Assembly (NCBI GenBank): GCA_044892525.1
Contig: CM097887.1
Coordinates: 106,432,397-106,496,396 of the forward strand
Source of the DNA: Schmidtea polychroa
Lineage: Eukaryota
Direction of reading: 5' to 3'
Length of the DNA stretch: 64,000 bases
Part shown: positions 1 through 64,000 of the stretch, piece by piece
Layout of the letters: each line of letters begins with the position of its first letter
How positions within the stretch are numbered: position 1 is the first letter of the stretch
Program-made: the position numbers and the translations under genes
Notes under the pieces: generated by a model
The model's input: the letters and a program-made list of their open reading frames with translations, nothing else
What the model was told of the DNA's origin: nothing
The model's database searches: none

Positions 1-1032
1 TTTTTGTTTTCCAATAGCAGTAAAATATTTCCACATTTTATTTTTTAATGTTCTATTTAATCTTTCAACCACAACTGCTTTTGCTTCGTTTTCTGTTGAA
101 TATAATTTAATATCATTTTCATTTAAAAACTTTGTAAAAACTTTGTTATAAAATTCTGTTCCTTTATCACACCATAAATATTTTGGAATTCTTTGATGTT
201 GTTCAAATATATTTTCAAATGCTTCTGTAATTGAATATCCTGTTTTATTTTCTAAACACCTTGCAAAAGCAAATCTTGTATATAAATCTATTACTGTTAA
301 AATTATTTTATATTTTTCAGGGTCTGATGATTTAGGCATAAAGACTAAATCAGCAGACCATGTTTGATCTTTTTCATGTACTTGAACTTTTAAATATTTT
401 TTATTTTTTCTAAATTCATGGTGTAATTCGTTGGCATATTTTATTTGTGATTCTGTTGGGGTTTGTAAGGGTTTATTCTCAAAGAGTTGATTCTCAAGGG
501 ATCTTTCAACGTCTGCTTGTTCAATAATCCTTTTATTAGCAACATCTTTTGCTTTTCTAGGAAGTCCTGCTCCTATGAAAATCTTACCTTTCATTGCTAA
601 TTTAACTAGAGCTCTTTGAATCTTTTCCTTGCTTGATGGATTTTGTATATTATTTAAATCATGTATTAAATTCACATCAGCAACATGTCTATCTCTAAGA
701 TCTTCAGAGTTGTAAGCAATGTCATGTTTTAAAGCTGCTTGATCAATTCTATTTATTGGTTCTTCTCCTTGTTTAGGATTATTATTTTCATCTAATCTAA
801 TATCTAATCTTGTTCCTGGTCCAGTATAATTGTGACGGAATAAATGTCTTTCACCTGGATATTTTTCTGTAGTAAAAGGTTTTAATATTGTAGATGTTGT
901 TTTTGAAGATTGTAGATCACCTCCTGTTCGTGTAATATCGCCTCCTATATGTTTTTTAGTTTTGAGATGACTTGCTTTGTGATGTCTTGTAACTTGACAA
1001 TTACAAGTTTCGCATCTCCAATATTTACTCAT
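1..1032 (-). CDS. C2H2 zinc finger + parvovirus-type PLA2 + DDE (rve) integrase fusion; 344 codons visible, 3'-partial, absent from the ORF track
   Basis: Manual translation from ATG at 1032 is open to base 1: MSKYWRCETCNCQVTRHHKASHLKTKKH (ZnF); HNYTGPGT...INRIDQAALKHDIAY (PLA2 Ca-loop and HD); NELHHEFRK...DQTWSADLVFM...LTVIDLYTRFAF...LWCDKGTEFYN...VVERLNRTLK (integrase D,D,E). Confidence 0.9.
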   Translation of the reverse strand, partial: MSKYWRCETCNCQVTRHHKASHLKTKKHIGGDITRTGGDLQSSKTTSTILKPFTTEKYPGERHLFRHNYTGPGTRLDIRLDENNNPKQGEEPINRIDQAALKHDIAYNSEDLRDRHVADVNLIHDLNNIQNPSSKEKIQRALVKLAMKGKIFIGAGLPRKAKDVANKRIIEQADVERSLENQLFENKPLQTPTESQIKYANELHHEFRKNKKYLKVQVHEKDQTWSADLVFMPKSSDPEKYKIILTVIDLYTRFAFARCLENKTGYSITEAFENIFEQHQRIPKYLWCDKGTEFYNKVFTKFLNENDIKLYSTENEAKAVVVERLNRTLKNKMWKYFTAIGKQK

Positions 1033-1061
1033 TTTAAAAGTTTTTTTATGGGGGAATCTAC

Positions 1062-2357
1062 TTATGAAGAATCTCCCCTAACATTTTCAATAATTGAAAT
1101 CTTTCCACCATATAATTTCATTTCTATTTTCTTTTCTTCTAATATTAATGTATATACTTTAGCTTTAAAATTAGAATCCTTTGTTACATGAAGTGTAACA
1201 TCAACATTATTTATGGCTAGGCGATCATCTTGGTCTGAAACATTTATACAAAATATAGAATATAAATTTTTGAAATCTTCTAAACTTAATTGCGGTTCAA
1301 CTTTGAAATCATAACATGTTTCAATATAATTTAGATATGGGAATATGTTTTCATTATTTTCAATATTAAATTCCATTCTATTTATTGGATAATAAGAACT
1401 ATTTAATTGAATTTGGATTGTTTTTAAATTATCATTTCCAATCTTTTGAATAAACAAGTTGTTATTTTTTTGGAAAGATGAATCTACTTCTTTGAATCCA
1501 ATCAAGATATATCTTGGTCGGTATGCTAAATTTGCCACCTTTATAGAATATGTTGAACCCTCTGTCATACTAAATTCACTACAGATTCTATTTAAATAAT
1601 TTACATTTATAGACTTGTTGGAATTTAATCTTTCAAGGAGTTTGATTTCAGAATGTGGATTTAATGTCCGTTCAGGTATATGCAATTCAAGTGTTGATAA
1701 TTTTAATTTAGCTTTTGTATCTGCAGCTCCATAGAACAATCTTTTATCACCTTCTAGTCTATTACAGATGAGTTCTATAAAAACATTATAGAGCACCCGG
1801 TTATAGTTTTGAAGGAATCCGAACAAGTGTTTTAATTCAAAATAACCTTCAAATTTTTTAGATTTATAAAGTTCAGCTCTTTTATAATAACCATAATTTA
1901 TATCTAAACCATCTTTATCTAAATCTCCTTTATTAACATCAGGAATCCAACCTGTTAATTCACCATATTCATTTTTATAATCACAACCAGTCAAAATAAA
2001 ATTTAACATTGTAGAATATACTCCTGGATGTAAAACAGTTTCAATTTCTGATGATCCTAGTTTTAATCTCATGTTGAAGAATAAATTTGGAAAGAAATTG
2101 TTTTCTAGGGTTATATCTTTGTTTGCTTCAATTTCTAATTCAATTTTATAATATAATTTGGCATTACAAATATCTATTGGGTTTGATGTTTGAAGAGATT
2201 GAAAAACTATATCACCCCTACGATTTAAGTTTGCAATAGATCCTGAAGTTGGAGAGATTTTTAAAATATCGATTTTTTTTATTTCATGAGTAAATTCTTT
2301 ATTATAATCAAGATTTAATTTATTTTTTTCTTGAATTTTAAGATTTATATTATTCAT
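1062..2357 (-). CDS. Polinton/adintovirus major capsid protein (putative double jelly-roll), 431 aa
   Basis: Intact ORF directly upstream of the integrase; motifs ENNFFPNLF, IETVLHPGVYSTML, GWIPD, YYPINRMEF resemble Maverick MCPs; size fits. Confidence 0.75.
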   Translation of the reverse strand: MNNINLKIQEKNKLNLDYNKEFTHEIKKIDILKISPTSGSIANLNRRGDIVFQSLQTSNPIDICNAKLYYKIELEIEANKDITLENNFFPNLFFNMRLKLGSSEIETVLHPGVYSTMLNFILTGCDYKNEYGELTGWIPDVNKGDLDKDGLDINYGYYKRAELYKSKKFEGYFELKHLFGFLQNYNRVLYNVFIELICNRLEGDKRLFYGAADTKAKLKLSTLELHIPERTLNPHSEIKLLERLNSNKSINVNYLNRICSEFSMTEGSTYSIKVANLAYRPRYILIGFKEVDSSFQKNNNLFIQKIGNDNLKTIQIQLNSSYYPINRMEFNIENNENIFPYLNYIETCYDFKVEPQLSLEDFKNLYSIFCINVSDQDDRLAINNVDVTLHVTKDSNFKAKVYTLILEEKKIEMKLYGGKISIIENVRGDSS

Positions 2358-2394
2358 TTTTATAATAAAAATTTAAAAAATGACAAAAATCCGA

Positions 2395-2478
2395 ACTCCG
2401 ATAGCGCAGTGGGAATAGACTGGCATTGTGGTTCAAATGGATAGCGGTTCAAATCCTAACTACGGTTAGTTTTTTTTT
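2395..2478 (+). ncRNA. tRNA-like RNA polymerase III cassette, copy 1
   Basis: A-box TAGCGCAGTGG (2402-2412), B-box GGTTCAAATCC (2446-2456), T9 run (2470-2478); cloverleaf stems imperfect. Confidence 0.55.
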
Positions 2479-2629
2479 AACATAAAATAATATTAAAAAT
2501 TTGAAAATAATATTGAAAATGGTGTGGGTATCTTAGATTTATATTTTATTTTATTTATTTTTATTTTATTTTATTTATTTTATTTTATTTTTTTATTAAT
2601 TAAAAATTTAAAAAATGACAAAAATCCGA

Positions 2630-2712
2630 ACTCCGATAGCGCAGTGGGAATAGACTGGCATTGTGGTTCAAATGCTAGTGGTTCAAATCACATCTGAGGT
2701 TAGTTTTTTTTT
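2630..2712 (+). ncRNA. tRNA-like RNA polymerase III cassette, copy 2 (235 bp downstream of copy 1)
   Basis: A-box TAGCGCAGTGG (2637-2647), B-box GGTTCAAATCA (2680-2690), T9 run (2704-2712); 9-bp stem ACTGGCATT/AATGCTAGT. Confidence 0.55.
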
Positions 2713-3200
2713 CAACATAAAATAATATTAAAAATTTGAAAATAATATTGAAAATAATTTTTGAAAATAAATATTAAAAAAATATATAGTGTGGGTATCT
2801 TAGGAAATAAATCTTGTTTATTTTATTTATTTATTAATTAATTAATTTTTAAACATAAATATGAAAAAAAAAATATTGAAACGGGTGATGGTGGCGAACC
2901 GGTAATTATCGCCACCAGTCTTTCGAACACCCCCGGATCGATTCTATAATGTGCACATTTATTTCTTGGTTGTTTTCGGACCTCTTTCGGATTCGCTTTC
3001 GAATTCATTTGTACTTTCGAGCAGCACACTTAAAACGCCGATGAAATCGACTTCGTGAGCGAGAAGCGAATAATAAGGTGTGCTGCTATTATCGAATTGA
3101 TTCTGATATATAAGTCTGGCCAGCTTGTATATTGGAAGAGATTTGATAAACGAAAGAGGTTGAAATAAAAAAAAAATGATCCGGATCAAAAAAAAACTGT

Positions 3201-3241
3201 TGAGAGGACAGTGAAAAAAAAAAAATACCACTGTCCTCTCA
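3201..3241. repeat. 13-bp perfect hairpin with A-rich loop
   Basis: TGAGAGGACAGTG (3201-3213) / CACTGTCCTCTCA (3229-3241). Confidence 0.9.
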
Positions 3242-3300
3242 GAGCAGTTTTACTATTTTCATAAATTAGTCAAATAGCAACTTGCTAGTTGACATCCTCA

Positions 3301-3579
3301 AGTAGTGTGTTTATATCCCTAACGACCGCAAGCCGACAAACGTTTTTCATAGTTTTATCAGTATTTTTTTCCCCGTTTTATTAATATTTTTGTTGTTTTT
3401 TTAATATTTTTGTTGTTTTTTTTAAGTCTTTATTTTGAAACCAAAATGTCTTCAGAATAAAGAAATTAAAAGATATAGGTTTTTAGGGGTTTTAAGTGTT
3501 TTTTTTACGTTTATGGGGGAAAAATAGGTATAAAAACAAGTGGGAGGCTTGTGGTCGTTAGGGATATAAACACACTACT
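3301..3579. repeat. 34-bp Polinton-type inverted repeats (33/34 identical) enclosing 279 bp
   Basis: AGTAGTGTGTTTATATCCCTAACGACCGCAAGCC at 3301 and its reverse complement ending ACTACT at 3579; flanks TCCTCA and AGGGTA are not a TSD. Confidence 0.9.
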
Positions 3580-5679
3580 AGGGTAGATTTTAACTTTAAC
3601 TTTAAAGAGATCCTTGAATAACTTTAATTTTAAAGGATTGTTTGGATTTAAGACGTGCGAATCCTGCCCAAAGTGTAAATATGATATGGATGGATGGATG
3701 GGTTGTTAGTTTGTTTTCCGATGATGAAACCGAAGGTGAGTGAGTGTCACGAACAAATAAGATGACGCGTCATCTAACAAGTTCAAATATCGATTAGACA
3801 CTCAGATAGTAAGAAGTTCACCAAACATCGCGATAAAGAGTTTTATACACACGAAATTACACAGTTGGACAGAAAATAAATCGATGCGTGGGCAGGGGGC
3901 AGAGAAAATATGGTAGTGGTGGACGCACATACAGCCTGTTATAAGGACCCGATCGAGAATTTGCAGTCTGATTTCTAAAAAATGTCGAATCCAATCGATT
4001 ATCCCTGGTGAAATAATAAGGAAGCAGGAACATCTTCAGTCGGCCGTTATCAAGCGTCCAAGCTCGAACAATAAGACAAACAGAAGCCCCCTGAACAGTT
4101 CAGTCCGTGGCAAGAGTGGTTGTTGAGAAAAATCGAGGCTGCTCCCATTTGTGCATGGTACACTTTAAGATCGACAAACCAACATCGCAATAATTACCAC
4201 ACGCCGCGTTCTTTCAGTAATATTAATCAATTGCAGTCGAACGTTTCGCCGATGACCTTGCTTAAAATGAAAATAAATATTAAAATTTCGTACCCGATAA
4301 TGAATAACTTACTAGTAATCGATGTCAAGTTGAAGATAACCTTGAAATTTCCCCACAAACTGAGAACAATCTCTATTTCAGTTGTAATCCCATCTCGTAA
4401 TAGCCAATCCATTGAAGACTGACTGCCACGTCAAAACAAGTTGTTAAAAATCATACACCAGCTGTGAATCGTCTCTATTTCCGTAGCGCTCGATAAAATA
4501 AAAAAATAGCCCACCACCAATAAATGAGTCCCATGTGATATTATCTAATGCCACGTCACTGAGATAGGTAGGCAGATGAGGAGAAGATTCTCTGCGAATG
4601 TGGGGTGTGTAGAGAGAGAGAATCTCTACCCGCTACACACCTCGCCAAAATAAGCCAAAGGGAATGTGCGAAATTCCATTTCGACTAAAATATCATATGG
4701 CAAATCAATACAAATTAGAGGCTCCAGGTAAATGCTCGCGTAAGGTACCATCAAAAAGCATCTGGTTTGACGTCAGAGAACCGCTGCCAACGGACAGAGG
4801 GGATATGTTGAAGATAGAATTATGCCCATCCAGTAAGATTGATTAAATATTTGCAAATCGTAATAATAAATTTTCATTTTTTATGACGAAGTTGGAACAG
4901 ATCATGATTCATGGATAGGAATTTAGGGATTTGTTGAGTGGGAGGTAAAACAAAAACTGTCGGGGAAGGAAAAACATCTCTTGGTCTAAACTAGGGCACA
5001 TTCCTCATGAACCAAATGTTCTATTCATCTAACCCGTTATCGACAATCACCATTGGAATTTTTATTTAGACTATTTCGACTTTTAACAGTCCTTATGCTC
5101 TTAAAGGAAAAATAATGATTGTATACTCCAAGTGACTAGCTTGTGTCTTGGGAATATAATTGTAGAAAATCACCTTTTATTATGTAATAGATAAATGAAT
5201 CGGGGGAAAACCCAATATGTACCGGCACAAATGTTTGGTTGTTATCTTTCGAAACTGCCAAACTCAGTGATTCGAGTAAGATTCGGTCCTATGAGAAATT
5301 TCCTTTGAGGGTATTTTTAATAACTACATCCAGCGCCGTCTCTTCCATTGTGCTAACTGTGCTAAGCACAGGGGGCGCCGTAAATTTTATAAAACCCATA
5401 AATTTGATAAAATAATGATGTAATATATAATATTAATATATATTAATATATGTATATGTATCTGGAGCTTCAATTACAGTGATGAATAAAGAAACATGGA
5501 ATAAAATTGGCAGTCCACGGTTAAGCAGCAGTGAAATCAAAATATGTAGAGTTTTTCCAGGAACTCAAAAACCACAGAGATTTACAGAAGCAAATGTTTA
5601 TCGTGTTGGGTTGTCAACTAGGTCAACACTCATTCACTCTCTACTATGGGATGAAGGTCAATCAATCTAAGCAAACCAT

Positions 5680-6960
5680 TTTGTCGACCGCTAGTCAGAC
5701 CCCCATGATCGTTCTAACATCATGACACCCATGACTTATATCATGTTGGTACTGTGCCATGATGGCGGAATATAGTGAAGCAGGTGAGCCCCTACCTTAG
5801 GACTACTTCTTCACCATATTCCGGCTTACCCTTCTCCTGACGGCCGATAGAAGGACTTACGTCTTATTTCACTCATCGAGACTTTAGTCTACGCTATCCC
5901 TTTTTCTCCACAGATACACGACCTTAAGAACCAATTACACTCCACAAAATTATATCATAAATGTTTAAAACCACCGACCCCACATGAATCCAAATCATTT
6001 GATTGCACAAAACACGCACAACTGAAAGAAAATTAAATTTACACCAAGATGTTCGATCGAGATTACGCAACCAGACATATAGGATCACATAGAAAACAAT
6101 CTACTCAGTTCATGTATTTACACTCACAGATTACGCGTTGGTTTTTTCAAAAAGTAGATGGTGAAGTTTCGGTGAAGATCTCATCCAAGTCTAAAAAGTC
6201 CGTGGCGCTCTTTTCCCAAGGAGTACTGGACGGTGGCGCAACACGAAACTGCCCCGTTAAAGCAGCTGGCACCCCTGGTTGTGTTTGAAGGGCTATTCTA
6301 ACCCCTTTAACAATCAATTGTGTCTCCCGTTCAGCTTGTAAGGCTTTACGTTTTTTATTTCGTTCAAATCGAGTCGGTTGGCAACGCTTGGTCTTGACTG
6401 GTTGTACTGGAATGGTATTCGATTTTTGTGGTATTGTCGAATTTGGAGTCACCTGGCTGACACCAGTGATGCGGACATCTGGAGTTGTGGGCGATAGAAG
6501 GGTGTCCACACAACTCTTACATGATTTACTCGTCGACTGATCCGATTCAAGAGAGTAATGATGAGATGGAAATGCATTATCCTCTTCAGAAATGGGGGCG
6601 ATCTTCTTCGTGAGGGTAGCCTGCACATAGGCTTTATGCAAGGCTTCGGATTGCTCCTTGATGAGCAACCGTTGTGAGCGGCTCCCCCTATGAGGCTATT
6701 TCGACAATGTTCCACTCTTGACAGTTTTTTCCTCATCTCTTTCATTTGTGTAGGAGTGAACCACGTTCCTTCGAAGTGGTCCACCTTCTTTTTCAATAAG
6801 CCGATTTGTGTCTGCAATGTTTTGATGATTTCATTCTTATCGGCACAAGAATAACATGGCCGAAGTGTCGTCTGTGTTAAGGGATTGTTAGACATGCCTA
6901 AAATGAAAACGAAGCTATAACATTCGATATTCGACGGCAAAACCTAAATTAGTAAATGAG
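5680..6960 (-). mobile_element. LTR-retrotransposon 3' remnant: frameshifted accessory ORF, purine tract and LTR-like segment
   Basis: 5680-5870 aligns by eye with 48190-48370; purine tract GGAGAAAAAGGGA (minus strand, ~5895-5908); overlapping ORFs 6449-6940 and 6147-6668 end in TSPSTF*, also seen near 48735. Confidence 0.55.
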
Positions 6961-7354
6961 AGCAAGCACAAAGATCTTTAGATGGACATCTTTTCCAAAT
7001 AAAGCTATTGAATTAAATATCGACATCATAACAAAAATTTATTAAAGAAAAAATAACAAAACATAACTAGTATGTTAGTAACAATAAAACAGGCAAGCTG
7101 TTATATGGGATTGAATCTTCTAGAGTGCTCTTTTAAGGATGCTGGCACTATCACCTCCGACATAATATTCACCTCGGTTAATTGAAATAAATGTTCCTTT
7201 TACTTATAAATGTCTAATACCGATCAAATTGCCTCATGAACTATACTTCCTGTAATGTGTTGTTATATTTTGTTTTTTTTGTTTTTAACTAGGTTCAGTA
7301 ATTTTTGGTGACATAGTTCAGCACGTGTCACGTTTGGAAAAGATAAAAAAATTA

Positions 7355-7390
7355 TATAGCGATAATTTACTATGGTAAATTATCGCTATA
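7355..7390. repeat. 16-bp perfect hairpin followed by (GAAATT)-like tandem repeats
   Basis: TATAGCGATAATTTAC-TATG-GTAAATTATCGCTATA; about 10 six-base units at ~7410-7472. Confidence 0.85.
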
Positions 7391-8489
7391 CGAAAATCGA
7401 TTAAAAAAAATTGAAAATTGAAAATTGGAAATTGGAAATTGGAAATTGGAAATTCAAAATTCAAAATTCAAAAAACTAAACTAATTAAAATCAAACGCTA
7501 AAACCTTAATCTAAGAATTCATTAAAGAAGATCAGAAGATATTAATTACCAAAAAGTAACAAAGACTCTGAAATTCATCAATTTCATTTAACTACCTGGT
7601 GATATTCAATCCCATCCTCTAGAAAGCTAAAGTGGTAAATTTTTTGAATTTAACAATTTCATCTAACTATCCGGCGATATTCGATCCGGTTCTATAAAGT
7701 ATTTATCTTTGTAGTTGAATAAAAGTTTATTGTTGATTATAGTTTATTATTAATTATTTTTGTTAGGTATTGTATACCCACTAATAGAAAATACTTTTTG
7801 ACAACACACACGCACCCCGATTGTCCAGCCACTTATTTTTTATCGGGTCCTACAATTATTCCTAACACAAATCACATATAACAAAACATTCCTAATTTAA
7901 GATTATCGTTGGCTATTTTAATCAATGAGATCAATTCTGGATATCTTGAGAATATAGTTGTGTAGTGTACTTTTAATTCAAACTTAATTTAAATGAGTGA
8001 TAATACGAATTAAATAAACTAAGCCTGATTTGATTTAAATTATTTCGTATAACATCAAAGGTTGATTAACCTAATTAAACTTTAATGAGATATAACGACG
8101 AATGAGAAAGAAAAATCGGTTGAATTTTAAGTACTTTAAGTACGGCAACATTTATTTCGGAATGATACACCTGTCTGTAGCCAATGTGAATGAGAGATTA
8201 AGTTATGCTAAATGGGTAATTAAACCGGCTGTAACATTCAGCCAATCCGCAGCCAGTATTGAGTATCAGGTATCCCAACCACATGTTGTCTCAATCGATT
8301 TGATGACCTAAATTGGTTGGAAACTCAGCGCCCGTTTCTTAACTGAGTACGGAATAATCACGTAATCATTACCAGCACTTGAAAAATTTTCAATTTCTAC
8401 TCACCGTGTGTACTCAATTCCCACTGCATCTATTCTTATCAGAATCTAGCATGATTATGTCATCTGTCTGTAGAGTGAAAATTCTCATC

Positions 8490-9030
8490 AATGAACGCCT
8501 AATGGAGCAATTGTTTATTTAGACGATATTCTGCTATATGGTAAGGACCAGTCTGAACATGATGAGCGATTGCGATAAGTTTTTAAAAGAATAAAAAAAC
8601 AGGTTTAAGAATAAATCCGGAGAAGTGCGAAATTTACAAAACCAAATTAAAATTCCTTGGTCACGCCGTCAGTGAAGATGGAATGCAGAGAAATTCAGAG
8701 AAGATCAAGTCAATTACAGAAGCGACGAAACTTCGATCATTTCTGGGTTGAGTCAAATAAAGAAGACGGTTCAGAAATAGTTATCGCATACGGTTCACGA
8801 AATCTGAAAAGGAATACTGCGTAACCAGGAAAGAGTTTTTGGCATTGCATGAATATGTTTTATATTTTAGACAGTATACAGGAAAGAATTCGTGACTCGA
8901 ACAGATCACAAAGCTTTAGTATTTATGAACACAAAAAAAGCAATAAGTCCACAATTTCAGACATGGATGGCTAATCTATCGGAATACGATTTCCAATTGA
9001 AATACCGGAAAGGTGAAGAACATGCAAACT
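8490..9030 (+). pseudogene. Ty3/Gypsy pol remnant (RT C-terminus + RNase H) with stops, frameshifts and an internal deletion
   Basis: IVYLDDILLYGKDQSEHDERL...INPEKCEIYKTKLKFLGH; SEKEYCVTRKEFLAL...RTDHKALVFM...WMANLSEYDFQLKYRKGEEHAN. Confidence 0.9.
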
Positions 9031-9249
9031 GGCTCAGGGGGAAAACCAGGAACTTAGGCTAGTTACTACAACGCGTTTCATCCAGAACCAGTGACAGAAA
9101 GCCGAACGAGCCAGTTAACGAGTGCACAAGGAAACATGCCGGTTGAGAGTTAGCTATTGCAACTCCTTTTCGTACGCTCGACAAGTGACGCATGGTATAA
9201 GTGTGTTCAAATGTGTTGAAATAAAATGTATGATAGTATAAAATCTTTT

Positions 9250-9630
9250 ACATGTTCAAAAGCGCCAGGGATTTTCTCAGGTTTTTTCGTAAGAGGAGCA
9301 GTAGATTACCCGAGACAGTGAGAATAGATAAGAGATAAAATGAAAGGACCTAAGCTAAAATAGGACAGAGACCTTCTATCGGTAGTCCGTGAACGAACCC
9401 GAATGCTTGACGATTATAGTATACTGGAGTATGCTCAATTTTCGCAAGCATTCACCCATGCGACCCATCACCAACGTCGAGTACTCATGTGTCGAATTCT
9501 CAACGGGTGTTGAATGGCAAAGTGAATCAGTTGTATTCTGGATTACGCTAGAGACTGCACGAAAGGGTAAGATTTGCTTTACCTGTAACCCACCTTACTA
9601 CTCAATTTTATTAATTGAATTAATCACATA
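9250..9630 (+). mobile_element. LTR-like segment
   Basis: Homologous by eye to the reverse complement of 21548-21730 (CCTTCTATCGG..AGTCCGTGAAC, TTACGCT.GA.AC..C.CG...GGTAA); follows the pol remnant. Confidence 0.55.
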
Positions 9631-9691
9631 AAATATTTTTGTTGTAATTTACAGATCTTTGTAATAAATAAATATTCAAACTTGAATTTTT

Positions 9692-10510
9692 ATGGCTTTA
9701 ACTAGAGATGACGACAGAAATGGTGTTAGAAATGGGATTCCAACAGCTGGGGAAAATAATTTACTTTTGATAAGGATTCCAAATTACATATCAAATGCAA
9801 AAAATTTGTTTGCTCAAATCGATGCTTCATTTGAGTTGTCTAACATTCGAAACACAAAAAACAAAGTATTTCTATTTATTAATACGTTTGGCATCGTACG
9901 TTCTCGACAAAGTTGCATACGCTATGAACTCCCAATGTAGCTCTCTGTATGACAAATTAAAAGAAGTCTTCATCAATTAAACAACTTTGACTGCAATTCA
10001 ATAGTCTCCTTATGCAGAAATAAATCGACTACTTCAAGATGATGTCCACAGTCCAGAATAAACTAATCAGCCATCACAAAATAATTCAACCAAAAATCGA
10101 AGTAGAAGACTCAAATCTGATCAAAAATCAATTTCTCTAGAAATTATCAGCAAACTGTCGTCAACATCTGATAAATCAGTGACAAATCCCTTTCAAATTT
10201 AGCCGAGTTGGCTGATATCCACAATGATAACTAACTAACTGATAAATGTTTGATTGATTCTGGAGCAGACATAACGGTACACCTAACTAACATGGTTTAA
10301 AACCAGACAATTATCAGAAAATACATCATCTGACATTAGCAGATTTCACCTCAATAAAAACGTACGGCGAGAAAGTTCTTTTATTTAATATTTCTAGATA
10401 TAATGAAACATTCTCATAGAATGTGATTGTGGCTGATGTCAAAGAACTGGTTCTGGGCTCAGATTTTATCTACAAACACCAGCTATTAGTTGATTGTGCT
10501 ATTCAGAAAC
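9692..10510 (+). pseudogene. Ty3/Gypsy gag-protease remnant
   Basis: LFAQIDASFELSNIRNTKNK (gag N-terminal WFxQxExxF-like motif); LIDSGADITV (aspartic protease); VADVKELVLGSDFIYKHQLLVDC. Confidence 0.75.
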
Positions 10511-11106
10511 AAATCTTAAGTTAGTAACAATCTCAACAATCAGAAAAATACATTTCTCAGAATTGAAACCACTGGTGGACCAGTATAACAAATACAAATA
10601 ATAGTTCAAGATTTTTTCAATGTAATAACCAATCCTGACAAATTAATAAATTAAATATAATTAAGAATATTGTTCAAATAAGCTTGATCAATTCATTTAA
10701 AAATCCCAAAAATCTTTATAAAATTAAACATTCAATAAATCTATATAAACAATATATACAATTATGGTTATATTTCTAATATTTGAAAGAATACAATAAA
10801 TTTTAATTCTTCTATAAAAAACAAAATTCAATTATTTTACAGATCAGAAAAAATAATATAAGATATTAATAAGCTAAAATTTTATTGCAACAATTAATTT
10901 GAGTTCAGATTTTGAAATGTTAGATACATAAAAGTAAAAATTGAAATTTAGAATTTTTACTACTCAATTATTAGAAATTTTTATCGATTGTTTGATTCTT
11001 CAACAATTCTAGAACAATTTGTCAGTAAAAATGAGTCATGCTGTTGCTAGGCTTGTGTTACAGAGAATTGTATTTGTGTGTACAGCGTGTGTGTGCTCCA
11101 TAAAGA

Positions 11107-11114
11107 TATATAAA
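11107..11114 (+). promoter_or_regulatory. TATA box of alpha-tubulin
   Basis: TATATAAA about 80 bp upstream of the ATG, with an Inr-like TCATTT about 28 bp downstream. Confidence 0.6.
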
Positions 11115-11187
11115 TCAGTCACCATTTTTGTTATTCATTTTATATACATTTCGAAACAAGTGTTTGTTACGTCATAATAAACTAAAA

Positions 11188-12638
<1,451 letters not shown>

Positions 12639-12991
12639 ACATTTGTTTGGTAGATAAATTTTCCTAAATAAATTTTAACGTGTTCTTATTTGCGTGTATT
12701 ATATAATTTGTTAATTAATATTAGTCATTCAGTTTGATGATGTAATGATTCATTTATATCAATGGTGCCCACAAATTTTTTTCTAAGATCTACTTTTCAA
12801 ATTGTTATCTACTTAAGCTTCACATGCGGATTTTTTATCATATTTAAGGCATATATCGTCATTAGCAGCGTGATTTTTACAAATAGAAAATGTACGGGTG
12901 ATTAACCTCAGTAATACAAATAAATTATTTAATCACAATTTTGGACTTTAATCTTTAGTTTACACCCGTTTCCACAATATAAGAGTTTCTA

Positions 12992-14568
12992 CACCAACCG
13001 GCAATTGATTATCATCAAATGGCCATTCATTTGCATATTTAATAATATAAATATTAACTTACCTATAATAAATGTGTGTGTGTCATAGCCAGAAGGGACA
13101 TTCAATTAGCTAGGTGACATTGAATTAGCTCTTACACTATAGAAAGATAGAAAAAATTGCTGTTGGAAGAAAAATAAATAAATACATACAAACACGGTTC
13201 ACAAATTTTCTATAATATAAAATACACACTATAGGACATTGATTTATCATAAGGACATTCAATAAGCTAAAAATTTTCATTTTTAAATCAAATTATTATC
13301 AAAATGTTCGAAGATATTTCAGAAGCTTCTTCAGAATCAACAATTCCATTTCAAGAAATTCATAGAAATGTGTAAGTTTTTCATTAAACTTTAATTATTT
13401 TTTAAAAATCGATATAGAATTACCATTAAAGATAAAGAAAGAATCATTAAATCCATGGAAGATGGCCATGATTATTATGAATTAGGCCGTATTCTTGGAA
13501 TTAAGCGGAATACAATAACCAGCATTATTTTGAAATATAAGAAGACTGGAATTTTATCCGCAGGAACAAGAGGAGGCAATCAACCAACAATTATCACAAC
13601 AATTATTGGCCAGGAATTATTGAACTATGTCGAAAGAAATTATTATTCGACATTAAATCAAATGAGATTGTTTTTATCTACAAATCACAATGTAGAAATT
13701 TCCACAAAATCAATATCCAGGTACCTGAAAAATCAATTATTAACCTTCAAAAGGATCAGGCCTTGTGTGGAAGAAAGAAATTCAGATAGAATATTGGATA
13801 TTCGGCAGACATATGTTACACGTCTGCTTGAAGAAGGTTGGAGGAGCAGTAAATCTATTTATATAGATGAATGCTCTTTCAATACATGGACAAACAAGAG
13901 ATTCGGAAGATCTCGAGTAGGCACTCGAATTTACAGCAATGTGCCAACAAATCGAGGTCCCAATATTTCATTAGTTTTGGCAATATCCAAAAATGGGCCA
14001 ATCCATTCACAAATCATCATTGGCTCTTTTAGAAAGGAATCATACCAGTCATTTATAACAGAATTGACTGAGAAACTGAATGGCTCTGGATTCATTTTGA
14101 TACACGATAATGCATCCATCCACAATAATGTATTATCTTTGAACAATCACATAGAAAAGTTGCCTCCATATAGTCCATTTTTGAACCCCATCGAAAGTGT
14201 GTTCAGCAAGATTAAAAATGGGGTAAGGACTAAAGTTTCCTCGACTAATGGATTTTCCAGGATGAGTTTCAATGACAGATTTATCGCAATATCCCAAGCA
14301 GTTATCGAGGAACTTAGCAAACCAGATTATAGTAATTTGAAAAATTACTATAATCATATTAAAAGGTTCTTCCCTAAATGCTTGAAGAAGCAGGATATTT
14401 TAGGTGAATTCTAAAAAATGTAATGTATATTATAATAAATAATTAAATATCTTACTTCTTTATTCATTAGTTTTAAAAAAATCTTAAAATTAACTAAAAT
14501 CCAGAACAAAGCTTATTTGACAAAGCTAAATGAATGTCTCATTTATGATAATTAAATGCGCTTTGGTG
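12992..14568 (+). mobile_element. Apparently autonomous Tc1/IS630-like transposon, 1577 bp
   Basis: TA TSD; imperfect ~45-bp TIRs CACCAACCGGCAATTGATTATCAT.. and CACCAAAGCGCATTTAATTATCAT..; contains an intact transposase. Confidence 0.9.
13304..14414 (+). CDS. Tc1/IS630-family transposase (DD28E), 354 aa spliced; exons 13304-13371 and 13418-14414
   Basis: 46-nt GTAAG..AG intron gives in-frame MFEDISEASSES..HRNV|ITIKDKERIIKSMEDG; motifs YIDECSF, LIHDNASIH, LPPYSPFLNPIESVFSKIK. Confidence 0.9.
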
Positions 14569-14719
14569 TATAATCTAAAAAAAATCGATAAAATTATATT
14601 ATAGCAACACACAAACTTACCTGTGTGCAAAAATTTAATGTTCCGAATGTAGAAAGTTTTATTATAGGAATTGAGAAAGTGACAGAAAAATAATTTTACA
14701 TACAAACACAGGACACATA

Positions 14720-15857
14720 CACCCGTTTCCACATGTTAAAAGTCTCTATAATACATGTTGGTGTGTTCATCTATCGATGACTCACCATTTATGAGAATGT
14801 TTATTTCATTTTTTCATTCTCAATTCAATAATATTTATGGTTTTAGAAGTAAGTTTTTTAAATTTAAGTATATTTTAAGGCTTGAATTTTGATTTCATAT
14901 AATTATGAGATCATTATTCAAGCTCTTAAATATTACTTGTAATCAGCATTTATAATATATTTATAATATATTGATAATTAAATTTCAGGTGCTTTTTTAG
15001 GTATTTTATGATATGTTATGAATTTGGAATTATTTCAATAAAATGTAAGTTATATATATTTTTAACTAAAAAGAAATAAAATAATCACCAAAAACATTTA
15101 TTTTTTTAAGAAATAATGGTTCCAATCGATTTTTTGGAGATTCCCAGTAATCTTCCAAAATCTTTATAATTTTCTCCATTTTCATATGCATTGATGAGAC
15201 GGATTTTGTCATTTTCTGAAATTCTTTGAAAATATTATTTTTTTTTAGTTATTAAAATTTACGATTTTCGAATTTTTTTCTTCAATTCCAAAGATGTCGA
15301 TGGAACTTGTTGAATATCTTCACACAAAGGCGTTTGACTAGAAATATCTGATATGCTGTAAAATATTTTAATTATTTGTAATTAAATGAAAAAATTCTTA
15401 CATTGTCAATTCTTCACCTTCGCAAAATGGAAATGTCTCCAAAGAAATATCTGAAAATCTAAAGAAATATTAACTTCAAAAATATTTTATAAATAGATCT
15501 TACGATGTTTTGTCGTCCATTTCTCAAAAACTCAAAGTTGAGTTGTCAGATTCAAAATCCAAATTTTTTTCAGCCATGAATTTTAATAATTTTAAATTAA
15601 TGATATGTTAACAGTATGTTAATGACTCTCTACTTTCGGAACAAAAAAAGCTATATTAAATTTGCGTGTATTTTATTTTATGTGTCCTGTGTTTGTATGT
15701 AAAATTATTTTTCTGTCACTTTCTCAATTCCTATAATAAAACTTTCTACATTCGGAACATTAAATTTTTGCACACAGGTAAGTTTGTGTGTTGCTATAAT
15801 ATAATTTTATCGATTTTTTTTTAGATTATAGAAACTCTTATATTGTGGAAACGGGTG
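14720..15857 (-). mobile_element. Internally deleted Tc1/IS630-like element nested in the 12963-17815 element
   Basis: Ends CACCCGTTTCCACA../..TGTGGAAACGGGTG, TA TSD; minus-strand remnant RISENDKIRLINAYENGENYKDFGRLLGISKK; DDE core missing. Confidence 0.8.
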
Positions 15858-16426
15858 TAATATAAAATACACGCAAATTTAATATAGCTTTTTTTATTCC
15901 GAAAGTAGAGAGTCATTAACATACTGTTAACATATCATTAATTTAAAATTATTATTATTTTCGAATTTTTTTCTTCAATTCCAAAGATGTTGATGGAACT
16001 TGTTGAATATCTTCACACAAAGGCGTTTGACTAGAAATATCTGATATGCTGTAAAATATTTTAATTATTTGTAATTAAATAAAAAAATTCTTACATTGTC
16101 AGATATTCACCTTCGCAAAATGGAAATGTCTCCAAAGAAATATCTGAAAATCTAAAGAAATATTAACTTCAAAAATATTTTATAAATAGATCTTACGATG
16201 TTTTGTCGTCCATTTCTCGAAAACTCAAAGTTGAGTTGTCAGATTCAAAATCCAAATTTTTTTCAGCCATGAATTTTAATAATTTTAAATTAATGATATG
16301 CTAACAGTATGTTAATGACTCTCTACTTTCGGAATAAAAAAAGCTATATTAAATTTGCTTGTATTTTATATTATGTGTGCTGTGTTTGTATGTTAAATTA
16401 TTTTTCTGTCACTTTCTCAATTCCTA

Positions 16427-17690
16427 CACCTAACCGCGAAAGTTAACATTGTCTATAATATACGTTGGTGTGCACACCACCTGAGGTGAGTCACCAATTA
16501 TATGACAATGTTAACTTAATTTCATTTATTCTATTTTTCAAAAATCATTTTAAGGTAAGTTTTTGAATTGAAGTAATTTTTAGGACTTGAATTTTGATTT
16601 TATATAATTATGAGATCATTATTCAAGTTCTTAAATATTACTGTTAGTCATCATTTATAATTTATCATTTATAAATATATTAATAATTAGATTTCAGGCG
16701 TTTTTTTAGGAAATTTATGATATTTTATGCATTAATATGGAATTATTTCGCTAAAATGTAAGTTAAATATTTTTATATTTATAAATAAATAAAGTAATCA
16801 CCATACACATTTATTTTTTTAATACATTTAGGGAAAAATCGGCGTACATGAACGAAATAGTTTTTTAAATTTTTATAATCTTCTTTCTGCAGCTCATTGG
16901 CTTCGACAAAATCCAACAAATTATTTCCCTGTTCTTCTGAAATAATTTGTTTTCTGCCACTTCTTTTTCCTTTTGTAATTTCGGCATATTTCTTATATTT
17001 GTAAATTATTGAAATAATTGAATTTTTGGGGATTCCGAGCAATCTTCCAAATTCTTTATAATTGTCCCCATTTTCAAATGCATTAATAAGCCGAATTTTG
17101 TCTATTTCTGTAATTCTTTGAAAATATTAATTTGTTAAAATAATTTATTAAAATTTACGATTTGCGATTTTTTTTCTGCAAATTCGAAGTTGTCGAAGGA
17201 CCTTCTTCAATATTTGAAATGGTACCTTCACGCAAAGAAATATCTGTTATACTGTAAAATATTTTAATATTTTATATTTTAATGAATAAATCTTACATTG
17301 TCAGATCTTCAACTTCGCAAAAAGCCACTGTGTCCTGTGAAATATCTGTAAATCTAAAGAAATTTTATATTCCAAATTATTTTATAATTAAATCTTACGA
17401 TGTATCTTCTTTTTTTTCCCTAAAGCTCAACGTAGAGCAGTCGGAATCTGATTCAAAAGTTTTTTTGTACATAATTTTTTTAAATAATTTAAAAATATTG
17501 ATATGTTAATTATATGTTAATCAATCTGAATTTCGCATGAAAAACACTTTACTTAATTTTGTATGTATTTTTCATTATGTGTGCTGTGCTTGTATGCTTA
17601 ATTATTTTCTCTCACTTTTTAGATTCCTATAATATATATTTATTGATTTTTTTTTAGATTATAGATAATGTTATATTTCGCGGTTAGGTG
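16427..17690 (-). mobile_element. Internally deleted Tc1/IS630-like element nested in the 12963-17815 element
   Basis: Ends CACCTAACCGCGAAA../..TTTCGCGGTTAGGTG, TA TSD; ORF 16779-17042 joins the HTH (LGIPKNSIISII) directly to the C-terminal tail (NLKNYFVHVRRFFPKC). Confidence 0.85.
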
Positions 17691-19974
17691 TATAATAAAA
17701 CTTTTAACATTCGGAACATTAAATTTTTGCACACAGGTAAGTTTGTGTGTTGCTATAATATAATTTTATCGATTTTTTTTAGATTATAGAAACTCTTATA
17801 TTGTGGATTTCGGTGTATCAGCAGATTTAATAGATGGATAGAAGTAATTAGCTAGACTTACGGCAAAAGGACTTTTATGACTTCCAAGATTTACTTAATC
17901 CGATATCGGATGAAAAACGAGTTGGACGTCTATTTTCCCAATCTATATTGACTCTTATCAAATGCTACTCGTCTCGTCGATTTGGTGGACGTCACTCAAC
18001 GATCTGTCAACGGGATATCTTTATTTGAATGCTACTCGTCTCTCTAGTGTAGCTGATTCTTAGCCAACTGAAAAATCAACGGATTACTTCTCCAAATTGC
18101 CGATGATAATTTCCTTCAAGACTACGGTAAGCATTTTGATTAATTGTCAAGCGATATTTACATTTCTGTCAGGTTGAATTCTTATCGATGATAGTGGCAA
18201 ATCAAAAGCTGGTAATTAAGTCTTCTCAAAGTTAGCAGGCGAGCAAGATGATGAATTTAGCCGCTAACGTCCTCGCAATCTGGAAATGTTGGTAGAAAAG
18301 GAAATCACGAAATTTTTATTATTCTTCGCGAAACGAAAGAATGTTGGAATTATTCGTGTACCTCGAAGATTCTATCAAATGCTTGTTCAAACAGTCGCGT
18401 TTCTTCAAAAGGAAAATTACTCTGAATTTGCGATAATCAAACTCAAGACTCGGATAGAATGTCGAAAATATTGTCAATCTCCTTCCTCATAGAATTTTCA
18501 GTCAATTAGTCATCAGCATCAAAACGATGTGACCTGGAATTTTCTCAATGGAAAGCTTTCGACGACGAATTTTATGGATCCCACTCGATGAAAGAATTAT
18601 TGTCATAAATTGTTCTTCCTCACCGGATTTCCTCACCCCTCACGACCCACGCAAGGATAGTACGCATTTCTGCCCACTACCCTTGGACCGTCGTGAAGGA
18701 CAAATCGACCCAAACTGTCTTAAATCATCATCAAATAAATATGAAATAATGATACTAATGCAAATCAATAAATAAATATTTACCTGGCGACCACGCCATT
18801 TGAATTCCGGGTATGATGACTCTTGATGCTACCAACTTTTACATCCAACAATTGATCAGTATATCGCCCAATTTCATACAAATCTTCGGCTGGCTCTAAC
18901 AATTCAAGTTCATCGTGTCTTGGTATTCATGTTCATGAGTTTTCTTCGTAATACATTCATAATCCGGCCGCATCATACCCGAACTTCAGATGACATCGTC
19001 GCCAGCACCATGAAGAAAAAGCAGAATATTTTTTAAATAAATTTTATTGAAAATAAAATATTTTGTTATTTATTATTCATATTAAACATCAATGATACTA
19101 TACTAATAATCTACCATCCATCAACCAAACATAACTTACCAGAATTCTTTTCGAAGGTGTTGAAAATAAAATCAAGGTGCTACAATTGGTTATCCTAAAT
19201 AGATTTGTTTTCGTTAACTTGATTCGATCTCCGGAATTTATCTCGTCAAAGTGGTTTCCGTAGTGTTCGGTTATGAGTATTGTTCTGCGATCTGTGCTCG
19301 TGGTTTGTAAGTGGTCCCTAGATTTCGTCCCTGTAGAGTTTTTGGTTAAAGTGATGTCTGAAATCTACAATCTGCAATCTGCAATCGTGGATTAAAAGTG
19401 GCAGTGTTTTTAACTTAGAAAATTTTACCTGCAATCGTGGATTAAAAGTGGTAGTCTTCTAATTTTCCACGTTGCTTATATATTATTTTTCGTCCAATCA
19501 GGACACAGTTAACTTGTAATTTTGTTATTTATTATTATTTTTATGATATTTATTGTTTGGTAATAAATTTTAGTGGTCTTGTTTTATTTTTATTATTATT
19601 TTATTGTTTTCTTAATGTTAATTATTTTTCTTATTTTTTCTAAAGATTTATCGTCGTTTTATTACAATATAATTTTTTTTGTTTTAACTAACTTATAAAT
19701 TTATTTAGGAATTGTTTTTATTTTTATTTTGTTTTCCTTAATTTCTTATTTATTTACCTGAAATTTTTTGCTATTTTATTTTCCTTTTATTGTTATGCGC
19801 ATTAGGTAGTTTATTTTTGTATTATTCAAATCTTGAGGGTTTTATTATTTTATTATTTATTCCTATTGACATTTTGTTGGGTTTTCCTATATATTAGTGG
19901 AGTTTTAGGTTAAAATTATTTTATCCTATTTTATTATTTTGTGTGGTTCCTCTCTCATCTTTGATTCAATTTTC

Positions 19975-21289
19975 AACACCTTCGAGGCTTGGCCCAACAA
20001 AGGTAATTTGCCAATTTGAAAATAAAAAACATATTATGGTAAAGATAATTTGAAAACAAGAAAAAAAATATTTTAAGCTTTGCACCATTGGATATTCTGC
20101 ATTGCATTACATCAACAATGTCTTTGTAGTTAGGGATGTACTTAGGCAGTTTCTTAAACACAAACCCAAATGTTCGTCCGTTAAACAGCTATGATATTTG
20201 GATTTTCATTTGATAAAATACTCTTTCACATAAATTTGTAGATCCAAAACCTGCGTGCAAATTCTCAGCACATTTTTGCAAACTTGGTTATTTTTCTTCC
20301 AAATATTTCACTACGAAGATCTTGATTTAATTAGAACATCTATTTGTAGTTCAATGACTTCTGTTTCTAGGATTTCGATATTCATTTTAATTAGAGATGA
20401 AAGTTTGCTACAGTTTCTTCTACTTAGATGTTTGTTGCAAATGGAAAAGTCATAAGTGAAATCACACTATCAAGTTTGTTGTAGTCTTGGAAACGTCTCT
20501 CAAATTCCACATTAATATTTCTAATGTGATCTACGTATCTAATTGGGTCATAATTTGTAGAAGAGATTTTTATATTTGGAAAATGAGCTAAGTTTTTATT
20601 TTCAAGTTTGCTTAAAAAAGAGCTGGAGCTTCCGTTTGAAAGCCTTTACGGAACATATCATTTTAAAAATCACTTTATCATTGGCTTGTAATTCAACATT
20701 TAAATCATTAAGTTTGGATGTGATGTCTGCTAAACAAGCTAAGTCTAATAGCCAAGTATCATTCTCTATTTGCGTGCATTCATAACCTCTGGAAATAAGA
20801 AATTTCTTAATTTCGCTTATCAGATCTTGGAATTGATGAATAAATTTGCCTCTGCTTAACCACCTGACGGCGGTATACATAAGTAGTTCTGTAGGTCCCT
20901 CATTATCACTTTCTTTTATTTGGATCTTAAAAAGCCGCTCCTAGAGACTTTTTGCTAGAATTGAGTTTTCAATCTATAATATCTTTCATATTTAAAATTT
21001 TGCCACATAATGGCCGTTGATGTACATTGCAGTGATATAACAGGAAGTCGGGAAATTTATCGTCATTTCGACTTAGAGCAATAAAATCATTATGATGACC
21101 TATCATTGCTGGGGCTCCGTCTGAAGTTATTAATACAAGCTTGAAAATTGGCCACTAAATAATATTCGTCAACTTTTTAAAGCTGAAAAACATTTTCTCC
21201 TTCGAGTTGTTCCTTTTAGAGGAATAATTGTTAGAAGTTCCTCTTTCGTGGAAAATATATACAAAAAAATACAATTTTCGAAGCAAAAG
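19975..21289 (-). pseudogene. hAT transposase remnant, SPIN/Buster/GTF2IRD2-like
   Basis: TSDGAPAMIG, YHCNVHQ, TAVRWLSRGK, WLLDLACLADITSKLNDLNVELQ, FGSTNLCERVF; stops and frameshifts; cut by the assembly gap. Confidence 0.85.
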
Positions 21290-21546
21290 NNNNNNNNNNN
21301 NNNNNNNNNNNNNNNNNNNNNNNNNNNNNNNNNNNNNNNNNNNNNNNNNNNNNNNNNNNNNNNNNNNNNNNNNNNNNNNNNNNNNNNNNNNNNNNNNNNN
21401 NNNNNNNNNNNNNNNNNNNNNNNNNNNNNNNNNNNNNNNNNNNNNNNNNNNNNNNNNNNNNNNNNNNNNNNNNNNNNNNNNNNNNNNNNNNNNNNNNNNN
21501 NNNNNNNNNNNNNNNNNNNNNNNNNNNNNNNNNNNNNNNNNNNNNN
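21290..21546. other. Assembly gap (N run)
   Basis: Run of N. Confidence 1.
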
Positions 21547-21547
21547 A

Positions 21548-22360
21548 AGCATACATTTACCTACTCGAGCTGTTTCCAGCGTAACCCGGAATACAAACAA
21601 CATTTTCTCCGCTTGATAACCGTTGAGCGATCAACGTTGGTACTGTATCAATAGGGTGAGTGCTATAATTGTCGGGCACTCCTTGGGTTCACGGACTGCC
21701 GATAGAAGGCATATATCCGATTTTCTATACAGGTCCTTACTCTATTTATAGATTTTATTTCCTCCTCTCTTTCATCTCATAACTCTACGGATTAACACAA
21801 TATACTTGTTTACTTTATACACATCATATCATCACATCATGGCTTTCGTGCGGAAATATTGGCCTGGTGACCTCTTTTGAGTTTGTCGCACACGGCCCTA
21901 TCCAGACGCTTCTTCTTAATCGGACCCAATGGTAGCCGTTACTAGTAAATTATGACTAATTCTTCAGTAACTGATTTGATCTGTCCCGCCAATTCTTGGT
22001 CCACTCATTCTAGTTGAGCTGGGTCTCGAATTTTATCGATTTACCTTCTCGGCCGTCTTTCACCCTAACCAGACATACTCACACACATGCATACACACCG
22101 CATACACCATCATCTGTATCCATGCACGTACCTAAATGTAAACCGTGGTCTGATAAACTTTATTGGTTAAATTGGAGTTAAAACTTTTGTTTGGCTACCT
22201 CTGAATTTCGTAGCATCGACGGTGTCTGTAACCCAAAGATAAATTCGAAGTGGTTGGGCATTGGTTTTACTATCCTGACCATCTGTCCTATACTGGCCAT
22301 CGGCCCATGTTACTATACAAATTCCGAGGCGGTTTATTTTAGTCTTTAAGTCCAAAAGAA
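21548..22360 (-). mobile_element. LTR-like segment and adjacent internal retroelement remnant
   Basis: Homology to 9370-9590; TATAAATAG (minus strand, ~21750) upstream of CCTTCTATCGG. Confidence 0.5.
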
Positions 22361-23326
22361 AATTTCTTGATTGCCGAGTTAAAATCTAGTTTATTTCTAT
22401 TAAAATTTCTCATCTCCTAATTTATTAATCACGTTATTTTATTACATTATTCCACCCGGTTTTAAATACCCATATACTGCAAGAGTTTGGTCGACTGGTG
22501 ACTTCTATATAAAATTTTATTCCATTTCATTTCACCCTGTAATTTTAAAGTAATTATTTCTCTACCTTTTCAAATTTTGTTCATTAAGGTACTTTAGTCC
22601 TTAATTTGTTTAGTGACTTTTATATAAAATTTTATTCAAGTACACCTCGTTCTGTAATTTTAAAGTAACTATTTCCTTACCTTTTCACTTTTTGTTAATT
22701 AAGGTACTTTTTAATCCTTAATTTGTTTTAATTTTATGAATATTTAAAAGTGTAATTTGTAAATTTGTTTACCTGTTTTATTGCAGTGTAATTTTTTCTT
22801 TTTTTAGATTACATATGCCATTTGCTGAACCACTCAGATTCATCGGTGCTGGATGAGATACTAGAACCCTCATCCTCACTTATACTAAGTTGTTGGGGTC
22901 AGTAGAATCTTCAGAATCCACAAGAATATCACTATGGAAATTATTTCAACGATAATATCTATTCTCAACCTTGACATATAACGAATGGTTAATCTTTGCT
23001 GTAGTCGTTAAACTGATATACTGAAACAAACATATTTCTTTTATAAAATAAAACATTGCCATGGATTTTCGTTTTCGATATTAGTCTTGATTTTTATTTT
23101 TAATATTGTAATTACGACTTATTGTCAAAATTTTTGGACCTTCGTTCTAAATAATGGTTAGTAAAATATTTCCCGAATCGTTGGATCAAGTTTTATTCCT
23201 CAATATTTTAATTAACTGATCTCATGAACCAAGCGGGTAAGCATGGATGAATTTATTTTTTAAAGCTTTGGGTAGTATTAGATGCTCGATCAATGTAATT
23301 AATTTAAATTTTATATATATATATAT

Positions 23327-26300
23327 TAGGGTGGGTCGAATGTTAAAAAATTTTGAGTTCAAGAAAGGAAACATGGTTAAAAAGTTGTATTTTGGTATAG
23401 AAAAATCGAATCAAACCATTTTACTTAGATTTATGGACATTTACTGCTCCCAACTTTTCTCCGAAAATGCAGTTCAACATAAGTGTGAAAACAATGTAAT
23501 TTGGCTAGTGTCGGAATGTGTTTTGCGCCTTTGTCCATATTTAGATGTAGCTTTCTTAAGAGCTTATAAGTATTAGGGTGGGTCGAATGTTAATAAATTT
23601 TGAGTTCAAGAAAGGAAACATGGTTAAAAAGTTGTATTTTGGTATAGAAAAATCGAATCAAACCATTTTACTTAGATTTATGGACATTTACTGCTCCCAA
23701 CTTTTCTCCGAAAATGCAGTTCAACATAAGTGTGAAAACAATGTAATTTGGCTAGTGTCGGAATGTGTTTTGCGCCTTTGTCCATATTTAGATGTAGCTT
23801 TCTTAAGAGCTTATAAGTATATTATTTACTCTCTTGGGCTGAGATAGTATATTCTGTGTCCTCATCCCGCATTGAAATATATCCTGACAACGTCAGTGAT
23901 TAGGAAGGGCCAAATTTGAATTATCCTTTTCAAAGACAAAAATCAACTTTCGAAATTATTTTTTATTAAAAACATCCAGCCAAAAGTTTAGAAATGTATT
24001 AGCGAGGGCATAAAAAGAAGTCACATGAAATCAGCTTTGCTTTGCACCTTGGGCAATTCCTTCCTTGATTTTTTACACAGTAGTACCATACCATGTCTGG
24101 ACTTGTGACCAAACACTTTGCAACTGGCAGAAGAAACATCTTTGATGGCTCTTTCAACGGCTTGAGAATGACAGGGAAATTGTTCTAATGTAATTTTCTT
24201 ATTCATCTTCAATTCATGATCCAATATATGAGATAAAAGAGGGGGAGGCGTCAAATTACATTTTGTCCAGTCAATCATGTCAGCATATGATGTAGCAGAC
24301 GACTGAAGAAAGACAGTATTCTTGTCCATAGTGCGAATCACTTCGGAAGGGAGAAAATTTTGTCTTGCAGTTATGATTTTTTCTGTTGCAAACTTTCTGA
24401 TTTCTTCATCATCATCACCAACAGCAGCTAGGAGTATATTTTCTGGATGTGAGAAGTAATTGTTGTTCTGAATGACAGGAAAGATGATTTCTTGGTCTGA
24501 TGGATCCAAATCCTGCAGAAGTTGGAGCATATAAAAAATATTTCTTGCACCATCTTGGCATGACGAGTGAATCTTTATATAAAACCATGACGGTCCATAG
24601 AAATTGACAATAAATTTCACTATTCGCATGAGAGGTTCAGATGGAGCAGTTTCGGACATATATAGTCGCAGAATTCTATTAGCTTTCGTTAGCCAGCGTC
24701 TGTGATTCAAATTTCCTGGTTGTGCCATTTGTAGAAAAGGGACATCCTTGTTGTTGTGGTACCCTTTCTGGACTGCCAAGCATACTCTGAGGAAATACAA
24801 TTGATCAGTGTTCAATTCTTTCTTGACATTTTCACTAATATCTACGACCTTTCCAGGAAGGGACATAAAGGCTACTACGGGCTTGTCTTTTGGATCAAAA
24901 TCAAGAACGCTTCCTATTTCACCACATGACGTTTTTGGACCTTTTGTTTCTCCACCATCGACGACTGAAAAAGACTTCCTGAATGGCAATTCATTTGCAT
25001 GCAACAAGCATATCAGCCATTGTAGAGGTCGCCCTAGGCTTTTTTCGAGTCTTCTGATTATTCCATTATTTTTTCCGGTGTTTGTATTGGTTCCATCGCA
25101 CACAATTGCTTGAAGGGTCAGTGAGGACTGCGTGCTAACGATGATTGACATGATTTCTTTGCCAATATCCACAGCTTTACTACTTTGAGGTACAACATGA
25201 TCGATATATGTATCCCCTGGAAAGGCGACAATCACATAATGCTCCTCTTTTAGGATCCTTCTATGAAGTAAGGTGGAATCTTGTTTCCCGTCGAAACCGA
25301 GGCAAATCAAGTTTTTCGCTTCTGCTGAATGCTGTTCAATTTCTCTCTCCCTCCAGTACTTTCTCTGACGCCGTAATTTTGCGGGATCGATGATTGTTTG
25401 AGAGGATAACAGTTCCATATCTTTCAGAAAAGCGTTTACTAGCAAACACGTGTCTCTGTTGCTCACACCACATCTGTCAACAGCTTTACTTAATTCAGGA
25501 TAATGTCTTCTATTTTGAAATTCATCACATTCTTCTACGCTTGACTCTGAGCTTTCTGTTGAATTGTCTAACTTATCTTTACTTTCATCACTAGCGGCTT
25601 CACTCTCCGTGTCACTTCTTGAGGTCGGATGTAGATCGTTAACTTCAGTGTCCATTATTTCATTTTTCATTTGTTTTCCTTTTCCTGTAGGGCTGCTTTT
25701 CGTTTGTTTTCTCTTCAATTTTGAGGTTTCCTGTCTGTCCGTATTTCCGATTTTCATGTTTCTGGTAGTTTGTTGGTCAATCCAGAACTCCCACTCTAAG
25801 GTAGGAATTTTCAAGGCCAATCGGCATGTACACTGACTTCTTCCACGAGCACCATCATTAAAACATTTGCAGCAACATATGTCAAACAATTTGGAAAACG
25901 AGCTTAACTTATCTTGAAATTTGGCAGATGACCTCTTGCATACTGGATACTTCTCTAATTCACGCACTTTTGATATTAGTCGCTTGACACGAACCACAAT
26001 ACTACTGAACTCAACAGTTGGGATACTTGCCTTCATATAAATTTCCTTCACCTTATTTGCGAGAAGAGTTGCTTGTTCGTTAAAGCCAGTATGAAATTGC
26101 GTACATTTCTCATTGTAACAGTAATCACGAAACACATCTTCACAAGTAGGTAATTGGTTTCTGGGTAGTTCACAAGTTTGACCAAACAGACAATGACGTG
26201 ATTTACTTCTTGTTTTGCGAAATTGCTTATTTCTCTGTCCCTTCATAACTGCTCTTCTGTACTCAGCTCTGGCAAAATAAAAGTGAATCATCAAGTTAAC

Positions 26301-26742
26301 TTTTTTAATTATGTCCAGCAAACACTTGACATCCAATCGAAACAAATTAAATTATCTGAGTTTAGACTGACTAGTAGTATCCATGTTGATTATGTGTTGA
26401 CTGTAGTGTGTGTGTTAGTATTGTTCAGAAGAAATTGTCTTTGTGAGTGCTTGTGTGAAGGTGCTACCGTGAATTAACCTCTCTATACATGCACGCGTTA
26501 GCTTGGACTTGTGAATATAGCATGTCAAAAATGGTCTTTCTGCAAGCGTGTGACTGCTTGCAGGATGAATTTACAATGGCACATGTGCGAGCATTTTTAC
26601 TGGGATAGTACTAATACATACAAACAAAAGTTGGGACCTGTAAACCCTTTTAAACAGCAGTCTTTTGCAGGGATATTTCATTTTCTAGCATAAGCACAAC
26701 TTTTTAGGCATGTTTGGAGAAAAAAAAAATTTTCGACCCACC

Positions 26743-26745
<3 letters not shown>
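23327..26745 (-). mobile_element. hAT-related (hATm-like) DNA transposon with a duplicated terminal 247 bp
   Basis: TIR TAGGGTGGGTCGAA / TTCGACCCACCCTA; 8-bp flanks ATATATAT on both sides; 23327-23573 repeated at 23574-23820. Confidence 0.8.
24021..26345 (-). CDS. DDE transposase of the hATm-like group, up to 774 aa (true start probably MKGQRN, after an acceptor-like TTTTATTTTGCCAG)
   Basis: CLGFDGKQD, IVCDGTNTNTG, WLICLLHANELP (CxxH), HRRWLT (RW), FPCHSQAVERAIK; no stops. Confidence 0.85.
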   Translation of the reverse strand: MFRLDVKCLLDIIKKVNLMIHFYFARAEYRRAVMKGQRNKQFRKTRSKSRHCLFGQTCELPRNQLPTCEDVFRDYCYNEKCTQFHTGFNEQATLLANKVKEIYMKASIPTVEFSSIVVRVKRLISKVRELEKYPVCKRSSAKFQDKLSSFSKLFDICCCKCFNDGARGRSQCTCRLALKIPTLEWEFWIDQQTTRNMKIGNTDRQETSKLKRKQTKSSPTGKGKQMKNEIMDTEVNDLHPTSRSDTESEAASDESKDKLDNSTESSESSVEECDEFQNRRHYPELSKAVDRCGVSNRDTCLLVNAFLKDMELLSSQTIIDPAKLRRQRKYWREREIEQHSAEAKNLICLGFDGKQDSTLLHRRILKEEHYVIVAFPGDTYIDHVVPQSSKAVDIGKEIMSIIVSTQSSLTLQAIVCDGTNTNTGKNNGIIRRLEKSLGRPLQWLICLLHANELPFRKSFSVVDGGETKGPKTSCGEIGSVLDFDPKDKPVVAFMSLPGKVVDISENVKKELNTDQLYFLRVCLAVQKGYHNNKDVPFLQMAQPGNLNHRRWLTKANRILRLYMSETAPSEPLMRIVKFIVNFYGPSWFYIKIHSSCQDGARNIFYMLQLLQDLDPSDQEIIFPVIQNNNYFSHPENILLAAVGDDDEEIRKFATEKIITARQNFLPSEVIRTMDKNTVFLQSSATSYADMIDWTKCNLTPPPLLSHILDHELKMNKKITLEQFPCHSQAVERAIKDVSSASCKVFGHKSRHGMVLLCKKSRKELPKVQSKADFM

Positions 26746-26786
<41 letters not shown>
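26746..26786. repeat. (TA)n microsatellite
   Basis: Direct reading. Confidence 0.95.
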
Positions 26787-26788
<2 letters not shown>

Positions 26789-27009
26789 ATAATTCATTAC
26801 TGAATTAAAAAGAGAGTTTGAAGTAAATATTATTTTGAACCAGGGTACAGCTTTCAGGGTGGTTATTTATGGAGAATATTGTAGTGCCTCTGACTAGCAC
26901 TTTTATCAATATATTATTAAATTAATTAAATTAAAATTAAAAATTAAAAACAATTGTTTAAATAATCTTTTACTTTCACATTTTTCAAAAATCATCATCA
27001 AATTCAAAC

Positions 27010-27210
27010 ATGTCTAACGAAGTCACTGAAGTCGAACAAGTTGAAGAAGTTAAATCAACTGAAGCTGTTACTGAAGAAGTTGAACAATCATCAAATCTAG
27101 TCAAAATCAATGGATCAAATATGTCAGAAATACAGGAAACAGAAACCTTAAACAGAAACCTTATTCACAATGATATCTCTGATGATGTTCAAGATCTTCA
27201 ACAATGTTAA
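27010..27210 (+). CDS. Hypothetical small acidic protein, 66 aa
   Basis: AAACATG start context, coding-like E/V/T/S composition, AATAAA just after the stop; no family recognised. Confidence 0.4.
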   Translation: MSNEVTEVEQVEEVKSTEAVTEEVEQSSNLVKINGSNMSEIQETETLNRNLIHNDISDDVQDLQQC

Positions 27211-27637
27211 TTACAATAAATTCTTTGTTCAAATTAGTTGTGTCTCTACAAATATAAATTGTTTTCGAATTTTTATAGATATTTATATGTAAAAGCTGAA
27301 CTATTACCCAGACATTGTTTTCGATTAAGGTGCAGTCTGAGGGAGGTTAATAAAAAAAATTCAAATTTTTATTTGTAAAGTTTAATAGATAAATACAAAA
27401 TTCTTAATATTGGTAATAAGCTGGATTTTATCACTGTACAACCGGAGAGGGTTTATTTTATGAAAAACTTTCAACTATAATTTTAAAGGTAATAATAATT
27501 AAAGTTAAATATATCTGAAAACAAGCTAAATTAGTACTATTGGGTAATAATTAACAACTATATAATTTGTGGGGGTCGTTTATGAAAAATTTTCAACTAT
27601 AATTCTAAAGGTTATATATATATATATATATATATAT

Positions 27638-28567
27638 ACCAAAGCGCATTTAATTATCATAAATGAGACATTCATTTAGCTATGTCAAATAAGTTTTGTT
27701 TTGGATTTTAGTTAATTTTAAGATTTTTTTAAAATAATGAATAAAGAAGTAAGATATTTATTTATTTATTATAATATATATTAAATTTTTCATAGTTCAC
27801 CTAAAATATCAAGTATTTAGGGAAGAATCTTTTATATGATTATTAATTTGATTTTTGAAATTATTATGATCTGTTTTTCGAAGTTCCTCGTTAACTTCTT
27901 GGGATATTGCAGTAAATCATTCATTGAAGGTAAATCTGTCTGGAAAATCCATCAACCGAAGAAACTTTAGTCATTTCCCCATTTTTAATTTTGCTCAACA
28001 CTTTCGATGGGGTTCAAAAATGGATTATATGGCAACTTTTCTATTTGAATAGTCAATGAAGATATATTATTGTAAATGGATTAGCTCATCTTTGAAAATT
28101 GAGACCTCAATTTGTTGGTATATAGTTATAAATTCTATTGTCTACTCGTGATCTACCGAAGCTCTTATTCGTCCATCTATTGAAGAGCATACATCTATGA
28201 ATTTCTTGAAATGAAATAGTCAATTCTGATGAAGTTTCTGACATATTCTTGAATATTTTTTTATAATTAATTAATTTTAAATGGAAAATTTTTAGCTAAT
28301 TGAATGTCCGCATTATAAATCAATGTCCTATAGTGTGTATTTTTTATTATAGAAATTTTGTGAACCGTGTTTGTATGTATTTATTTATTTTTCTTCCAAC
28401 AGCGATTTTTTCTATCTTTCTATAGTGTAAGAACTAATTCAATGTCACCTAGCTAATTCAATGTCCCTTCTGGATATGACACACATACATTTATTATAAG
28501 TAAGTTAATATTTATATTATTAAATATGCAAATCAATGGCCATTTGATGACAATCAAATGCCGGTTG

Positions 28568-28570
<3 letters not shown>
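27638..28570 (-). mobile_element. Diverged, internally deleted copy of the 12992-14568 Tc1-like family
   Basis: Same two asymmetric ends (ACCAAAGCGC.. and ..GCCGGTTGGTG); remnant NNISSLTIQIEKLP.YNPFLNPIESV; both flanks are (TA)n. Confidence 0.85.

Positions 28571-28625
<55 letters not shown>
28571..28625. repeat. (TA)n microsatellite
   Basis: Direct reading. Confidence 0.95.
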
Positions 28626-28629
<4 letters not shown>

Positions 28630-29502
28630 GTCTAAATTCATGATTTTAGGAAATGGTTAATGGTTATATGATTTGAGGAGGTTTGTGGTGGTGTTAATTA
28701 TTCTATTTTTAAAATTGTTTTGCATAAATGAACCATTTGTATTTACATTTGGTAGGGCCTGCCCAGGGATGGTCAAACTTTCTTCCTGGATTATTTTCCG
28801 ATCCGTTTGCACAAAAAATAAAAGGTAATCGATAATAAAAATTTAAAATAAAGATAAAAAAATGAAAGAATTTTTGTACATTTATTAAAATTTAGATGAA
28901 TATAAAACAAAAATATCCACTCCCAGAGAATTGGTATGCAAAATTTAATTTGACAAATAATGCATAAGTGAAATAATTTTCCATGCACTCTATTTTATAG
29001 GTGATGATTTTCATTATGATTGAACTTTCTCAAGTGATTCAGTTAAACCAAATTTTAGTTTCGTTATTTTATTTTTTACCGTTTTGATCAGTCGCGATTT
29101 TTTATAATTAAATTCCGTCAGAATTTTTTATATTTTATTTCATTCATAAAAAACATAACAATTTTGAATTATTTTCATTATATTTTCACGAAATCTGTTG
29201 AATTTATTTTTAATTTTAGAAGGTTCATCCAACCATATTAGATGAAGTATCCATATCTAAACAAATTGAAATTATTTAAAAAAATTATTCGAAATAAATT
29301 TAACCTTTAATATATTAGTAATTCATTAAAATTTATAAATAAAATATATTAAGTAAACATTATAATTATATATGAATTTTGTTCTACTGATTTATGTATT
29401 GGTCAAATAATATATTTAATTTAAATAAATATGTTAAAACATCTTTCATTTTGTTTAAATATTAATATATTAAGTTTTTATTATTTAAAAATAGTATATT
29501 AT

Positions 29503-29868
29503 ATGGATTCTGATTTTGTTTTTGATTTTGGCAACAATGAATGTGTAGATCACATTATAGAATTAGAAGAGACAAAACCACAATGTTCTCAAATCACTCC
29601 AAATGTTTCAACCAATGTATCTCGAAAATTTCGCTTTTTAATGACTGAAGCCGAAGTAAAAAATAGTTTTCCTTCTTACAAAATAAGGGAATTTTCTGGC
29701 GAAAATTGGGATAAAAATATACCAAAGCTCAAAGAAGAAATGAAAAAATTGATCAAACATTCGAAAGATCAGAAAAAATTAAAAAGTCAATCTTTGACTA
29801 AGATAAATGGAGGATTAAAAAATTTTAAATTTGTTGAAAAGTCTATCAAATCTAAAGAGAATTCTTAA
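29503..29868 (+). CDS. Hypothetical protein fragment (MDSDFVFDFG..), possibly inside a hAT-like element starting CAGGGATGGTCAAAC at 28764
   Basis: Open frame in very AT-rich DNA; no recognised domain. Confidence 0.25.
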   Translation: MDSDFVFDFGNNECVDHIIELEETKPQCSQITPNVSTNVSRKFRFLMTEAEVKNSFPSYKIREFSGENWDKNIPKLKEEMKKLIKHSKDQKKLKSQSLTKINGGLKNFKFVEKSIKSKENS

Positions 29869-30642
29869 AAATTACGAAGCCAGGCTATGAAAATTTTATA
29901 AATAAAATGTGATTTCTATTCATATTTTTTAAATTAGTATTAGTGCTTTTTTATTAAGTTACAATTTTTTTAAAAAATAATTAAATTTATCGAATCGATT
30001 TGTACTATTATAGGTCGTATTTTTTCTTAAAAGTTACTCGGTAATTCGAACTCTTAATTTAATTTTCACTTATCATAAATATTCAAACCAGTAATTTTAA
30101 TAGTGTATTTTTTATTTTGTTTAAATATTTTAAGACATGATATTGATTTTATAATGATAGCTGCATTATTTGACGTGAAATAGTTCAAGATTCTCTTGCA
30201 AAGTCTGATGAATTCAACATATATATATAAACTATTTCAGTTTGAATTACATTTGAATGTCCAATAACTTTTGAAAAAAATTCGGAGATGTAAGTGTGAT
30301 GGACTCAATGCCTCAAAGAGAAAAACTTTGATTTTCCTAAATGACTTATTTAAAGTTTATTAGAAATGAAATGTCAGAAAAGGTAAGGCATTGTATAATT
30401 CATCAATTAAAATTTTATAACTAAAGTTTAATAATATTTATAAAATAAATAATATACAAAATTTCTCATATCCAAAAAAACAAATTTTTTTATTATAAAT
30501 TTATTTGAATTTGAAATGACGGTTATAAAAACTTATTAATAAAAGAATTGTTAAAAATATGATATTTTTGTGTGTTCTGAAATTTTCTTGCGGCACACAG
30601 TTTGACAGACATTACACTAGAGAGTCGAGGCATGTTCTAGAT

Positions 30643-31149
30643 CAGGGCTGTCCAACCTCGGGAAACCAGAGGGCCGCAATGCAAAAAAAAACTATTCGGG
30701 GGCCGCACACAATGCAAAGAATTTTTATCTAAAATAAATGGCTAAGGATAGCAAAACGCCTTATAAGCGGGTAGTAATTTGTGTCGTAAATATTTGGCCG
30801 AACAGTGTTTACTTATTTAGTAATATCGAGTAAATAAACAGAATAAAGAATGGTAAAAAAGTTGTCCGCTAAGTATAGATTGAAGAAAAGTTTACAATCC
30901 GCGGCAATAACGCCTTTTACATCTTTTTTTTTACTGATGTCCTTCCGTATAACTTCACGACCAGTAGAGTTCGTTCGCAAAGAGAGACGCGAACGCCACG
31001 TGAAGTCTTCATTTGGAAGAAAAAAGTTTCATAACATTGTATTATATTTTAATATTAATATAAGTTTTTCGTAGCAATAAAAGTATTTACGTAAATAAGA
31101 TGGTATCAAATTATAGAGAAGTTCGCGGGCCGCGGTTTGGACAGGTCTG
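30643..31149. mobile_element. hAT MITE, 507 bp
   Basis: TIR CAGGGCTGTCCAAC / GTTTGGACAGGTCTG; 8-bp TSD TTCTAGAT / TTCTATAT (1 mismatch). Confidence 0.85.
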
Positions 31150-31324
31150 TTCTATATCCAAACACTATCAAAATTTTTGGATTCATTGCAGAGAAATGGT
31201 GTACCTCGAAAACTAGGACATTTGCTGAGTTCATGATCTGAATGCAAGGGATTCTGGATCATTTTGTTATTTTTGTTACGCTTCTATTATTATTATTTTC
31301 ACATTTTACATTACACACACACAC

Positions 31325-33520
31325 ACCCCAGGTGTCCCGAGGCAGTTTTTTTACAGGAGACTCGGCTGGGCTCTACAACGTTTCTTGCCACGAACTGGTT
31401 ATAAAGAATAACAATCGAAAGCATAAAAAAACAAAATAAGATAACAATCAAAGGTATAAAAAAACCGAAAACCCCCATAATAGGAAGTATACCGATAAAC
31501 GGCACCGGATGAACGGAATAGTACAACTGCTACTTCATGTTGCACGTATGATTTTTTTTTCTTGTGCAGTAGCTGTTGGCTAGAAAAATAATAAAACATT
31601 TTAGTCCGAGAAAGTGATTCTGTTTTTCCTTTCCTTTTAGAAAAACAGAACTTAAAATCTATGACTATCATTTAATGGGTATCAAACATAATACAAATAA
31701 CTTAAAACTTTTACTTCTCCATTAAAAAATCAAGATACAAAAGTTCCGCATAAGATTAAGATTGAGACTGAAATTTTTCCAAGTTGGGAAGCTGAGTGGA
31801 CTCATTTTGAAAATGGGTAAAAATTGTTGTCCACATTTTTTCGGAGACACTTTTGATCTCATACACTCAGAGACATTTTTTTCGTAAAAATTCCTCATCA
31901 GAATAAATTCATCGAATAGCAAATCTCGATTAATTATCGAGCAAATTTTTTCTCCATATCGATTTTTGGCGAATTCTAATAATTTCTCGACGTCTTCCCA
32001 GCTTGGAAATTTGTTCATGATCATCCAGGTGAACACATCAGCACCGTCGCAAAATTTTTCCAAAGTTCGATGTAGTCAATTATAATAGATTAAAATTCAT
32101 TAATCCAATTCTTGATATTATCTTGCAATGTCGGTGTTAATTTCTTAAGAATACGCATCTCGTGAGCAGCTTTGAAGCATGTCGTTGCGGAAGTTTCGAT
32201 GAGTTTGATGGAGACATTCAAATTTTTTAATTGATTGGAAACAAACAGCATCCAAAATTTTCCCTCAGGATTTTTGAAAAATGCTTTTATGATCAGAGGG
32301 AACTTTTGTAGTGACAAGAAATACTGCTTAAGCGGATCATAAATTTCTTGTAATCGATTCACGACTGGCTCAAGTGTTAAAAATCTTGTTCCTGAATGGC
32401 TCTTCATTATTTTCAAGCTCATCGCAAAGATCTTTGAATGCTTCCGTCGAATTGTGTAAATTGCAAAATGCTTGTAAAGCTTAAAAATAATTGCTTCGAT
32501 ATTAGCTTCAAGAATCTCGCAACCAGCACTCGAGGCATTGTGAACACAATGTGCGCGAAGCATACGTTGCCGTTAATTGGCCGGCCCAATTCTTTTTGAA
32601 GTTTGCGCCAAAAATTGTTTTGTCCATTTATAAGTACATTTCCGAATTTCAAATTCTTATTGTCAGCCGTAAACTTTATCGTTTAAACTTTTCTCATTGA
32701 TGACTGCCATCTGCTCATTTGCAATCATTTCAGACTGCCCATTAAGAATTGAAATTGTTGCAATCTTCTTTGAAATGACTCAGCTCGTAGCATCAAAAAA
32801 ACGGATGACAATTGGAAGAATTTTAATGTTCTTGTGGTTTGAGGTGTCTGTCATCAAAGTCAGAAAATTTCTTTCTTTTAATGTTTGCTCCGTTGCGAGG
32901 TCAATGTTTGGAGCAATGAAACTAGTGATTAAAGCTGCAGTTTTAGTTTTTAATGTAAACCCAGAACCATAAAGATTACGGATCAACCCTGCGGTGCAAT
33001 CATTGGATTGAAAAAAAAGTTGTGTCGTGCCGAGTAATATGCGAATGTTGCTTCTTTAGCTGCGATAACTTGCTGCTCCTTTGACGTTTCAATCTTCTTA
33101 AAGATCAAGTCTACATTATTGCTGGAAGATCCAGCTTGTCCACTTGATTTGTGCCTTGCGGAGTTTGTTTGATATACGATGTGTCGATGGCCTCTGTGAC
33201 TGATAAGGAAGGATGTTGAACAAATTTTGCAAAAAGGTCGTGAGTCATCTCCGATTACTTTTTGTACAAAACCGAACTCGGTTCTATATTTATCATTCCA
33301 GGATGTTTTTCTTTTTTCCCAGGCATGATATTCAATGAGAAATAATATTTAATACCATATCTAACCAAATGAATGAAAAAAGTACATTGTTTTGATGATG
33401 AAATCGAATTGACTTTAAAATTTAGTAGCTGATGTGTTCCAGTTATCTTTATTACTTTAAATGTTTGAAACAATGATAATAAATCAACTGAATACATAGC
33501 AGGATAAATCATCTTACCTT
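31325..33520 (-). pseudogene. Decayed hAT-superfamily transposase element
   Basis: LTLMTDTSNHKNIKILPIVIRFF, C.AH.VHNAS (CxxH), HSGTRFLTLEPVVNRL; hAT-like end CCAGGTGTCCCG near 31329; many frameshifts. Confidence 0.75.
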
Positions 33521-33705
33521 ATGAGCTTAAATAGTTTAACTTCTATCGATACACTAAGTCAATAACAATTTTTTTTTAGTCCTTGTCAAGGACTATCTTA
33601 TAGTCGAAATTTTTTCATTAAATACATTATTTGCAGCAAAAGGCTTAAATTATCATTTTATTATTATTATTATAATTATTTGTTTTCCTTTTTTACAATT
33701 ACATT

Positions 33706-34168
33706 CAGGCCCGACGCTAGAGTATTTGGCGCCCTAGGCAAACTAAAAAAATGGCGCCTCTAGTCTAGAAACAAACCCAATAATTAAAGAAGTAAATGAA
33801 AATAAAATAACTATACTTCATTTATTTATTACACAAAAATATATATAAAAACAAAAACCATTTAAAATTTAATTTTTCGTGCTTTTAGTTTAGCGAAATC
33901 TTCAAGCAGCAACTTCGTATCTATATCACGCGCCATTTCGTGTTCAATCGACAATATTGCTAATCCCACAAGCCGTTCTTGTGACATTGTAGATATAATA
34001 TATATATATATATATACAAATTCATACATATGTATATATCAATATAAAGATAGAAAGTTTATAAAATATTTAATTTACTTGATAAAAAAAGCAGAACTAT
34101 TTGGCGCCCGCTTGTAAATCGGCGCCCTAGGCTGCTGCCGACGTCGCCTATGCCTAAAACCGGGCCTG
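33706..34168 (-). mobile_element. hAT (Tip100/ZMYM1-like) deletion derivative, 463 bp
   Basis: TIR CAGGCCCG / CGGGCCTG; perfect 8-bp TSD ATTACATT; retains the dimerisation tail STMSQERLVGLAILSIEHEMARDIDTKLLLEDFAKLKARKIKF*. Confidence 0.9.
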
Positions 34169-34334
34169 ATTACATTTAATATATTTTACCAAGAAGGTAA
34201 ATTATAACAAGAATATTTCAATTTGAACAAAATTTTAAATAGTAATTATTCGAGTTATTATAAAATAAAACGCCGAGTTAATTTTAGATAAACTGGGTAT
34301 TAGTTTTTAAGAAAAAACAAAATAAACACGAAAA

Positions 34335-34486
34335 NNNNNNNNNNNNNNNNNNNNNNNNNNNNNNNNNNNNNNNNNNNNNNNNNNNNNNNNNNNNNNNNNN
34401 NNNNNNNNNNNNNNNNNNNNNNNNNNNNNNNNNNNNNNNNNNNNNNNNNNNNNNNNNNNNNNNNNNNNNNNNNNNNNNNNNNNNNN
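34335..34486. other. Assembly gap (N run)
   Basis: Run of N. Confidence 1.
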
Positions 34487-34489
34487 TTA

Positions 34490-36240
34490 ATTGTTAAAGT
34501 GCTAGTTTCGATTTGCAGTTATTTCTAGACGGAACAGTTGCGATATACTTTTGACGAATCGTATAGTGACCGTAAGCATAGCTTTCATTACAATTGAACC
34601 AATACCTTTTATCATCCAAACATTGTAGAGCTCGTTTTTCTGTCATGAAAGTATACAACTGGTGATTGACACTTCCTGTTTTTTTTTGTTCGATGCTCAC
34701 TATTCCACCATCAGTATAGACTTATTATAGGCTTCATGGGTGATATTAGAATTTGTAAGACTTATTCCTTTGGCTTTTAGTGTTTTTATCGCCTTGCAGT
34801 GAGTAGCACTTGGGACGAAGAAACACCCATTCTTTATATTGATTTCCTTTATTCTCATCCTTGAATTTCCCGATTACAGAACAAATTTTATCTGAGAACA
34901 ATGGATCAGCCACTGGATAATTTGAAGTATCTAGGAACCCATCTTCAATCATTTTTGGATATAGTTGTAAGCGTAAATCAACATTTTTACACTCTAAAAA
35001 GAAGGAATCTGTGTCACCGGCTACTATATTAATTTGACAATTGAATTCTTCTCTATAACTATGTAGTTCTTTATATTGAAACCGGTACATGCGAAGTTTA
35101 GATAAATCAAGTACGGTTTGTCCAATATACTTTGGTCTATCTAAACACACAATTTCCTTATTGAGTATAACAGCAATGAGATCATCCGCAATCTTGATGC
35201 TACGACGAAACATAGGATGACTACAATAAGTTATCAATCTTTTGCTCTTGCTGCATAATCTCAAATTTATACTTTCTTCAAGTTTTCCACAGTTTTACCG
35301 TATAACCTGTTGTTCTTTAACTTATAATAATCTCACTGAAATGAATCTGTACTAGCTACTCTTATTTGGGTATTATAATCAATATATCCCCTGAAAATAG
35401 CTACTGAAAATAGCTCTGAAAGCTTCAAAAACATCAGCCAACAGAAAAACATCCAACTTGAGATATACTAGCATGTAACCTAGCAGTATCTCATAGTTGT
35501 ATTGTTGCCAGATTCGATTTGCATGTATGTAATTTTCTTGACTAACTCCCTCCCAAATTGGTAGTAATTCGGTTATTGACAGTAAAACATCCATTGATGT
35601 AGTCATATCAAAAGGAAAAATGGTTTTACAAGTCATCATCTGTGATTCAAAAACATCTGTCAGTGGAAGACATGGCAAGTTTTATGATAAATTTGCCAAG
35701 CTGCTATTTAAAAATTGTAAAGAATCAATGAATCTAATTCTTCCGCCTTTTGATGTCGCTGTAAGTGTGAGAAACTTTTCTGTTGATTGAGGAATAACAT
35801 TTAAATTCCAATCTGGGAATTTTCCAATTGTATATTTTAATATATGATGAATGTCATATCCACGAAGATTATAAAATACAACAGGTAAAGACGGATTGAT
35901 TCTTCTAGACAAATTACAATCTTGACATGCTGCTCCGAGATATTGACCAGCAAAATGATGATGATCTCGACATTTTTTAATTTCACCATCTTTGATAAAC
36001 TCTGCACAAAGTCCAAATTGTATTTTTACTGTCCCCATTCGTTGAATATGATCTTCTATTTCTTTGATGAGACAATCTGGAACAATAATGCCAGGAGAAT
36101 TAATTGCAGATACATCGCTGGTCAATTCAACACGTGAACCATTTAAGTGAGACTCCCGACGTGGACACAATTGTATGTTAGAGTCTCCATTTCCTTAAAA
36201 TATTGACTTTCATTTTGTGGTGCCAGAGTTTTATCTAACT
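34490..36240 (-). pseudogene. Polinton/Maverick protein-primed DNA polymerase B remnant
   Basis: CRDHHHFAGQYLGAACQDCNL, VVFYNLRGYDIH, RFIDSLQFLNSSL, YLKLDVFLLADVFEAFR, IGQTVLDLSKLRMY, AGDTDSFF, GKFKDE, FLRPKCYS, DDKRY; fragmented, with palm segments missing. Confidence 0.9.
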
Positions 36241-36659
36241 ATATTTATAATTAAAATTAAACAAAATTAAATAACATAACTTGTCACATATTCTTTAATC
36301 TTATTAGGATCGTAAGATGTATTCATATTCGATTGTACTATGAAAAATTAATAAATGTTAATAGTAGAAAGAGTATTACTTTTAGTGATCATACTACTCT
36401 TCGTTTCTTTGAATCTTCTAAGATGGTGTCCATGTTGTCGTACAAACATTAACAACCTACCTGGCGTTATAATGGGACATACGTAACCCGATAAGGTAGA
36501 GCCATTTATCTTGAAATATGATGATGTAAATGAAATTTAATTCAAATTTAATTTTTTTGCACATTTTTTAAAGGAATCATGAATTTTCTTAAAACAATAT
36601 TCGAATTTTTTCGAAGTTTTTAAAATAACGTATTTTCGAAAAATATCATTTCACTTTTT

Positions 36660-37025
36660 CCATGTATTGTTACCCCATCTCTGATTCGAACTGCTCCGGA
36701 TTTGAAGAATTCTTTACAATCTTCTCCTGTGATATTGACTATTTCTCTATCCATTCCTGGTAATATGATGGTTGAGTACGAGTGTTGCCCACAGTAGTAA
36801 TACTCTTCTTGTCACCATACATTCCTTTGCTGGCGTCCTGATGAAATCGGACTCTTGGTAAACGTCGTAGGTAACTTTACTTCGCACCGTCTAGAGTTTA
36901 TTTGGTGTTGCTTGCCTGCATTCTTCTAAATCTCTCAAGGAGTATTTTTCTCCCTTTGTTGATTCATCGTAATCGAATATCATAAATCCATTTGTGCATA
37001 ACATCCATATCATCATTGTCATCAT
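36660..37025 (-). pseudogene. env-like glycoprotein N-terminus resembling chuvirus/class III fusion glycoproteins
   Basis: Signal-like MMTMMIWMLCTNG, then FMIFDYDES..YSLRDLEEC..*..YDVYQESDF..AKECMVTR/EYYYCGQHSYSTII..VNITGEDCKEFFKSGAVRI; one stop, one frameshift, truncated. Confidence 0.6.
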
Positions 37026-37399
37026 TAACGAGTTAATTGATGCTTTCCTACTAGCGGGGTCTTTTATTGGTAATTCCCATTCCGATTCGTTCAACAACTT
37101 TTTCAATTTGATTTGCATTGATCTTTCCTGTTCGATTTTCCATGGTGCTTGGAAAAGTCGCTTTCATCCTCCAATATCATTACCAAGTGAAGAAAAACAG
37201 CAAATAAAAGTAAGTAATCAGGACCGAGTCAGCGATCTGATAGTGGAAATTAACAAAACAATAACAGAAAAAGCTCGAAATAATAGTGAAGATGAGTTGT
37301 TTCCCGTCATTCTCATCATGTTGATTTGCATATTTCGCATTTTTGCTACTTTCTTGAGTTTTTTATTCTCAAATATCGTTTCCTCTTCTGATTCCGTGG

Positions 37400-38950
37400 T
37401 TATTTCTTGTATCATTTCGTGCTTTAGTTGATTTGTTAAATCCAGGTTATTTTCGTCTTTATTTCTCGTTTCGGTATTTTGATCTTCATGTGTTTTCCCG
37501 ATTTTACCCTTTATCTTTTGTGAAAATATCCTTTGGATTCTTTCGTTCCCTTTGAGGACTCGTTGGGGGTTTTCCGTCTTGTTTTTGATTGTAGGTGTTG
37601 CTGGTTTTTCTGGCTCGGCTATGGGTATTCGCCGAAGGTCTTTTTCATAGTTATAACAGTACTGCTATTTTACCATTCTCATCATATTTATTTGTAATGG
37701 TTGAATTTGCCTCTGTTTGTAACGCTCTTGTTTTACTCGTTCTTCTTCTGCTTGTAATCTTTGCCACTCCTGTTGTTGAAATCCATAGTTATTCAAATTT
37801 TCCATGCTCCTCATCATTCCAATGTTTTGAGTTTGTTGCGGTGTCTGGGGTTGGCTTGGACGCTTCAGTTGTTGCATCATCGCTTCATTTGTGATATTTC
37901 TTGCATCACGTTCATCTGCTTTCCTTCGCTAAGTCTGTTGCTGGTTCTGTTGCTGGTTCCTCTCTCTAAATTCTCTTGACATATGTTCCACTTGTTCGCA
38001 GTTATAATATCCTCGTACTCCACAAATGGTTTCCATGTGACCTCTTCGTCCACACCGATTACAAGTTATTTTTTTGAAGCACTCTTTATCTCAATGTCCG
38101 GATTTCCCACGGTCGTTACCATTTCCATTTGATCGTCGTTGGCGTGGTTTAAATATCTGGTGGGCTCCAGGTATAAATTGTTTTACTTTTGGTTCGCCAC
38201 CCTCATTGTTTTCACTTCCTGTTTTTGTTGTTGTCACCGCTATTCTTCCCTCCTCTTGCATGATGTTCATTTGTGCCGAGAGATGTAATTCGCATCTGAC
38301 GGCCCAGGATATGGCCTCGTCTAACGTTTTGCACATCTGGCATCCTACAGATGCTCTTACTTACTCTCTCCTTAATCCTTCCACGAAATATCCGATCAGG
38401 TTCTCCTCTGGTAGTTTTCCGTCCATAGCTTTTCTCGCCAAACTTCTTAATTCGCTTGCGTATAACGTTACCGATTCATTGGCTCTCTGCTTTCGATTTG
38501 CCAGTTCGTTTATTGCATGGTTGAGATGGGTTTGCTTGCCCCAAATGCTGTCTTCAGAAATGTTTTTATATTTAGCCAATCACTCAAATTGATTTTCCCT
38601 ACTTTAGCTTCCAAATACACTTCTAGTGCGCTATCGCATAAAAATAGTGACATCCGTTTGCTCACTGTTTCCGCTGACCATCCACATACTTCGATATACC
38701 TCAAAATTAGTAAGAAAAGTCACAAACTTGTGTGCGTTTCCATTGAAAGGTTCTCCTCGGAATTTCTCTTTGTATTCTTCGGGTTTGACTGCTGGTTGAT
38801 TTTCGTGATTATTGGTTCGGTTATTGGTTCGGTTGCTTCTGATTCTAATACTTCGTCGATGGAAATCCTTGAACTCGTTAAACTTTTGATAGATACGGTT
38901 TGACTGTTAGTGAGTTCTCGTAGACTAGCTCGACTATGGGACCATGTACG
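37400..38950 (-). pseudogene. Ty3/Gypsy gag remnant with CCHC zinc knuckle
   Basis: GEPFNGNAHKFVTFLTNFE, CGWSAETVSKRMSLFL, RKQRANESVTLYASELRSLA, YFVEGL, TLDEAISWAVRCE, CNRCGRRGHMETIC (~38025-38065). Confidence 0.85.
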
Positions 38951-39880
38951 TTTAAGTTCGTGATCGAATAACAGAATCTCCTGATTTCCGGGTTCTGTAT
39001 TTCCTCTGCATATTGAATGACCTCTCTTATTTATCTTTACTGATCTGCTGTGGCGGATGTGATTGAGTTGGTCAACGGGTAATGGTAGTTCGAAGTTGTT
39101 ATTGGGTGGTCGAAGTGTTGATCGTCTATCCTCCGTGATTTCTGCTTTAATTCCTGACTGGAACTTCGGTTTCCTGGTTTATCTGGGATTTCTTCTGACT
39201 TTGTTTCTCTGATTTGAATTGTGCGGGTTCTGAAAGTTGCTTGTCCCAGTGACCTCTTGGGTTCTCCTTCGATACGTTGATTTATCCTTGTGCAGGTTCT
39301 GTATTGACTTTGACTTGACTTGGAATGAATATACAATTTAAAAATGAGACCGTGTTGCTGAGTCACTCACACGACTCTATCACCTTTTCCTTTGTTCACA
39401 AAAGACACCTCTTTAAGGCTCCCCATTTTGCTTTCTCCCTATGATATTTCATCCATTATTCCTCGCGGGTTATAATTAACCATAATCCCTGATTTTTAGT
39501 TGATTTTAAATTATCTATAGGGAGATTATCTATATGGTCGCAGTAATTATCTATCTTTAATCAATTTTAATACTGATAGGTCATTATCGGTAAGTTACCT
39601 ATAATTTCCCCCCATTTACCTATTCCGCTTTTTGCGCATTCCCTTCATTTAATTCTTACCTTTTCGGTTTCTACTTTGGGAGCTTTGAAAATTTCTATTC
39701 TTATTTGTTTCTGCTTTCGAAACAATCAACTAAACAAAATTTCTTAAATTCTTGTCTCATTGGTCTTTGCTTTCGAGACTATTAAAAATTCCTAACTTGT
39801 TAGTTTCTGCTTTCGAAACTTTGAAAATCCCTCTCCCGTTGATTTCGCTTTCAAATCATCAAAATTCTTATCTTATTAAT

Positions 39881-42800
39881 TAGGGTTGTTAAACGAAAAT
39901 CGGAAATCCGATTTTCGATTTTGAAAACGATTATCGGTTTCTTTATTTCACAAAACGATAATCGGTTTTGTTTGTCTTTTACATATTATACAGATAAATT
40001 GAATGCCGGGAATTTAATTTTGTTCATTGTTTACTACTGTATCCATTCAATTTTACCGACAGAAAGGGGCAGTTTTTTTCAACTCGTCAAAACTCCTTAC
40101 AACGTGTTTGTACATGAGTCAATCTTTTCAATTATCCCATTCCTGTAACAACGGCAAGAGGTTGCTCTAGTATTCCAACATATCTCACCGACTGACCAGT
40201 TATTTGTCAGTTGATGTCCGTAATCGGCAACCGCTGATTTGTTTTATACAGCCCCTGACAGGTACTGTGCCCATTAAATCTTTTAATCGGGACCAGCTGA
40301 GGCCAAGGTTGTGGTTGTGTGTTTTAGTATTTGCAGTTTGCCGGTTTTGTTTGGCAACCTGATATTTGTTGCCGAAATCGGCCACCAAAGATTTGATTAC
40401 TGCAGTCCATAACAGAAGCTTAGCTATTAACCCCCTTGACAGGGACTAGATGTGGCCGAGGTCGGCGATTTTGTGTTTAGTCCGCGAAGGTCTATTTTGC
40501 AATCTGATATCTTGCATCTGCGAACCGGTTAAAAGTTTATTCTGGTTTAACTTAAAACCAGAATAAACTGAATTGCATACCGCATCATCTTCATGAAAGC
40601 CAGATGTAAAGAGATCGAAAGACATGTGCTATTCCTCGAATCATAATGTTTGGTTGTTTACCCATTGAAATATGGAAGAGAGTTGGACACTAGGACAAAC
40701 TTCAAGTTTGGGTGACGACCATTCTCAAATTTATTCAGTTTGTTGATCTTTTGACAATGTCTAAGAGGCTGCTCAGGTCGAAGTAAATTGATTTTCGGGA
40801 TTTTAATTTATGACAAGATTTTGGAAAGTCCAATCCATGGTTCAAATCTACTATAAACATATAAACTGTTATATAATTTCCATTCATTCAGTTAGTTGCT
40901 CTTGTAGTAGCTGTTATTAATCCATATAATTGAAAATTGCGGTTTAGTTTAAATATTACGTAATATTCAATAAACATTTTTTATATTATCTAAATCAATA
41001 CAAAATCAGTTTAAATTTATGGGTTTCCGTATAAATAAGTCTGACGTCTGGGACAATTTTGATAAAATTTCGGCGACGATGGCACAATGTAAGCTCTGTG
41101 CACAGCAAATAAGTAGGAGTGGAGGTACTACGGCTGGTTTGCATGCACATTTGCGTAGCAAACATGGTGGATTAACAACATCTTCAAATACTCAAACACG
41201 ATTGACTGCATTGATTACAACACAAAGAAATTGTCCGAGTAGTAAACAGGAAAAAATTACGGCTGCTGTTGCGAGATTGATTTCCGAAAATATGTTGGCA
41301 ATTTCGCTCGTGGAATCGAAATCCTTCCGTGAATTGATGGCGATAGTGGAGCCAGGATATCGTCCTCCGTGTCGTCAGACGATGACAGCACGACTAACAG
41401 CAATGAAAAATAATTTAGTGGTCAAAATGTCGAAATATATCCATGAAAATGTCAAGGACATTGCGATCACTACCGACATCTGGACTAGTGTCACCAATGA
41501 AGCTTATCTCAGTTTTACTGCAAGCTACATTGATACAGACTGGAATATGATGACGCCTGTTCTTGGAACAATTCTGATGACTCAACGCCACACACAAGCC
41601 GTCATTGCTGACCATCTATGTAGTATAGCTGATGAATGGTCAATAAAAGAAAAAATTGTTGCATGTGTCCATGATGGTGCATCCAACATCAATCATGCAG
41701 GCAATCTCAATGGATGGTTTGACGTTCACTGTGCGGCGCATAAATTGCAACTTTGCATCAATAATGCAATGGGCTCCCATGTTGTCACGGATCATCAAAT
41801 TTCCAAATGTATATCAGCTGCAGCACGACTAGTCGGACATTTCTCACATAGCCCAATGGCAACGGGGGAGCTCCTGAAAAGACAGTTGTCCATGGACAAG
41901 GATAAAACGCCACTAAAACTTATTCAGCACTGTAAGACTCGTTGGAACAGCGTCTATGACATGTTTGAACGACTAGTAGAACTGAGATGGCCAGTAGTTG
42001 CAGTATTGAGCGACAAAAACGTGGTGAAATTGAACGATGCCAAAACGTTGGGCATGAAGGACGATTATTGGCAACTGATGACTGAATTGCTCCCTGTTTT
42101 AAAAGCGTTGCAGATCGTGACGTCCGTCATGTCAGCCGAAAGCCAGCCATCAGCCTCTTGTGTTTTTTCCATGTTATGGGGACTCGTGAAAAATCATTTA
42201 ACCATTAAAGAAGAAGATTCTGACATTATGGGTGAATTTAAGAGAGATCTTGCTAAGAATATTTCACGTCGTTTTGGATTAGAAAATAATGAAACAGCAA
42301 AAAACGAATGCGTTGTTGCATCAATTCTCGATCCGATGTATAAGCATCTTCCTGGATTTCCGGACGATTTCAAAAAGCTGGCGTATGAAAATGTCCGTCA
42401 TCTCACCAGACAGCTGCCAGATTGCCCCGAACAGCCGAAGACGAGTCGGGATGAAGATAACATGATCCCACCAACTAAAAGATCACGACCAAATCATGAT
42501 GCAGTTATGTTTCTCCTTGGTGATAGTGCAGCACAACAGGCGCCAGAGGAATCCGACTTTGAATATTACGTCAAATCATCATGGTCGACAAACTCAAGTG
42601 AAACAGCCTTGGAGTGGTGGAAACATAATATGAAACTTTTCCCCAAAACAGCTATTCTTGCCCGGAAGTTCTTATGCATTCCTGCAACCTCAGTGCAATC
42701 GGAACGATTATTTTCGGCCACTGGACGTCTGATAACCAAGCTTCGTAACCGGCTCCTTCCAGATCATGCAGAATCTTTGGTCTTTTTGAATATGAACCAG

Positions 42801-43219
42801 GACTTGTCTGATATTTAAAAATAAAATCGAATTTAGTACTTACTTTTAAATGTTTACACTTTGGAATCTTTGTTTTTGATATCTATGGTTTCGATATGTT
42901 TATGTTTAATTTTAAAATAAGGCCGCCGCAGCACCGGAAAGTTTTATTTTGATTTATACTTTAGTATATACAGGGAAAATTACCGAAGAAATTGAAAACA
43001 AATTTACTTATATGCTTTAACTTTTTACATAAACAGTCAGTTCATATTCTCCTTGTGTGTGGTATAAACTTTGAATAAAACTAATTATACTATACACGTG
43101 CGTGAATAGTAATAATGTAAGTAGCTTTGGTTATGCAAAGTGCAAACGATAATCGGTTTAAAATCGGATTTATACAAACGATAATCGGATTGCTCGAAAA
43201 ACCGATATTAACAACCCTA
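39881..43219 (+). mobile_element. Full-length Ac-type hAT transposon, 3339 bp
   Basis: TIR TAGGGTTGTTAA / TTAACAACCCTA; perfect 8-bp TSD TTATTAAT; subterminal CGATAATCGG repeats. Confidence 0.95.
41019..42818 (+). CDS. hAT (Ac/ZBED1-like) transposase with BED finger, 599 aa, intact
   Basis: WDNF..CKLC..HAHLRSKH, TTDIWTS, HDGASN, CAAHKLQL, TRWNS, IPATSVQSERLFS. Confidence 0.95.
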   Translation: MGFRINKSDVWDNFDKISATMAQCKLCAQQISRSGGTTAGLHAHLRSKHGGLTTSSNTQTRLTALITTQRNCPSSKQEKITAAVARLISENMLAISLVESKSFRELMAIVEPGYRPPCRQTMTARLTAMKNNLVVKMSKYIHENVKDIAITTDIWTSVTNEAYLSFTASYIDTDWNMMTPVLGTILMTQRHTQAVIADHLCSIADEWSIKEKIVACVHDGASNINHAGNLNGWFDVHCAAHKLQLCINNAMGSHVVTDHQISKCISAAARLVGHFSHSPMATGELLKRQLSMDKDKTPLKLIQHCKTRWNSVYDMFERLVELRWPVVAVLSDKNVVKLNDAKTLGMKDDYWQLMTELLPVLKALQIVTSVMSAESQPSASCVFSMLWGLVKNHLTIKEEDSDIMGEFKRDLAKNISRRFGLENNETAKNECVVASILDPMYKHLPGFPDDFKKLAYENVRHLTRQLPDCPEQPKTSRDEDNMIPPTKRSRPNHDAVMFLLGDSAAQQAPEESDFEYYVKSSWSTNSSETALEWWKHNMKLFPKTAILARKFLCIPATSVQSERLFSATGRLITKLRNRLLPDHAESLVFLNMNQDLSDI

Positions 43220-43737
43220 TTATTAATCTCTGCTTTCAAGACACAACAATATTTTGCCCGTGGGTTTCCGTTTTCGAAACCAAAAACAAATTTTCCTTTA
43301 TCCTTATGTAGGTAGGGTTTTATTTTGCTCCTTTTATGCTGCAGCTTTGTTAGTCTATTTCCTTTTGCTATCTTATCTATTTGGTCTTACTCTATGTACT
43401 TTTATTTACCATACCTGTTTGAGTGGATTTACTATTATTACTACTGAGATCATTTAACTTTCTCTGTTATGGTTGGCATTCCTAACCGTATGTAATTGGG
43501 TGGTGCTTTCCCTACTTCAAGGCTTCATTTCTCTAGCTAGCTTTTTATCCGGATGATGCTTTCTCTACCTCAGTTTTACTTAATCTAAGCTGACTTTTCT
43601 AGCTCCTAGTAACTGGCGTCGCTTTCCCTAACTCAATTTTATTCAATTTAAGTCGACTTTTCACATCCTCATGGGTTTCTTTATTCAACTTTTCTTATTA
43701 TCATCTCTCGTCCTAGGTTCACTTATACTCTGACCTA

Positions 43738-45885
43738 TAGTTCCTCAATTACCGTATGTTTTATTTTACCGGTAAACGGTAAATTAACAATCGTATTACC
43801 GGTAAAACCGGTAAATTTCGGTAATAAACATTTTACCAGAAATTAAAACAAAATCATGGTTTAATTGAAAAAAAACATTGCAATATGTTTATTTCATACA
43901 TATAATATAAAAGAAATCATTCAAGAAAAGAACTAAATACAAAAATTTAAATTATTCATTATTTTTGTTAACATTTTGTTTCAAAAAGAAATATTTAAGG
44001 AAAACGATAATGTGCAAATTTTCATCCGATTACCTAGTTCTTATTTTAGTGCAAACTCGGCTCGCTGTGGAGAATGTTCTTTCATTGTCTGTAGATGTTG
44101 GTTTTGCGGTTTGCAGAGCTTCGAACAAAAGTGTGAGATTATGACTTTTTTCCCCGGATATTTCAAAAAATAAAAACTCTTTCTGGACTGATGATAATAA
44201 TCCTACTGGTTTACTGGAAATGGAAACCATAGCTGTAGAAATAACTTTTTGAAATTGAGATTTCAAGTCAGTATTTAAAAGGTCGGTCTCGACATTATCT
44301 TCTGAATCTGATTCTGCTGACTCATCTGATTTGAATAATCTTTCAATTATTTTTTTCCCAAATGCCACTGTCGATAACTTTGAACAGTAATCAAAGTGAA
44401 CATTTCGTTTCATTAAATTTTTTGGATGAAGCATGTACTGTACAAGAGACAATAATTTAATATTACGTCTTTTATCAATTTCTCTTTTCAAACAAACTAA
44501 GAAGTTAGAAGTTATTGGTGAATCGGTATTTTTTTCCAATGTTGAACATAACAATTCAATTACACTTTCCGCGGTAAATAGCGTAGCATCATTTCTTGCT
44601 AAGGCTTCTGCGGCAATCCGAACTGGCTCTAAATTTTTTGAATGTTTATCAAATATTTTTCGTCTATTCTGGCTAACAAATGAAGAGATTTAAATTTTCT
44701 AAGGCTTCTTTTACTTCTTCTTTTACTTGTAAATATCGTTCTATCATGGGATCGATGGAATTCCAACGTGTCTTTATATCTATTTTTAATTCCAGTTCTT
44801 TACCAAGTCGAGTTTTTATCTTCTCTTGCAAAAAATCATTTTTCAATGACGATAATCGAAAATATTTAATGACGCTGCGTAAGGCTTGCAATTGAATGAA
44901 AAAATTTGAATTCATCATTTTCAATTGCCTCGTTTATCTTTTCAATTATCATATGGTTATCTGGTTCAGCAGAGTCACCATCATCAATGTCAGCGTCACT
45001 GTCATATTCCTCTTCCAAAATAATGTCTTTCTCATTTGCAACATATTTTTGGTAGAAAAACTTGGTTACTGATAAATGTAGTGCATAGTTTAAGCATAAT
45101 ACCGGTTCAACTGGACTTTCTCTATTATATTTTTGCATTACTGCTGCACCATCGTTGATTGAACATAAAATATGATGATCAAAATCTACGTTGAACTCAT
45201 TTAATCGGTTTCTTATTATTGCCTGAATATTTTTTGCATCACATTTTCCAGTTATTCTTGCTAAACCAAGATTGTAATTTTCTTTGTCATCATACAAAAT
45301 AATATTGCAATATCTTCTATTTTTGATGCTTGTCCATTCGTCTACAGACAGCGAAAATCGTTTCCCAATAGAAATTTTGGACTGTAATTGTTCTACAAGT
45401 TGTATTTTTATTTTATCGTAATAAACTTTTACCAATTCCATCGTGCCCGTTGAATTTTTTGGAAGCTTGTGTCCTAGTTTATTTATACTTTGCCGAATGA
45501 AAGACGAATTTGTCACGCCATAATAAGAGAAACCATCTAAAGCAATTAGTCTAGACACAATCTCTTCTAAAGTTTCACGTTGTAAATAACTGGATATTAG
45601 TATTTTATCCTTTTTAAATGTAGAGGCAGAAGTACTAGGACCTGCATCATTATCAGCTGCTTTTTTTGATCAAAATTTTATGTACAAGTTTAAGGTGCGA
45701 AATCATTCCACTTTTTGAACCACCATCACATTTAATAGATTTTTACATAATCTGCATATAGCTTCTTTATTTTGCACAATAACCGTATTACCGGTAATTT
45801 AGTAAATATTTTTACCGGTAAACGGTAATGTAAAAATGCGCAATTTACCGGTAAACGGTAAAGGTTTTTACCGGTAGAGGAACTA
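43738..45885 (-). mobile_element. Decayed Ac-type hAT transposon, about 2150 bp
   Basis: TIR TAGTTCCTC / GAGGAACTA; subterminal TACCGGTAAA repeats; frameshifted transposase (SVDEWTS, NDGAAVM, KTRWNS, KPTSTDNERTFS); TSD not resolved. Confidence 0.9.
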
Positions 45886-46361
45886 TACTCTTATACTTTT
45901 GAGTCCTGTTTGTATTTTAGCTATTTCTTACTTTACCGCTCATGAGTGTTTTCCCCTCTCCCTCCTTGCTTGAAACGCACAACGATCGCGATGATCCATT
46001 TCCACATTGGCATGGTGATCAGTGATGCCGCAGAAACTTCTCATCATTTGAAATGGTACCTCGTCCTACATTCCTCCCTTAGGTTGATCGGTTATCTCTT
46101 CCCAATTGGTTTTTTCGGTATATTGTACCGCCCGAAGGTGGCTCGGTTGTTATTGTTTGCTCTTATATCGGGACTAATTCCACATTAATTTTACGGTTCG
46201 CTTTCCTCTTTTTGATTGATATAGAAATAAAGATATACAATAACAAGAATGTTTTTAATTATTTACTTCGTTTACCTACGAATAATCAAGACACAACTAT
46301 GACATTATTATTAATTTATTTAATATAACATTACACCACATTCATTCACTTTCGTATATAG

Positions 46362-46680
46362 TTAATCGCCATAGAAAGCAAGATGAGTTTCTGCTATGGA
46401 ATATTGGCACATAGTACAACATTTTAGTTCTTTGATACATTCCTCGCAATGACTAAGGTATCCGCATGGCAAGATTAATATGCGTATGGGGCGAAGTCTG
46501 CATATGCAACAGGTTCGTAAGATGGACACTTTCTCTTTTATTTTTAGTTCGATCGTTTCGGCTAGTATGTCTAACTGCTCTCGTATTCGGTGATAATCTA
46601 GGTTTAATTCTGGGTGATATCACTGATATAGGGTTTTGTTGCTTACATTACAATCTTTATGGCCTAATCCTAATAGATAA
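46362..46680 (-). pseudogene. C-terminal IAP/RNF34-type RING finger remnant; absent from the ORF track
   Basis: ..EQLDILAETIELKIKEKVSILRTCCICRLRPIRILILPCGYLSHCEECIKELKCCTMCQYSIAETHLAFYGD*; one upstream TGA; the expected His in PCGH is Tyr. Confidence 0.75.
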
Positions 46681-46687
46681 TATGAAT

Positions 46688-48070
46688 ATCTATACCTCAT
46701 TCAAAAGGTATTGCAACGGGCTTCAAAATGAGCCATCGGTCAATAAATTCCATTGGTGGTAACTCTGTAAATTTAAATTTTAAATATGACCTTGAAAAAA
46801 TAAATATGACCTTGAAAAAATAATATTTTGAAAAATAGTAATTTGACCTTGAAAAATAATATTTTGAAAAAATAATAATATCTTTTCCAATAATGATGGT
46901 AATATGGATTTCTATACTTTATTCGAAAGGTATTGTAGTGGGCTTCAAAAAATGTTATCGATCAATAAATTGCGTTGGCGGGAAGTCTGACAAAATTGTC
47001 TTTGTCCCAGTGGGCTCATGTTTTTAAAGAAAAATAATATAACCATGAAAAATAATATTTTGAAAAAATAATAATATCTTTACCAATAATAATGATAATA
47101 TGAATATCTATACCTCATTCGAAAGGTATTGCAATGGGCTTCAAAATGAGCCATCGTTCAATAAATTCCATTGGTGGGAACTCTGTAAATTTAAATTTTA
47201 AATGACCTTGAAAAAATAAATGACCTTGAAAAAATAAATATGACCTTGAAAAAATAATATTTTGAAAAAATAATATTATCTTTACCAATAATATTGATAC
47301 TATGGATATCTATACCTCATTCGAAAGGTATTGCAATGAGCTTTAAAATAAGTCATCGATCAATAAATTCCATTGGTGGGAACTCTGTAAATTTAAATTT
47401 TAAATATGACCTTGAAAAAATAAATGACCTTGAAAAAATAAATATGACCTTGAAAAAATAATATTTTGAAAAAATAATATTATCTTTACCAATAATATTG
47501 ATACTATGGATATCTATACCTCATTCGAAAGGTATTGCAATGAGCTTTAAAATAAGTCATCGATCAATAAATTCCATTGGCGGGAACGCTCAAAATTTAA
47601 ATTTTAAAATATGACCTTGAAAAAATAATATTTTGAAAAAATAGTAATATGACCTTGAAAAATAATATTTTGAAAAAATAATAATATCTTTTCCAATTAT
47701 GATGGTAATATGGATTTCTATTCTTCATTCGAAAGGTATTGTAGTGGGTTTCAAAAAATATTATCGATCAATAAATTCCGTTGGCGGAAACTCTGACAAA
47801 ATTGTATTTGTCCCGGCGGGCCCATGTTTTTTAAAAGAATAATGTAACCTTGAAAATAAATGACCTTAAAAATTAATGACCTTGAAAATATAAACGACCT
47901 TGAAAAAATAGTAATATGACCTTGAAAAAATAATATTTTGAAAAAATAATAATATCTTTACAAATAATATTGATAATATAGATATCTATACCTCATTCAA
48001 AAGGTATTGCAATGAGCTTCAAGATAAGCCATCGTTGAAGAATTTCCGTTGGCGGGAAGTCTGACAAATT
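46688..48070. repeat. Satellite-like tandem array, about 7 units of ~200-270 bp with internal ATGACCTTGAAAAAATAA subrepeats
   Basis: Recurring TCTATACCTCATTCGAAAGGTATTG...ATAAATTCC.TTGG.GGGAA; reverse-complement fragments at ~58960-59340 and ~61840-62220. Confidence 0.9.
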
Positions 48071-48109
48071 TATAGTCTTAGCGGGCTCATATCTGGGAAT
48101 ATATATAAT

Positions 48110-48530
48110 CCAGACTAAGCACCCAAAAATCATGTTGGGTTGCCGACTACGTCGACACTCCTTTATCATCGACTAGGCAACAAAATAGATTTCGTCGACC
48201 GCTAGCCAGACACCCCATGATCGTTCTTACGTCATGACACCCATGATCTGCATCATGTTGGTGATGTGCCATGACGGCGGAGCGTAGTGAAGCAGGTGAG
48301 TCCCTACTACTGACTACTCGTTCACCACGTTTCGACTTCTCTATTTCCTGACAGCCGATAGAAGGTCTTACATCGCATGCGCTGAAATTCAGCAAAATGT
48401 GATGTGCCATGACGGCGGAGCGTAGTGAAGCAGGTGAGCCCCTACTACTGACTACTCGTTCACCACGTTTCGACTTCTCTATTTCCTGACAGCCTGACAG
48501 CATGCGCTGAAATTCAGCAAAATCTAACTC
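48110..48530 (-). mobile_element. LTR-like segment with an internal ~95-bp duplication
   Basis: Homologous to 5680-5870; GTGATGTGCCATGACGG..CTGACAGCC occurs at ~48260 and ~48400. Confidence 0.55.
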
Positions 48531-48796
48531 CCTTGCATTGATTTACTCGACTTAAAATAATCATTTATCAAAAGCGAATAACACGGATAATGAAACAAAT
48601 TTATAATTAGGCACACAATATTTGAAGACAGCGTCAGTGATATTTACACCTAAACATAGGCCTAAGACAACGTACAGTTTCATGACATGAAATCCACAGA
48701 CTAGACATTTGTGGTCGTGAGTGGGTGCGACTGTTCAAAAAGTAGATGGAGACGCGCCGGCAAAAATTTTGTGTAAAATTAAAAAAATGAAAATAT

Positions 48797-49734
48797 ATAT
48801 CGTGTCTAAATTTTTGATCACACAACCTTAATTCACAGTCTAATGTTCCGATAACATTGATAGGTTGTCCGTTTGCTCCCGATGCAACAGTTAATGTCGG
48901 CACTATTGCTTGTAATTCTTTTTCATTTAATAAATTTGCTTCGATCAATGTCAAATCTGATCCTGAATCAATAATGGCATGTACCGTATGCCTGTTAACT
49001 TTTAATTTGATCGTAGGTTTATGAGTCTTTTTACCCATATTGACCATTAATATTGTTGAGATTCCTCTAATGTTATCTCTGAACTTTTGTTGATCATCAC
49101 TATCTTTGTCATTTTCCGATTTTATTTCATCTTTATACTCCTCCTTTAGCCGTTCCAGCGTGCTAAATGGATATTTCGGTACCATCTCCAATACTGATGT
49201 ACCCAAGGGTGGCATTGTCTCGAAATTCATCTGATACGTTGGGTATGAGGTAGATGGTAGTATATCTGTATTTGTTCTAAACTCGAACCTCTTTAGCATT
49301 TCTTCTTCAACTCGTTCTGGTATTATCTTTTTTCTACCCTCGTATGGTGACAAATAATTCACAGGCCATTCCTGCCGTTTCCTCCTTTTTGCTTTAACAG
49401 GGTACTGTTGTAAAGTACTATTTTCAAAATTTTGAAATTTCGGCTTTTTGTTGTCTGGTTTTATTGAGGTGTTGTCTGAGGTCTCATAGGCCTCTAGGTT
49501 ACCTCTCTCGTCAGAATTGTCATCGTCTCGATGACTAGGTTCATACATTATTAACTGATGTTTCTTTATAGTTTGTCTCTTCATTATCTTAATCTCTTTA
49601 TTATGATGATGAAATACTGCAAAATCTGCACAAACTGGACACATTCCTAGTAGCAACTTCCACGACCATCCCCCGATCTTGAAGATACTATAGGTGGAAA
49701 ATAATTGCGATATGATTATTTTCAATATCATCAC
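48797..49734 (-). pseudogene. Truncated gag-tail/aspartic protease ORF (inverted copy)
   Basis: AIIDSGSDLTLI; identical to 54735-55672, then joined to noncoding sequence. Confidence 0.85.
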
Positions 49735-50886
49735 AATTGCATATATACCTGAACATCCGGCTACAAAAATACCAAAGCTTGTAAATCTACCCCAGATTTT
49801 TCGTATTACATTTTACTATTAAAAAATTAAAATTTAAAATAGTATAATTTATAAATCCACAGACTAGACATTTGTGGTCGTGAGTGGGCGCGACTGTTCA
49901 CAAAGTAGATGGAGACGTGCCGGCAAAAATTTTGTGTAAAATTAAAAAAATGAAAATAAAAGAAGCATTTATTTAAAGTTTTTTGCAAGAATTTAAGCTT
50001 ATTCGAATGAATAATCTTTTATAAAATCTAGGCATTAATCTGTAAATCATATCGAGAAATCAGAAAAAATAGTTTATTAAAAAATGAATAATATAATTAA
50101 GCCATTTTATTTTTCAAAATCTCTAAAACTCCTTCTGCATTTATTCTGTTTTTATCATCGTAATCAAATATTGCTGACAACAACTCTGCAAAAAAGCAAT
50201 TTTTAATAATTTCTGATAACTTATTTTCTCCTTCTGGATCGTTTTTTAAAGAATTTGTTGATTTATCTATTAGGGGAACTCCGATTAATTTGAAAATAGC
50301 TTTAATGGAATCTTCTTTAAATAACGGCTCTTGGAGAATCATAAACGCAATAACGCATCCCGCACTCCATACATCAATGGCTGTCCCGTAACTCTTATTT
50401 GCGCAAAGCAATTCTGGAGCCCTATAAAATCTGATTTAATTTAATAAACTATTATAAATAACAAAATATTCATACTTGGTGCCGATTGAAGTTATATTCA
50501 AACAATCAGGCTTCATTTGGCGCATATGGAAAAAGTTTGAAATCTTTAATCTTAATTCTGCCATATCAACGAAAATGTCTTTTGGATTGATATTGCAGTG
50601 GGCGATATTCAAATTATGCAAGTATTGCAGTCCGGACATCAATTGTCCGGATAATATTTTCATGTGATTGTCTTCTAATTTCAGGTCTTTCAACTTGAAT
50701 CTTTCAATCATACTCAATAAATTTTCAGGCATATATTCAAATAGGATGAGCATCACTTTTGGCGATGGAACCGCATATTTCATCGAAATTAGATTTGGAT
50801 TACAAAGTAATCCCAGGGATTTCAGTTTGTTAAATTCAGTTGATTTAACAATCATTACATTCATATTAGTTGGAAGTAATCCTATT
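48797..50886 (-). repeat. Left arm of a 2090-bp near-perfect inverted repeat (partner 53583-55672)
   Basis: Identical kinase and gag-protease ORF translations on opposite strands; breakpoints located by eye. Confidence 0.95.
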
Positions 50887-51074
50887 AGTGAACTCGTCGT
50901 CCTATTTTCTTTGATTTGACAGTTGGTAAAGTTAATATTGAAATTCCCAATGTTTATCAGAACCTCTTTCATAGTAGGTAATAATAATAAAGCCTTTTTT
51001 GTTTTAAAGTGGTCTGGTTCGTATTGACTAAAACAGTAGCTTTGAACAGATTTGGTATCCATATCACCTGTCAT
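50097..51074 (-). CDS. GSK3/CMGC-like pseudokinase, 310 aa spliced; exons 51074-50476 and 50430-50097
   Basis: 45-nt GT-AG intron joins SIGTK|FYRAPELL; LFEYMPENL, QLMSGLQYLH, IDVWSAGCV; HRD replaced by HCN and DFG by NFF. Confidence 0.8.
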
Positions 51075-52765
51075 TTTATAGGTTTACAAATGTTATTAAA
51101 AGACATTTTTTATTTTTAAACGAATTTTTTGAAAATTTTTTGAAATTTGTTTTTTAAAAAAATTTTTAACTGAAATTTTTTAAATCAAAAAAAATTATAA
51201 ATTTCAATTTAGAAAATGGATTTGTAATTTAATCTCCAATATTAGTGACAATTGTAATTTGAAATAATTTTACAATTTGATAATTGATATTTAATTATAT
51301 CAATTTCTATTTTAAATTTTGTAAAATTCAATTTATACTATCATTTTTTTTTGAAATTTAATGAGGTAAAAAATGGATTTTTTTATTTTTTATTGGTTTA
51401 AAAATAAGTTCATTAAAATTTAAAATAGTATAATTTATTTGAATATTAAAATATCGGAACCAATAAATATATTGCCAGTAAAATATTTTATCTTTTTCAT
51501 CATTGATTTATTACTAAAGGAAGATTTATATCCTTATCAATTTTATTTATTATTTTTGTAGATCATTGGTCAATATTTTTTTATTTAAAATAAGCATTTG
51601 TGCTGAAAACTTGTGTTAAAATATTATTGGTCCATAATCTGATTGATATTAAATATTTATTTGTACCTACCTAAATTTTATATTTATTTATTCGTTATAG
51701 ATGTTAGAGTCGAAGCATAAATTTAGACAATATATATATTCTCTAAAATACATAAATATCATTCTAGTATGCCATGTTGCGATACTGAATATTTTAGCTA
51801 GATATATTATGAGTCACCTTTTGAGGGACGGTTTTTTAGGATATATAGATTATATAATTCCCGCCGAAGTACGCGGAGCGTATCAAAAGATAAAGAATGG
51901 ATGTAAAATGTTCCAAATGATCCGATTCGAATTGTGCATCCTGGTCAGTCATCATGGAGGTTGGAATTCCATAACGTGAGAACCAGGTGGATACTAAAGC
52001 TTATGCGACCGTCTGAGCGGTAATGTCAGGGATAAGAACGGCCTCAAACCAGCGTGTTTTCCGATCAATCGTATATTCAAGTTAAAAAATGTAATTCATA
52101 ATTCATAATTTTTCCTAAAAAAGACCCCTTAAACCGTATATTGACCCAATATCATGCTAATAGTCTTAATCTAAATCATCAATAAACGCATAATCAAATC
52201 AAAAATAGAATTTGTAAATTTTATAACTGACCCCCTCAAAATCATATAGTCATCAACTATTACTTAAATATACTAAACTAGACTATCTTAATACATATTT
52301 AACTTGTAAATATAAAATTTATAAATTTTCTAATTTACCCCCCTATTAATCATATAGCCACCGACTATTAGACCAATCAAAATCGAGTGGTCATATTTTA
52401 TTAAATCTAATTTAAATTAATTGTTTATTGTTCATTTTGTCTTTCTATTTTAGTTTTTCATGTTACTATTTTTAATTTTTTAAATATTTTATTAAATTGG
52501 TAACTTTGTGCTATTTTCTACTTTTATCTATATTCTGCTATTTCCTCATTCTTTTAATTCCATTTCAATCCTATGTTTTATTCTCCTTACTTATCTCGTT
52601 GTTGCCTTTATTTTATATTTATTTTTAAATTATTTTTGATTTTTAAAGCACTTTTGTTGTTACTTATTGTTATTCTCTTTTCATTTACTTACGCTATTTT
52701 ATTTTTTTTGTTTTAACCTTACTTCTAAGCCCAACAAGAGTATTAACATGTAATTTCAACTGTTT

Positions 52766-53059
52766 TTAAGGAACCTTTGCCAGTTCTGACACCAATTGTG
52801 GAGACATACAACTGATTCGAATAAAGATTTTATTCAAAAGAACATTGAAATAAATAATTGATATATCTACTCCAATAGTCAATGTACCAACGAAAGCACC
52901 GATACTTGATCTGGCGATTGTATGGAGATTGTTGAAGATCTTGACCATCATCAGAGAGATCATAGCTAATAAAACAAAGGCTTCAGTTTCTTGAATGCCT
53001 GGCATATTTGCTTTATTGATTCTGACGAGATTTAATGATTTGGAAGTTGAATGTTTCAT
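52766..53059 (-). CDS. Hypothetical hydrophobic protein, 97 aa, in the spacer of the inverted repeat
   Basis: ORF track; 2-3 hydrophobic stretches; locally higher GC. Confidence 0.25.
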   Translation of the reverse strand: MKHSTSKSLNLVRINKANMPGIQETEAFVLLAMISLMMVKIFNNLHTIARSSIGAFVGTLTIGVDISIIYFNVLLNKIFIRISCMSPQLVSELAKVP

Positions 53060-53582
53060 TGTTTTTTATATTGAATTTAATTTTGGAAAAAAAGTGAAGA
53101 TTATTTAAACAATGATTTTAATTTAATTAATTTAATAATATATTTTAAATTCAATTATTAAATTGATAAAAGTTGCAGTCAGAGGCACTATAGAGTTCAA
53201 TTAATTAATTAAAATATAATAAAAATAATAATAGTAATAATAATAATAATAATTCAACTAACAACCGAATACTTAAAACACATAAAAATGTTGGGCTAGA
53301 ACCGAAGGTTGAGAGTTTGTTTTAATGGATAGAAAATACATAACATAAAAACCGCATCAAGTTGAATTAAAATCTATAATCATACGTCAAATAATACAAA
53401 ATAAATTATACAACATATTGAGGATAAATAAAACACGTATAATAAAATAAAGAAACGCAAGAAGTTGCAATCACCAACACAGTTTAGAGAAAAATAACGC
53501 ATTCTCAAAATCTGCCCACTAGAAAAAATAAAAGATTAATAAATAAATTAATAATTGATAATAAATTAATTAATAATACGAA

Positions 53583-54372
53583 AATAGGATTACTTCCAAC
53601 AAATATGAATGTAATGATTGTTAAATCAACTGAATTTAACAAACTGAAATCCCTGGGATTACTTTGTAATCCAAATCTAATTTCGATGAAATATGCGGTT
53701 CCATCGCCAAAAGTGATGCTCATCCTATTTGAATATATGCCTGAAAATTTATTGAGTATGATTGAAAGATTCAAGTTGAAAGACCTGAAATTAGAAGACA
53801 ATCACATGAAAATATTATCCGGACAATTGATGTCCGGACTGCAATACTTGCATAATTTGAATATCGCCCACTGCAATATCAATCCAAAAGACATTTTCGT
53901 TGATATGGCAGAATTAAGATTAAAGATTTCAAACTTTTTCCATATGCGCCAAATGAAGCCTGATTGTTTGAATATAACTTCAATCGGCACCAAGTATGAA
54001 TATTTTGTTATTTATAATAGTTTATTAAATTAAATCAGATTTTATAGGGCTCCAGAATTGCTTTGCGCAAACAAGAGTTACGGGACAGCCATTGATGTAT
54101 GGAGTGCGGGATGCGTTATTGCGTTTATGATTCTCCAAGAGCCGTTATTTAAAGAAGATTCCATTAAAGCTATTTTCAAATTAATCGGAGTTCCCCTAAT
54201 AGATAAATCAACAAATTCTTTAAAAAACGATCCAGAAGGAGAAAATAAGTTATCAGAAATTATTAAAAATTGCTTTTTTGCAGAGTTGTTGTCAGCAATA
54301 TTTGATTACGATGATAAAAACAGAATAAATGCAGAAGGAGTTTTAGAGATTTTGAAAAATAAAATGGCTTAA
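53583..54372 (+). pseudogene. 5'-truncated second copy of the pseudokinase (intron 53994-54038)
   Basis: Matches the minus copy from IGLLPTNM onward; the first ~63 codons are missing. Confidence 0.85.
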
Positions 54373-54734
54373 TTATATTATTCATTTTTTAATAAACTAT
54401 TTTTTCTGATTTCTCGATATGATTTACAGATTAATGCCTAGATTTTATAAAAGATTATTCATTCGAATAAGCTTAAATTCTTGCAAAAAACTTTAAATAA
54501 ATGCTTCTTTTATTTTCATTTTTTTAATTTTACACAAAATTTTTGCCGGCACGTCTCCATCTACTTTGTGAACAGTCGCGCCCACTCACGACCACAAATG
54601 TCTAGTCTATGGATTTATAAATTATACTATTTTAAATTTTAATTTTTTAATAGTAAAATGTAATACGAAAAATCTGGGGTAGATTTACAAGCTTTGGTAT
54701 TTTTGTAGCCGGATGTTCAGGTATATATGCAATT

Positions 54735-56965
54735 GTGATGATATTGAAAATAATCATATCGCAATTATTTTCCACCTATAGTATCTTCAAGATCGGGGGA
54801 TGGTCGTGGAAGTTGCTACTAGGAATGTGTCCAGTTTGTGCAGATTTTGCAGTATTTCATCATCATAATAAAGAGATTAAGATAATGAAGAGACAAACTA
54901 TAAAGAAACATCAGTTAATAATGTATGAACCTAGTCATCGAGACGATGACAATTCTGACGAGAGAGGTAACCTAGAGGCCTATGAGACCTCAGACAACAC
55001 CTCAATAAAACCAGACAACAAAAAGCCGAAATTTCAAAATTTTGAAAATAGTACTTTACAACAGTACCCTGTTAAAGCAAAAAGGAGGAAACGGCAGGAA
55101 TGGCCTGTGAATTATTTGTCACCATACGAGGGTAGAAAAAAGATAATACCAGAACGAGTTGAAGAAGAAATGCTAAAGAGGTTCGAGTTTAGAACAAATA
55201 CAGATATACTACCATCTACCTCATACCCAACGTATCAGATGAATTTCGAGACAATGCCACCCTTGGGTACATCAGTATTGGAGATGGTACCGAAATATCC
55301 ATTTAGCACGCTGGAACGGCTAAAGGAGGAGTATAAAGATGAAATAAAATCGGAAAATGACAAAGATAGTGATGATCAACAAAAGTTCAGAGATAACATT
55401 AGAGGAATCTCAACAATATTAATGGTCAATATGGGTAAAAAGACTCATAAACCTACGATCAAATTAAAAGTTAACAGGCATACGGTACATGCCATTATTG
55501 ATTCAGGATCAGATTTGACATTGATCGAAGCAAATTTATTAAATGAAAAAGAATTACAAGCAATAGTGCCGACATTAACTGTTGCATCGGGAGCAAACGG
55601 ACAACCTATCAATGTTATCGGAACATTAGACTGTGAATTAAGGTTGTGTGATCAAAAATTTAGACACGATATCAAGGTCACTAGACAATGTATGGCAGAA
55701 TGTATCGTGGGAATGGATAAATTGAAAAAGTTAAAAGATATTGTATTCGATTGTGCAACAGGTGAACTAGTGAAAATGACGGGTAGAAAGCGGAAAACCT
55801 ACAGTGTGGATGTAGTGTTTTTGGATAGAACGGTGACAATACCACCGAGGACCGAAACAGTTTGTTTTGTGGCAACACACCAAGAGGTGTAAGGAGATGT
55901 TATTTTCGAACCGAGTGAGCAGACTTTTTCCAGACTTTAAAAGACAATTCATGGTGATGACCGATGCATGCACAAGAGGTATAGGTGCGGTTTTGGGACA
56001 GAAAGACGAAATTGGCGATGAATACGCAGTAGCTTATGCAAGTCGTGGATTGAAGCCACACGAAAAAAGTTATGCTGTAATAGAATTGGAAGCATTAGGA
56101 TTAGTATTTGCAGTGGAAAAATTTAGTCATTACCTATGGGGCCGAAAGGTAATTTTCTATACAGATCATAGACCATTGCAATGGCTGTTAAAACATAGAG
56201 ACGAAGCATCAAAGTTAGTATGATGGGCATTGAGATTACAGCCATATAATATCGAAATTGTATATCGTAAAGGTAAAGCTAATGGTAATACAGATGCATT
56301 ATCATGAATGGAGCAAGAGCCCGAATTAGAAGATATAAAGGAATTAGAAGGGACAATCTTCATGCTAACAAGAGAGGCTAACACTTTGAGCGATTTAGTA
56401 GAAGCACAGAAAAATGATGATGAAATCAATAAGATCAGACAAGCTATAGAAGCAAAGGCCATATCAAATGAACTTCAGAAATATTGGAGAAACATAAAGA
56501 TAAATTCATATTGGAAGAAGGTCGAATTAAATACGTGGAATCAAGAGATAATGTAATATTAGTGCCCAAGAAATACAGAGAATCACTATTATTACAATAC
56601 CACGATGGAGCACTGGGAGGATATCTCTCAGCTAGCATACACTGTCAAGATTAAAAATGAAATAATTCTGGCCAGATATAAAAGATGATGTTAAAAAGTG
56701 GTGTCAATCATGTAAGATATGTATAACCAGAAGGAACACAGGCAGGAAACCACATGTCCCATTAAAACCAATGTCAGTACCGTCCTCGCCAATGGAGATG
56801 ACTGCTATGGACGTACTAAGGCCCTTTAAAGAATCAAAGATGGGAAATAAATTTATCATAGTATTTTGCGACTACTTAACGAAGTGGCCCGAAGCATTCC
56901 CAATTCCGAATCATAAGGCAGACACAATTGCCAGAATCTTTGTAGAACAAATTGTATTTAGATAT
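54735..56965 (+). mobile_element. Ty3/Gypsy pol derivative lacking RT: protease, RNase H, partial integrase
   Basis: IIDSGSD (protease); at ~55915 jumps to PDFKRQFMVMTDAC..AYASRGLKPHEKSY..YTDHRPL (RNase H); YHDG..FWPDIKDDVKKWCQSCKIC, AMDVLRP, FCDYLTKWPEAFP (integrase N-half); stops present. Confidence 0.9.
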
Positions 56966-57332
56966 GCTTACCGACAGAGAAAGGCTAGATTAGTGAGTAT
57001 TCCTGGTTGTAAAGGAATAAAGGCTTTGGATTGGTTTAGTATCAGAAAGGTAGCGAGTGTAAACCAGCCCCGCATAAATAAATTAATTAATAATTGTAGA
57101 GTTCAAAATACGTTAAACGGGACAACGAGAGATAAAACCTCAACTTGGTTATTCTTAATCATGATAGGGGGAGTAATTTGCATGATTTTAATTTTGATAT
57201 TAACCACCCTATGGATGCTTAGATTAAATATGCGGGATATTCGTTATTGGGAAATTATTTACGAAACCGAGGTATAGGGGGAAAGTCTCACCATATACTA
57301 GGAAGTGTAAATATATATTTTATCTATTTTAT

Positions 57333-59011
57333 ATGTTATTTATATTAGTATGTAAACTAATGTGGGCTCAAATGAGCATCGGTAAAATCAGACATCAGCG
57401 TATGTCGACTTTGGTTACCCTGCGAGGGTCTATCACGAAAGTGATAAAAGCTGTTAATTATTTTATTTTTAGAAAAATGAATTATAACAGAGAACCAAAA
57501 CCACCAGTCAAAGCAAATCGACGACACCCATTGGCAACGTACAATTCCCAGACTCGAGTTGAAACTGAAGTATATAGTACATACAAAGAAGAGTACGTAT
57601 ACAGGTTCATCGGAACTACGGTCGCAGCAAAAATGAATCACCTCACCTCAAACTATTGGTATTATCCCAGGAGAGTGGATATTCCAAACGATTTCAAATT
57701 CGCAGGAGGGCCTCGAAAGCAAATGATGATAACGGTTATAAATAACCAAGGTAGATTAAAATTGGCGGAACTATGTAGAGATTATGGTTCATGTCCGAAA
57801 TTGGAAAACATTTGGATCCATGCGATCAATAGGCCATTCACTGTGTTTATGGCGGGATTAGAGTTACCTGTTGAATTAGAAAAACAGTGTACCCTGGAGA
57901 TATACCACGCTGATGGACGAGAACGGAATATTATGATCCAGGCAGCAGCAGTTGATACCATAATCGCAGTAGAAATCTTGGATTTCAGGAAGCCATACTC
58001 TATAGTTAGCAAAAACGAGCCAACTTGGATTTACAATGTAAATAAAGTTGATATACAGCAGTGTAAATCATTTGTGAGGAAGAAGTTAACCAAAGCCGAG
58101 GAGGACGAGGCTACAATTTTCATATCGGCAGGTTTTGCCAAATCCCGAATCGAACTGAAGGAGACAATTATCCAAATCGCAATTATGGATATGAGGGGAA
58201 ATAATTTATTGAGTGCGGTAGTGACTCCCAGAGACCCTGTAAAACACTACCAAACGCACCAATACAAGTTAAAGGAACCTGATATTAGAGGAAACCTCGA
58301 CGAAGATGATTGTTATCCTCTGATAAGATCTGCGATAAGAAAATACTTGTAGGTATTTTGCTTAAAGATCTGATCTCGGTAGCCAATCTACCAGTGCAGC
58401 GGATACTGAGTATTCGTGACCTTTCTGCAAATAAACTATTGGAAACCAGAGGAGTCCCAATGATTCATGGTCATTACAGATTGGGATTCCCGACGAAAAC
58501 TTTCCTGCGTACGGTTCCCGGAGAACCAAGGAATTTAGTGGTCACCAATGAGGCACTGGCGATACGTGCGGTTTATTTACATCTCAGAAACGAATGGTTA
58601 GACCATATCACGAAACCCCAGGAGGAATTCATTTCCGTAACTACAGCAGCGATAGTTGAGCAGGAAATGACGCAAAAGAAGAGATTACCCGAGCAACCAT
58701 CTACATCAGGGCAACCCAAGCCTAAGAGAAAATCACCTGTGGACTTACCACCGCCTCCAGCTATATCTATTGGAGAAGAAGATGAATATGAAACATGCGT
58801 TAGCGAAACGGAGACAGCAAAATCACCCAAACAATCATCGGGAGCTGCCTATCAGCCAAAGGATAAATCGGAAAATGCGGTCAGAAAAGAAAATCCAGAA
58901 GGAGGCAAGGTGAAAAAGATGTTAAAGAAAATATTACCCATAAAAAGACAATTTTTTCAAATTTGTCAGACTTCCCGCCAACGGAAATTCTTCAACGATG
59001 TCTTATTTTAA
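57333..59011 (+). pseudogene. Accessory ORF with a DEDDh (REX4/ISG20-like) exonuclease-fold region, split by a 1-nt frameshift near 58340; copy 1
   Basis: QIAIMDMRGNNLLSAVVTPRDPVKHYQT..IRSAI / KILVGILLKDL..IRDLS..EALAIRAVY; acidic catalytic motifs not found. Confidence 0.6.
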
Positions 59012-59690
59012 AGCTCATTGCAATACCTTTCGAATGTGGTATAGAAATCCATATTATCAATATTATTGGTAAAGATATTATTTTTTCAAAATATTATTTT
59101 TTCAAGGTCATTTATATTTTCAAGGTCATTTATATTTTCAAGGTCATTCATATTTTCAAGGTCATATTTTAAAATTTAAATTTTTAGAGTTCCCACCAAT
59201 GGAATTTATTGGCCGATGGCTAATTTTGAAGCCCACTGCAATACCTTTCGAATGACGTATAGATATTCATATTATCATTATTATTAATAAAGATATTATT
59301 TTTTCAAAATATTATTTTTCAAGGTCGTTTATTTTTTCAAGGTTCAAAATCTGTTCAAAGCTACTGTTTTAGTCAATACGAACCAGATGAAATAATCGGT
59401 TCCATCGCCAAAAGTGATGCTCATCCTATTTGAATATATGCCTGAAAGATTGAAAGATTCAAGTTGAAAGACCTGAAATTAGAAGACAATCACAAGAAAA
59501 TATTATCCGGACAATTGATGTCCGGACTGCAATACTTGCATAATTTGAATATCGCCCACTGCAATATCAATCCAAAAGACATTTTCGATGATATGGCAGA
59601 ATTAAGATTAAAGATTTCAAACTTTGGAGGACGAATAATAAAATTGCGCTTATCGTCATATTAGAAAATGACCAGCGAGTCGAGAGATTA

Positions 59691-60158
59691 GTGCTCAACC
59701 ATGCTTATCTAAGTAGAAGATGGACAATCAAACCAGATACCGTGACAAAGGCGAACATTTCGTATTTGGAATTTACGGAGAGAACCGGTTGGTATACAAT
59801 ATATCAAGAAATAGTAAATCTAATACCTCCCACAAAAGGAGAACTAACTGGCAAAGAAGGAAAGGCTAGATTAGTGAGTATTCCTGGTTGTAAAGGAATA
59901 AAGGCTTTGGATTGGTTTAGTATCAGAAAGGTAGCGAGTGTAAACCAGCCCCGCATAAATAAATTAATTAATAATTGTAGAGTTCAAAATACGTTAAACG
60001 GGACAACGAGAGATAAAACCTCAACTTGGTTATTCTTAATCATGATAGGGGGAGTAATTTGCATGATTTTAATTTTGATATTAACCACCCTATGGATGCT
60101 TAGATTAAATATGCGGGATATTCGTTATTGGGAAATTATTTACGAAACCGAGGTATAG
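59691..60158 (+). CDS. TM-anchored protein fragment (155 aa); further copies at 62572-63039 and, partially, 56980-57277
   Basis: C-terminal hydrophobic helix WLFLIMIGGVICMILILILTTLWML with a short tail; NIS and NGT sequons. Confidence 0.5.
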   Translation: MLNHAYLSRRWTIKPDTVTKANISYLEFTERTGWYTIYQEIVNLIPPTKGELTGKEGKARLVSIPGCKGIKALDWFSIRKVASVNQPRINKLINNCRVQNTLNGTTRDKTSTWLFLIMIGGVICMILILILTTLWMLRLNMRDIRYWEIIYETEV

Positions 60159-60213
60159 GGGGAAAGTCTCACCATATACTAGGAAGTGTAAATATATATT
60201 TTATCTATTTTAT

Positions 60214-61892
60214 ATGTTATTTATATTAGTATGTAAACTAATGTGGGCTCAAATGAGCATCGGTAAAATCAGACATCAGCGTATGTCGACTTTGGTTACC
60301 CTGCGAGGGTCTATCACGAAAGTGATAAAAGCTGTTAATTATTTTATTTTTAGAAAAATGAATTATAACAGAGAACCAAAACCACCAGTCAAAGCAAATC
60401 GACGACACCCATTGGCAACGTACAATTCCCAGACTCGAGTTGAAACTGAAGTATATAGTACATACAAAGAAGAGTACGTATACAGGTTCATCGGAACTAC
60501 GGTCGCAGCAAAAATGAATCACCTCACCTCAAACTATTGGTATTATCCCAGGAGAGTGGATATTCCAAACGATTTCAAATTCGCAGGAGGGCCTCGAAAG
60601 CAAATGATGATAACGGTTATAAATAACCAAGGTAGATTAAAATTGGCGGAACTATGTAGAGATTATGGTTCATGTCCGAAATTGGAAAACATTTGGATCC
60701 ATGCGATCAATAGGCCATTCACTGTGTTTATGGCGGGATTAGAGTTACCTGTTGAATTAGAAAAACAGTGTACCCTGGAGATATACCACGCTGATGGACG
60801 AGAACGGAATATTATGATCCAGGCAGCAGCAGTTGATACCATAATCGCAGTAGAAATCTTGGATTTCAGGAAGCCATACTCTATAGTTAGCAAAAACGAG
60901 CCAACTTGGATTTACAATGTAAATAAAGTTGATATACAGCAGTGTAAATCATTTGTGAGGAAGAAGTTAACCAAAGCCGAGGAGGACGAGGCTACAATTT
61001 TCATATCGGCAGGTTTTGCCAAATCCCGAATCGAACTGAAGGAGACAATTATCCAAATCGCAATTATGGATATGAGGGGAAATAATTTATTGAGTGCGGT
61101 AGTGACTCCCAGAGACCCTGTAAAACACTACCAAACGCACCAATACAAGTTAAAGGAACCTGATATTAGAGGAAACCTCGACGAAGATGATTGTTATCCT
61201 CTGATAAGATCTGCGATAAGAAAATACTTGTAGGTATTTTGCTTAAAGATCTGATCTCGGTAGCCAATCTACCAGTGCAGCGGATACTGAGTATTCGTGA
61301 CCTTTCTGCAAATAAACTATTGGAAACCAGAGGAGTCCCAATGATTCATGGTCATTACAGATTGGGATTCCCGACGAAAACTTTCCTGCGTACGGTTCCC
61401 GGAGAACCAAGGAATTTAGTGGTCACCAATGAGGCACTGGCGATACGTGCGGTTTATTTACATCTCAGAAACGAATGGTTAGACCATATCACGAAACCCC
61501 AGGAGGAATTCATTTCCGTAACTACAGCAGCGATAGTTGAGCAGGAAATGACGCAAAAGAAGAGATTACCCGAGCAACCATCTACATCAGGGCAACCCAA
61601 GCCTAAGAGAAAATCACCTGTGGACTTACCACCGCCTCCAGCTATATCTATTGGAGAAGAAGATGAATATGAAACATGCGTTAGCGAAACGGAGACAGCA
61701 AAATCACCCAAACAATCATCGGGAGCTGCCTATCAGCCAAAGGATAAATCGGAAAATGCGGTCAGAAAAGAAAATCCAGAAGGAGGCAAGGTGAAAAAGA
61801 TGTTAAAGAAAATATTACCCATAAAAAGACAATTTTTTCAAATTTGTCAGACTTCCCGCCAACGGAAATTCTTCAACGATGTCTTATTTTAA
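60214..61892 (+). pseudogene. Exonuclease-fold accessory ORF, copy 2 (same frameshift); copy 3 starts ~63095 and runs off the window
   Basis: Identical translation to copy 1. Confidence 0.6.
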
Positions 61893-64000
61893 AGCTCATT
61901 GCAATACCTTTCGAATGTGGTATAGAAATCCATATTATCAATATTATTGGTAAAGATATTATTTTTTCAAAATATTATTTTTTCAAGGTCATTTATATTT
62001 TCAAGGTCATTTATATTTTTAAGGTCATTCATATTTTCAAGGTCATATTTTAAAATTTAAATTTTTAGAGTTCCCACCAATGGAATTTATTGGCCGATGG
62101 CTAATTTTGAAGCCCACTGCAATACCTTTCGAATGACGTATAGATATTCATATTATCATTATTATTAATAAAGATATTATTTTTTCAAAATATTATTTTT
62201 CAAGGTCGTTTATTTTTTCAAGGTTCAAAATCTGTTCAAAGCTACTGTTTTAGTCAATACGAACCAGATGAAATAATCGGTTCCATCGCCAAAAGTGATG
62301 CTCATCCTATTTGAATATATGCCTGAAAGATTGAAAGATTCAAGTTGAAAGACCTGAAATTAGAAGACAATCACAAGAAAATATTATCCGGACAATTGAT
62401 GTCCGGACTGCAATACTTGCATAATTTGAATATCGCCCACTGCAATATCAATCCAAAAGACATTTTCGATGATATGGCAGAATTAAGATTAAAGATTTCA
62501 AACTTTGGAGGACGAATAATAAAATTGCGCTTATCGTCATATTAGAAAATGACCAGCGAGTCGAGAGATTAGTGCTCAACCATGCTTATCTAAGTAGAAG
62601 ATGGACAATCAAACCAGATACCGTGACAAAGGCGAACATTTCGTATTTGGAATTTACGGAGAGAACCGGTTGGTATACAATATATCAAGAAATAGTAAAT
62701 CTAATACCTCCCACAAAAGGAGAACTAACTGGCAAAGAAGGAAAGGCTAGATTAGTGAGTATTCCTGGTTGTAAAGGAATAAAGGCTTTGGATTGGTTTA
62801 GTATCAGAAAGGTAGCGAGTGTAAACCAGCCCCGCATAAATAAATTAATTAATAATTGTAGAGTTCAAAATACGTTAAACGGGACAACGAGAGATAAAAC
62901 CTCAACTTGGTTATTCTTAATCATGATAGGGGGAGTAATTTGCATGATTTTAATTTTGATATTAACCACCCTATGGATGCTTAGATTAAATATGCGGGAT
63001 ATTCGTTATTGGGAAATTATTTACGAAACCGAGGTATAGGGGGAAAGTCTCACCATATACTAGGAAGTGTAAATATATATTTTATCTATTTTATATGTTA
63101 TTTATATTAGTATGTAAACTAATGTGGGCTCAAATGAGCATCGGTAAAATCAGACATCAGCGTATGTCGACTTTGGTTACCCTGCGAGGGTCTATCACGA
63201 AAGTGATAAAAGCTGTTAATTATTTTATTTTTAGAAAAATGAATTATAACAGAGAACCAAAACCACCAGTCAAAGCAAATCGACGACACCCATTGGCAAC
63301 GTACAATTCCCAGACTCGAGTTGAAACTGAAGTATATAGTACATACAAAGAAGAGTACGTATACAGGTTCATCGGAACTACGGTCGCAGCAAAAATGAAT
63401 CACCTCACCTCAAACTATTGGTATTATCCCAGGAGAGTGGATATTCCAAACGATTTCAAATTCGCAGGAGGGCCTCGAAAGCAAATGATGATAACGGTTA
63501 TAAATAACCAAGGTAGATTAAAATTGGCGGAACTATGTAGAGATTATGGTTCATGTCCGAAATTGGAAAACATTTGGATCCATGCGATCAATAGGCCATT
63601 CACTGTGTTTATGGCGGGATTAGAGTTACCTGTTGAATTAGAAAAACAGTGTACCCTGGAGATATACCACGCTGATGGACGAGAACGGAATATTATGATC
63701 CAGGCAGCAGCAGTTGATACCATAATCGCAGTAGAAATCTTGGATTTCAGGAAGCCATACTCTATAGTTAGCAAAAACGAGCCAACTTGGATTTACAATG
63801 TAAATAAAGTTGATATACAGCAGTGTAAATCATTTGTGAGGAAGAAGTTAACCAAAGCCGAGGAGGACGAGGCTACAATTTTCATATCGGCAGGTTTTGC
63901 CAAATCCCGAATCGAACTGAAGGAGACAATTATCCAAATCGCAATTATGGATATGAGGGGAAATAATTTATTGAGTGCGGTAGTGACTCCCAGAGACCCT

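Follow-up and report, generated by a model that had tools for sequence, protein, structure and literature searches.

Element-specific tRNA-like Pol III-type units beside the capsid gene of a Schmidtea polychroa Polinton

The VA RNAs of adenoviruses are about 160 nt long, are composed of a terminal stem, an apical stem and a central domain, and have been proposed to descend from tRNA (PMC7589676). For murine gammaherpesvirus 68, the TMERs are described as a cluster of diverged tRNA-like type-2 Pol III units (PMC8223928). Among Polinton-related genomes, 558 tRNAs were reported for 8,300 PLV and virophage genomes (PMC12220804), and tRNAs are flagged in a figure legend of the work on MELD viruses (PMC8502044). 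A tDNA heterochromatin barrier in fission yeast was described to need TFIIIC and Pol III (PMC2040200), and in budding yeast, Pol III complexes were reported to alter neighbouring Pol II transcription (PMC4228148). Polintons themselves were identified as targets of piRNA and H3K9me3 silencing in a planarian (PMC8532177).

Intact tRNA genes in Polinton-related viruses are already known, as are type-2 promoters in TMERs and VA RNAs. No description of degenerate Pol III/tRNA-like terminal units in Polintons, Mavericks or adintoviruses was found in the literature, and supplements, Repbase reports or subscription papers may mention them. The control of animal Polinton genes and their survival of host silencing form a largely unknown field, for which Pol III signals kept at the start of a capsid gene provide a concrete and testable handle; the family concerned has over 3,000 type-A/D-like units in a single genome. 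Here, such units are described for a stretch of 64,000 nucleotides from Schmidtea polychroa, referred to as the window, in which an original prediction had seen two tRNA-like Pol III cassettes and a possible analogue of VA RNA. The short units are real and appear to be under constraint at the level of their boxes; the function given to them below is a proposal.

Like VA RNA I and II, the short units have a type-2 layout with a box A, a box B and a T-terminator and are present more than once, and their carrier, a virus-like element of linear dsDNA, has pPolB and a jelly-roll capsid in common with adenoviruses. They differ from VA RNA in being ~77 nt long, in sharing no fold, in giving no VA match in Rfam and in lying at the end of the element, facing outward. 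Since VA RNAs are about 160 nt long with three conserved structural domains, the units fail as members of the VA family. The layout of a TMER is a tRNA head plus hairpin. A possible counterpart is a third unit, designated E, together with an adjacent stretch with a predicted fold, whereas in the short units T9 directly follows the T-arm region, and a miRNA hairpin and a triplicated A box are absent.

With the tRNAs of PLVs, virophages and MELD viruses, the units share the location of tRNA-type genes inside Polinton-related genomes. However, those tRNAs were called by Rfam or ARAGORN and were read as translation aids, whereas the units fail both tools; scoring below the thresholds of tRNA finders, they are missed by standard annotation. 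For the yeast barriers at tDNAs and TFIIIC sites and for ETC sites, the function is described to reside in the A/B boxes and the Pol III machinery, not in an RNA, and the same may hold here. The yeast sites are host loci, whereas here a mobile element would make use of such sites at its own ends. Finally, tRNA-derived SINEs also have a tRNA-derived A/B-box head and thousands of genomic copies, but the units are mobilized together with the Polinton, terminate in T-runs, and have neither A-tails nor TSDs of their own.

The carrier Polinton and the short units of the window

Positions 1-3579 of the window constitute one end of a complete 14,037-bp Polinton, for which pPolB, an rve integrase, a DJR capsid, an A32 ATPase, TIRs and a 6-bp TSD were identified as hallmarks of Polintons and adintoviruses (Table 1). 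The Polinton context had been predicted correctly, and the terminus was located at 3579. By Pfam, neither an adenain-type protease was detected in the carrier nor an element-encoded TBP among 9 ORFs. A young family of very large size is indicated by 97 capsid matches scored in the genome at 97-100% identity and by 3,204 and 1,358 exact matches to the type-A/D and type-C motifs of the units, respectively. The TIR of the window copy starts and ends with inverted AGTAGT-type motifs and is thereby itself a small palindromic unit. The hairpin just inside the TIR is predicted to be equally stable on both strands and may be a DNA-level signal.

Table 1. Features at the Polinton end contained in the window
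Feature	Position	Strand	Remarks
Integrase gene (rve) with PLA2-like domain	1..1032	-	extends 360 bp past window start
Major capsid protein gene	1062..2357	-	431 aa, double jelly roll
Tandem duplication, 235-bp	2313..2755		encloses both units and AT-rich flanks; 88% identity (2313-2520 vs 2548-2755)
Type-A unit 1	2393..2478	+	A box 2402-2412, B box 2446-2456, T9 2470-2478
Type-A unit 1, inner B-box copy	2428-2437	+
Type-A unit 1, 5-bp hairpin	2456-2469	+
Type-A unit 2	2628..2712	+	A box 2637-2647, B box 2680-2690, T9 2704-2712
Type-A unit 2, inner B-box copy	2663-2672	+
Third A/B-like unit E	2884..2976 (start approximate)	+	A box 2892-2902 within 9-bp hairpin
Unit E, B-box variant GGATCGAT	2935-2942	+	43-nt tRNA spacing
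Unit E, T-run	2973-2976	+	only T4
Predicted multibranch RNA, about 190 nt	2979..3162	+	terminal stem, then A-rich run; compensatory pairs
Near-perfect hairpin/palindrome, A-rich loop	3186..3260		just inside TIR; z -7.9 on +, -7.3 on -
Terminal inverted repeat of window copy	3299..3579		about 280-310 bp; terminus at 3579
Target-site duplication, 6-bp	3580..3585		second copy at other end, 14,037 bp away

The predicted pair of A-box/B-box/T9 cassettes is present on the + strand. Each unit comprises ~77 nt plus the T-run, with an A-to-B gap of 33 nt in unit 1 and 32 nt in unit 2, and the distance from A-box start to B-box start is 43-44 nt in both, compared with 42-44 nt in the sister types described below. 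A strict pattern of A box, B box and oligo-T terminator has no match in the 64-kb window other than the two units, and none in any of 200 first-order resamples of it. On the opposite strand, 45 bp separate the start codon of the capsid gene from the first A box, so that the head-to-head placement assigned to the cassettes was borne out. Following each unit, a 15-nt motif, GTGTGGGTATCTTAG, is found at window positions 2522 and 2789 within an otherwise very AT-rich spacer.

As had been anticipated, the units are not functional tRNAs. No tRNA gene was found by ARAGORN in the window, and an Rfam search of positions 2200-3700 gave neither a tRNA nor a VA match at E<=10. The His-like anticodon loop TTGTGG that had been assigned to both units turned out to be the start of a second B-box copy, GTGGTTCAAA; this spelling occurs in 30 of 213 type-A copies and in only 1 of the 94 copies that were not chosen by the type-A motif. 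A functional tRNA-His was rejected on these grounds. The divergence between the 3' parts of the two cassettes had been read as having arisen between them. It did not arise after the duplication, the 3' parts being alternative haplotypes that occur family-wide and are shuffled among copies.

To what the units belong was analysed on three samples of loci. Seventy of 178 matches to a 16-nt motif of the type-A unit were inspected, a few of them being the two units of one element; an element gene lies beside the unit at 68 of the 70, and either a gene or at least 150 bp of element DNA at 69. For type C, 50 of the 1,358 motif matches were inspected, of which 48 have an adjacent element gene and all 50 lie in element DNA. 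Starting from the capsid, 40 of the 97 listed copies were examined, and 39 of them carry one to three units directly upstream of the capsid gene, in the order BCA (22 copies), A (14) or AA (3); the one copy without a unit is interrupted by unrelated sequence. The units are fixed parts of the element, neither a free SINE nor working tRNAs. A free high-copy SINE outside Polintons was rejected on the 120 motif-chosen loci, among which no free-standing copy and one doubtful case was seen, and neither a poly-A tail nor a TSD is visible on the cassettes, as the original prediction had noted. Nor are the units absent from sister Polintons. At the doubtful locus (L231), a type-D unit and a second short unit are accompanied by 106 bp of element DNA.

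At the polymerase end, a type-A unit faces the polymerase gene in 6 of the 18 copies for which this end was found (20 examined), and 4 of these 6 units lie inside TIRs of 860-1,030 bp. In the window copy, the TIR is short and the polymerase end carries no unit. Since many copies, the window's included, are without a unit there, the units are not needed at both ends. Outside this genome, no capsid relatives were found in viral_contigs, and 34 metagenome loci with distant capsid relatives contained no A/B pair and no tRNA, with at least 1 kb upstream available in only 11 of the 34 and the element ends unplaced.

Unit types, tRNA ancestry and conservation of the boxes

Four diverged types of short unit, A to D, have mainly the boxes, the tRNA-like spacing and the T-run in common. 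When unit 1 and types B, C and D were compared in register with one another, the A box was identical at 9-11 of 11 positions and the B box at 8-11 of 11, compared to only 13-20 of 33 positions in the spacer. A tRNA ancestry is clear for sister type C only, which, as judged from its sequence, is a derivative of tRNA-Cys: it aligned to the tRNA-Cys(GCA) array of the host with a score of 47 (best of 500 shuffles, 26), and with 26.7 bits it gave the best Rfam tRNA score of all types, below the cut-off of 29 bits. In type C, the D and T arms are largely kept and the other stems are broken. The scores of type A against Cys (33; best shuffle, 23) and of type D against Lys (30; best shuffle, 21) are driven largely by the boxes, and among the three host tRNAs compared (Lys, Arg and Cys) no source was identified for types A, B and D. 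The host tRNA genes are organized in long tandem arrays, with units of 281 bp for Cys, 424 bp for Lys and 278 bp for Arg; for the Cys array unit, 1,000 motif matches were obtained (arrays at L195-L200, G000:C1:269.25 Mb; L115-L137; L138-L144).

Constraint was assessed on an unbiased set of 94 type-A copies that had not been chosen by the type-A motif, a shared variant being one present in at least 3 copies. Shared variants were identified in 1 of 20 box columns versus 24 of 47 other columns (Fisher p=0.00025), the columns not being independent lineages. Rare variants do reach the boxes, with 10 events in the 94 copies, and the single A-box variant that is shared conforms to the consensus. Fixation is as strong in the inner B-box copy, with shared variants in none of its 10 columns. 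A McDonald-Kreitman-style contrast of shared and private variants on all loci, which is biased by the motif-chosen loci, was not significant (p=0.28), and the contrast was redone on the unbiased loci. Types B and C reside in one young block, so that constraint on their middles is not readable. For type A, a T-run of at least 7 is present in 202 of 213 copies, and the GGTTAG-type 3' end is invariant. Variants of types A and D were also observed with a third B-box copy, or in shortened form, the A box being separated from the B box by only about 10-17 nt (L035, L178, L231 and L105), which indicates that the B-box segment duplicates and deletes repeatedly.

The conservation of the boxes is not accompanied by a shared RNA fold. 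Single-sequence folds of the window units were no better than shuffles (z -0.5 to -1.1), and acceptor and anticodon pairing is lost. For an alignment, 21 of the 23 type-A variants seen at least twice were used, two length outliers being left out. RNAalifold gave -5.3 kcal/mol, with a compensatory change in none of 14 consensus pairs, so that the check by covariation across copies turned out negative. A cloverleaf placed by hand in rough registers paired 44.7% of cells, no better than shuffles, and a shared fold for type A was rejected. The 5', middle and 3' haplotypes, each taken as binary, occur in all 8 combinations. Four pairs between the 5' and 3' ends are kept in 17-21 of the 21 variants.

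Of the proposed VA-RNA analogue, the element-intrinsic Pol III-type units stand, and the VA-like product does not, given a length of ~77 nt and no shared fold. Because no conserved fold exists, the VA-RNA reading fits the two short units poorly, and for these a DNA-level role with TFIIIC and Pol III is, from their sequence pattern, likely the better explanation.

Unit E and the adjacent folded stretch

Downstream of the short units, the A/B-like unit E shows a comparable pattern of conservation. In 176 copies, shared variants were identified in none of the 8 columns of the B-like motif, in 2 of 11 columns of the A box and in 47 of 87 remaining columns. The stretch behind it, positions 2960-3170, is predicted to fold with -72.2 kcal/mol (z -5.9) on the + strand and with -48.3 kcal/mol (z -3.8) on the - strand. 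In 22 copies, which were picked by the authors to span the divergence, the structure derived from the window pairs 93.1% of cells, and 7 of the 12 pairs of helix 4 are changed on both sides. The covariation score and the count of doubly changed cells both lay above all 500 shuffles, whereas the count of doubly changed pairs (8) was not above the shuffles (406/500). Most of the compensatory changes trace to one lineage split.

The folded motif has 2,284 exact matches in the genome, many of which form inverted pairs about 14 kb apart, corresponding to both TIRs. At 30 of these loci, unit E is present in 29, a short unit upstream in 27 and an element gene in 27. In 162 of the 176 copies, unit E is followed by a T4 ahead of the fold. 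Unit E together with the fold (2892-3162), neither of which the original prediction had listed, would be a better VA or TMER candidate than the two short units, and through the predicted RNA it could be examined directly whether relatives of adenoviruses also possess VA-like RNAs.

Possible roles of the units

The leading explanation, to which we give a little less than an even chance, is that the short units are tRNA-like type-2 Pol III promoter cassettes that act mainly as DNA landing sites for TFIIIC, TFIIIB and Pol III and not through a folded RNA. It is based on the element-specific position, the tRNA-type layout, the conservation of the boxes and the absence of a shared fold, all of which were observed. 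Host TFIIIC would bind to the A and B boxes, with type A offering a second B box, and would load TFIIIB onto the AT-rich sequence that separates the unit from the start codon of the capsid gene; Pol III would transcribe outward and produce short U-tailed RNAs (~80 nt). With this complex in place, the beginning of the capsid gene would remain poor in nucleosomes and protected from silencing or from read-in from the flanks, a role that tRNA genes have in yeasts, and in copies with long TIRs the same would apply to the polymerase gene. On balance, the adjacent Pol II gene could be either opened or repressed. Binding of TFIIIC would also turn the units into thousands of potential insulator sites scattered through the host genome.

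The conservation of the boxes would be equally expected if the RNA mattered in a sequence-tolerant way, and the T8-9 terminators, the invariant 3' end and the match of four pairs between the ends point to the production of a discrete RNA. The active product might be the ~80-nt Pol III transcripts themselves, abundant 5'-triphosphate and oligo-U RNAs that would titrate RNA-defence or RNA-binding proteins of the host and need no fixed fold, in loose analogy to VA RNAs, EBERs and TMERs. Such a role, which we consider somewhat unlikely, would account for the complete layout of a transcription unit with strong terminators and for the presence of several diverged types per array, as in TMER clusters, and gammaherpesvirus ncRNAs reportedly share function without sequence conservation, as a preprint title has it (10.1101/2022.05.09.491269). 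The units lack a long duplex and a conserved fold, however, their halves are freely shuffled, their length is half that of VA RNA, and the conservation of an additional B box at an unsuitable distance is more readily accounted for at the level of DNA. A larger RNA could instead come from unit E, with the short units as helpers that concentrate TFIIIC and Pol III while unit E reads through T4 into a VA/TMER-like RNA of ~190 nt. The A- and B-like boxes of unit E conserved at tRNA spacing, the strand asymmetry of a fold kept by compensatory changes, and the co-occurrence of unit E and a short unit with the folded motif agree with this. It is nevertheless distinctly unlikely in view of the T4, a valid VA terminator, in nearly all copies, the non-canonical B box of unit E and the derivation of most compensatory changes from one split, with the 8 double-changed pairs not above shuffles; moreover, the fold might instead form in a Pol II transcript or in single-stranded DNA.

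The units might also have no role, being decayed tRNA genes or SINE heads that were captured once, and then homogenised and duplicated by recombination between copies. The descent of type C from tRNA-Cys, the variation in copy number, type and TIR length, and the evident recombination are in line with such passengers. If decay were neutral, the boxes and terminators would not be expected to survive in four types with spacers of only 40-60% similarity, and neither would the contrast between 1 of 20 and 24 of 47 columns be expected; the 120 loci without a free-standing copy, one doubtful case aside, also argue against this explanation, which makes passengers quite improbable. A combination of the landing-site role with an RNA is conceivable as a two-part counter-defence module, in which the promoter-only pseudo-tRNA units would keep piRNA-guided heterochromatin away from the capsid and polymerase genes and unit E would produce a structured VA-like decoy of ~190-280 nt against small-RNA defence; we regard this as unlikely.

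Several further observations concern the carrier family. The polymerase gene of the window copy begins with a C2H2 zinc finger and is split into two ORFs of 808 and 607 aa (L102:58-4359). Among subfamilies, both the length of the TIRs (about 280 to 1,030 bp) and the terminal sequence differ. In one set of copies (L081-L094 with L155-L161), the capsid is 97% identical but the polymerase only about 50% identical to that of the window element, with TIRs of ~375 bp, an apparent module exchange between Polinton lineages. A different Polinton-like family, with a 407-aa ORF and a 2.9-kb inverted repeat, abuts the polymerase end of a sister copy (L110/L109, G000:C1:271.112-271.120 Mb).

Follow-up and report, generated by a model that had tools for sequence, protein, structure and literature searches.

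The closest described systems are the planarian retroelements Burro/GYPSM1, which originate from Jurka 2007 and Grohme 2018, as cited in PMC6431247. Section 7 of PMC6431247 (2019) describes these elements with env in frame between gag and pol. The env of Burro matches glycoproteins of the mononegavirus type and was tied to the gypsy Env by HHpred; a dUTPase was also found by HHpred, and a BIR domain was reported as well. The proposal that Burro is a provirus has already been published, as has the arrangement itself (PMC6431247, section 7; PMC13524379, in its accessible text). The same accessible text of PMC13524379 (2026) reports GAG-ENV-POL elements with an ENV of the HSV/gB type in Platyhelminthes, Nematoda and Bryozoa, including six in S. 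mediterranea (Smed_errantivirus_1-6), as well as Gypsy elements with a chuvirus-like glycoprotein in arthropods; it contains no occurrence of "Burro", "polyprotein" or "splic", and hence nothing on topology or splicing. The mosquito BEL/Pao elements with a chuvirus glycoprotein are called Anakin (PMC7642597; PMC12440569), and PMC12440569, in the portion available, names Anakin as a case of chuvirus env. A literature search that mostly did not extend to subscription papers found nothing on the topology of Burro env or on Burro particles.

The DNA analysed here (the window) is a stretch of 64,000 nucleotides from Schmidtea polychroa. At 36632-37040 on the minus strand it encodes the N-terminal ~120 residues of a glycoprotein of the PF24664 (Monjiviricetes fusion) family, readable across one stop and one frameshift. 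Very probably, this segment is the front end of the glycoprotein of a 30-kb Burro-like Ty3/Gypsy LTR element, in a copy that is dead, truncated and missing an internal stretch. A sequence-only reading had recognised here a series of N-terminal motifs of a chuvirus-like class III fusion glycoprotein, and the six-frame translation confirmed the series on the minus strand: a Met-rich hydrophobic stretch starts at 37028 and is followed, in one frame, by F-D-Y, SLRDLEEC, YQ and C motifs; an in-frame stop is located at 36891-36893, and YYCGQHS and ITGEDCKEFFKSG are found beyond a frameshift near 36800-36807. The first conserved ectodomain cysteine is absent from the window copy. The same reading had placed the remnant at 36660..37025; the location was right, but the homology is slightly longer, spanning 36632/36645-37172, and the DNA homology to family copies stops at 36645, the point at which the element is truncated. 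The hydrophobic stretch that it took for a signal peptide does exist, but as an internal segment of a polyprotein and not as the start of a gene. A recurrent border motif, I-N-x-L-M, stands just before this segment in the window, and motifs of this kind precede both the signal-like segment and the protease.

For the Pfam scan the stop was read as X and the two pieces of the remnant were submitted separately. The first piece matched PF24664 at profile positions 5-79 (E 0.0078) and the second at 84-131 (E 8.2e-5), both under the curated cut-off when taken alone; the unbroken 90-aa window ORF by itself matched no Pfam family. With the profile of alignment A1, which includes a family copy and is therefore not independent of the element family, three remnant pieces were ranked among 1953 six-frame window peptides with E-values of 2.8e-9, 0.004 and 0.009. 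The pieces are ~70% identical to a natural unbroken copy. Contigs from two public runs, X1 and X2, are identical to the window over 36692/36746-37026 and 36998/37002-37320. This agreement indicates that the stop, the frameshift and the junction at 37172 are not assembly errors, with the reservation that the assembly may have been built from these very runs. Among the X1 and X2 contig pieces listed, none bridges the 3' junction at 36645.

Table 1. Parts of the retroelement copy in the window (positions within the 64,000-nt stretch)
Feature	Position	Strand	Evidence
Glycoprotein remnant, second piece (~ectodomain residues 65-120)	36632..36799	-	PF24664; 71% identity to natural copy
Glycoprotein remnant, first piece (~ectodomain residues 1-60), stop inside	36807..36986	-	translation, PF24664, comparison with natural copy
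Internal signal-like hydrophobic segment (predicted signal)	36987..37040	-	translation; same segment in natural copies
End of polyprotein linker, ahead of glycoprotein (after Bcl-2-like region in full copies)	37041..37172	-	tblastn, copy A residues 1168-1212
~120 bp from the element's internal region, inverted	37174..37295	+	73-84% DNA identity, opposite orientation, in 4 of 5 sibling loci; tblastx
Decayed gag: Retrotrans_gag, CCHC knuckles, Q-rich tail; several stops/frameshifts	37291..39124	-	77-84% DNA identity to siblings
Element leader, gag-adjacent part	39125..39877	-	collinear with siblings K and M
Element leader, middle part; separated from gag-adjacent part by inserted stretch with hAT transposase ORF	43218..43736	-	sibling comparison
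Element leader, 5' part; beyond a second insertion carrying remnants of transposase-like ORFs	45907..46672	-	sibling comparison

The gag located upstream of the remnant is recognised by Pfam with X at the stops (Retrotrans_gag, E 5e-6; zf-CCHC, E 9.4e-5), and it is the only Ty3/Gypsy coding domain of the window copy. No pol was found between this gag and the glycoprotein segment. The sequence-only reading had been correct on this point for the window; as a sign of an independent env capture the point does not hold, because the native position of env is between gag and pol. In tblastn, the linker match runs continuously into the glycoprotein match. The junction with the inverted piece stands in for about 2.5-3 kb, comprising the SUMO-like and Bcl-2-like region.

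A genome search with 36600-37200 as the query gave 320 candidates, of which 40 were scored. Every scored candidate matched; they comprise the window itself, its twin at 100% identity and 38 further sequences at 73-85%. All 38 non-self matches end at query position 556-557 or earlier, with none crossing 37172, and both window junctions are common only to the twin among the 40 scored matches. It follows that the window contains one damaged copy and not a gag-env subfamily. A non-autonomous gag-env subfamily with the window's junctions was considered and rejected, those junctions occurring only in the twin (40 of the 320 candidates scored). The close spacing of gag and env in the window results from an internal deletion, pol is missing through truncation, and the copy is dead. 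The twin of at least 60 kb of the window is 99.6-99.9% identical and is located ~564 kb away on the same contig (107000001-107070000; L041-L047); it is either a recent segmental duplication or a duplicated haplotype.

The surroundings of the copy hold several other elements. An open 614-codon hAT transposase frame (zf-BED, Dimer_Tnp_hAT) lies inside the element leader at 40974-42818(+), and further transposase-like remnants are located at 44030-45669(-). Beyond 36645 come a high-copy repeat and polymerase remnants. The latter (34746-36533, minus strand) belong to a protein-primed family B polymerase (PF03175, below cut-off), are 44-62% identical to a 1155-aa ORF in locus L072 and, by inference, are Maverick/Polinton-like; the high-copy repeat, at 35970-36533, overlaps them and occurs as inverted pairs 2-6 kb apart. 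Pieces of the family LTR, including a 250-codon LTR-borne ORF, were found on the minus strand at 19420-19867, 6165-6883 and 5718-5874. They are collinear with a 3' LTR but scattered 17-30 kb downstream, and they may derive from this insertion or from a different one.

Four full copies, A-D, were examined over 50 kb each. The Pfam order in copies A and D is Retrotrans_gag, zf-CCHC, SUMO-like, Bcl-2, PF24664 (E ~1e-70), RVP, RVT_1, RT_RNaseH, Integrase_H2C2, rve and ankyrin, where the SUMO-like match (E 0.015) and the Bcl-2 match (E 0.011) are weak and below the Pfam cut-offs. According to tblastn, copies B and C have the same domain order, and in copy C gag and glycoprotein share a single unbroken 3052-codon frame. 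Env is in frame between the Bcl-2-like region and the protease. The full-length copies that the sequence-only reading proposed to search for were found, with the order gag-env-pol and not with env after pol. Copy D also has a separate RING/MATH ORF downstream of the ankyrin repeats. Copies A and C are 30.0 and 31.4 kb long and are bounded by TG..CA LTRs 99.5-100% identical, with 4-bp target duplications. A probable primer-binding site is located 8 nt inside the 5' LTR end in copy A (L018, near 3796-3820) and in copy C; we take it to resemble the 3' end of tRNA-Pro. Each of the four copies is broken at least once in the polyprotein, at differing places.

The assignment to Ty3/Gypsy made by the sequence-only reading is upheld by the gag domains of the window and by the hallmarks of Ty3/Gypsy (Metaviridae) in the full copies, namely Retrotrans_gag with CCHC, the order PR-RT-RH-IN and a Ty3-like RT. 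The top PDB match of the RT-RH region is the Ty3 RT (E 2.6e-93), and the scan of copies A and D revealed no BEL/Pao-type Pfam family. In the same two copies Pfam found neither dUTPase nor BIR at E 0.05, in a scan that covered part of the small ORFs. After the ankyrin repeats, a signal-like segment is followed ~270 residues later by a hydrophobic helix (L034:8541-9737; copies A and D); in copy C, only the first of the two hydrophobic segments is over the threshold. The post-ankyrin segment possibly represents a second membrane protein; it matched no Pfam family, and the ESM Atlas gave no usable match for it.

Some relatives of the window copy are better preserved. The whole 3.5 kb is essentially one open frame in five of the 13 non-window loci fetched (L008, L011, L012, L013 and L015), and PF24664 is detected in unbroken copies at E 1.7e-71. 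In a wider family search, 68 of 2581 candidates were scored, and all matches listed were over the cut-off. The five siblings closer to the window copy, at 77-84% DNA identity, have all decayed; the glycoprotein survives in two of them, both times after gag and before the protease, and has been deleted or truncated away in the other three. Another two loci are fragments that lack gag. The linkage to gag that the sequence-only reading presumed is present in other copies: the order gag-glycoprotein-protease was observed in six of 11 family loci, a count that excludes the window and its twin, five were truncated or uninformative, and no locus showed another order.

The genome also contains two further families with env before pol (L057/L059, L061/L062, L065-L067; L069-L071), whose glycoproteins are 37% identical to that of the window's family. 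One of them runs from gag to integrase in a single unbroken 3334-codon frame in all three copies fetched. A second PF24664 remnant of the window, at 54657-55889(+) and 48637-49812(-), represents a different gag-env-pol family. It comprises the C-terminal end of the glycoprotein (profile 536-635, E 1.1e-10) and runs in frame into a protease, with RNase H and integrase remnants extending to about 57160; part of it lies inside a perfect 2090-bp inverted repeat (48797-50886 / 53583-55672). The end of the window, 56979-64000, is occupied by a tandem array of a near-identical 2881-bp unit, which goes on past the window end in the twin locus.

In a natural copy, the glycoprotein has a short signal-like segment, which stays under the 19-residue hydropathy threshold, an ectodomain of 561 residues and a single strong membrane helix. 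The ectodomain contains 14 cysteines, and the conservation of every one of them reaches at least 90% among 106 aligned sequences. No PDB match was obtained by sequence with the glycoprotein as the query. The AlphaFold model of the natural copy (pLDDT 88.8, pTM 0.65) gave herpesvirus gB as the best Foldseek matches in the PDB, with an E-value of 7e-14 and a TM of only about 0.4 at an rmsd of about 12 A. The best match in BFVD was the glycoprotein of Tacheng tick virus 4 (E 6e-38, TM 0.67; 22% sequence identity), followed by chu-, qin- and xinmo-related glycoproteins; the qin-, xinmo- and other chu-like glycoproteins score nearly as well, so that the ranking does not single out a donor family. 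On this modelling, the protein is predicted to have a gB-like class III fold with a long central helix and conserved cysteines, and the chuvirus-like class III character that the sequence-only reading had claimed, with Foldseek as the check for it, is borne out by PF24664 and by these model-based matches. Among five young copies, dN/dS is 0.033-0.046 in nine of ten pairs and 0.18 in a near-identical pair. Young copies hold env under strong purifying selection (dN/dS ~0.04). The dN/dS of the window fragment, where synonymous sites are saturated, was not used.

Beyond the observed domain order, LTRs, 4-bp target duplications, copy number, breaks and purifying selection, a mode of action can be proposed for intact copies. 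The polyprotein would be threaded once through the ER membrane. Gag would remain cytosolic, the internal signal-like segment would start moving the ectodomain into the lumen, and translocation would end at the only strong transmembrane helix, which would bring the chain back and place PR-RT-RH-IN in the cytosol. The parts would be freed by signal peptidase and the element's own protease, and fusion of the particles with another cell would be the task of the glycoprotein. The window copy has lost ~2.5-3 kb by a deletion with a short inversion as well as everything past glycoprotein residue ~120, has gained a stop and a frameshift, and has been interrupted by DNA transposons. Since that stretch, the rest of the glycoprotein and the frame are missing, this copy can perform none of the entry and threading steps. 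Taken further, the young relatives may be working enveloped retroviruses of a flatworm-like host, with the fusogen outside, gag and pol inside, a second membrane protein at the C-terminus and particle passage between cells or animals, in at least three such families in the genome. We regard this wider proposal as possible but rather doubtful.

It is quite conceivable, if somewhat short of probable, that env is instead kept for a role within one cell or animal, such as membrane anchoring of assembly or transfer from soma to stem cells, and not for spread between animals. Purifying selection shows function and not its range, and BURRO1 RNA, according to the part of PMC8532177 that is available, is found at higher levels in the intestine and increases upon smedwi-2 RNAi. 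Against a purely internal role speaks the predicted completeness of the class III ectodomain, with all of its conserved cysteines. A less likely variant concerns expression: the element would be the same, and the RNA for env would arise by splicing or internal initiation and begin at the Met-rich signal segment. Several methionines open that segment, and in Drosophila gypsy a spliced env RNA is the rule; however, env is in frame with gag and pol in several families, an arrangement unneeded for splicing. The contigs show no joint into the env start, and contigs cannot decide between a spliced and an unspliced env RNA. For now, translation of env within the polyprotein is the preferred reading.

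The origin of the glycoprotein was approached by a search of 1.84 billion representatives, which returned 938 proteins at E<=0.001. The best 17 of these matches are long proteins with 29-47% identity. Out of 14 top matches scanned, 11 contain gag, Bcl-2-like, protease or pol domains, one has a zinc knuckle and two have the glycoprotein only; one top match is labelled as a bacterial MAG protein and is probably a contaminant. Stand-alone glycoproteins, including a tick chuvirus protein and beetle sequences, appear lower, at 21-28% identity. For the FastTree phylogeny, 29 of 150 matches were left out as short, and the tree holds 59 of the remaining 123 sequences; it is midpoint-rooted without an outgroup and names no donor. 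The polyprotein-type glycoproteins and the copies of this genome form one clade (0.987) apart from the stand-alone glycoproteins, among which P0129 (1000 aa) is placed. Of 22 pattern matches in viral contigs, none was confirmed. The nearest relatives are env-pol polyproteins and not free viral glycoproteins, which indicates that the capture is ancient and not host-specific; by these sequence comparisons, it predates this element family.

This bears on the independent env acquisition suggested by the sequence-only reading, that is, a host-specific capture of a chuvirus glycoprotein by a Gypsy element lacking pol or carrying env downstream. In the window, gag and glycoprotein are close together on the same strand with no pol between them, and the top viral match of the predicted structure is a chuvirus glycoprotein, but env is upstream of pol in six of six informative loci, the window's junctions are shared with the twin alone among the 40 scored matches, and the best 17 relatives are mostly retroelement polyproteins that fall in one clade; such a capture is very improbable, and both the clustering with env-pol polyproteins from other sources and the tree speak against it. 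Still less credible is a chuvirus endogenous viral element landed by chance beside a Gypsy gag, although PF24664 is a family of viral proteins and arthropods often carry EVEs of chuvirus glycoproteins (PMC7642597, in its available portion): the 130 bp preceding the glycoprotein are the element's own linker, the continuous linker-glycoprotein homology refutes chance, and the DNA is 73-85% identical to retroelement copies, compared with a protein identity of 22% to the glycoprotein of a true chuvirus. A Chuviridae EVE outside a retroelement frame was likewise rejected, the glycoprotein being embedded in a polyprotein whose nearest relatives are retroelement polyproteins.

As a dead fragment, the window locus is of little import. 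To the published Burro-provirus proposal, the family contributes the assignment of env to a chuvirus-like class III, a model of its structure and a dN/dS of ~0.04, and its many young copies are material for observing whether infectious particles form and how an env inside gag-pol reaches the membrane. The infectivity of young Burro-type copies is a question already posed in print, and no answer was found in the literature searched.

Like Anakin, as described in the available parts of its reports, the family is an LTR retroelement carrying a captured glycoprotein of the same family; unlike that BEL/Pao element, its RT is closest to Ty3 and its env lies within the polyprotein ahead of pol. With the glycoprotein of Chuviridae (Tacheng tick virus 4 G, P0032), it shares PF24664 and can be aligned across the ectodomain and the membrane helix, but the identity is 22%, and the viral protein is the product of a stand-alone RNA-virus gene. 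It resembles Smed_errantivirus_1-6, as presented in the accessible text of PMC13524379, in the GAG-ENV-POL order, the gB-like ENV and the multiple intact copies; the ENV row of Smed_errantivirus_5 in the supplement looks closest, judged by eye only. With Burro/GYPSM1, it has in common a length of ~30 kb, kilobase LTRs, a CCHC gag, SUMO-like and Bcl-2-like regions, PR-RT-RH-IN and ankyrin repeats, as well as env in frame between Bcl-2 and the protease; this membership rests on the architecture and the by-eye likeness to Smed_errantivirus_5 and not on direct sequence comparison. As in Burro of D. tigrina, MATH/TRAF is in a separate accessory ORF, located downstream here, upstream in the D. tigrina element and inside ORF1 in S. 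mediterranea (PMC6431247). Unlike in the Burro/GYPSM1 report, Pfam detected no dUTPase or BIR here, and env is modelled as class III. The layout is of the published Burro kind; compared with Burro/GYPSM1, the window copy belongs to an older sister subfamily and survives as a broken fragment. It is an ordinary fossil rather than the product of a new capture of an envelope gene.

Follow-up and report, generated by a model that had tools for sequence, protein, structure and literature searches.

The region between positions 45900 and 64000 of the 64,000-nucleotide stretch of Schmidtea polychroa DNA analysed here (hereafter the window) is, with a probability that we put at about four in five, a patchwork assembled at the DNA level from three sources: a deleted copy of one retrotransposon family (family 1), the decayed 5' end of a second (family 2) and a host-type pseudokinase gene. 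Break repair with template switching is the likely process that joined these pieces, which were then amplified in tandem. Family 1 is a 15.3-kb, env-bearing, Burro-like Gypsy LTR element, and family 2 is a second, giant element of the Burro type. The initial annotation had read the same pieces as a single complex, left by a giant Gypsy-type element that lacks reverse transcriptase (RT) and encodes catalytically degenerate decoys of host proteins. All of the pieces it named are present, which confirms its observation in part; that they form one complex is not borne out. Its interpretation is partly supported, in that two cargo parts hold, the dead DEDDh ORF and the transmembrane (TM) segment that follows the integrase.

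Composition of the rearranged region

A deleted and tandemly amplified copy of family 1 accounts for the Gypsy parts of the window as well as for its TM and DEDDh ORFs. As annotated at the outset, the region holds pieces of protease, RNase H and integrase, which Pfam recognises (for the integrase, by its zinc finger), and the local copy is both deleted and shuffled, with deletions, an inverted duplication and a tandem array. The lack of RT, taken initially as a property of the element, results from a local deletion of 1,233 bp, and intact copies encode RT. No family-1 LTR or RT was found in the window or at the array ends examined, and this copy, without LTRs or RT, is most likely inert. For the TM-anchored ORF, two TM-bearing frames were found: one is the C-terminal end of a fusion (env) protein of the Monjiviricetes type (PF24664), and the other anchors the post-integrase part of ORF1 at its C-terminus. 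The DEDDh ORF is truncated in the window units and carries a frameshift near position 58,320.

Features of the window (positions relative to its first nucleotide; G000, genome coordinates)
Position	Strand	Feature	Evidence or remarks
36632–39637	-	Decayed gag region of family 2, upstream partner of the RING leader	Matches the element at G000:C2:136.26-136.28 Mb at 69-73% in blastn and its ORF1 (4,732 aa) in tblastn
45889–46672	-	Family-2 5' leader with RING ORF remnant (46365-46583)	46 matches in G000; same piece directly 5' of gag in two family-2 copies
46673–48090		AT-rich satellite of ~204 bp in about 7 copies, inserted in the family-2 leader	Flanks 45889-46618 and 48098-48398 near-contiguous at G000:C3:28.32 Mb
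48098–48795	-	Further family-2 5' sequence, likely LTR region	Multi-copy
48797–49812	-	Family-1 env C-terminus/TM and protease start, inverted duplicate	96% to intact copy at G000:C1:3.05 Mb; PF24664, PF00077
49853–49958		Locally templated insert abutting the kinase 3' UTR: 106 bp copied from 48690-48795	97% identity
50097–51074	-	GSK3-like pseudokinase gene, 310 aa: exon 1 51074-50476, intron 50475-50431, exon 2 50430-50097	PF00069
51455–53582		Spacer with unrelated repeats	52795-53190, high-copy repeat
53583–54372	+	Second pseudokinase copy, 5'-truncated	Inside 2,090-bp inverted duplication (53583-55672)
54657–55922	+	Family-1 ORF1 fragment: env C-terminus with TM, protease, start of PR-RT spacer	96% to intact copies; Pfam
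55927–56966	+	Family-1 RNase H and 5' half of integrase, with stops	1,233-bp deletion (RT lost) before, 1,485-bp deletion after
56979–58948	+	End of family-1 ORF1 (TM anchor) and 5' two thirds of ORF2 (cupin-like, dead ISG20-like)	94% to intact copies
56979–64000	+	2,881-bp tandem array	Unit: satellite (58956-59343), kinase fragments (59344-59625), ORF1 C-terminus, ORF2 5' part

The inverted duplication, which was not part of the initial annotation, pairs 48797-50886 with 53583-55672, and its arms differ at 3 positions. The tandem array had not been annotated either. Its first two units differ at a single base, unit length varies from ~2,864 to 2,881 bp, and the junctions of the mosaic show microhomologies of 2-5 bp together with short templated inserts. 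The spacer also contains a decayed integrase-like stretch near 51870-52070, read by eye, and the gag region of family 2 lies outside the region initially annotated.

Provenance of the pseudokinase and the RING remnant

As part of the patchwork reading, and covered by the probability given for it as a whole, we take the pseudokinase to be a host-type gene of two exons rather than element cargo. Its frame and splice sites are intact, as first described, with 310 residues open across a 45-nt GT-AG intron, and the reported replacements of HRD by HCN and of DFG by NFF are confirmed. The Gly-rich loop is degenerate as well, and the HRD and DFG motifs expected of an active kinase are missing. The nearest named matches are GSK3, with a small margin over CDKs, and no close relative was recovered in the protein searches, among them a word-based one with exon 1. 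The intron occupies the same codon and phase as in the host GSK3-like genes at C1:23.21 Mb and C2:187.37 Mb; exon 1 is 22-27% identical to the host paralogues. The gene at C2:187.37 Mb is recognised as GSK3 at E 1e-35, whereas the paralogue at C1:23.21 Mb had no PDB sequence match at a threshold of E 1e-22, so that its GSK3 label is drawn from gene structure and motifs only.

A search with exon 2, in which all 104 of 104 candidates were scored, found close copies only in two duplicate blocks on C3, at C1:169.23 Mb and at C1:267.93 Mb. No family-1 sequence lies within ~30 kb of the copy at C1:169.23 Mb. The intronless copy at C1:267.926 Mb joins exon 1 to exon 2 exactly, from which we infer that the kinase was once transcribed and spliced. 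Selection on the kinase at some stage, as proposed from its intact frame, is weakly indicated: dN/dS is 0.50 (CI 0.32-0.84) against a broken copy, against the intronless copy the interval includes 1, and the three-way polarisation of changes covers 74 codons with only 7 three-state sites. GSK3/Wnt signalling sets polarity in planarians, and the genome holds a young, once-spliced GSK3-like pseudokinase in a group in which this pathway has such a role.

The annotated RING remnant is likewise present. It is probably of the C3HC4 type and matches PF13920 at 31 bits (cut-off 27), but its His ligand is replaced by Tyr in the window; two of five homologous loci have an intact CGH ring. Its ORF is broken upstream in the window, where the remnant lies on the opposite strand, and family-2 copies contain an intact RING ORF of 167 aa, which forms a leader ORF 5' of gag. 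Family 2 also bears TRAF/MATH and RING accessory ORFs, with ankyrin-like text in ORF1; the RT-RH portion of family 1 is 43% identical to that of the giant family-2 element.

These data bear on three other accounts of the mosaic. A single giant RT-less element with a kit of decoys aimed at GSK3/Wnt, RNA surveillance and ubiquitination would explain why all pieces lie inside 18 kb and why kinase fragments are found in the amplified unit; moreover, two of the four cargo ORFs, the DEDDh ORF and the TM segment, do belong to the element and evolve under purifying selection (dN/dS 0.03 and 0.21), and host-like domains are known in Burro elements (PMC6431247, section 7). We nevertheless give it almost no credence. 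The kinase and the RING are each missing from all dispersed family-1 copies (0/10), and the cargo ORFs do not occur together inside intact elements: in family 1, paired LTRs enclose ORF2 and the post-integrase TM segment but neither the kinase nor the RING. In addition, no family-1 LTR or target-site duplication (TSD) surrounds the local copy, and family 1, at 15.3 kb, is not giant. A GSK3/Wnt decoy carried by the element is at odds with the host-gene features of the kinase, its host-type intron on the sense strand and its location outside intact elements, and the RING falls out of the kit by belonging to another, giant family.

An origin in RNA, in which RT template switching between co-packaged element and kinase RNAs generated a non-autonomous chimera, would fit the short microhomologies at the junctions and the fact that the kinase was retro-copied once. 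It is quite improbable, given that both local kinase copies retain the intron, that the upstream region of the kinase is present, that the inserts copy adjacent genomic DNA and that a 2-kb inverted duplication and satellite DNA are included; in addition, family-1 LTR ends are missing, and no chimera between LTRs has been seen so far. An assembly chimera is less likely still in our estimation. The array, with 12 units from the window onwards, stops at an N run, and 0.56 Mb away lies a duplicate of a 54-kb block, 99.0-99.9% identical and with 58 units; yet the junctions are repeated in both blocks and across 70 array units, which have small variants of their own. The copy number of the array and the duplication of the block, known from the assembly alone, could still be partly artefactual. 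The DNA-level patchwork remains the preferred reading for the locus.

Intact family 1 and its catalytically dead ORF2

Elsewhere in the genome, the LTR pairs of family 1 are 99.8-100% identical in five of the six regions examined, the sixth being 5'-truncated. The LTRs measure ~1,078 bp and have TG..CA ends, the five copies with both LTRs are flanked by 4-bp TSDs, and a PPT and a PBS are present, the latter presumably resembling tRNA-Trp. ORF1 is one frame of 3,516 codons. It runs from gag through probable ubiquitin-like and Bcl-2-like units, env, PR, RT, RH and IN to a predicted membrane protein of FN3-like type. Pfam confirms the order PR-RT-RH-IN and places env (PF24664, E 2e-82) in frame between gag and protease. 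The ubiquitin-like unit before env matches PF00240 at E 0.003, weaker than the cut-off, and the Bcl-2-like unit matches BOK and FPV039 at E 0.05-0.07, ranked under two coiled-coil matches. The PR-RT spacer, at the position of the dUTPase-like unit of Burro, is conserved (dN/dS 0.05) and had no Pfam match.

ORF2 is a separate ORF with a cupin-like domain and an ISG20/REXO4-like DEDDh domain that, as the initial annotation had noted, lacks its catalytic residues: S-x-G/R replaces D-x-E, and L..E replaces H..D. The D-E-H-D set is kept in 12 of 14 aligned copies from the genome and lost in both family-1 rows. Word-based protein searches returned no relative of ORF2; a profile search did recover its family, the profile matching ISG20L2 at E 3e-12, and the atlas comparison gave 0.94 to RNase_T clusters. 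The predicted DEDDh fold, from a 14-row alignment with an overall pLDDT of 66 (31 for a single-sequence model), aligns with human ISG20 at Z 15.3 (rmsd 3.2, 156 aligned residues) and with Exuperantia at Z 9.6. For the N-terminal domain, AlkB and cupin folds tie at Z ~9; an earlier assignment to a Tpt1/PARP-like fold was dropped in favour of this cupin/AlkB type.

Across 179 codons, ORF2 evolves at a dN/dS of 0.031 (CI 0.013-0.069), a rough ratio, as dS is near saturation (~2). RT dS, by contrast, is 0.19, and this difference marks the subfamilies as recombinant. The constraint is as strong as that on the protease and env of the element, and the DEDDh domain is more conserved than the cupin-like one (dN 0.063 versus 0.146). 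In a quick tree, in which the dead group sits on long branches, family-1 ORF2 belongs to a cluster of 22 dead versions, and sister families keep the active site. A second dead family, at 32% identity, is abundant like the first, and the insertions of both are recent; families with the active form only are also abundant. In metagenomes, scanned with a single ORF2-family protein as query, one element (L182) carries a dead and an active ORF in tandem. Thus, a mobile element keeps a dead exonuclease fold under selection, a family-level result that outweighs the locus, itself a dead rearrangement.

It is tempting to speculate that a captured exonuclease gene was duplicated and that one copy became ORF2, which would bind element RNA without cutting it. 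That ORF2 acts in this way to chaperone or shield the RNA is our leading, still tentative suggestion, at slightly less than even odds, and the selected function could instead sit in the cupin-like domain. A counter-defence decoy, which would bind a putative partner in host RNA surveillance, either in piRNA/RNAi 3'-end processing or in an ISG20/REXO4-type complex, or would pair with an active paralogue, in each case blocking or steering it, would agree with the strong constraint on the dead domain, the adjoining dead and active paralogues in L182, the abundance and recent insertion of both dead families and the description of Burro transcripts as PIWI targets in an excerpt of PMC8532177. It is unlikely, however: active-only families are likewise common, and known dead DEDD proteins work through RNA binding (Maelstrom and EXD1, in the relevant passages of PMC5408684; Exuperantia is among the fold matches).

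Slightly less likely again is that such a Burro-type pseudonuclease acts as an element-encoded anti-silencing factor in stem cells, shielding element RNA ends or sequestering the host piRNA/RNAi trimming machinery. If true, ORF2 and the post-integrase FN3-like membrane protein would form an accessory system comparable to viral counter-defence genes. To our knowledge, element-encoded silencing suppressors have seldom been identified in animals. The natural pairs of active and dead ORF2 are ready-made controls, and planarians permit RNAi against ORF2.

Relation to known systems

Section 7 of PMC6431247 sums up Burro/GYPSM1, the giant Gypsy-like LTR element of planarians, citing Jurka 2007 and Grohme 2018. 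Host-like Burro cargo acting on apoptosis and ubiquitination is already published there and in the passage of PMC13465017 that cites Lee et al. 2026. Family 1 shares with Burro a single polyprotein in which gag, with CCHC knuckles, and protease flank an in-frame env of the mononegavirus type, and it probably shares the ubiquitin-like and Bcl-2-like units as well. It differs in its length (15.3 kb, against over 25-30 kb for Burro), its 3,516-codon ORF1 and the absence of Pfam matches to BIR, MATH and ankyrin, and is filed as Burro-like only. Its cupin-like and ISG20-like ORF2 and its post-integrase membrane segment are not mentioned in section 7 of PMC6431247. A selected dead ORF2 is not described in the literature that we found, although Repbase, Grohme 2018 and Lee 2026 may already cover ORF2. 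Troyka was considered and rejected; the excerpt of PMC12440569 gives it CG ends, a 3-bp TSD and no env.

The bdelloid LTR retrotransposons Juno and Vesta, according to the passages on them in PMC5408684, similarly have an ORF of the 3'-5' exonuclease family downstream of pol. However, theirs (ORF3) is an RNase D-like DEDDy protein with intact catalytic residues, whereas that of family 1 is an ISG20/REXO4-like DEDDh domain fused to a cupin-like domain, with one lineage under selection without catalysis. Among host kinases, the pseudokinase shares its single intron site with two GSK3-like genes and differs from the GSK3 family in its degenerate Gly-rich loop, HRD and DFG motifs. Finally, ORF2 has the fold of ISG20, ISG20L2 and REXO4 and, like Exuperantia, Maelstrom and EXD1, has kept this fold after losing the catalytic residues; in contrast to all of these proteins, it is encoded by a mobile element rather than by a host gene.

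Composition and origin of the locus

The initial annotation had interpreted positions 45,900-64,000 as an RT-less Gypsy-associated complex with a pseudokinase, a dead DEDDh protein, a RING remnant and a TM-anchored ORF, hypothesised to be a kit of decoys or scaffolds encoded by one giant retroelement lineage. An ORF scan combined with Pfam searches recovered a protease, an RNase H and an integrase zinc finger in this segment, together with two kinase half-domains and the C-terminus of a Monjiviricetes-type fusion protein. All pieces of the proposed complex (PR, RH, IN, kinase, RING remnant, TM and DEDDh) are present. A single element as their source is not supported: the kinase is missing from ten of ten dispersed copies examined of family 1, the 15.3-kb env-bearing Burro-like element that supplied the PR, RH, IN, TM and DEDDh pieces, and the RING belongs to a different, giant Burro-type element (family 2).

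Features of the window (contig C3 of the S. polychroa assembly, 106432397-106496396)
Feature	Position	Orientation	Basis
Polinton/adintovirus-like ORFs (integrase-like, capsid-like); similar ORFs around C1:169.20 Mb and C3:137.71 Mb	1-2400		
Fragment from the LTR region of giant family 2, carrying a short ORF of its own; homology to 48189-48494	5678-6943		
Long alpha-tubulin-like exon, host gene among repeats	11463-12635		ORF scan read by eye
DNA-transposase-like ORF	24024-26351		
Decayed family-2 gag	36632-39637	minus	
DNA-transposase-like ORF (open hAT-like frame, 614 codons)	40974-42815		
DNA-transposase-like ORF	44033-45880		
RING remnant	46365-46583	minus	PF13920
Satellite, ~204 bp	46673-48090		self-comparison
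Inverted duplication, 2,090 bp	48797-50886 vs 53583-55672	inverted	self-comparison
Tandem array, 2,881-bp unit	56979 to window end		self-comparison

The DEDDh ORF has at least 137 matches in the assembly (135 of 967 candidates scored), namely 67 dispersed rows and 70 array units, of which 12 lie in the window array and 58 in a duplicate block (107.05-107.23 Mb). Four of the six dispersed regions fetched first for family-1 structure contain 15.3-kb elements with ~1,078-bp LTRs (99.8-100% identical), an ORF1 of 3,516 codons and an ORF2 of 775 codons; the other two, a 5'-truncated copy and a copy with both LTRs, represent a subfamily at 82-85% identity. Family-1 elements have TG..CA ends, 4-bp TSDs, a PBS and a PPT. 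ORF1 encodes gag with CCHC knuckles, putative ubiquitin-like and Bcl-2-like domains (both weak matches), env (E 2e-82), PR, RT, RH and IN. A hydrophobic leader follows, then a predicted FN3-like domain, placed among FN3 membrane proteins in the atlas (0.90-0.92) at a recognition score under the reliable level, and finally a TM anchor. At 94-96% identity to intact copies, the window copy begins within env and has lost 1,233 bp with the whole of RT, as well as 1,485 bp from the integrase onwards; neither the window nor the fetched array ends contained a family-1 LTR. Since intact copies encode RT, its absence reflects a local deletion. Elsewhere, at C2:100872287-100901580, three family-1 ORF2 copies recur with a 14,218-bp period, consistent with an element tandem sharing LTRs.

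The RING lies in a repeat of ~800 bp with at least 46 matches in the assembly (40 of 336 candidates scored), located directly upstream of the gag of a non-family-1 element in two of five fetched regions. One family-2 region combines an ORF1 of 4,732 codons with a 167-aa RING ORF that is intact and, downstream, a RING-TRAF/MATH ORF. In the window, two DNA-transposase-like insertions, recognized by eye in the ORF scan, split family 2 between gag and RING. RING/BIR cargo is reported for Burro1 in the accessible part of PMC13465017 (citing Lee et al. 2026).

The locus is most likely an inert mosaic. Its junctions show 2-5-bp microhomologies and short inserts templated on nearby DNA; the stretch linking the kinase 3' UTR to env holds 27 bp from the kinase upstream region and a 106-bp duplicate of 48690-48795. 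We infer that template switching during DNA repair or replication may have assembled the patchwork, with tandem amplification following later; a DNA-level process would fit the microhomologies and nearby-copied inserts, and also the inverted duplication, the satellite DNA within the unit and the fact that the kinase keeps its intron. Copy numbers of array and block are uncertain, because positions 1-53,700 have a second copy 0.56 Mb away (99.0-99.9% identity) and an N run terminates the first array.

The GSK3-like pseudokinase

As initially annotated, the kinase has HCN for HRD and NFF for DFG and retains an open frame and splice sites, yielding 310 aa across a 45-nt GT-AG intron. Its closest named matches are GSK3, by a small margin over CDKs. 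Host genes at C1:23.21 Mb and C2:187.37 Mb (the latter GSK3 at E 1e-35) have intact HRD and DFG motifs and an intron at the pseudokinase's codon and phase, a few codons later than in the CDK-like genes seen. A candidate for the pseudokinase's nearest active paralogue is a GSK3-like kinase at L132:6455-7584, which is divergent, has two exons and keeps its catalytic motifs intact.

An exon-2 search of the assembly (104 of 104 candidates scored) found close copies only in the two duplicate C3 blocks and at two loci on C1. A broken copy at C1:169.228 Mb retains the intron and has no family-1 DNA within ~30 kb. At C1:267.926 Mb, exon 2 directly follows a 20-base stretch of exon 1 (17 bases match) without the intron, a fusion that points to a spliced transcript as its source; no poly(A) was seen there. 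About 2.4 kb upstream of this copy lies a non-LTR-like element that matches Ulp1 protease and RT (L019:3710-7687, C1:267.92 Mb). The dN/dS ratio, a weak sign of selection here, is 0.50 against the broken copy (CI 0.32-0.84, 264 codons), whereas its interval spans 1 against the intronless copy (0.60, CI 0.29-1.54, 110 codons).

A dead DEDDh domain in ORF2

The ORF2 profile matches ISG20L2 (E 3e-12) and ISG20 (E 2e-9), and its model (mean pLDDT 66) aligns with ISG20 at Z 15.3; for residues 1-150, AlkB and cupin folds tie (Z 8.4-9.2). Searching the assembly with PF00929 gave ten matches, one host-type exonuclease gene and nine homologous element-type ORFs with catalytic motifs visible wherever the frame is intact. 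ORF2-related ORFs are abundant (at least 150; 150 of 1,147 candidates scored), with same-type pol or env beside them at 10 of 12 sampled loci. D-x-E and H..D are kept in 12 of 14 aligned rows from the assembly and replaced by S-x-G/R and L..E in both family-1 rows, in agreement with the initial annotation of a lost acidic triad. A second abundant family with an ORF2 of 761-762 codons (32% identical to that of family 1) is also dead, and its LTRs are 98-100% identical in the two fetched copies. Near a sister-family copy, a 3,899-codon ORF without an RT match is inserted (L066-L068, C1:56.013-56.025 Mb).

From 150 cluster-representative matches listed, 16 were discarded as too short; 148 rows, 14 of them from the assembly, were aligned. 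Of the 148 aligned rows, 136 have all four catalytic columns (111 active, 25 dead). In a quick ML tree of 74 rows, omitting three dead multi-repeat proteins falling elsewhere, near-duplicates, one more multi-stretch row and most cellular rows, a single branch (support 97-100) separates the remaining 22 dead rows from all others, but with long branches. Genomic context of external rows was seen at one metagenome locus (L182:1-9920), where a Gypsy PR-RT-RH-IN is extended by another aspartic-protease domain, by ankyrin repeats and a weak FN3 match, and ends in a TM segment; behind it stand a dead ORF2 paralogue and then, in tandem, an active one.

When the two family-1 subfamilies are compared, dN is 0.063 and dS ~2.0 for the dead domain, a ratio of 0.031 (CI 0.013-0.069; 179 of 185 codons) that rests on near-saturated dS and recombinant subfamilies and indicates purifying selection; the same pair gives 0.040 for env, 0.040 for PR, 0.014 for IN and 0.21 for the post-integrase segment. 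Synonymous divergence (C1:3045445-3060746 vs C1:138384136-138399218) rises from 0.11-0.22 in gag, RT and RH to ~2 in ORF2; being uneven and near saturation, it marks the subfamilies as recombinant, through module exchange. Dead ORF2 has lost its catalytic residues, yet families that inserted recently keep it under purifying selection; in a related element, at L182, a dead form coexists with an active paralogue.

Proposed role and known systems

An exonuclease ORF may have duplicated, with one copy then specialising. We tentatively favour a non-cutting RNA-binding chaperone or shield of element RNA (probability about 0.45), by analogy to catalytically dead DEDD proteins in which RNA binding persists (accessible part of PMC5408684); Exuperantia appears among the ORF2 fold matches. 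It is rather unlikely that ORF2 serves as a decoy for host silencing factors; the remaining likelihood is shared by a structural role and a function residing in the cupin-like domain.

What survives of the initial annotation is a family-level pseudonuclease; the single-element decoy kit is unsupported. The literature searched described no planarian GSK3 pseudokinase and, for Burro-like elements, no exonuclease ORF that is ISG20-like or dead; the two primary Burro papers, their supplements and Repbase, outside its scope, may bear on both. In the accessible part of PMC6431247, Burro is described with an in-frame env and ubiquitin-like, Bcl-2-like, BIR, MATH and RING-type cargo, proposed to meddle with apoptosis and ubiquitination. 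Rotifer LTR elements likewise carry exonuclease ORFs, but these are, in the corresponding part of PMC5408684, intact and of the DEDDy type, whereas family-1 ORF2 has a DEDDh fold devoid of catalytic residues.

Follow-up and report, generated by a model that had tools for sequence, protein, structure and literature searches.

We analysed a window of 64,000 nucleotides from Schmidtea polychroa (contig CM097887.1), and all positions below are those of the window. A two-exon kinase-like gene lies on the minus strand at 50097-51074, and its spliced frame is open over 310 codons (310 aa) from the ATG at 51074 to the stop at 50097. Exon 1 (50476-51074, minus strand; delimited by frame, Pfam and alignment) encodes the N-lobe up to the activation segment, and exon 2 (50097-50430, minus strand; frame and Pfam) encodes YRAPELL, DVWSAGC, the rest of the C-lobe and the stop. 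The exons are separated by a GT-AG intron of 45 nt in phase 2 (50431-50475, minus strand), which brings in an in-frame TAA if it is kept. The codon it interrupts is also the one interrupted in host GSK3 paralogs with two exons. The initial annotation had proposed a 45-nt sense-strand intron here, and the GT donor at 50475, together with the open 310-aa frame obtained on removal, bears this out. Such a length is ordinary in this genome, since the alpha-tubulin introns in the window are 45 and 50 nt long. That alpha-tubulin gene (11187-12638), with high coverage and both introns skipped in RNA contigs, served as a control.

Each exon separately matched the Pfam Pkinase family (E 9e-13 and 3e-13), with scores that exceed its curated cut-off. 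The motifs YRAPELL, AIDVWSAGCV and QEPLF were found in the gene product, confirming the GSK3/CMGC-like C-lobe read previously. The alignment also confirmed that Asn replaces both the catalytic Asp and the DFG Asp: HRD reads HCN, DFG reads NFF, and the catalytic loop as a whole is HCNINPKD vs HRDIKPQN in GSK3s. The Gly-rich loop had been described as missing; strictly it is not absent, and a degenerate form, IGNFNIN, aligns to IGxGxFG. According to the available part of PMC13519141, a pseudokinase is defined by the loss of one or more of the VAIK Lys, HRD Asp and DFG Asp. The window protein falls within this definition with two of the three residues lost, the placement of its beta-3 Lys being of low confidence. 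It resembles the sequence-defined pseudokinases of that source in these losses and in its predicted kinase fold, and it could belong to any of the nucleotide-binding classes 1-4.

The structure model of the read-through protein (mean pLDDT 79) is confident from beta-3 onward, where the kinase fold is retained, and mostly of low confidence over residues 1-65. The top Foldseek matches were GSK3-beta and CDK2, about equal at TM about 0.63, and in a sequence search of solved structures CDK2 scored about as well as GSK3. The proposal of a GSK3-like pseudokinase is supported by the motifs, the lost catalytic residues and trees that place the protein on the GSK3 side. We predict that the protein is non-catalytic and carries out no phosphotransfer. 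According to the alignment, the HRD Arg is Cys, the activation-loop SYI reads TSI, and deletions surround helix G. In GSK3 the HRD Arg belongs to the primed-phosphate pocket, the activation-loop Tyr is a further mark of the family, and the region around helix G binds Axin. A role as an Axin-binding Wnt decoy or a substrate decoy appears unlikely, because the helix-G region is partly deleted and the HRD Arg and activation-loop Tyr are gone. Should the protein have a function, it would most plausibly be that of a C-lobe scaffold under weak constraint, used in a few cells. If functional, the gene would represent a GSK3-derived pseudokinase in a regeneration model. Our literature searches, which reached few subscription papers and main texts rather than supplementary gene tables, where the gene could be listed, returned no description of a GSK3 pseudokinase from planarians.

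The DNA around YRAPE was compared in 19 kinase loci of the genome. Counting back from the Y of YRAPE, the second codon is split by a phase-2 intron in the window gene and in two host genes, L049/L088 and L042/L090, which are the only 2 of the 16 kinase loci other than the window gene and its two close relatives to have an intron at this codon and phase. Its length is 910 nt in L049/L088 and 80 nt in L042/L090, and both genes have HRD and DFG intact. Six CDK-type genes have instead a phase-0 intron 11 nt upstream of the site. The site is without an intron in three multi-exon host GSK3 genes, whose introns lie after DFG and before DVWS. The window gene, with the phase-2 intron and without the canonical GSK3 introns, has the structure that marks the two-exon clade. 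The comparison of intron position with host GSK3 genes thus gave the same codon and phase in two host two-exon paralogs, and intron retention needs no special mechanism because the intron is common to them.

The clade appears to extend beyond this genome. Over exon 1, L088 and S. mediterranea GSK3 Q1WBW1 are 97% identical, and 10 of the 11 best database matches to this exon end at SYISSR (5) or at most 12 residues beyond (5). Two of these ten truncated proteins are named, from the parasitic flatworms Trichobilharzia and Protopolystoma. Judging from these truncated protein frames, the intron is probably old in flatworms. It would mark a GSK3 paralog clade to which both planarians and parasitic flatworms contribute, and from which at least two fast-evolving lines have branched off in this genome. 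L090:4453-5585 (minus strand) is itself a fast-evolving, single-copy, two-exon GSK3-like kinase with HRD and DFG intact, and it had no database match at E below 1e-20.

The kinase phylogeny placed the window protein on the GSK3 side vs CDK/MAPK with SH-aLRT of 94 and 95, in quick trees and on a very long branch. A clade of the window protein and the two two-exon genes was not rejected (p-AU 0.39), and this grouping was not recovered in a GSK3-only tree. At one catalytic-loop position the window protein has P, as canonical GSK3 does, and the two-exon clade has S. The 12 residues common to the window protein and L090 only, the most among 15 rows, were discounted, L090 being the most divergent row. 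The window gene resembles the two-exon GSK3 paralog (Q1WBW1/ABD72512.1) and L090 in being split into two exons by an intron of identical codon position and phase, in the GSK3-length activation segment and beta7-beta8 loop, and in YRAPELL and DVWSAG. It differs from them in its low identity (about 24-30% over exon 1), in the helix-G deletions and in the loss of HRD, DFG, the catalytic-loop Lys, the Gly loop and the C-terminal tail. We suggest that the window gene descends from the flatworm two-exon GSK3 clade.

An exon-2 search of the genome, with all 104 candidates scored, detected four identical copies on C3 and two other close relatives, L005 and L035, both on C1. L005 is a decayed paralog, about 9% diverged, that has the same intron and both flanks, so that the shared stretch corresponds to window 49928-51454. 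Comparison with L005 delimits an upstream flank of 380 nt (51075-51454, minus strand) and a downstream flank (49928-50096, minus strand). No LTR-family match was found in the 40 kb around L005. Its coding region has 9 indels (7 frameshifting) and 1 stop vs no disabling change in the window gene. HCN is common to the window gene and L005, suggesting that catalysis was lost before the two split. L035 is truncated at its 5' end; its exon 1 runs precisely into exon 2 without the intron, and it answers the search for intronless copies. At its joint 14 of 15 nt match the end of L005 exon 1, vs no such match in 79,761 background positions. A deletion at AG microhomology was considered as the origin of this joint and rejected, as the expected extra G is absent; no poly(A) tail is visible at L035. 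Since L035 is an intronless processed fragment, on at least one past occasion the intron was probably spliced out and the resulting mRNA copied by reverse transcription into DNA that was inherited.

The DNA next to the gene belongs to an LTR-element family. Downstream, at 48797-49813 (minus strand), lies a fragment with the end of env (a Monjiviricetes-type fusion protein) and protease, without an LTR, as detected by Pfam and family comparison. At 54656-56976 (plus strand) Pfam and junction comparison identified debris in which the env end and protease are followed by RNase H and the first part of integrase, with RT deleted. The gene had been described as lying in the same orientation as retroelement pol; the orientation is indeed the same, and the adjoining piece is env end and protease with RT deleted, not pol proper. 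The env-protease stretch has at least 40 matches at 94-100% identity among 117 candidates. Homology of every non-local copy starts at 54656-54657, and all ten family copies that were opened continue upstream as env. Two full-length copies are about 15 kb long, with LTR pairs 99.8-99.9% identical, and the family order is zinc knuckle, Monjiviricetes-type fusion protein, protease, RT, RNase H and integrase. The family is young (C2 loci L091-L096; window 48797-49813 and 54656-64000). Its second frame is without a Pfam match, and part of this frame may resemble a DEDDh exonuclease.

The available text on the planarian Burro elements (PMC6431247) describes an in-frame env between gag and pol. The neighbouring family resembles Burro/GYPSM1, the giant gypsy-like LTR elements of that source, in its mononegavirus-like env, in frame between the zinc-knuckle gag and protease-RT-RNase H-integrase. 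It differs in length (about 15 kb vs over 30 kb, as given there) and in the lack of a Pfam match to BIR, MATH, ankyrin or BCL2 in the four frames scanned; at this locus there is LTR-less debris only, and the kinase is no part of the element.

The junction between gene and element is a patchwork. Downstream of the stop the gene's own flank continues for 170 nt; then come about 75 nt taken from the interior of a repeat, a 27-nt insert, a short filler, env-protease, the second copy of a 106-bp stretch and then the resumed repeat. The repeat piece (49853-49949, minus strand) is internal to an unrelated dispersed repeat that resumes at 48786-48124, as repeat comparison showed. This dispersed family is about 1.5 kb long (window 48124-48786 and 5678-6943; loci L103-L112), with a short frame and a conserved 3' end. 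By self-comparison the 106-bp stretch 49853-49958 has its second copy at 48690-48795 (minus strand), so that the pair brackets the element fragment. Junction comparison identified the insert (49826-49852, minus strand), at the junction with the LTR piece, as an exact 27-nt match to 51412-51438 in the gene's upstream flank, vs 9-14 nt shared with the same flank in seven control comparisons of junction strands. The insert is AT-rich and could belong to a low-copy repeat. The joint is spanned by contigs from two runs, X2 and X4, and is therefore more than an assembly feature. Because the joint holds a copy of the gene's own upstream flank, it points to DNA-level template switching as the probable route. 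Copied flank DNA at joints fits established repair mechanisms.

One alternative makes the kinase cargo of the LTR element and mobile with it, either captured by template switching at the RNA level or preserved because splicing of the genomic RNA was suppressed. The kinase is oriented as env, protease, RNase H and integrase are, microhomologies of 2-8 nt occur at several joints, the array unit described below fuses kinase exon-1 pieces with element DNA, and the available text of PMC6431247 reports Burro elements that carry host-like domains. Yet the window and 18 other loci, array edges included, are devoid of the family LTR, and kinase DNA was detected neither in any of the ten other family copies nor in 30-kb stretches around two of them. 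Close exon-2 matches are only local or at two element-free sites (104 of 104 candidates), and the older copies are without the element. An unrelated repeat piece and a templated insert separate gene and element. The available part of Tan et al. (PMC5131818) presents LTR-mediated retrocopies as mRNA copies flanked by the element. The locus is like them in the fusion of host to LTR-element sequence with short microhomologies; unlike them it has neither two-sided element flanks nor LTRs, and it has kept the intron and the upstream flank. Thus flanking LTRs, loss of the intron and of the 380-nt upstream flank, and dispersed kinase-bearing element copies, which would mark LTR cargo or a retrocopy, were all missing here. 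We regard the cargo reading as largely refuted and give it hardly any probability. A DNA transposon of the Helitron or Pack-TIR type, having captured the gene with intron and flanks and moved it here, is very improbable as well. Three observations fit such an event: L005, which lies on another chromosome, shares gene and flanks as one unit with the window, a hairpin and CTAG occur just downstream, and hAT transposase genes are 4-9 kb away. Against this, the hairpin-CTAG repeat runs about 500 nt past CTAG in all ten other copies, L005 is without hairpin-CTAG, and the upstream 51-nt motif has no second copy in the window as a terminal repeat. A Helitron end downstream of the gene was itself ruled out by the homology that continues past CTAG in these ten copies. 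Capture by a transposon along any route is improbable. The initial annotation had offered DNA-level capture, suppressed splicing or juxtaposition as reasons for the kept intron, and of these only juxtaposition stands; the other two are contradicted by the missing family LTR and the kinase-free family copies.

Selection and expression bear on another alternative, in which origin and rearrangement are the same and the gene is now a decaying pseudogene, with its frame open by chance and its RNA stray unspliced read-through. The evidence for selection and expression of the window gene is weak. dN/dS of the window gene vs L005 is 0.45. Nonsynonymous divergence (0.073) is no lower than that of the flanks (0.076-0.089), as decay would predict. 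With the mutation spectrum kept, the synonymous excess gave p=0.04 vs L005 and was absent vs L035 (p=0.42). Simulated neutral survival of the open frame was 0-4%, a figure biased by the choice of the locus for its open frame. Over the 67 codons that all three copies have in common, only 2 replacement changes fall on the window branch vs 10 and 8 on the others (p=0.04 and p=0.11), which argues against decay. None of the runs listed as matching is recorded as RNA, and runs X6-X12 had next to none of the sampled words. Run X1 nevertheless behaves as RNA, with tubulin exons only and the intron skipped, and extends over much of the kinase body (depth 2-4.6). In X1 the array variant has the same depth as the gene, and in runs X2, X4 and X5 the array is 20-33 times deeper; this difference argues for RNA rather than DNA carry-over as the source of X1 coverage of the kinase, contig depth being a poor measure. 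The one RNA contig across the intron, from X1, keeps it, with its in-frame stop, and could derive from either strand. The suggested check for splicing across 50431-50475 found no spliced joint among the contigs of four runs, in which rare forms are dropped. Decay is further favoured by the run contigs, in which 2 of 5 coding differences (array variants excluded) change a residue, and by the other copies found, all of them broken or near-identical local duplicates. On the other side, about 30% GSK3 identity with an open frame needs long past selection, the HCN shared with L005 puts catalytic loss before the split, and the processed fragment L035 records past spliced expression in cells that pass on DNA. 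We consider present decay possible but rather unlikely.

Searches for an orthologue in other species returned only generic CMGC kinases: one gave 38 matches among 1,207 candidates, and in another none of the best 150 reached E below 1e-30. The control host gene L090 likewise gave nothing among 152 candidates, and these results are thus no evidence of absence.

Established at this locus are the gene structure, the shared intron site, an element-free intron-bearing paralog and an intronless fragment elsewhere in the genome, an LTR family free of the kinase and a patchwork junction. Most likely this is an ordinary host gene that a DNA rearrangement put beside broken retrotransposon pieces, a lineage-specific host pseudokinase that is possibly decaying. 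The reading we prefer, and consider probable, is that of a still constrained host gene, a fast-evolving offshoot of the flatworm two-exon GSK3 clade, later joined to LTR fragments by DNA-level template switching. The gene would have descended from the two-exon GSK3 clade and lost its catalytic aspartates before it and L005 diverged; gene, repeat and element pieces would then have been joined by a switch during repair or replication, and inverted duplication, segmental duplication and tandem amplification may have followed. The very long branch, and a GSK3-only tree that cannot place the window protein, speak against this preferred reading. A conventional host locus, which the initial annotation had named as what would overturn its proposal, is largely what we found, with an intron common to host GSK3 paralogs. 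The apparent paradox of a sense intron beside retroelement genes is thereby removed, being explained by inheritance and juxtaposition, and the arrangement matters little as it is. A more elaborate proposal, to which we give little probability, is that selection keeps the pseudokinase as a non-catalytic scaffold whose intact copies occur only within a palindrome and a 70-unit array. An active env-bearing LTR family would share both structures, and dsRNA/piRNA silencing of the element would then also control the gene.

Duplication has since reshaped the locus. Self-comparison detected an inverted duplicate of 48797-50886 at 53583-55672 (plus strand; 2,090 bp, 99.86% identity), inside which lies a second, 5'-truncated kinase copy (53583-54372, plus strand) without the first 63 codons. 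From 56979 to 64000 (plus strand; self-comparison) the window holds the start of a 2,881-bp tandem array, whose unit consists of an LTR-family internal piece, satellite and two kinase exon-1 fragments. A 204-bp satellite occupies 46653-48090 (no strand assigned; self-comparison), and a piece of it is present in each array unit. The recurrent kinase fragments placed earlier near 59350-59630 and 62230-62510 were located at 59347-59387 plus 59386-59625 and at 62228-62506, and they are parts of units of the 2.88-kb array. At least 70 exon-1 fragment matches lie on C3 (among the best 150 of 228 candidates scored), 12 and 58 in two blocks. The array comprises about 70 near-identical copies of the 2.88-kb chimeric unit, about 200 kb in all, at C3 106.49-106.52 and 107.05-107.23 Mb, and is a macrosatellite born from the rearrangement junction. 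A block of at least 50 kb (window 13158-64000) is repeated 564 kb away (C3 107.01-107.06 Mb) at 99.7-100% identity, and could be either a real duplication or uncollapsed haplotypes. The available part of PMC11410931 reports LTR elements as enriched at planarian rearrangement breakpoints and discusses them as possible repair templates. The locus may serve as a case, resolved in detail, in which a planarian rearrangement used DNA of an LTR element as its template, the route suggested there.

Other mobile DNA is also present in the window. A double-jelly-roll-like frame of 436 aa lies at 1062-2372; this region and 34746-36194 include broken pieces, one of them weakly matching type-B DNA polymerase, and both regions may be debris of Polinton type. 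We additionally detected an hAT transposase (40974-42818, 614 aa), a DDE transposase (13395-14414, 339 aa) and, at 24021-26351, a 776-aa protein without a Pfam match.
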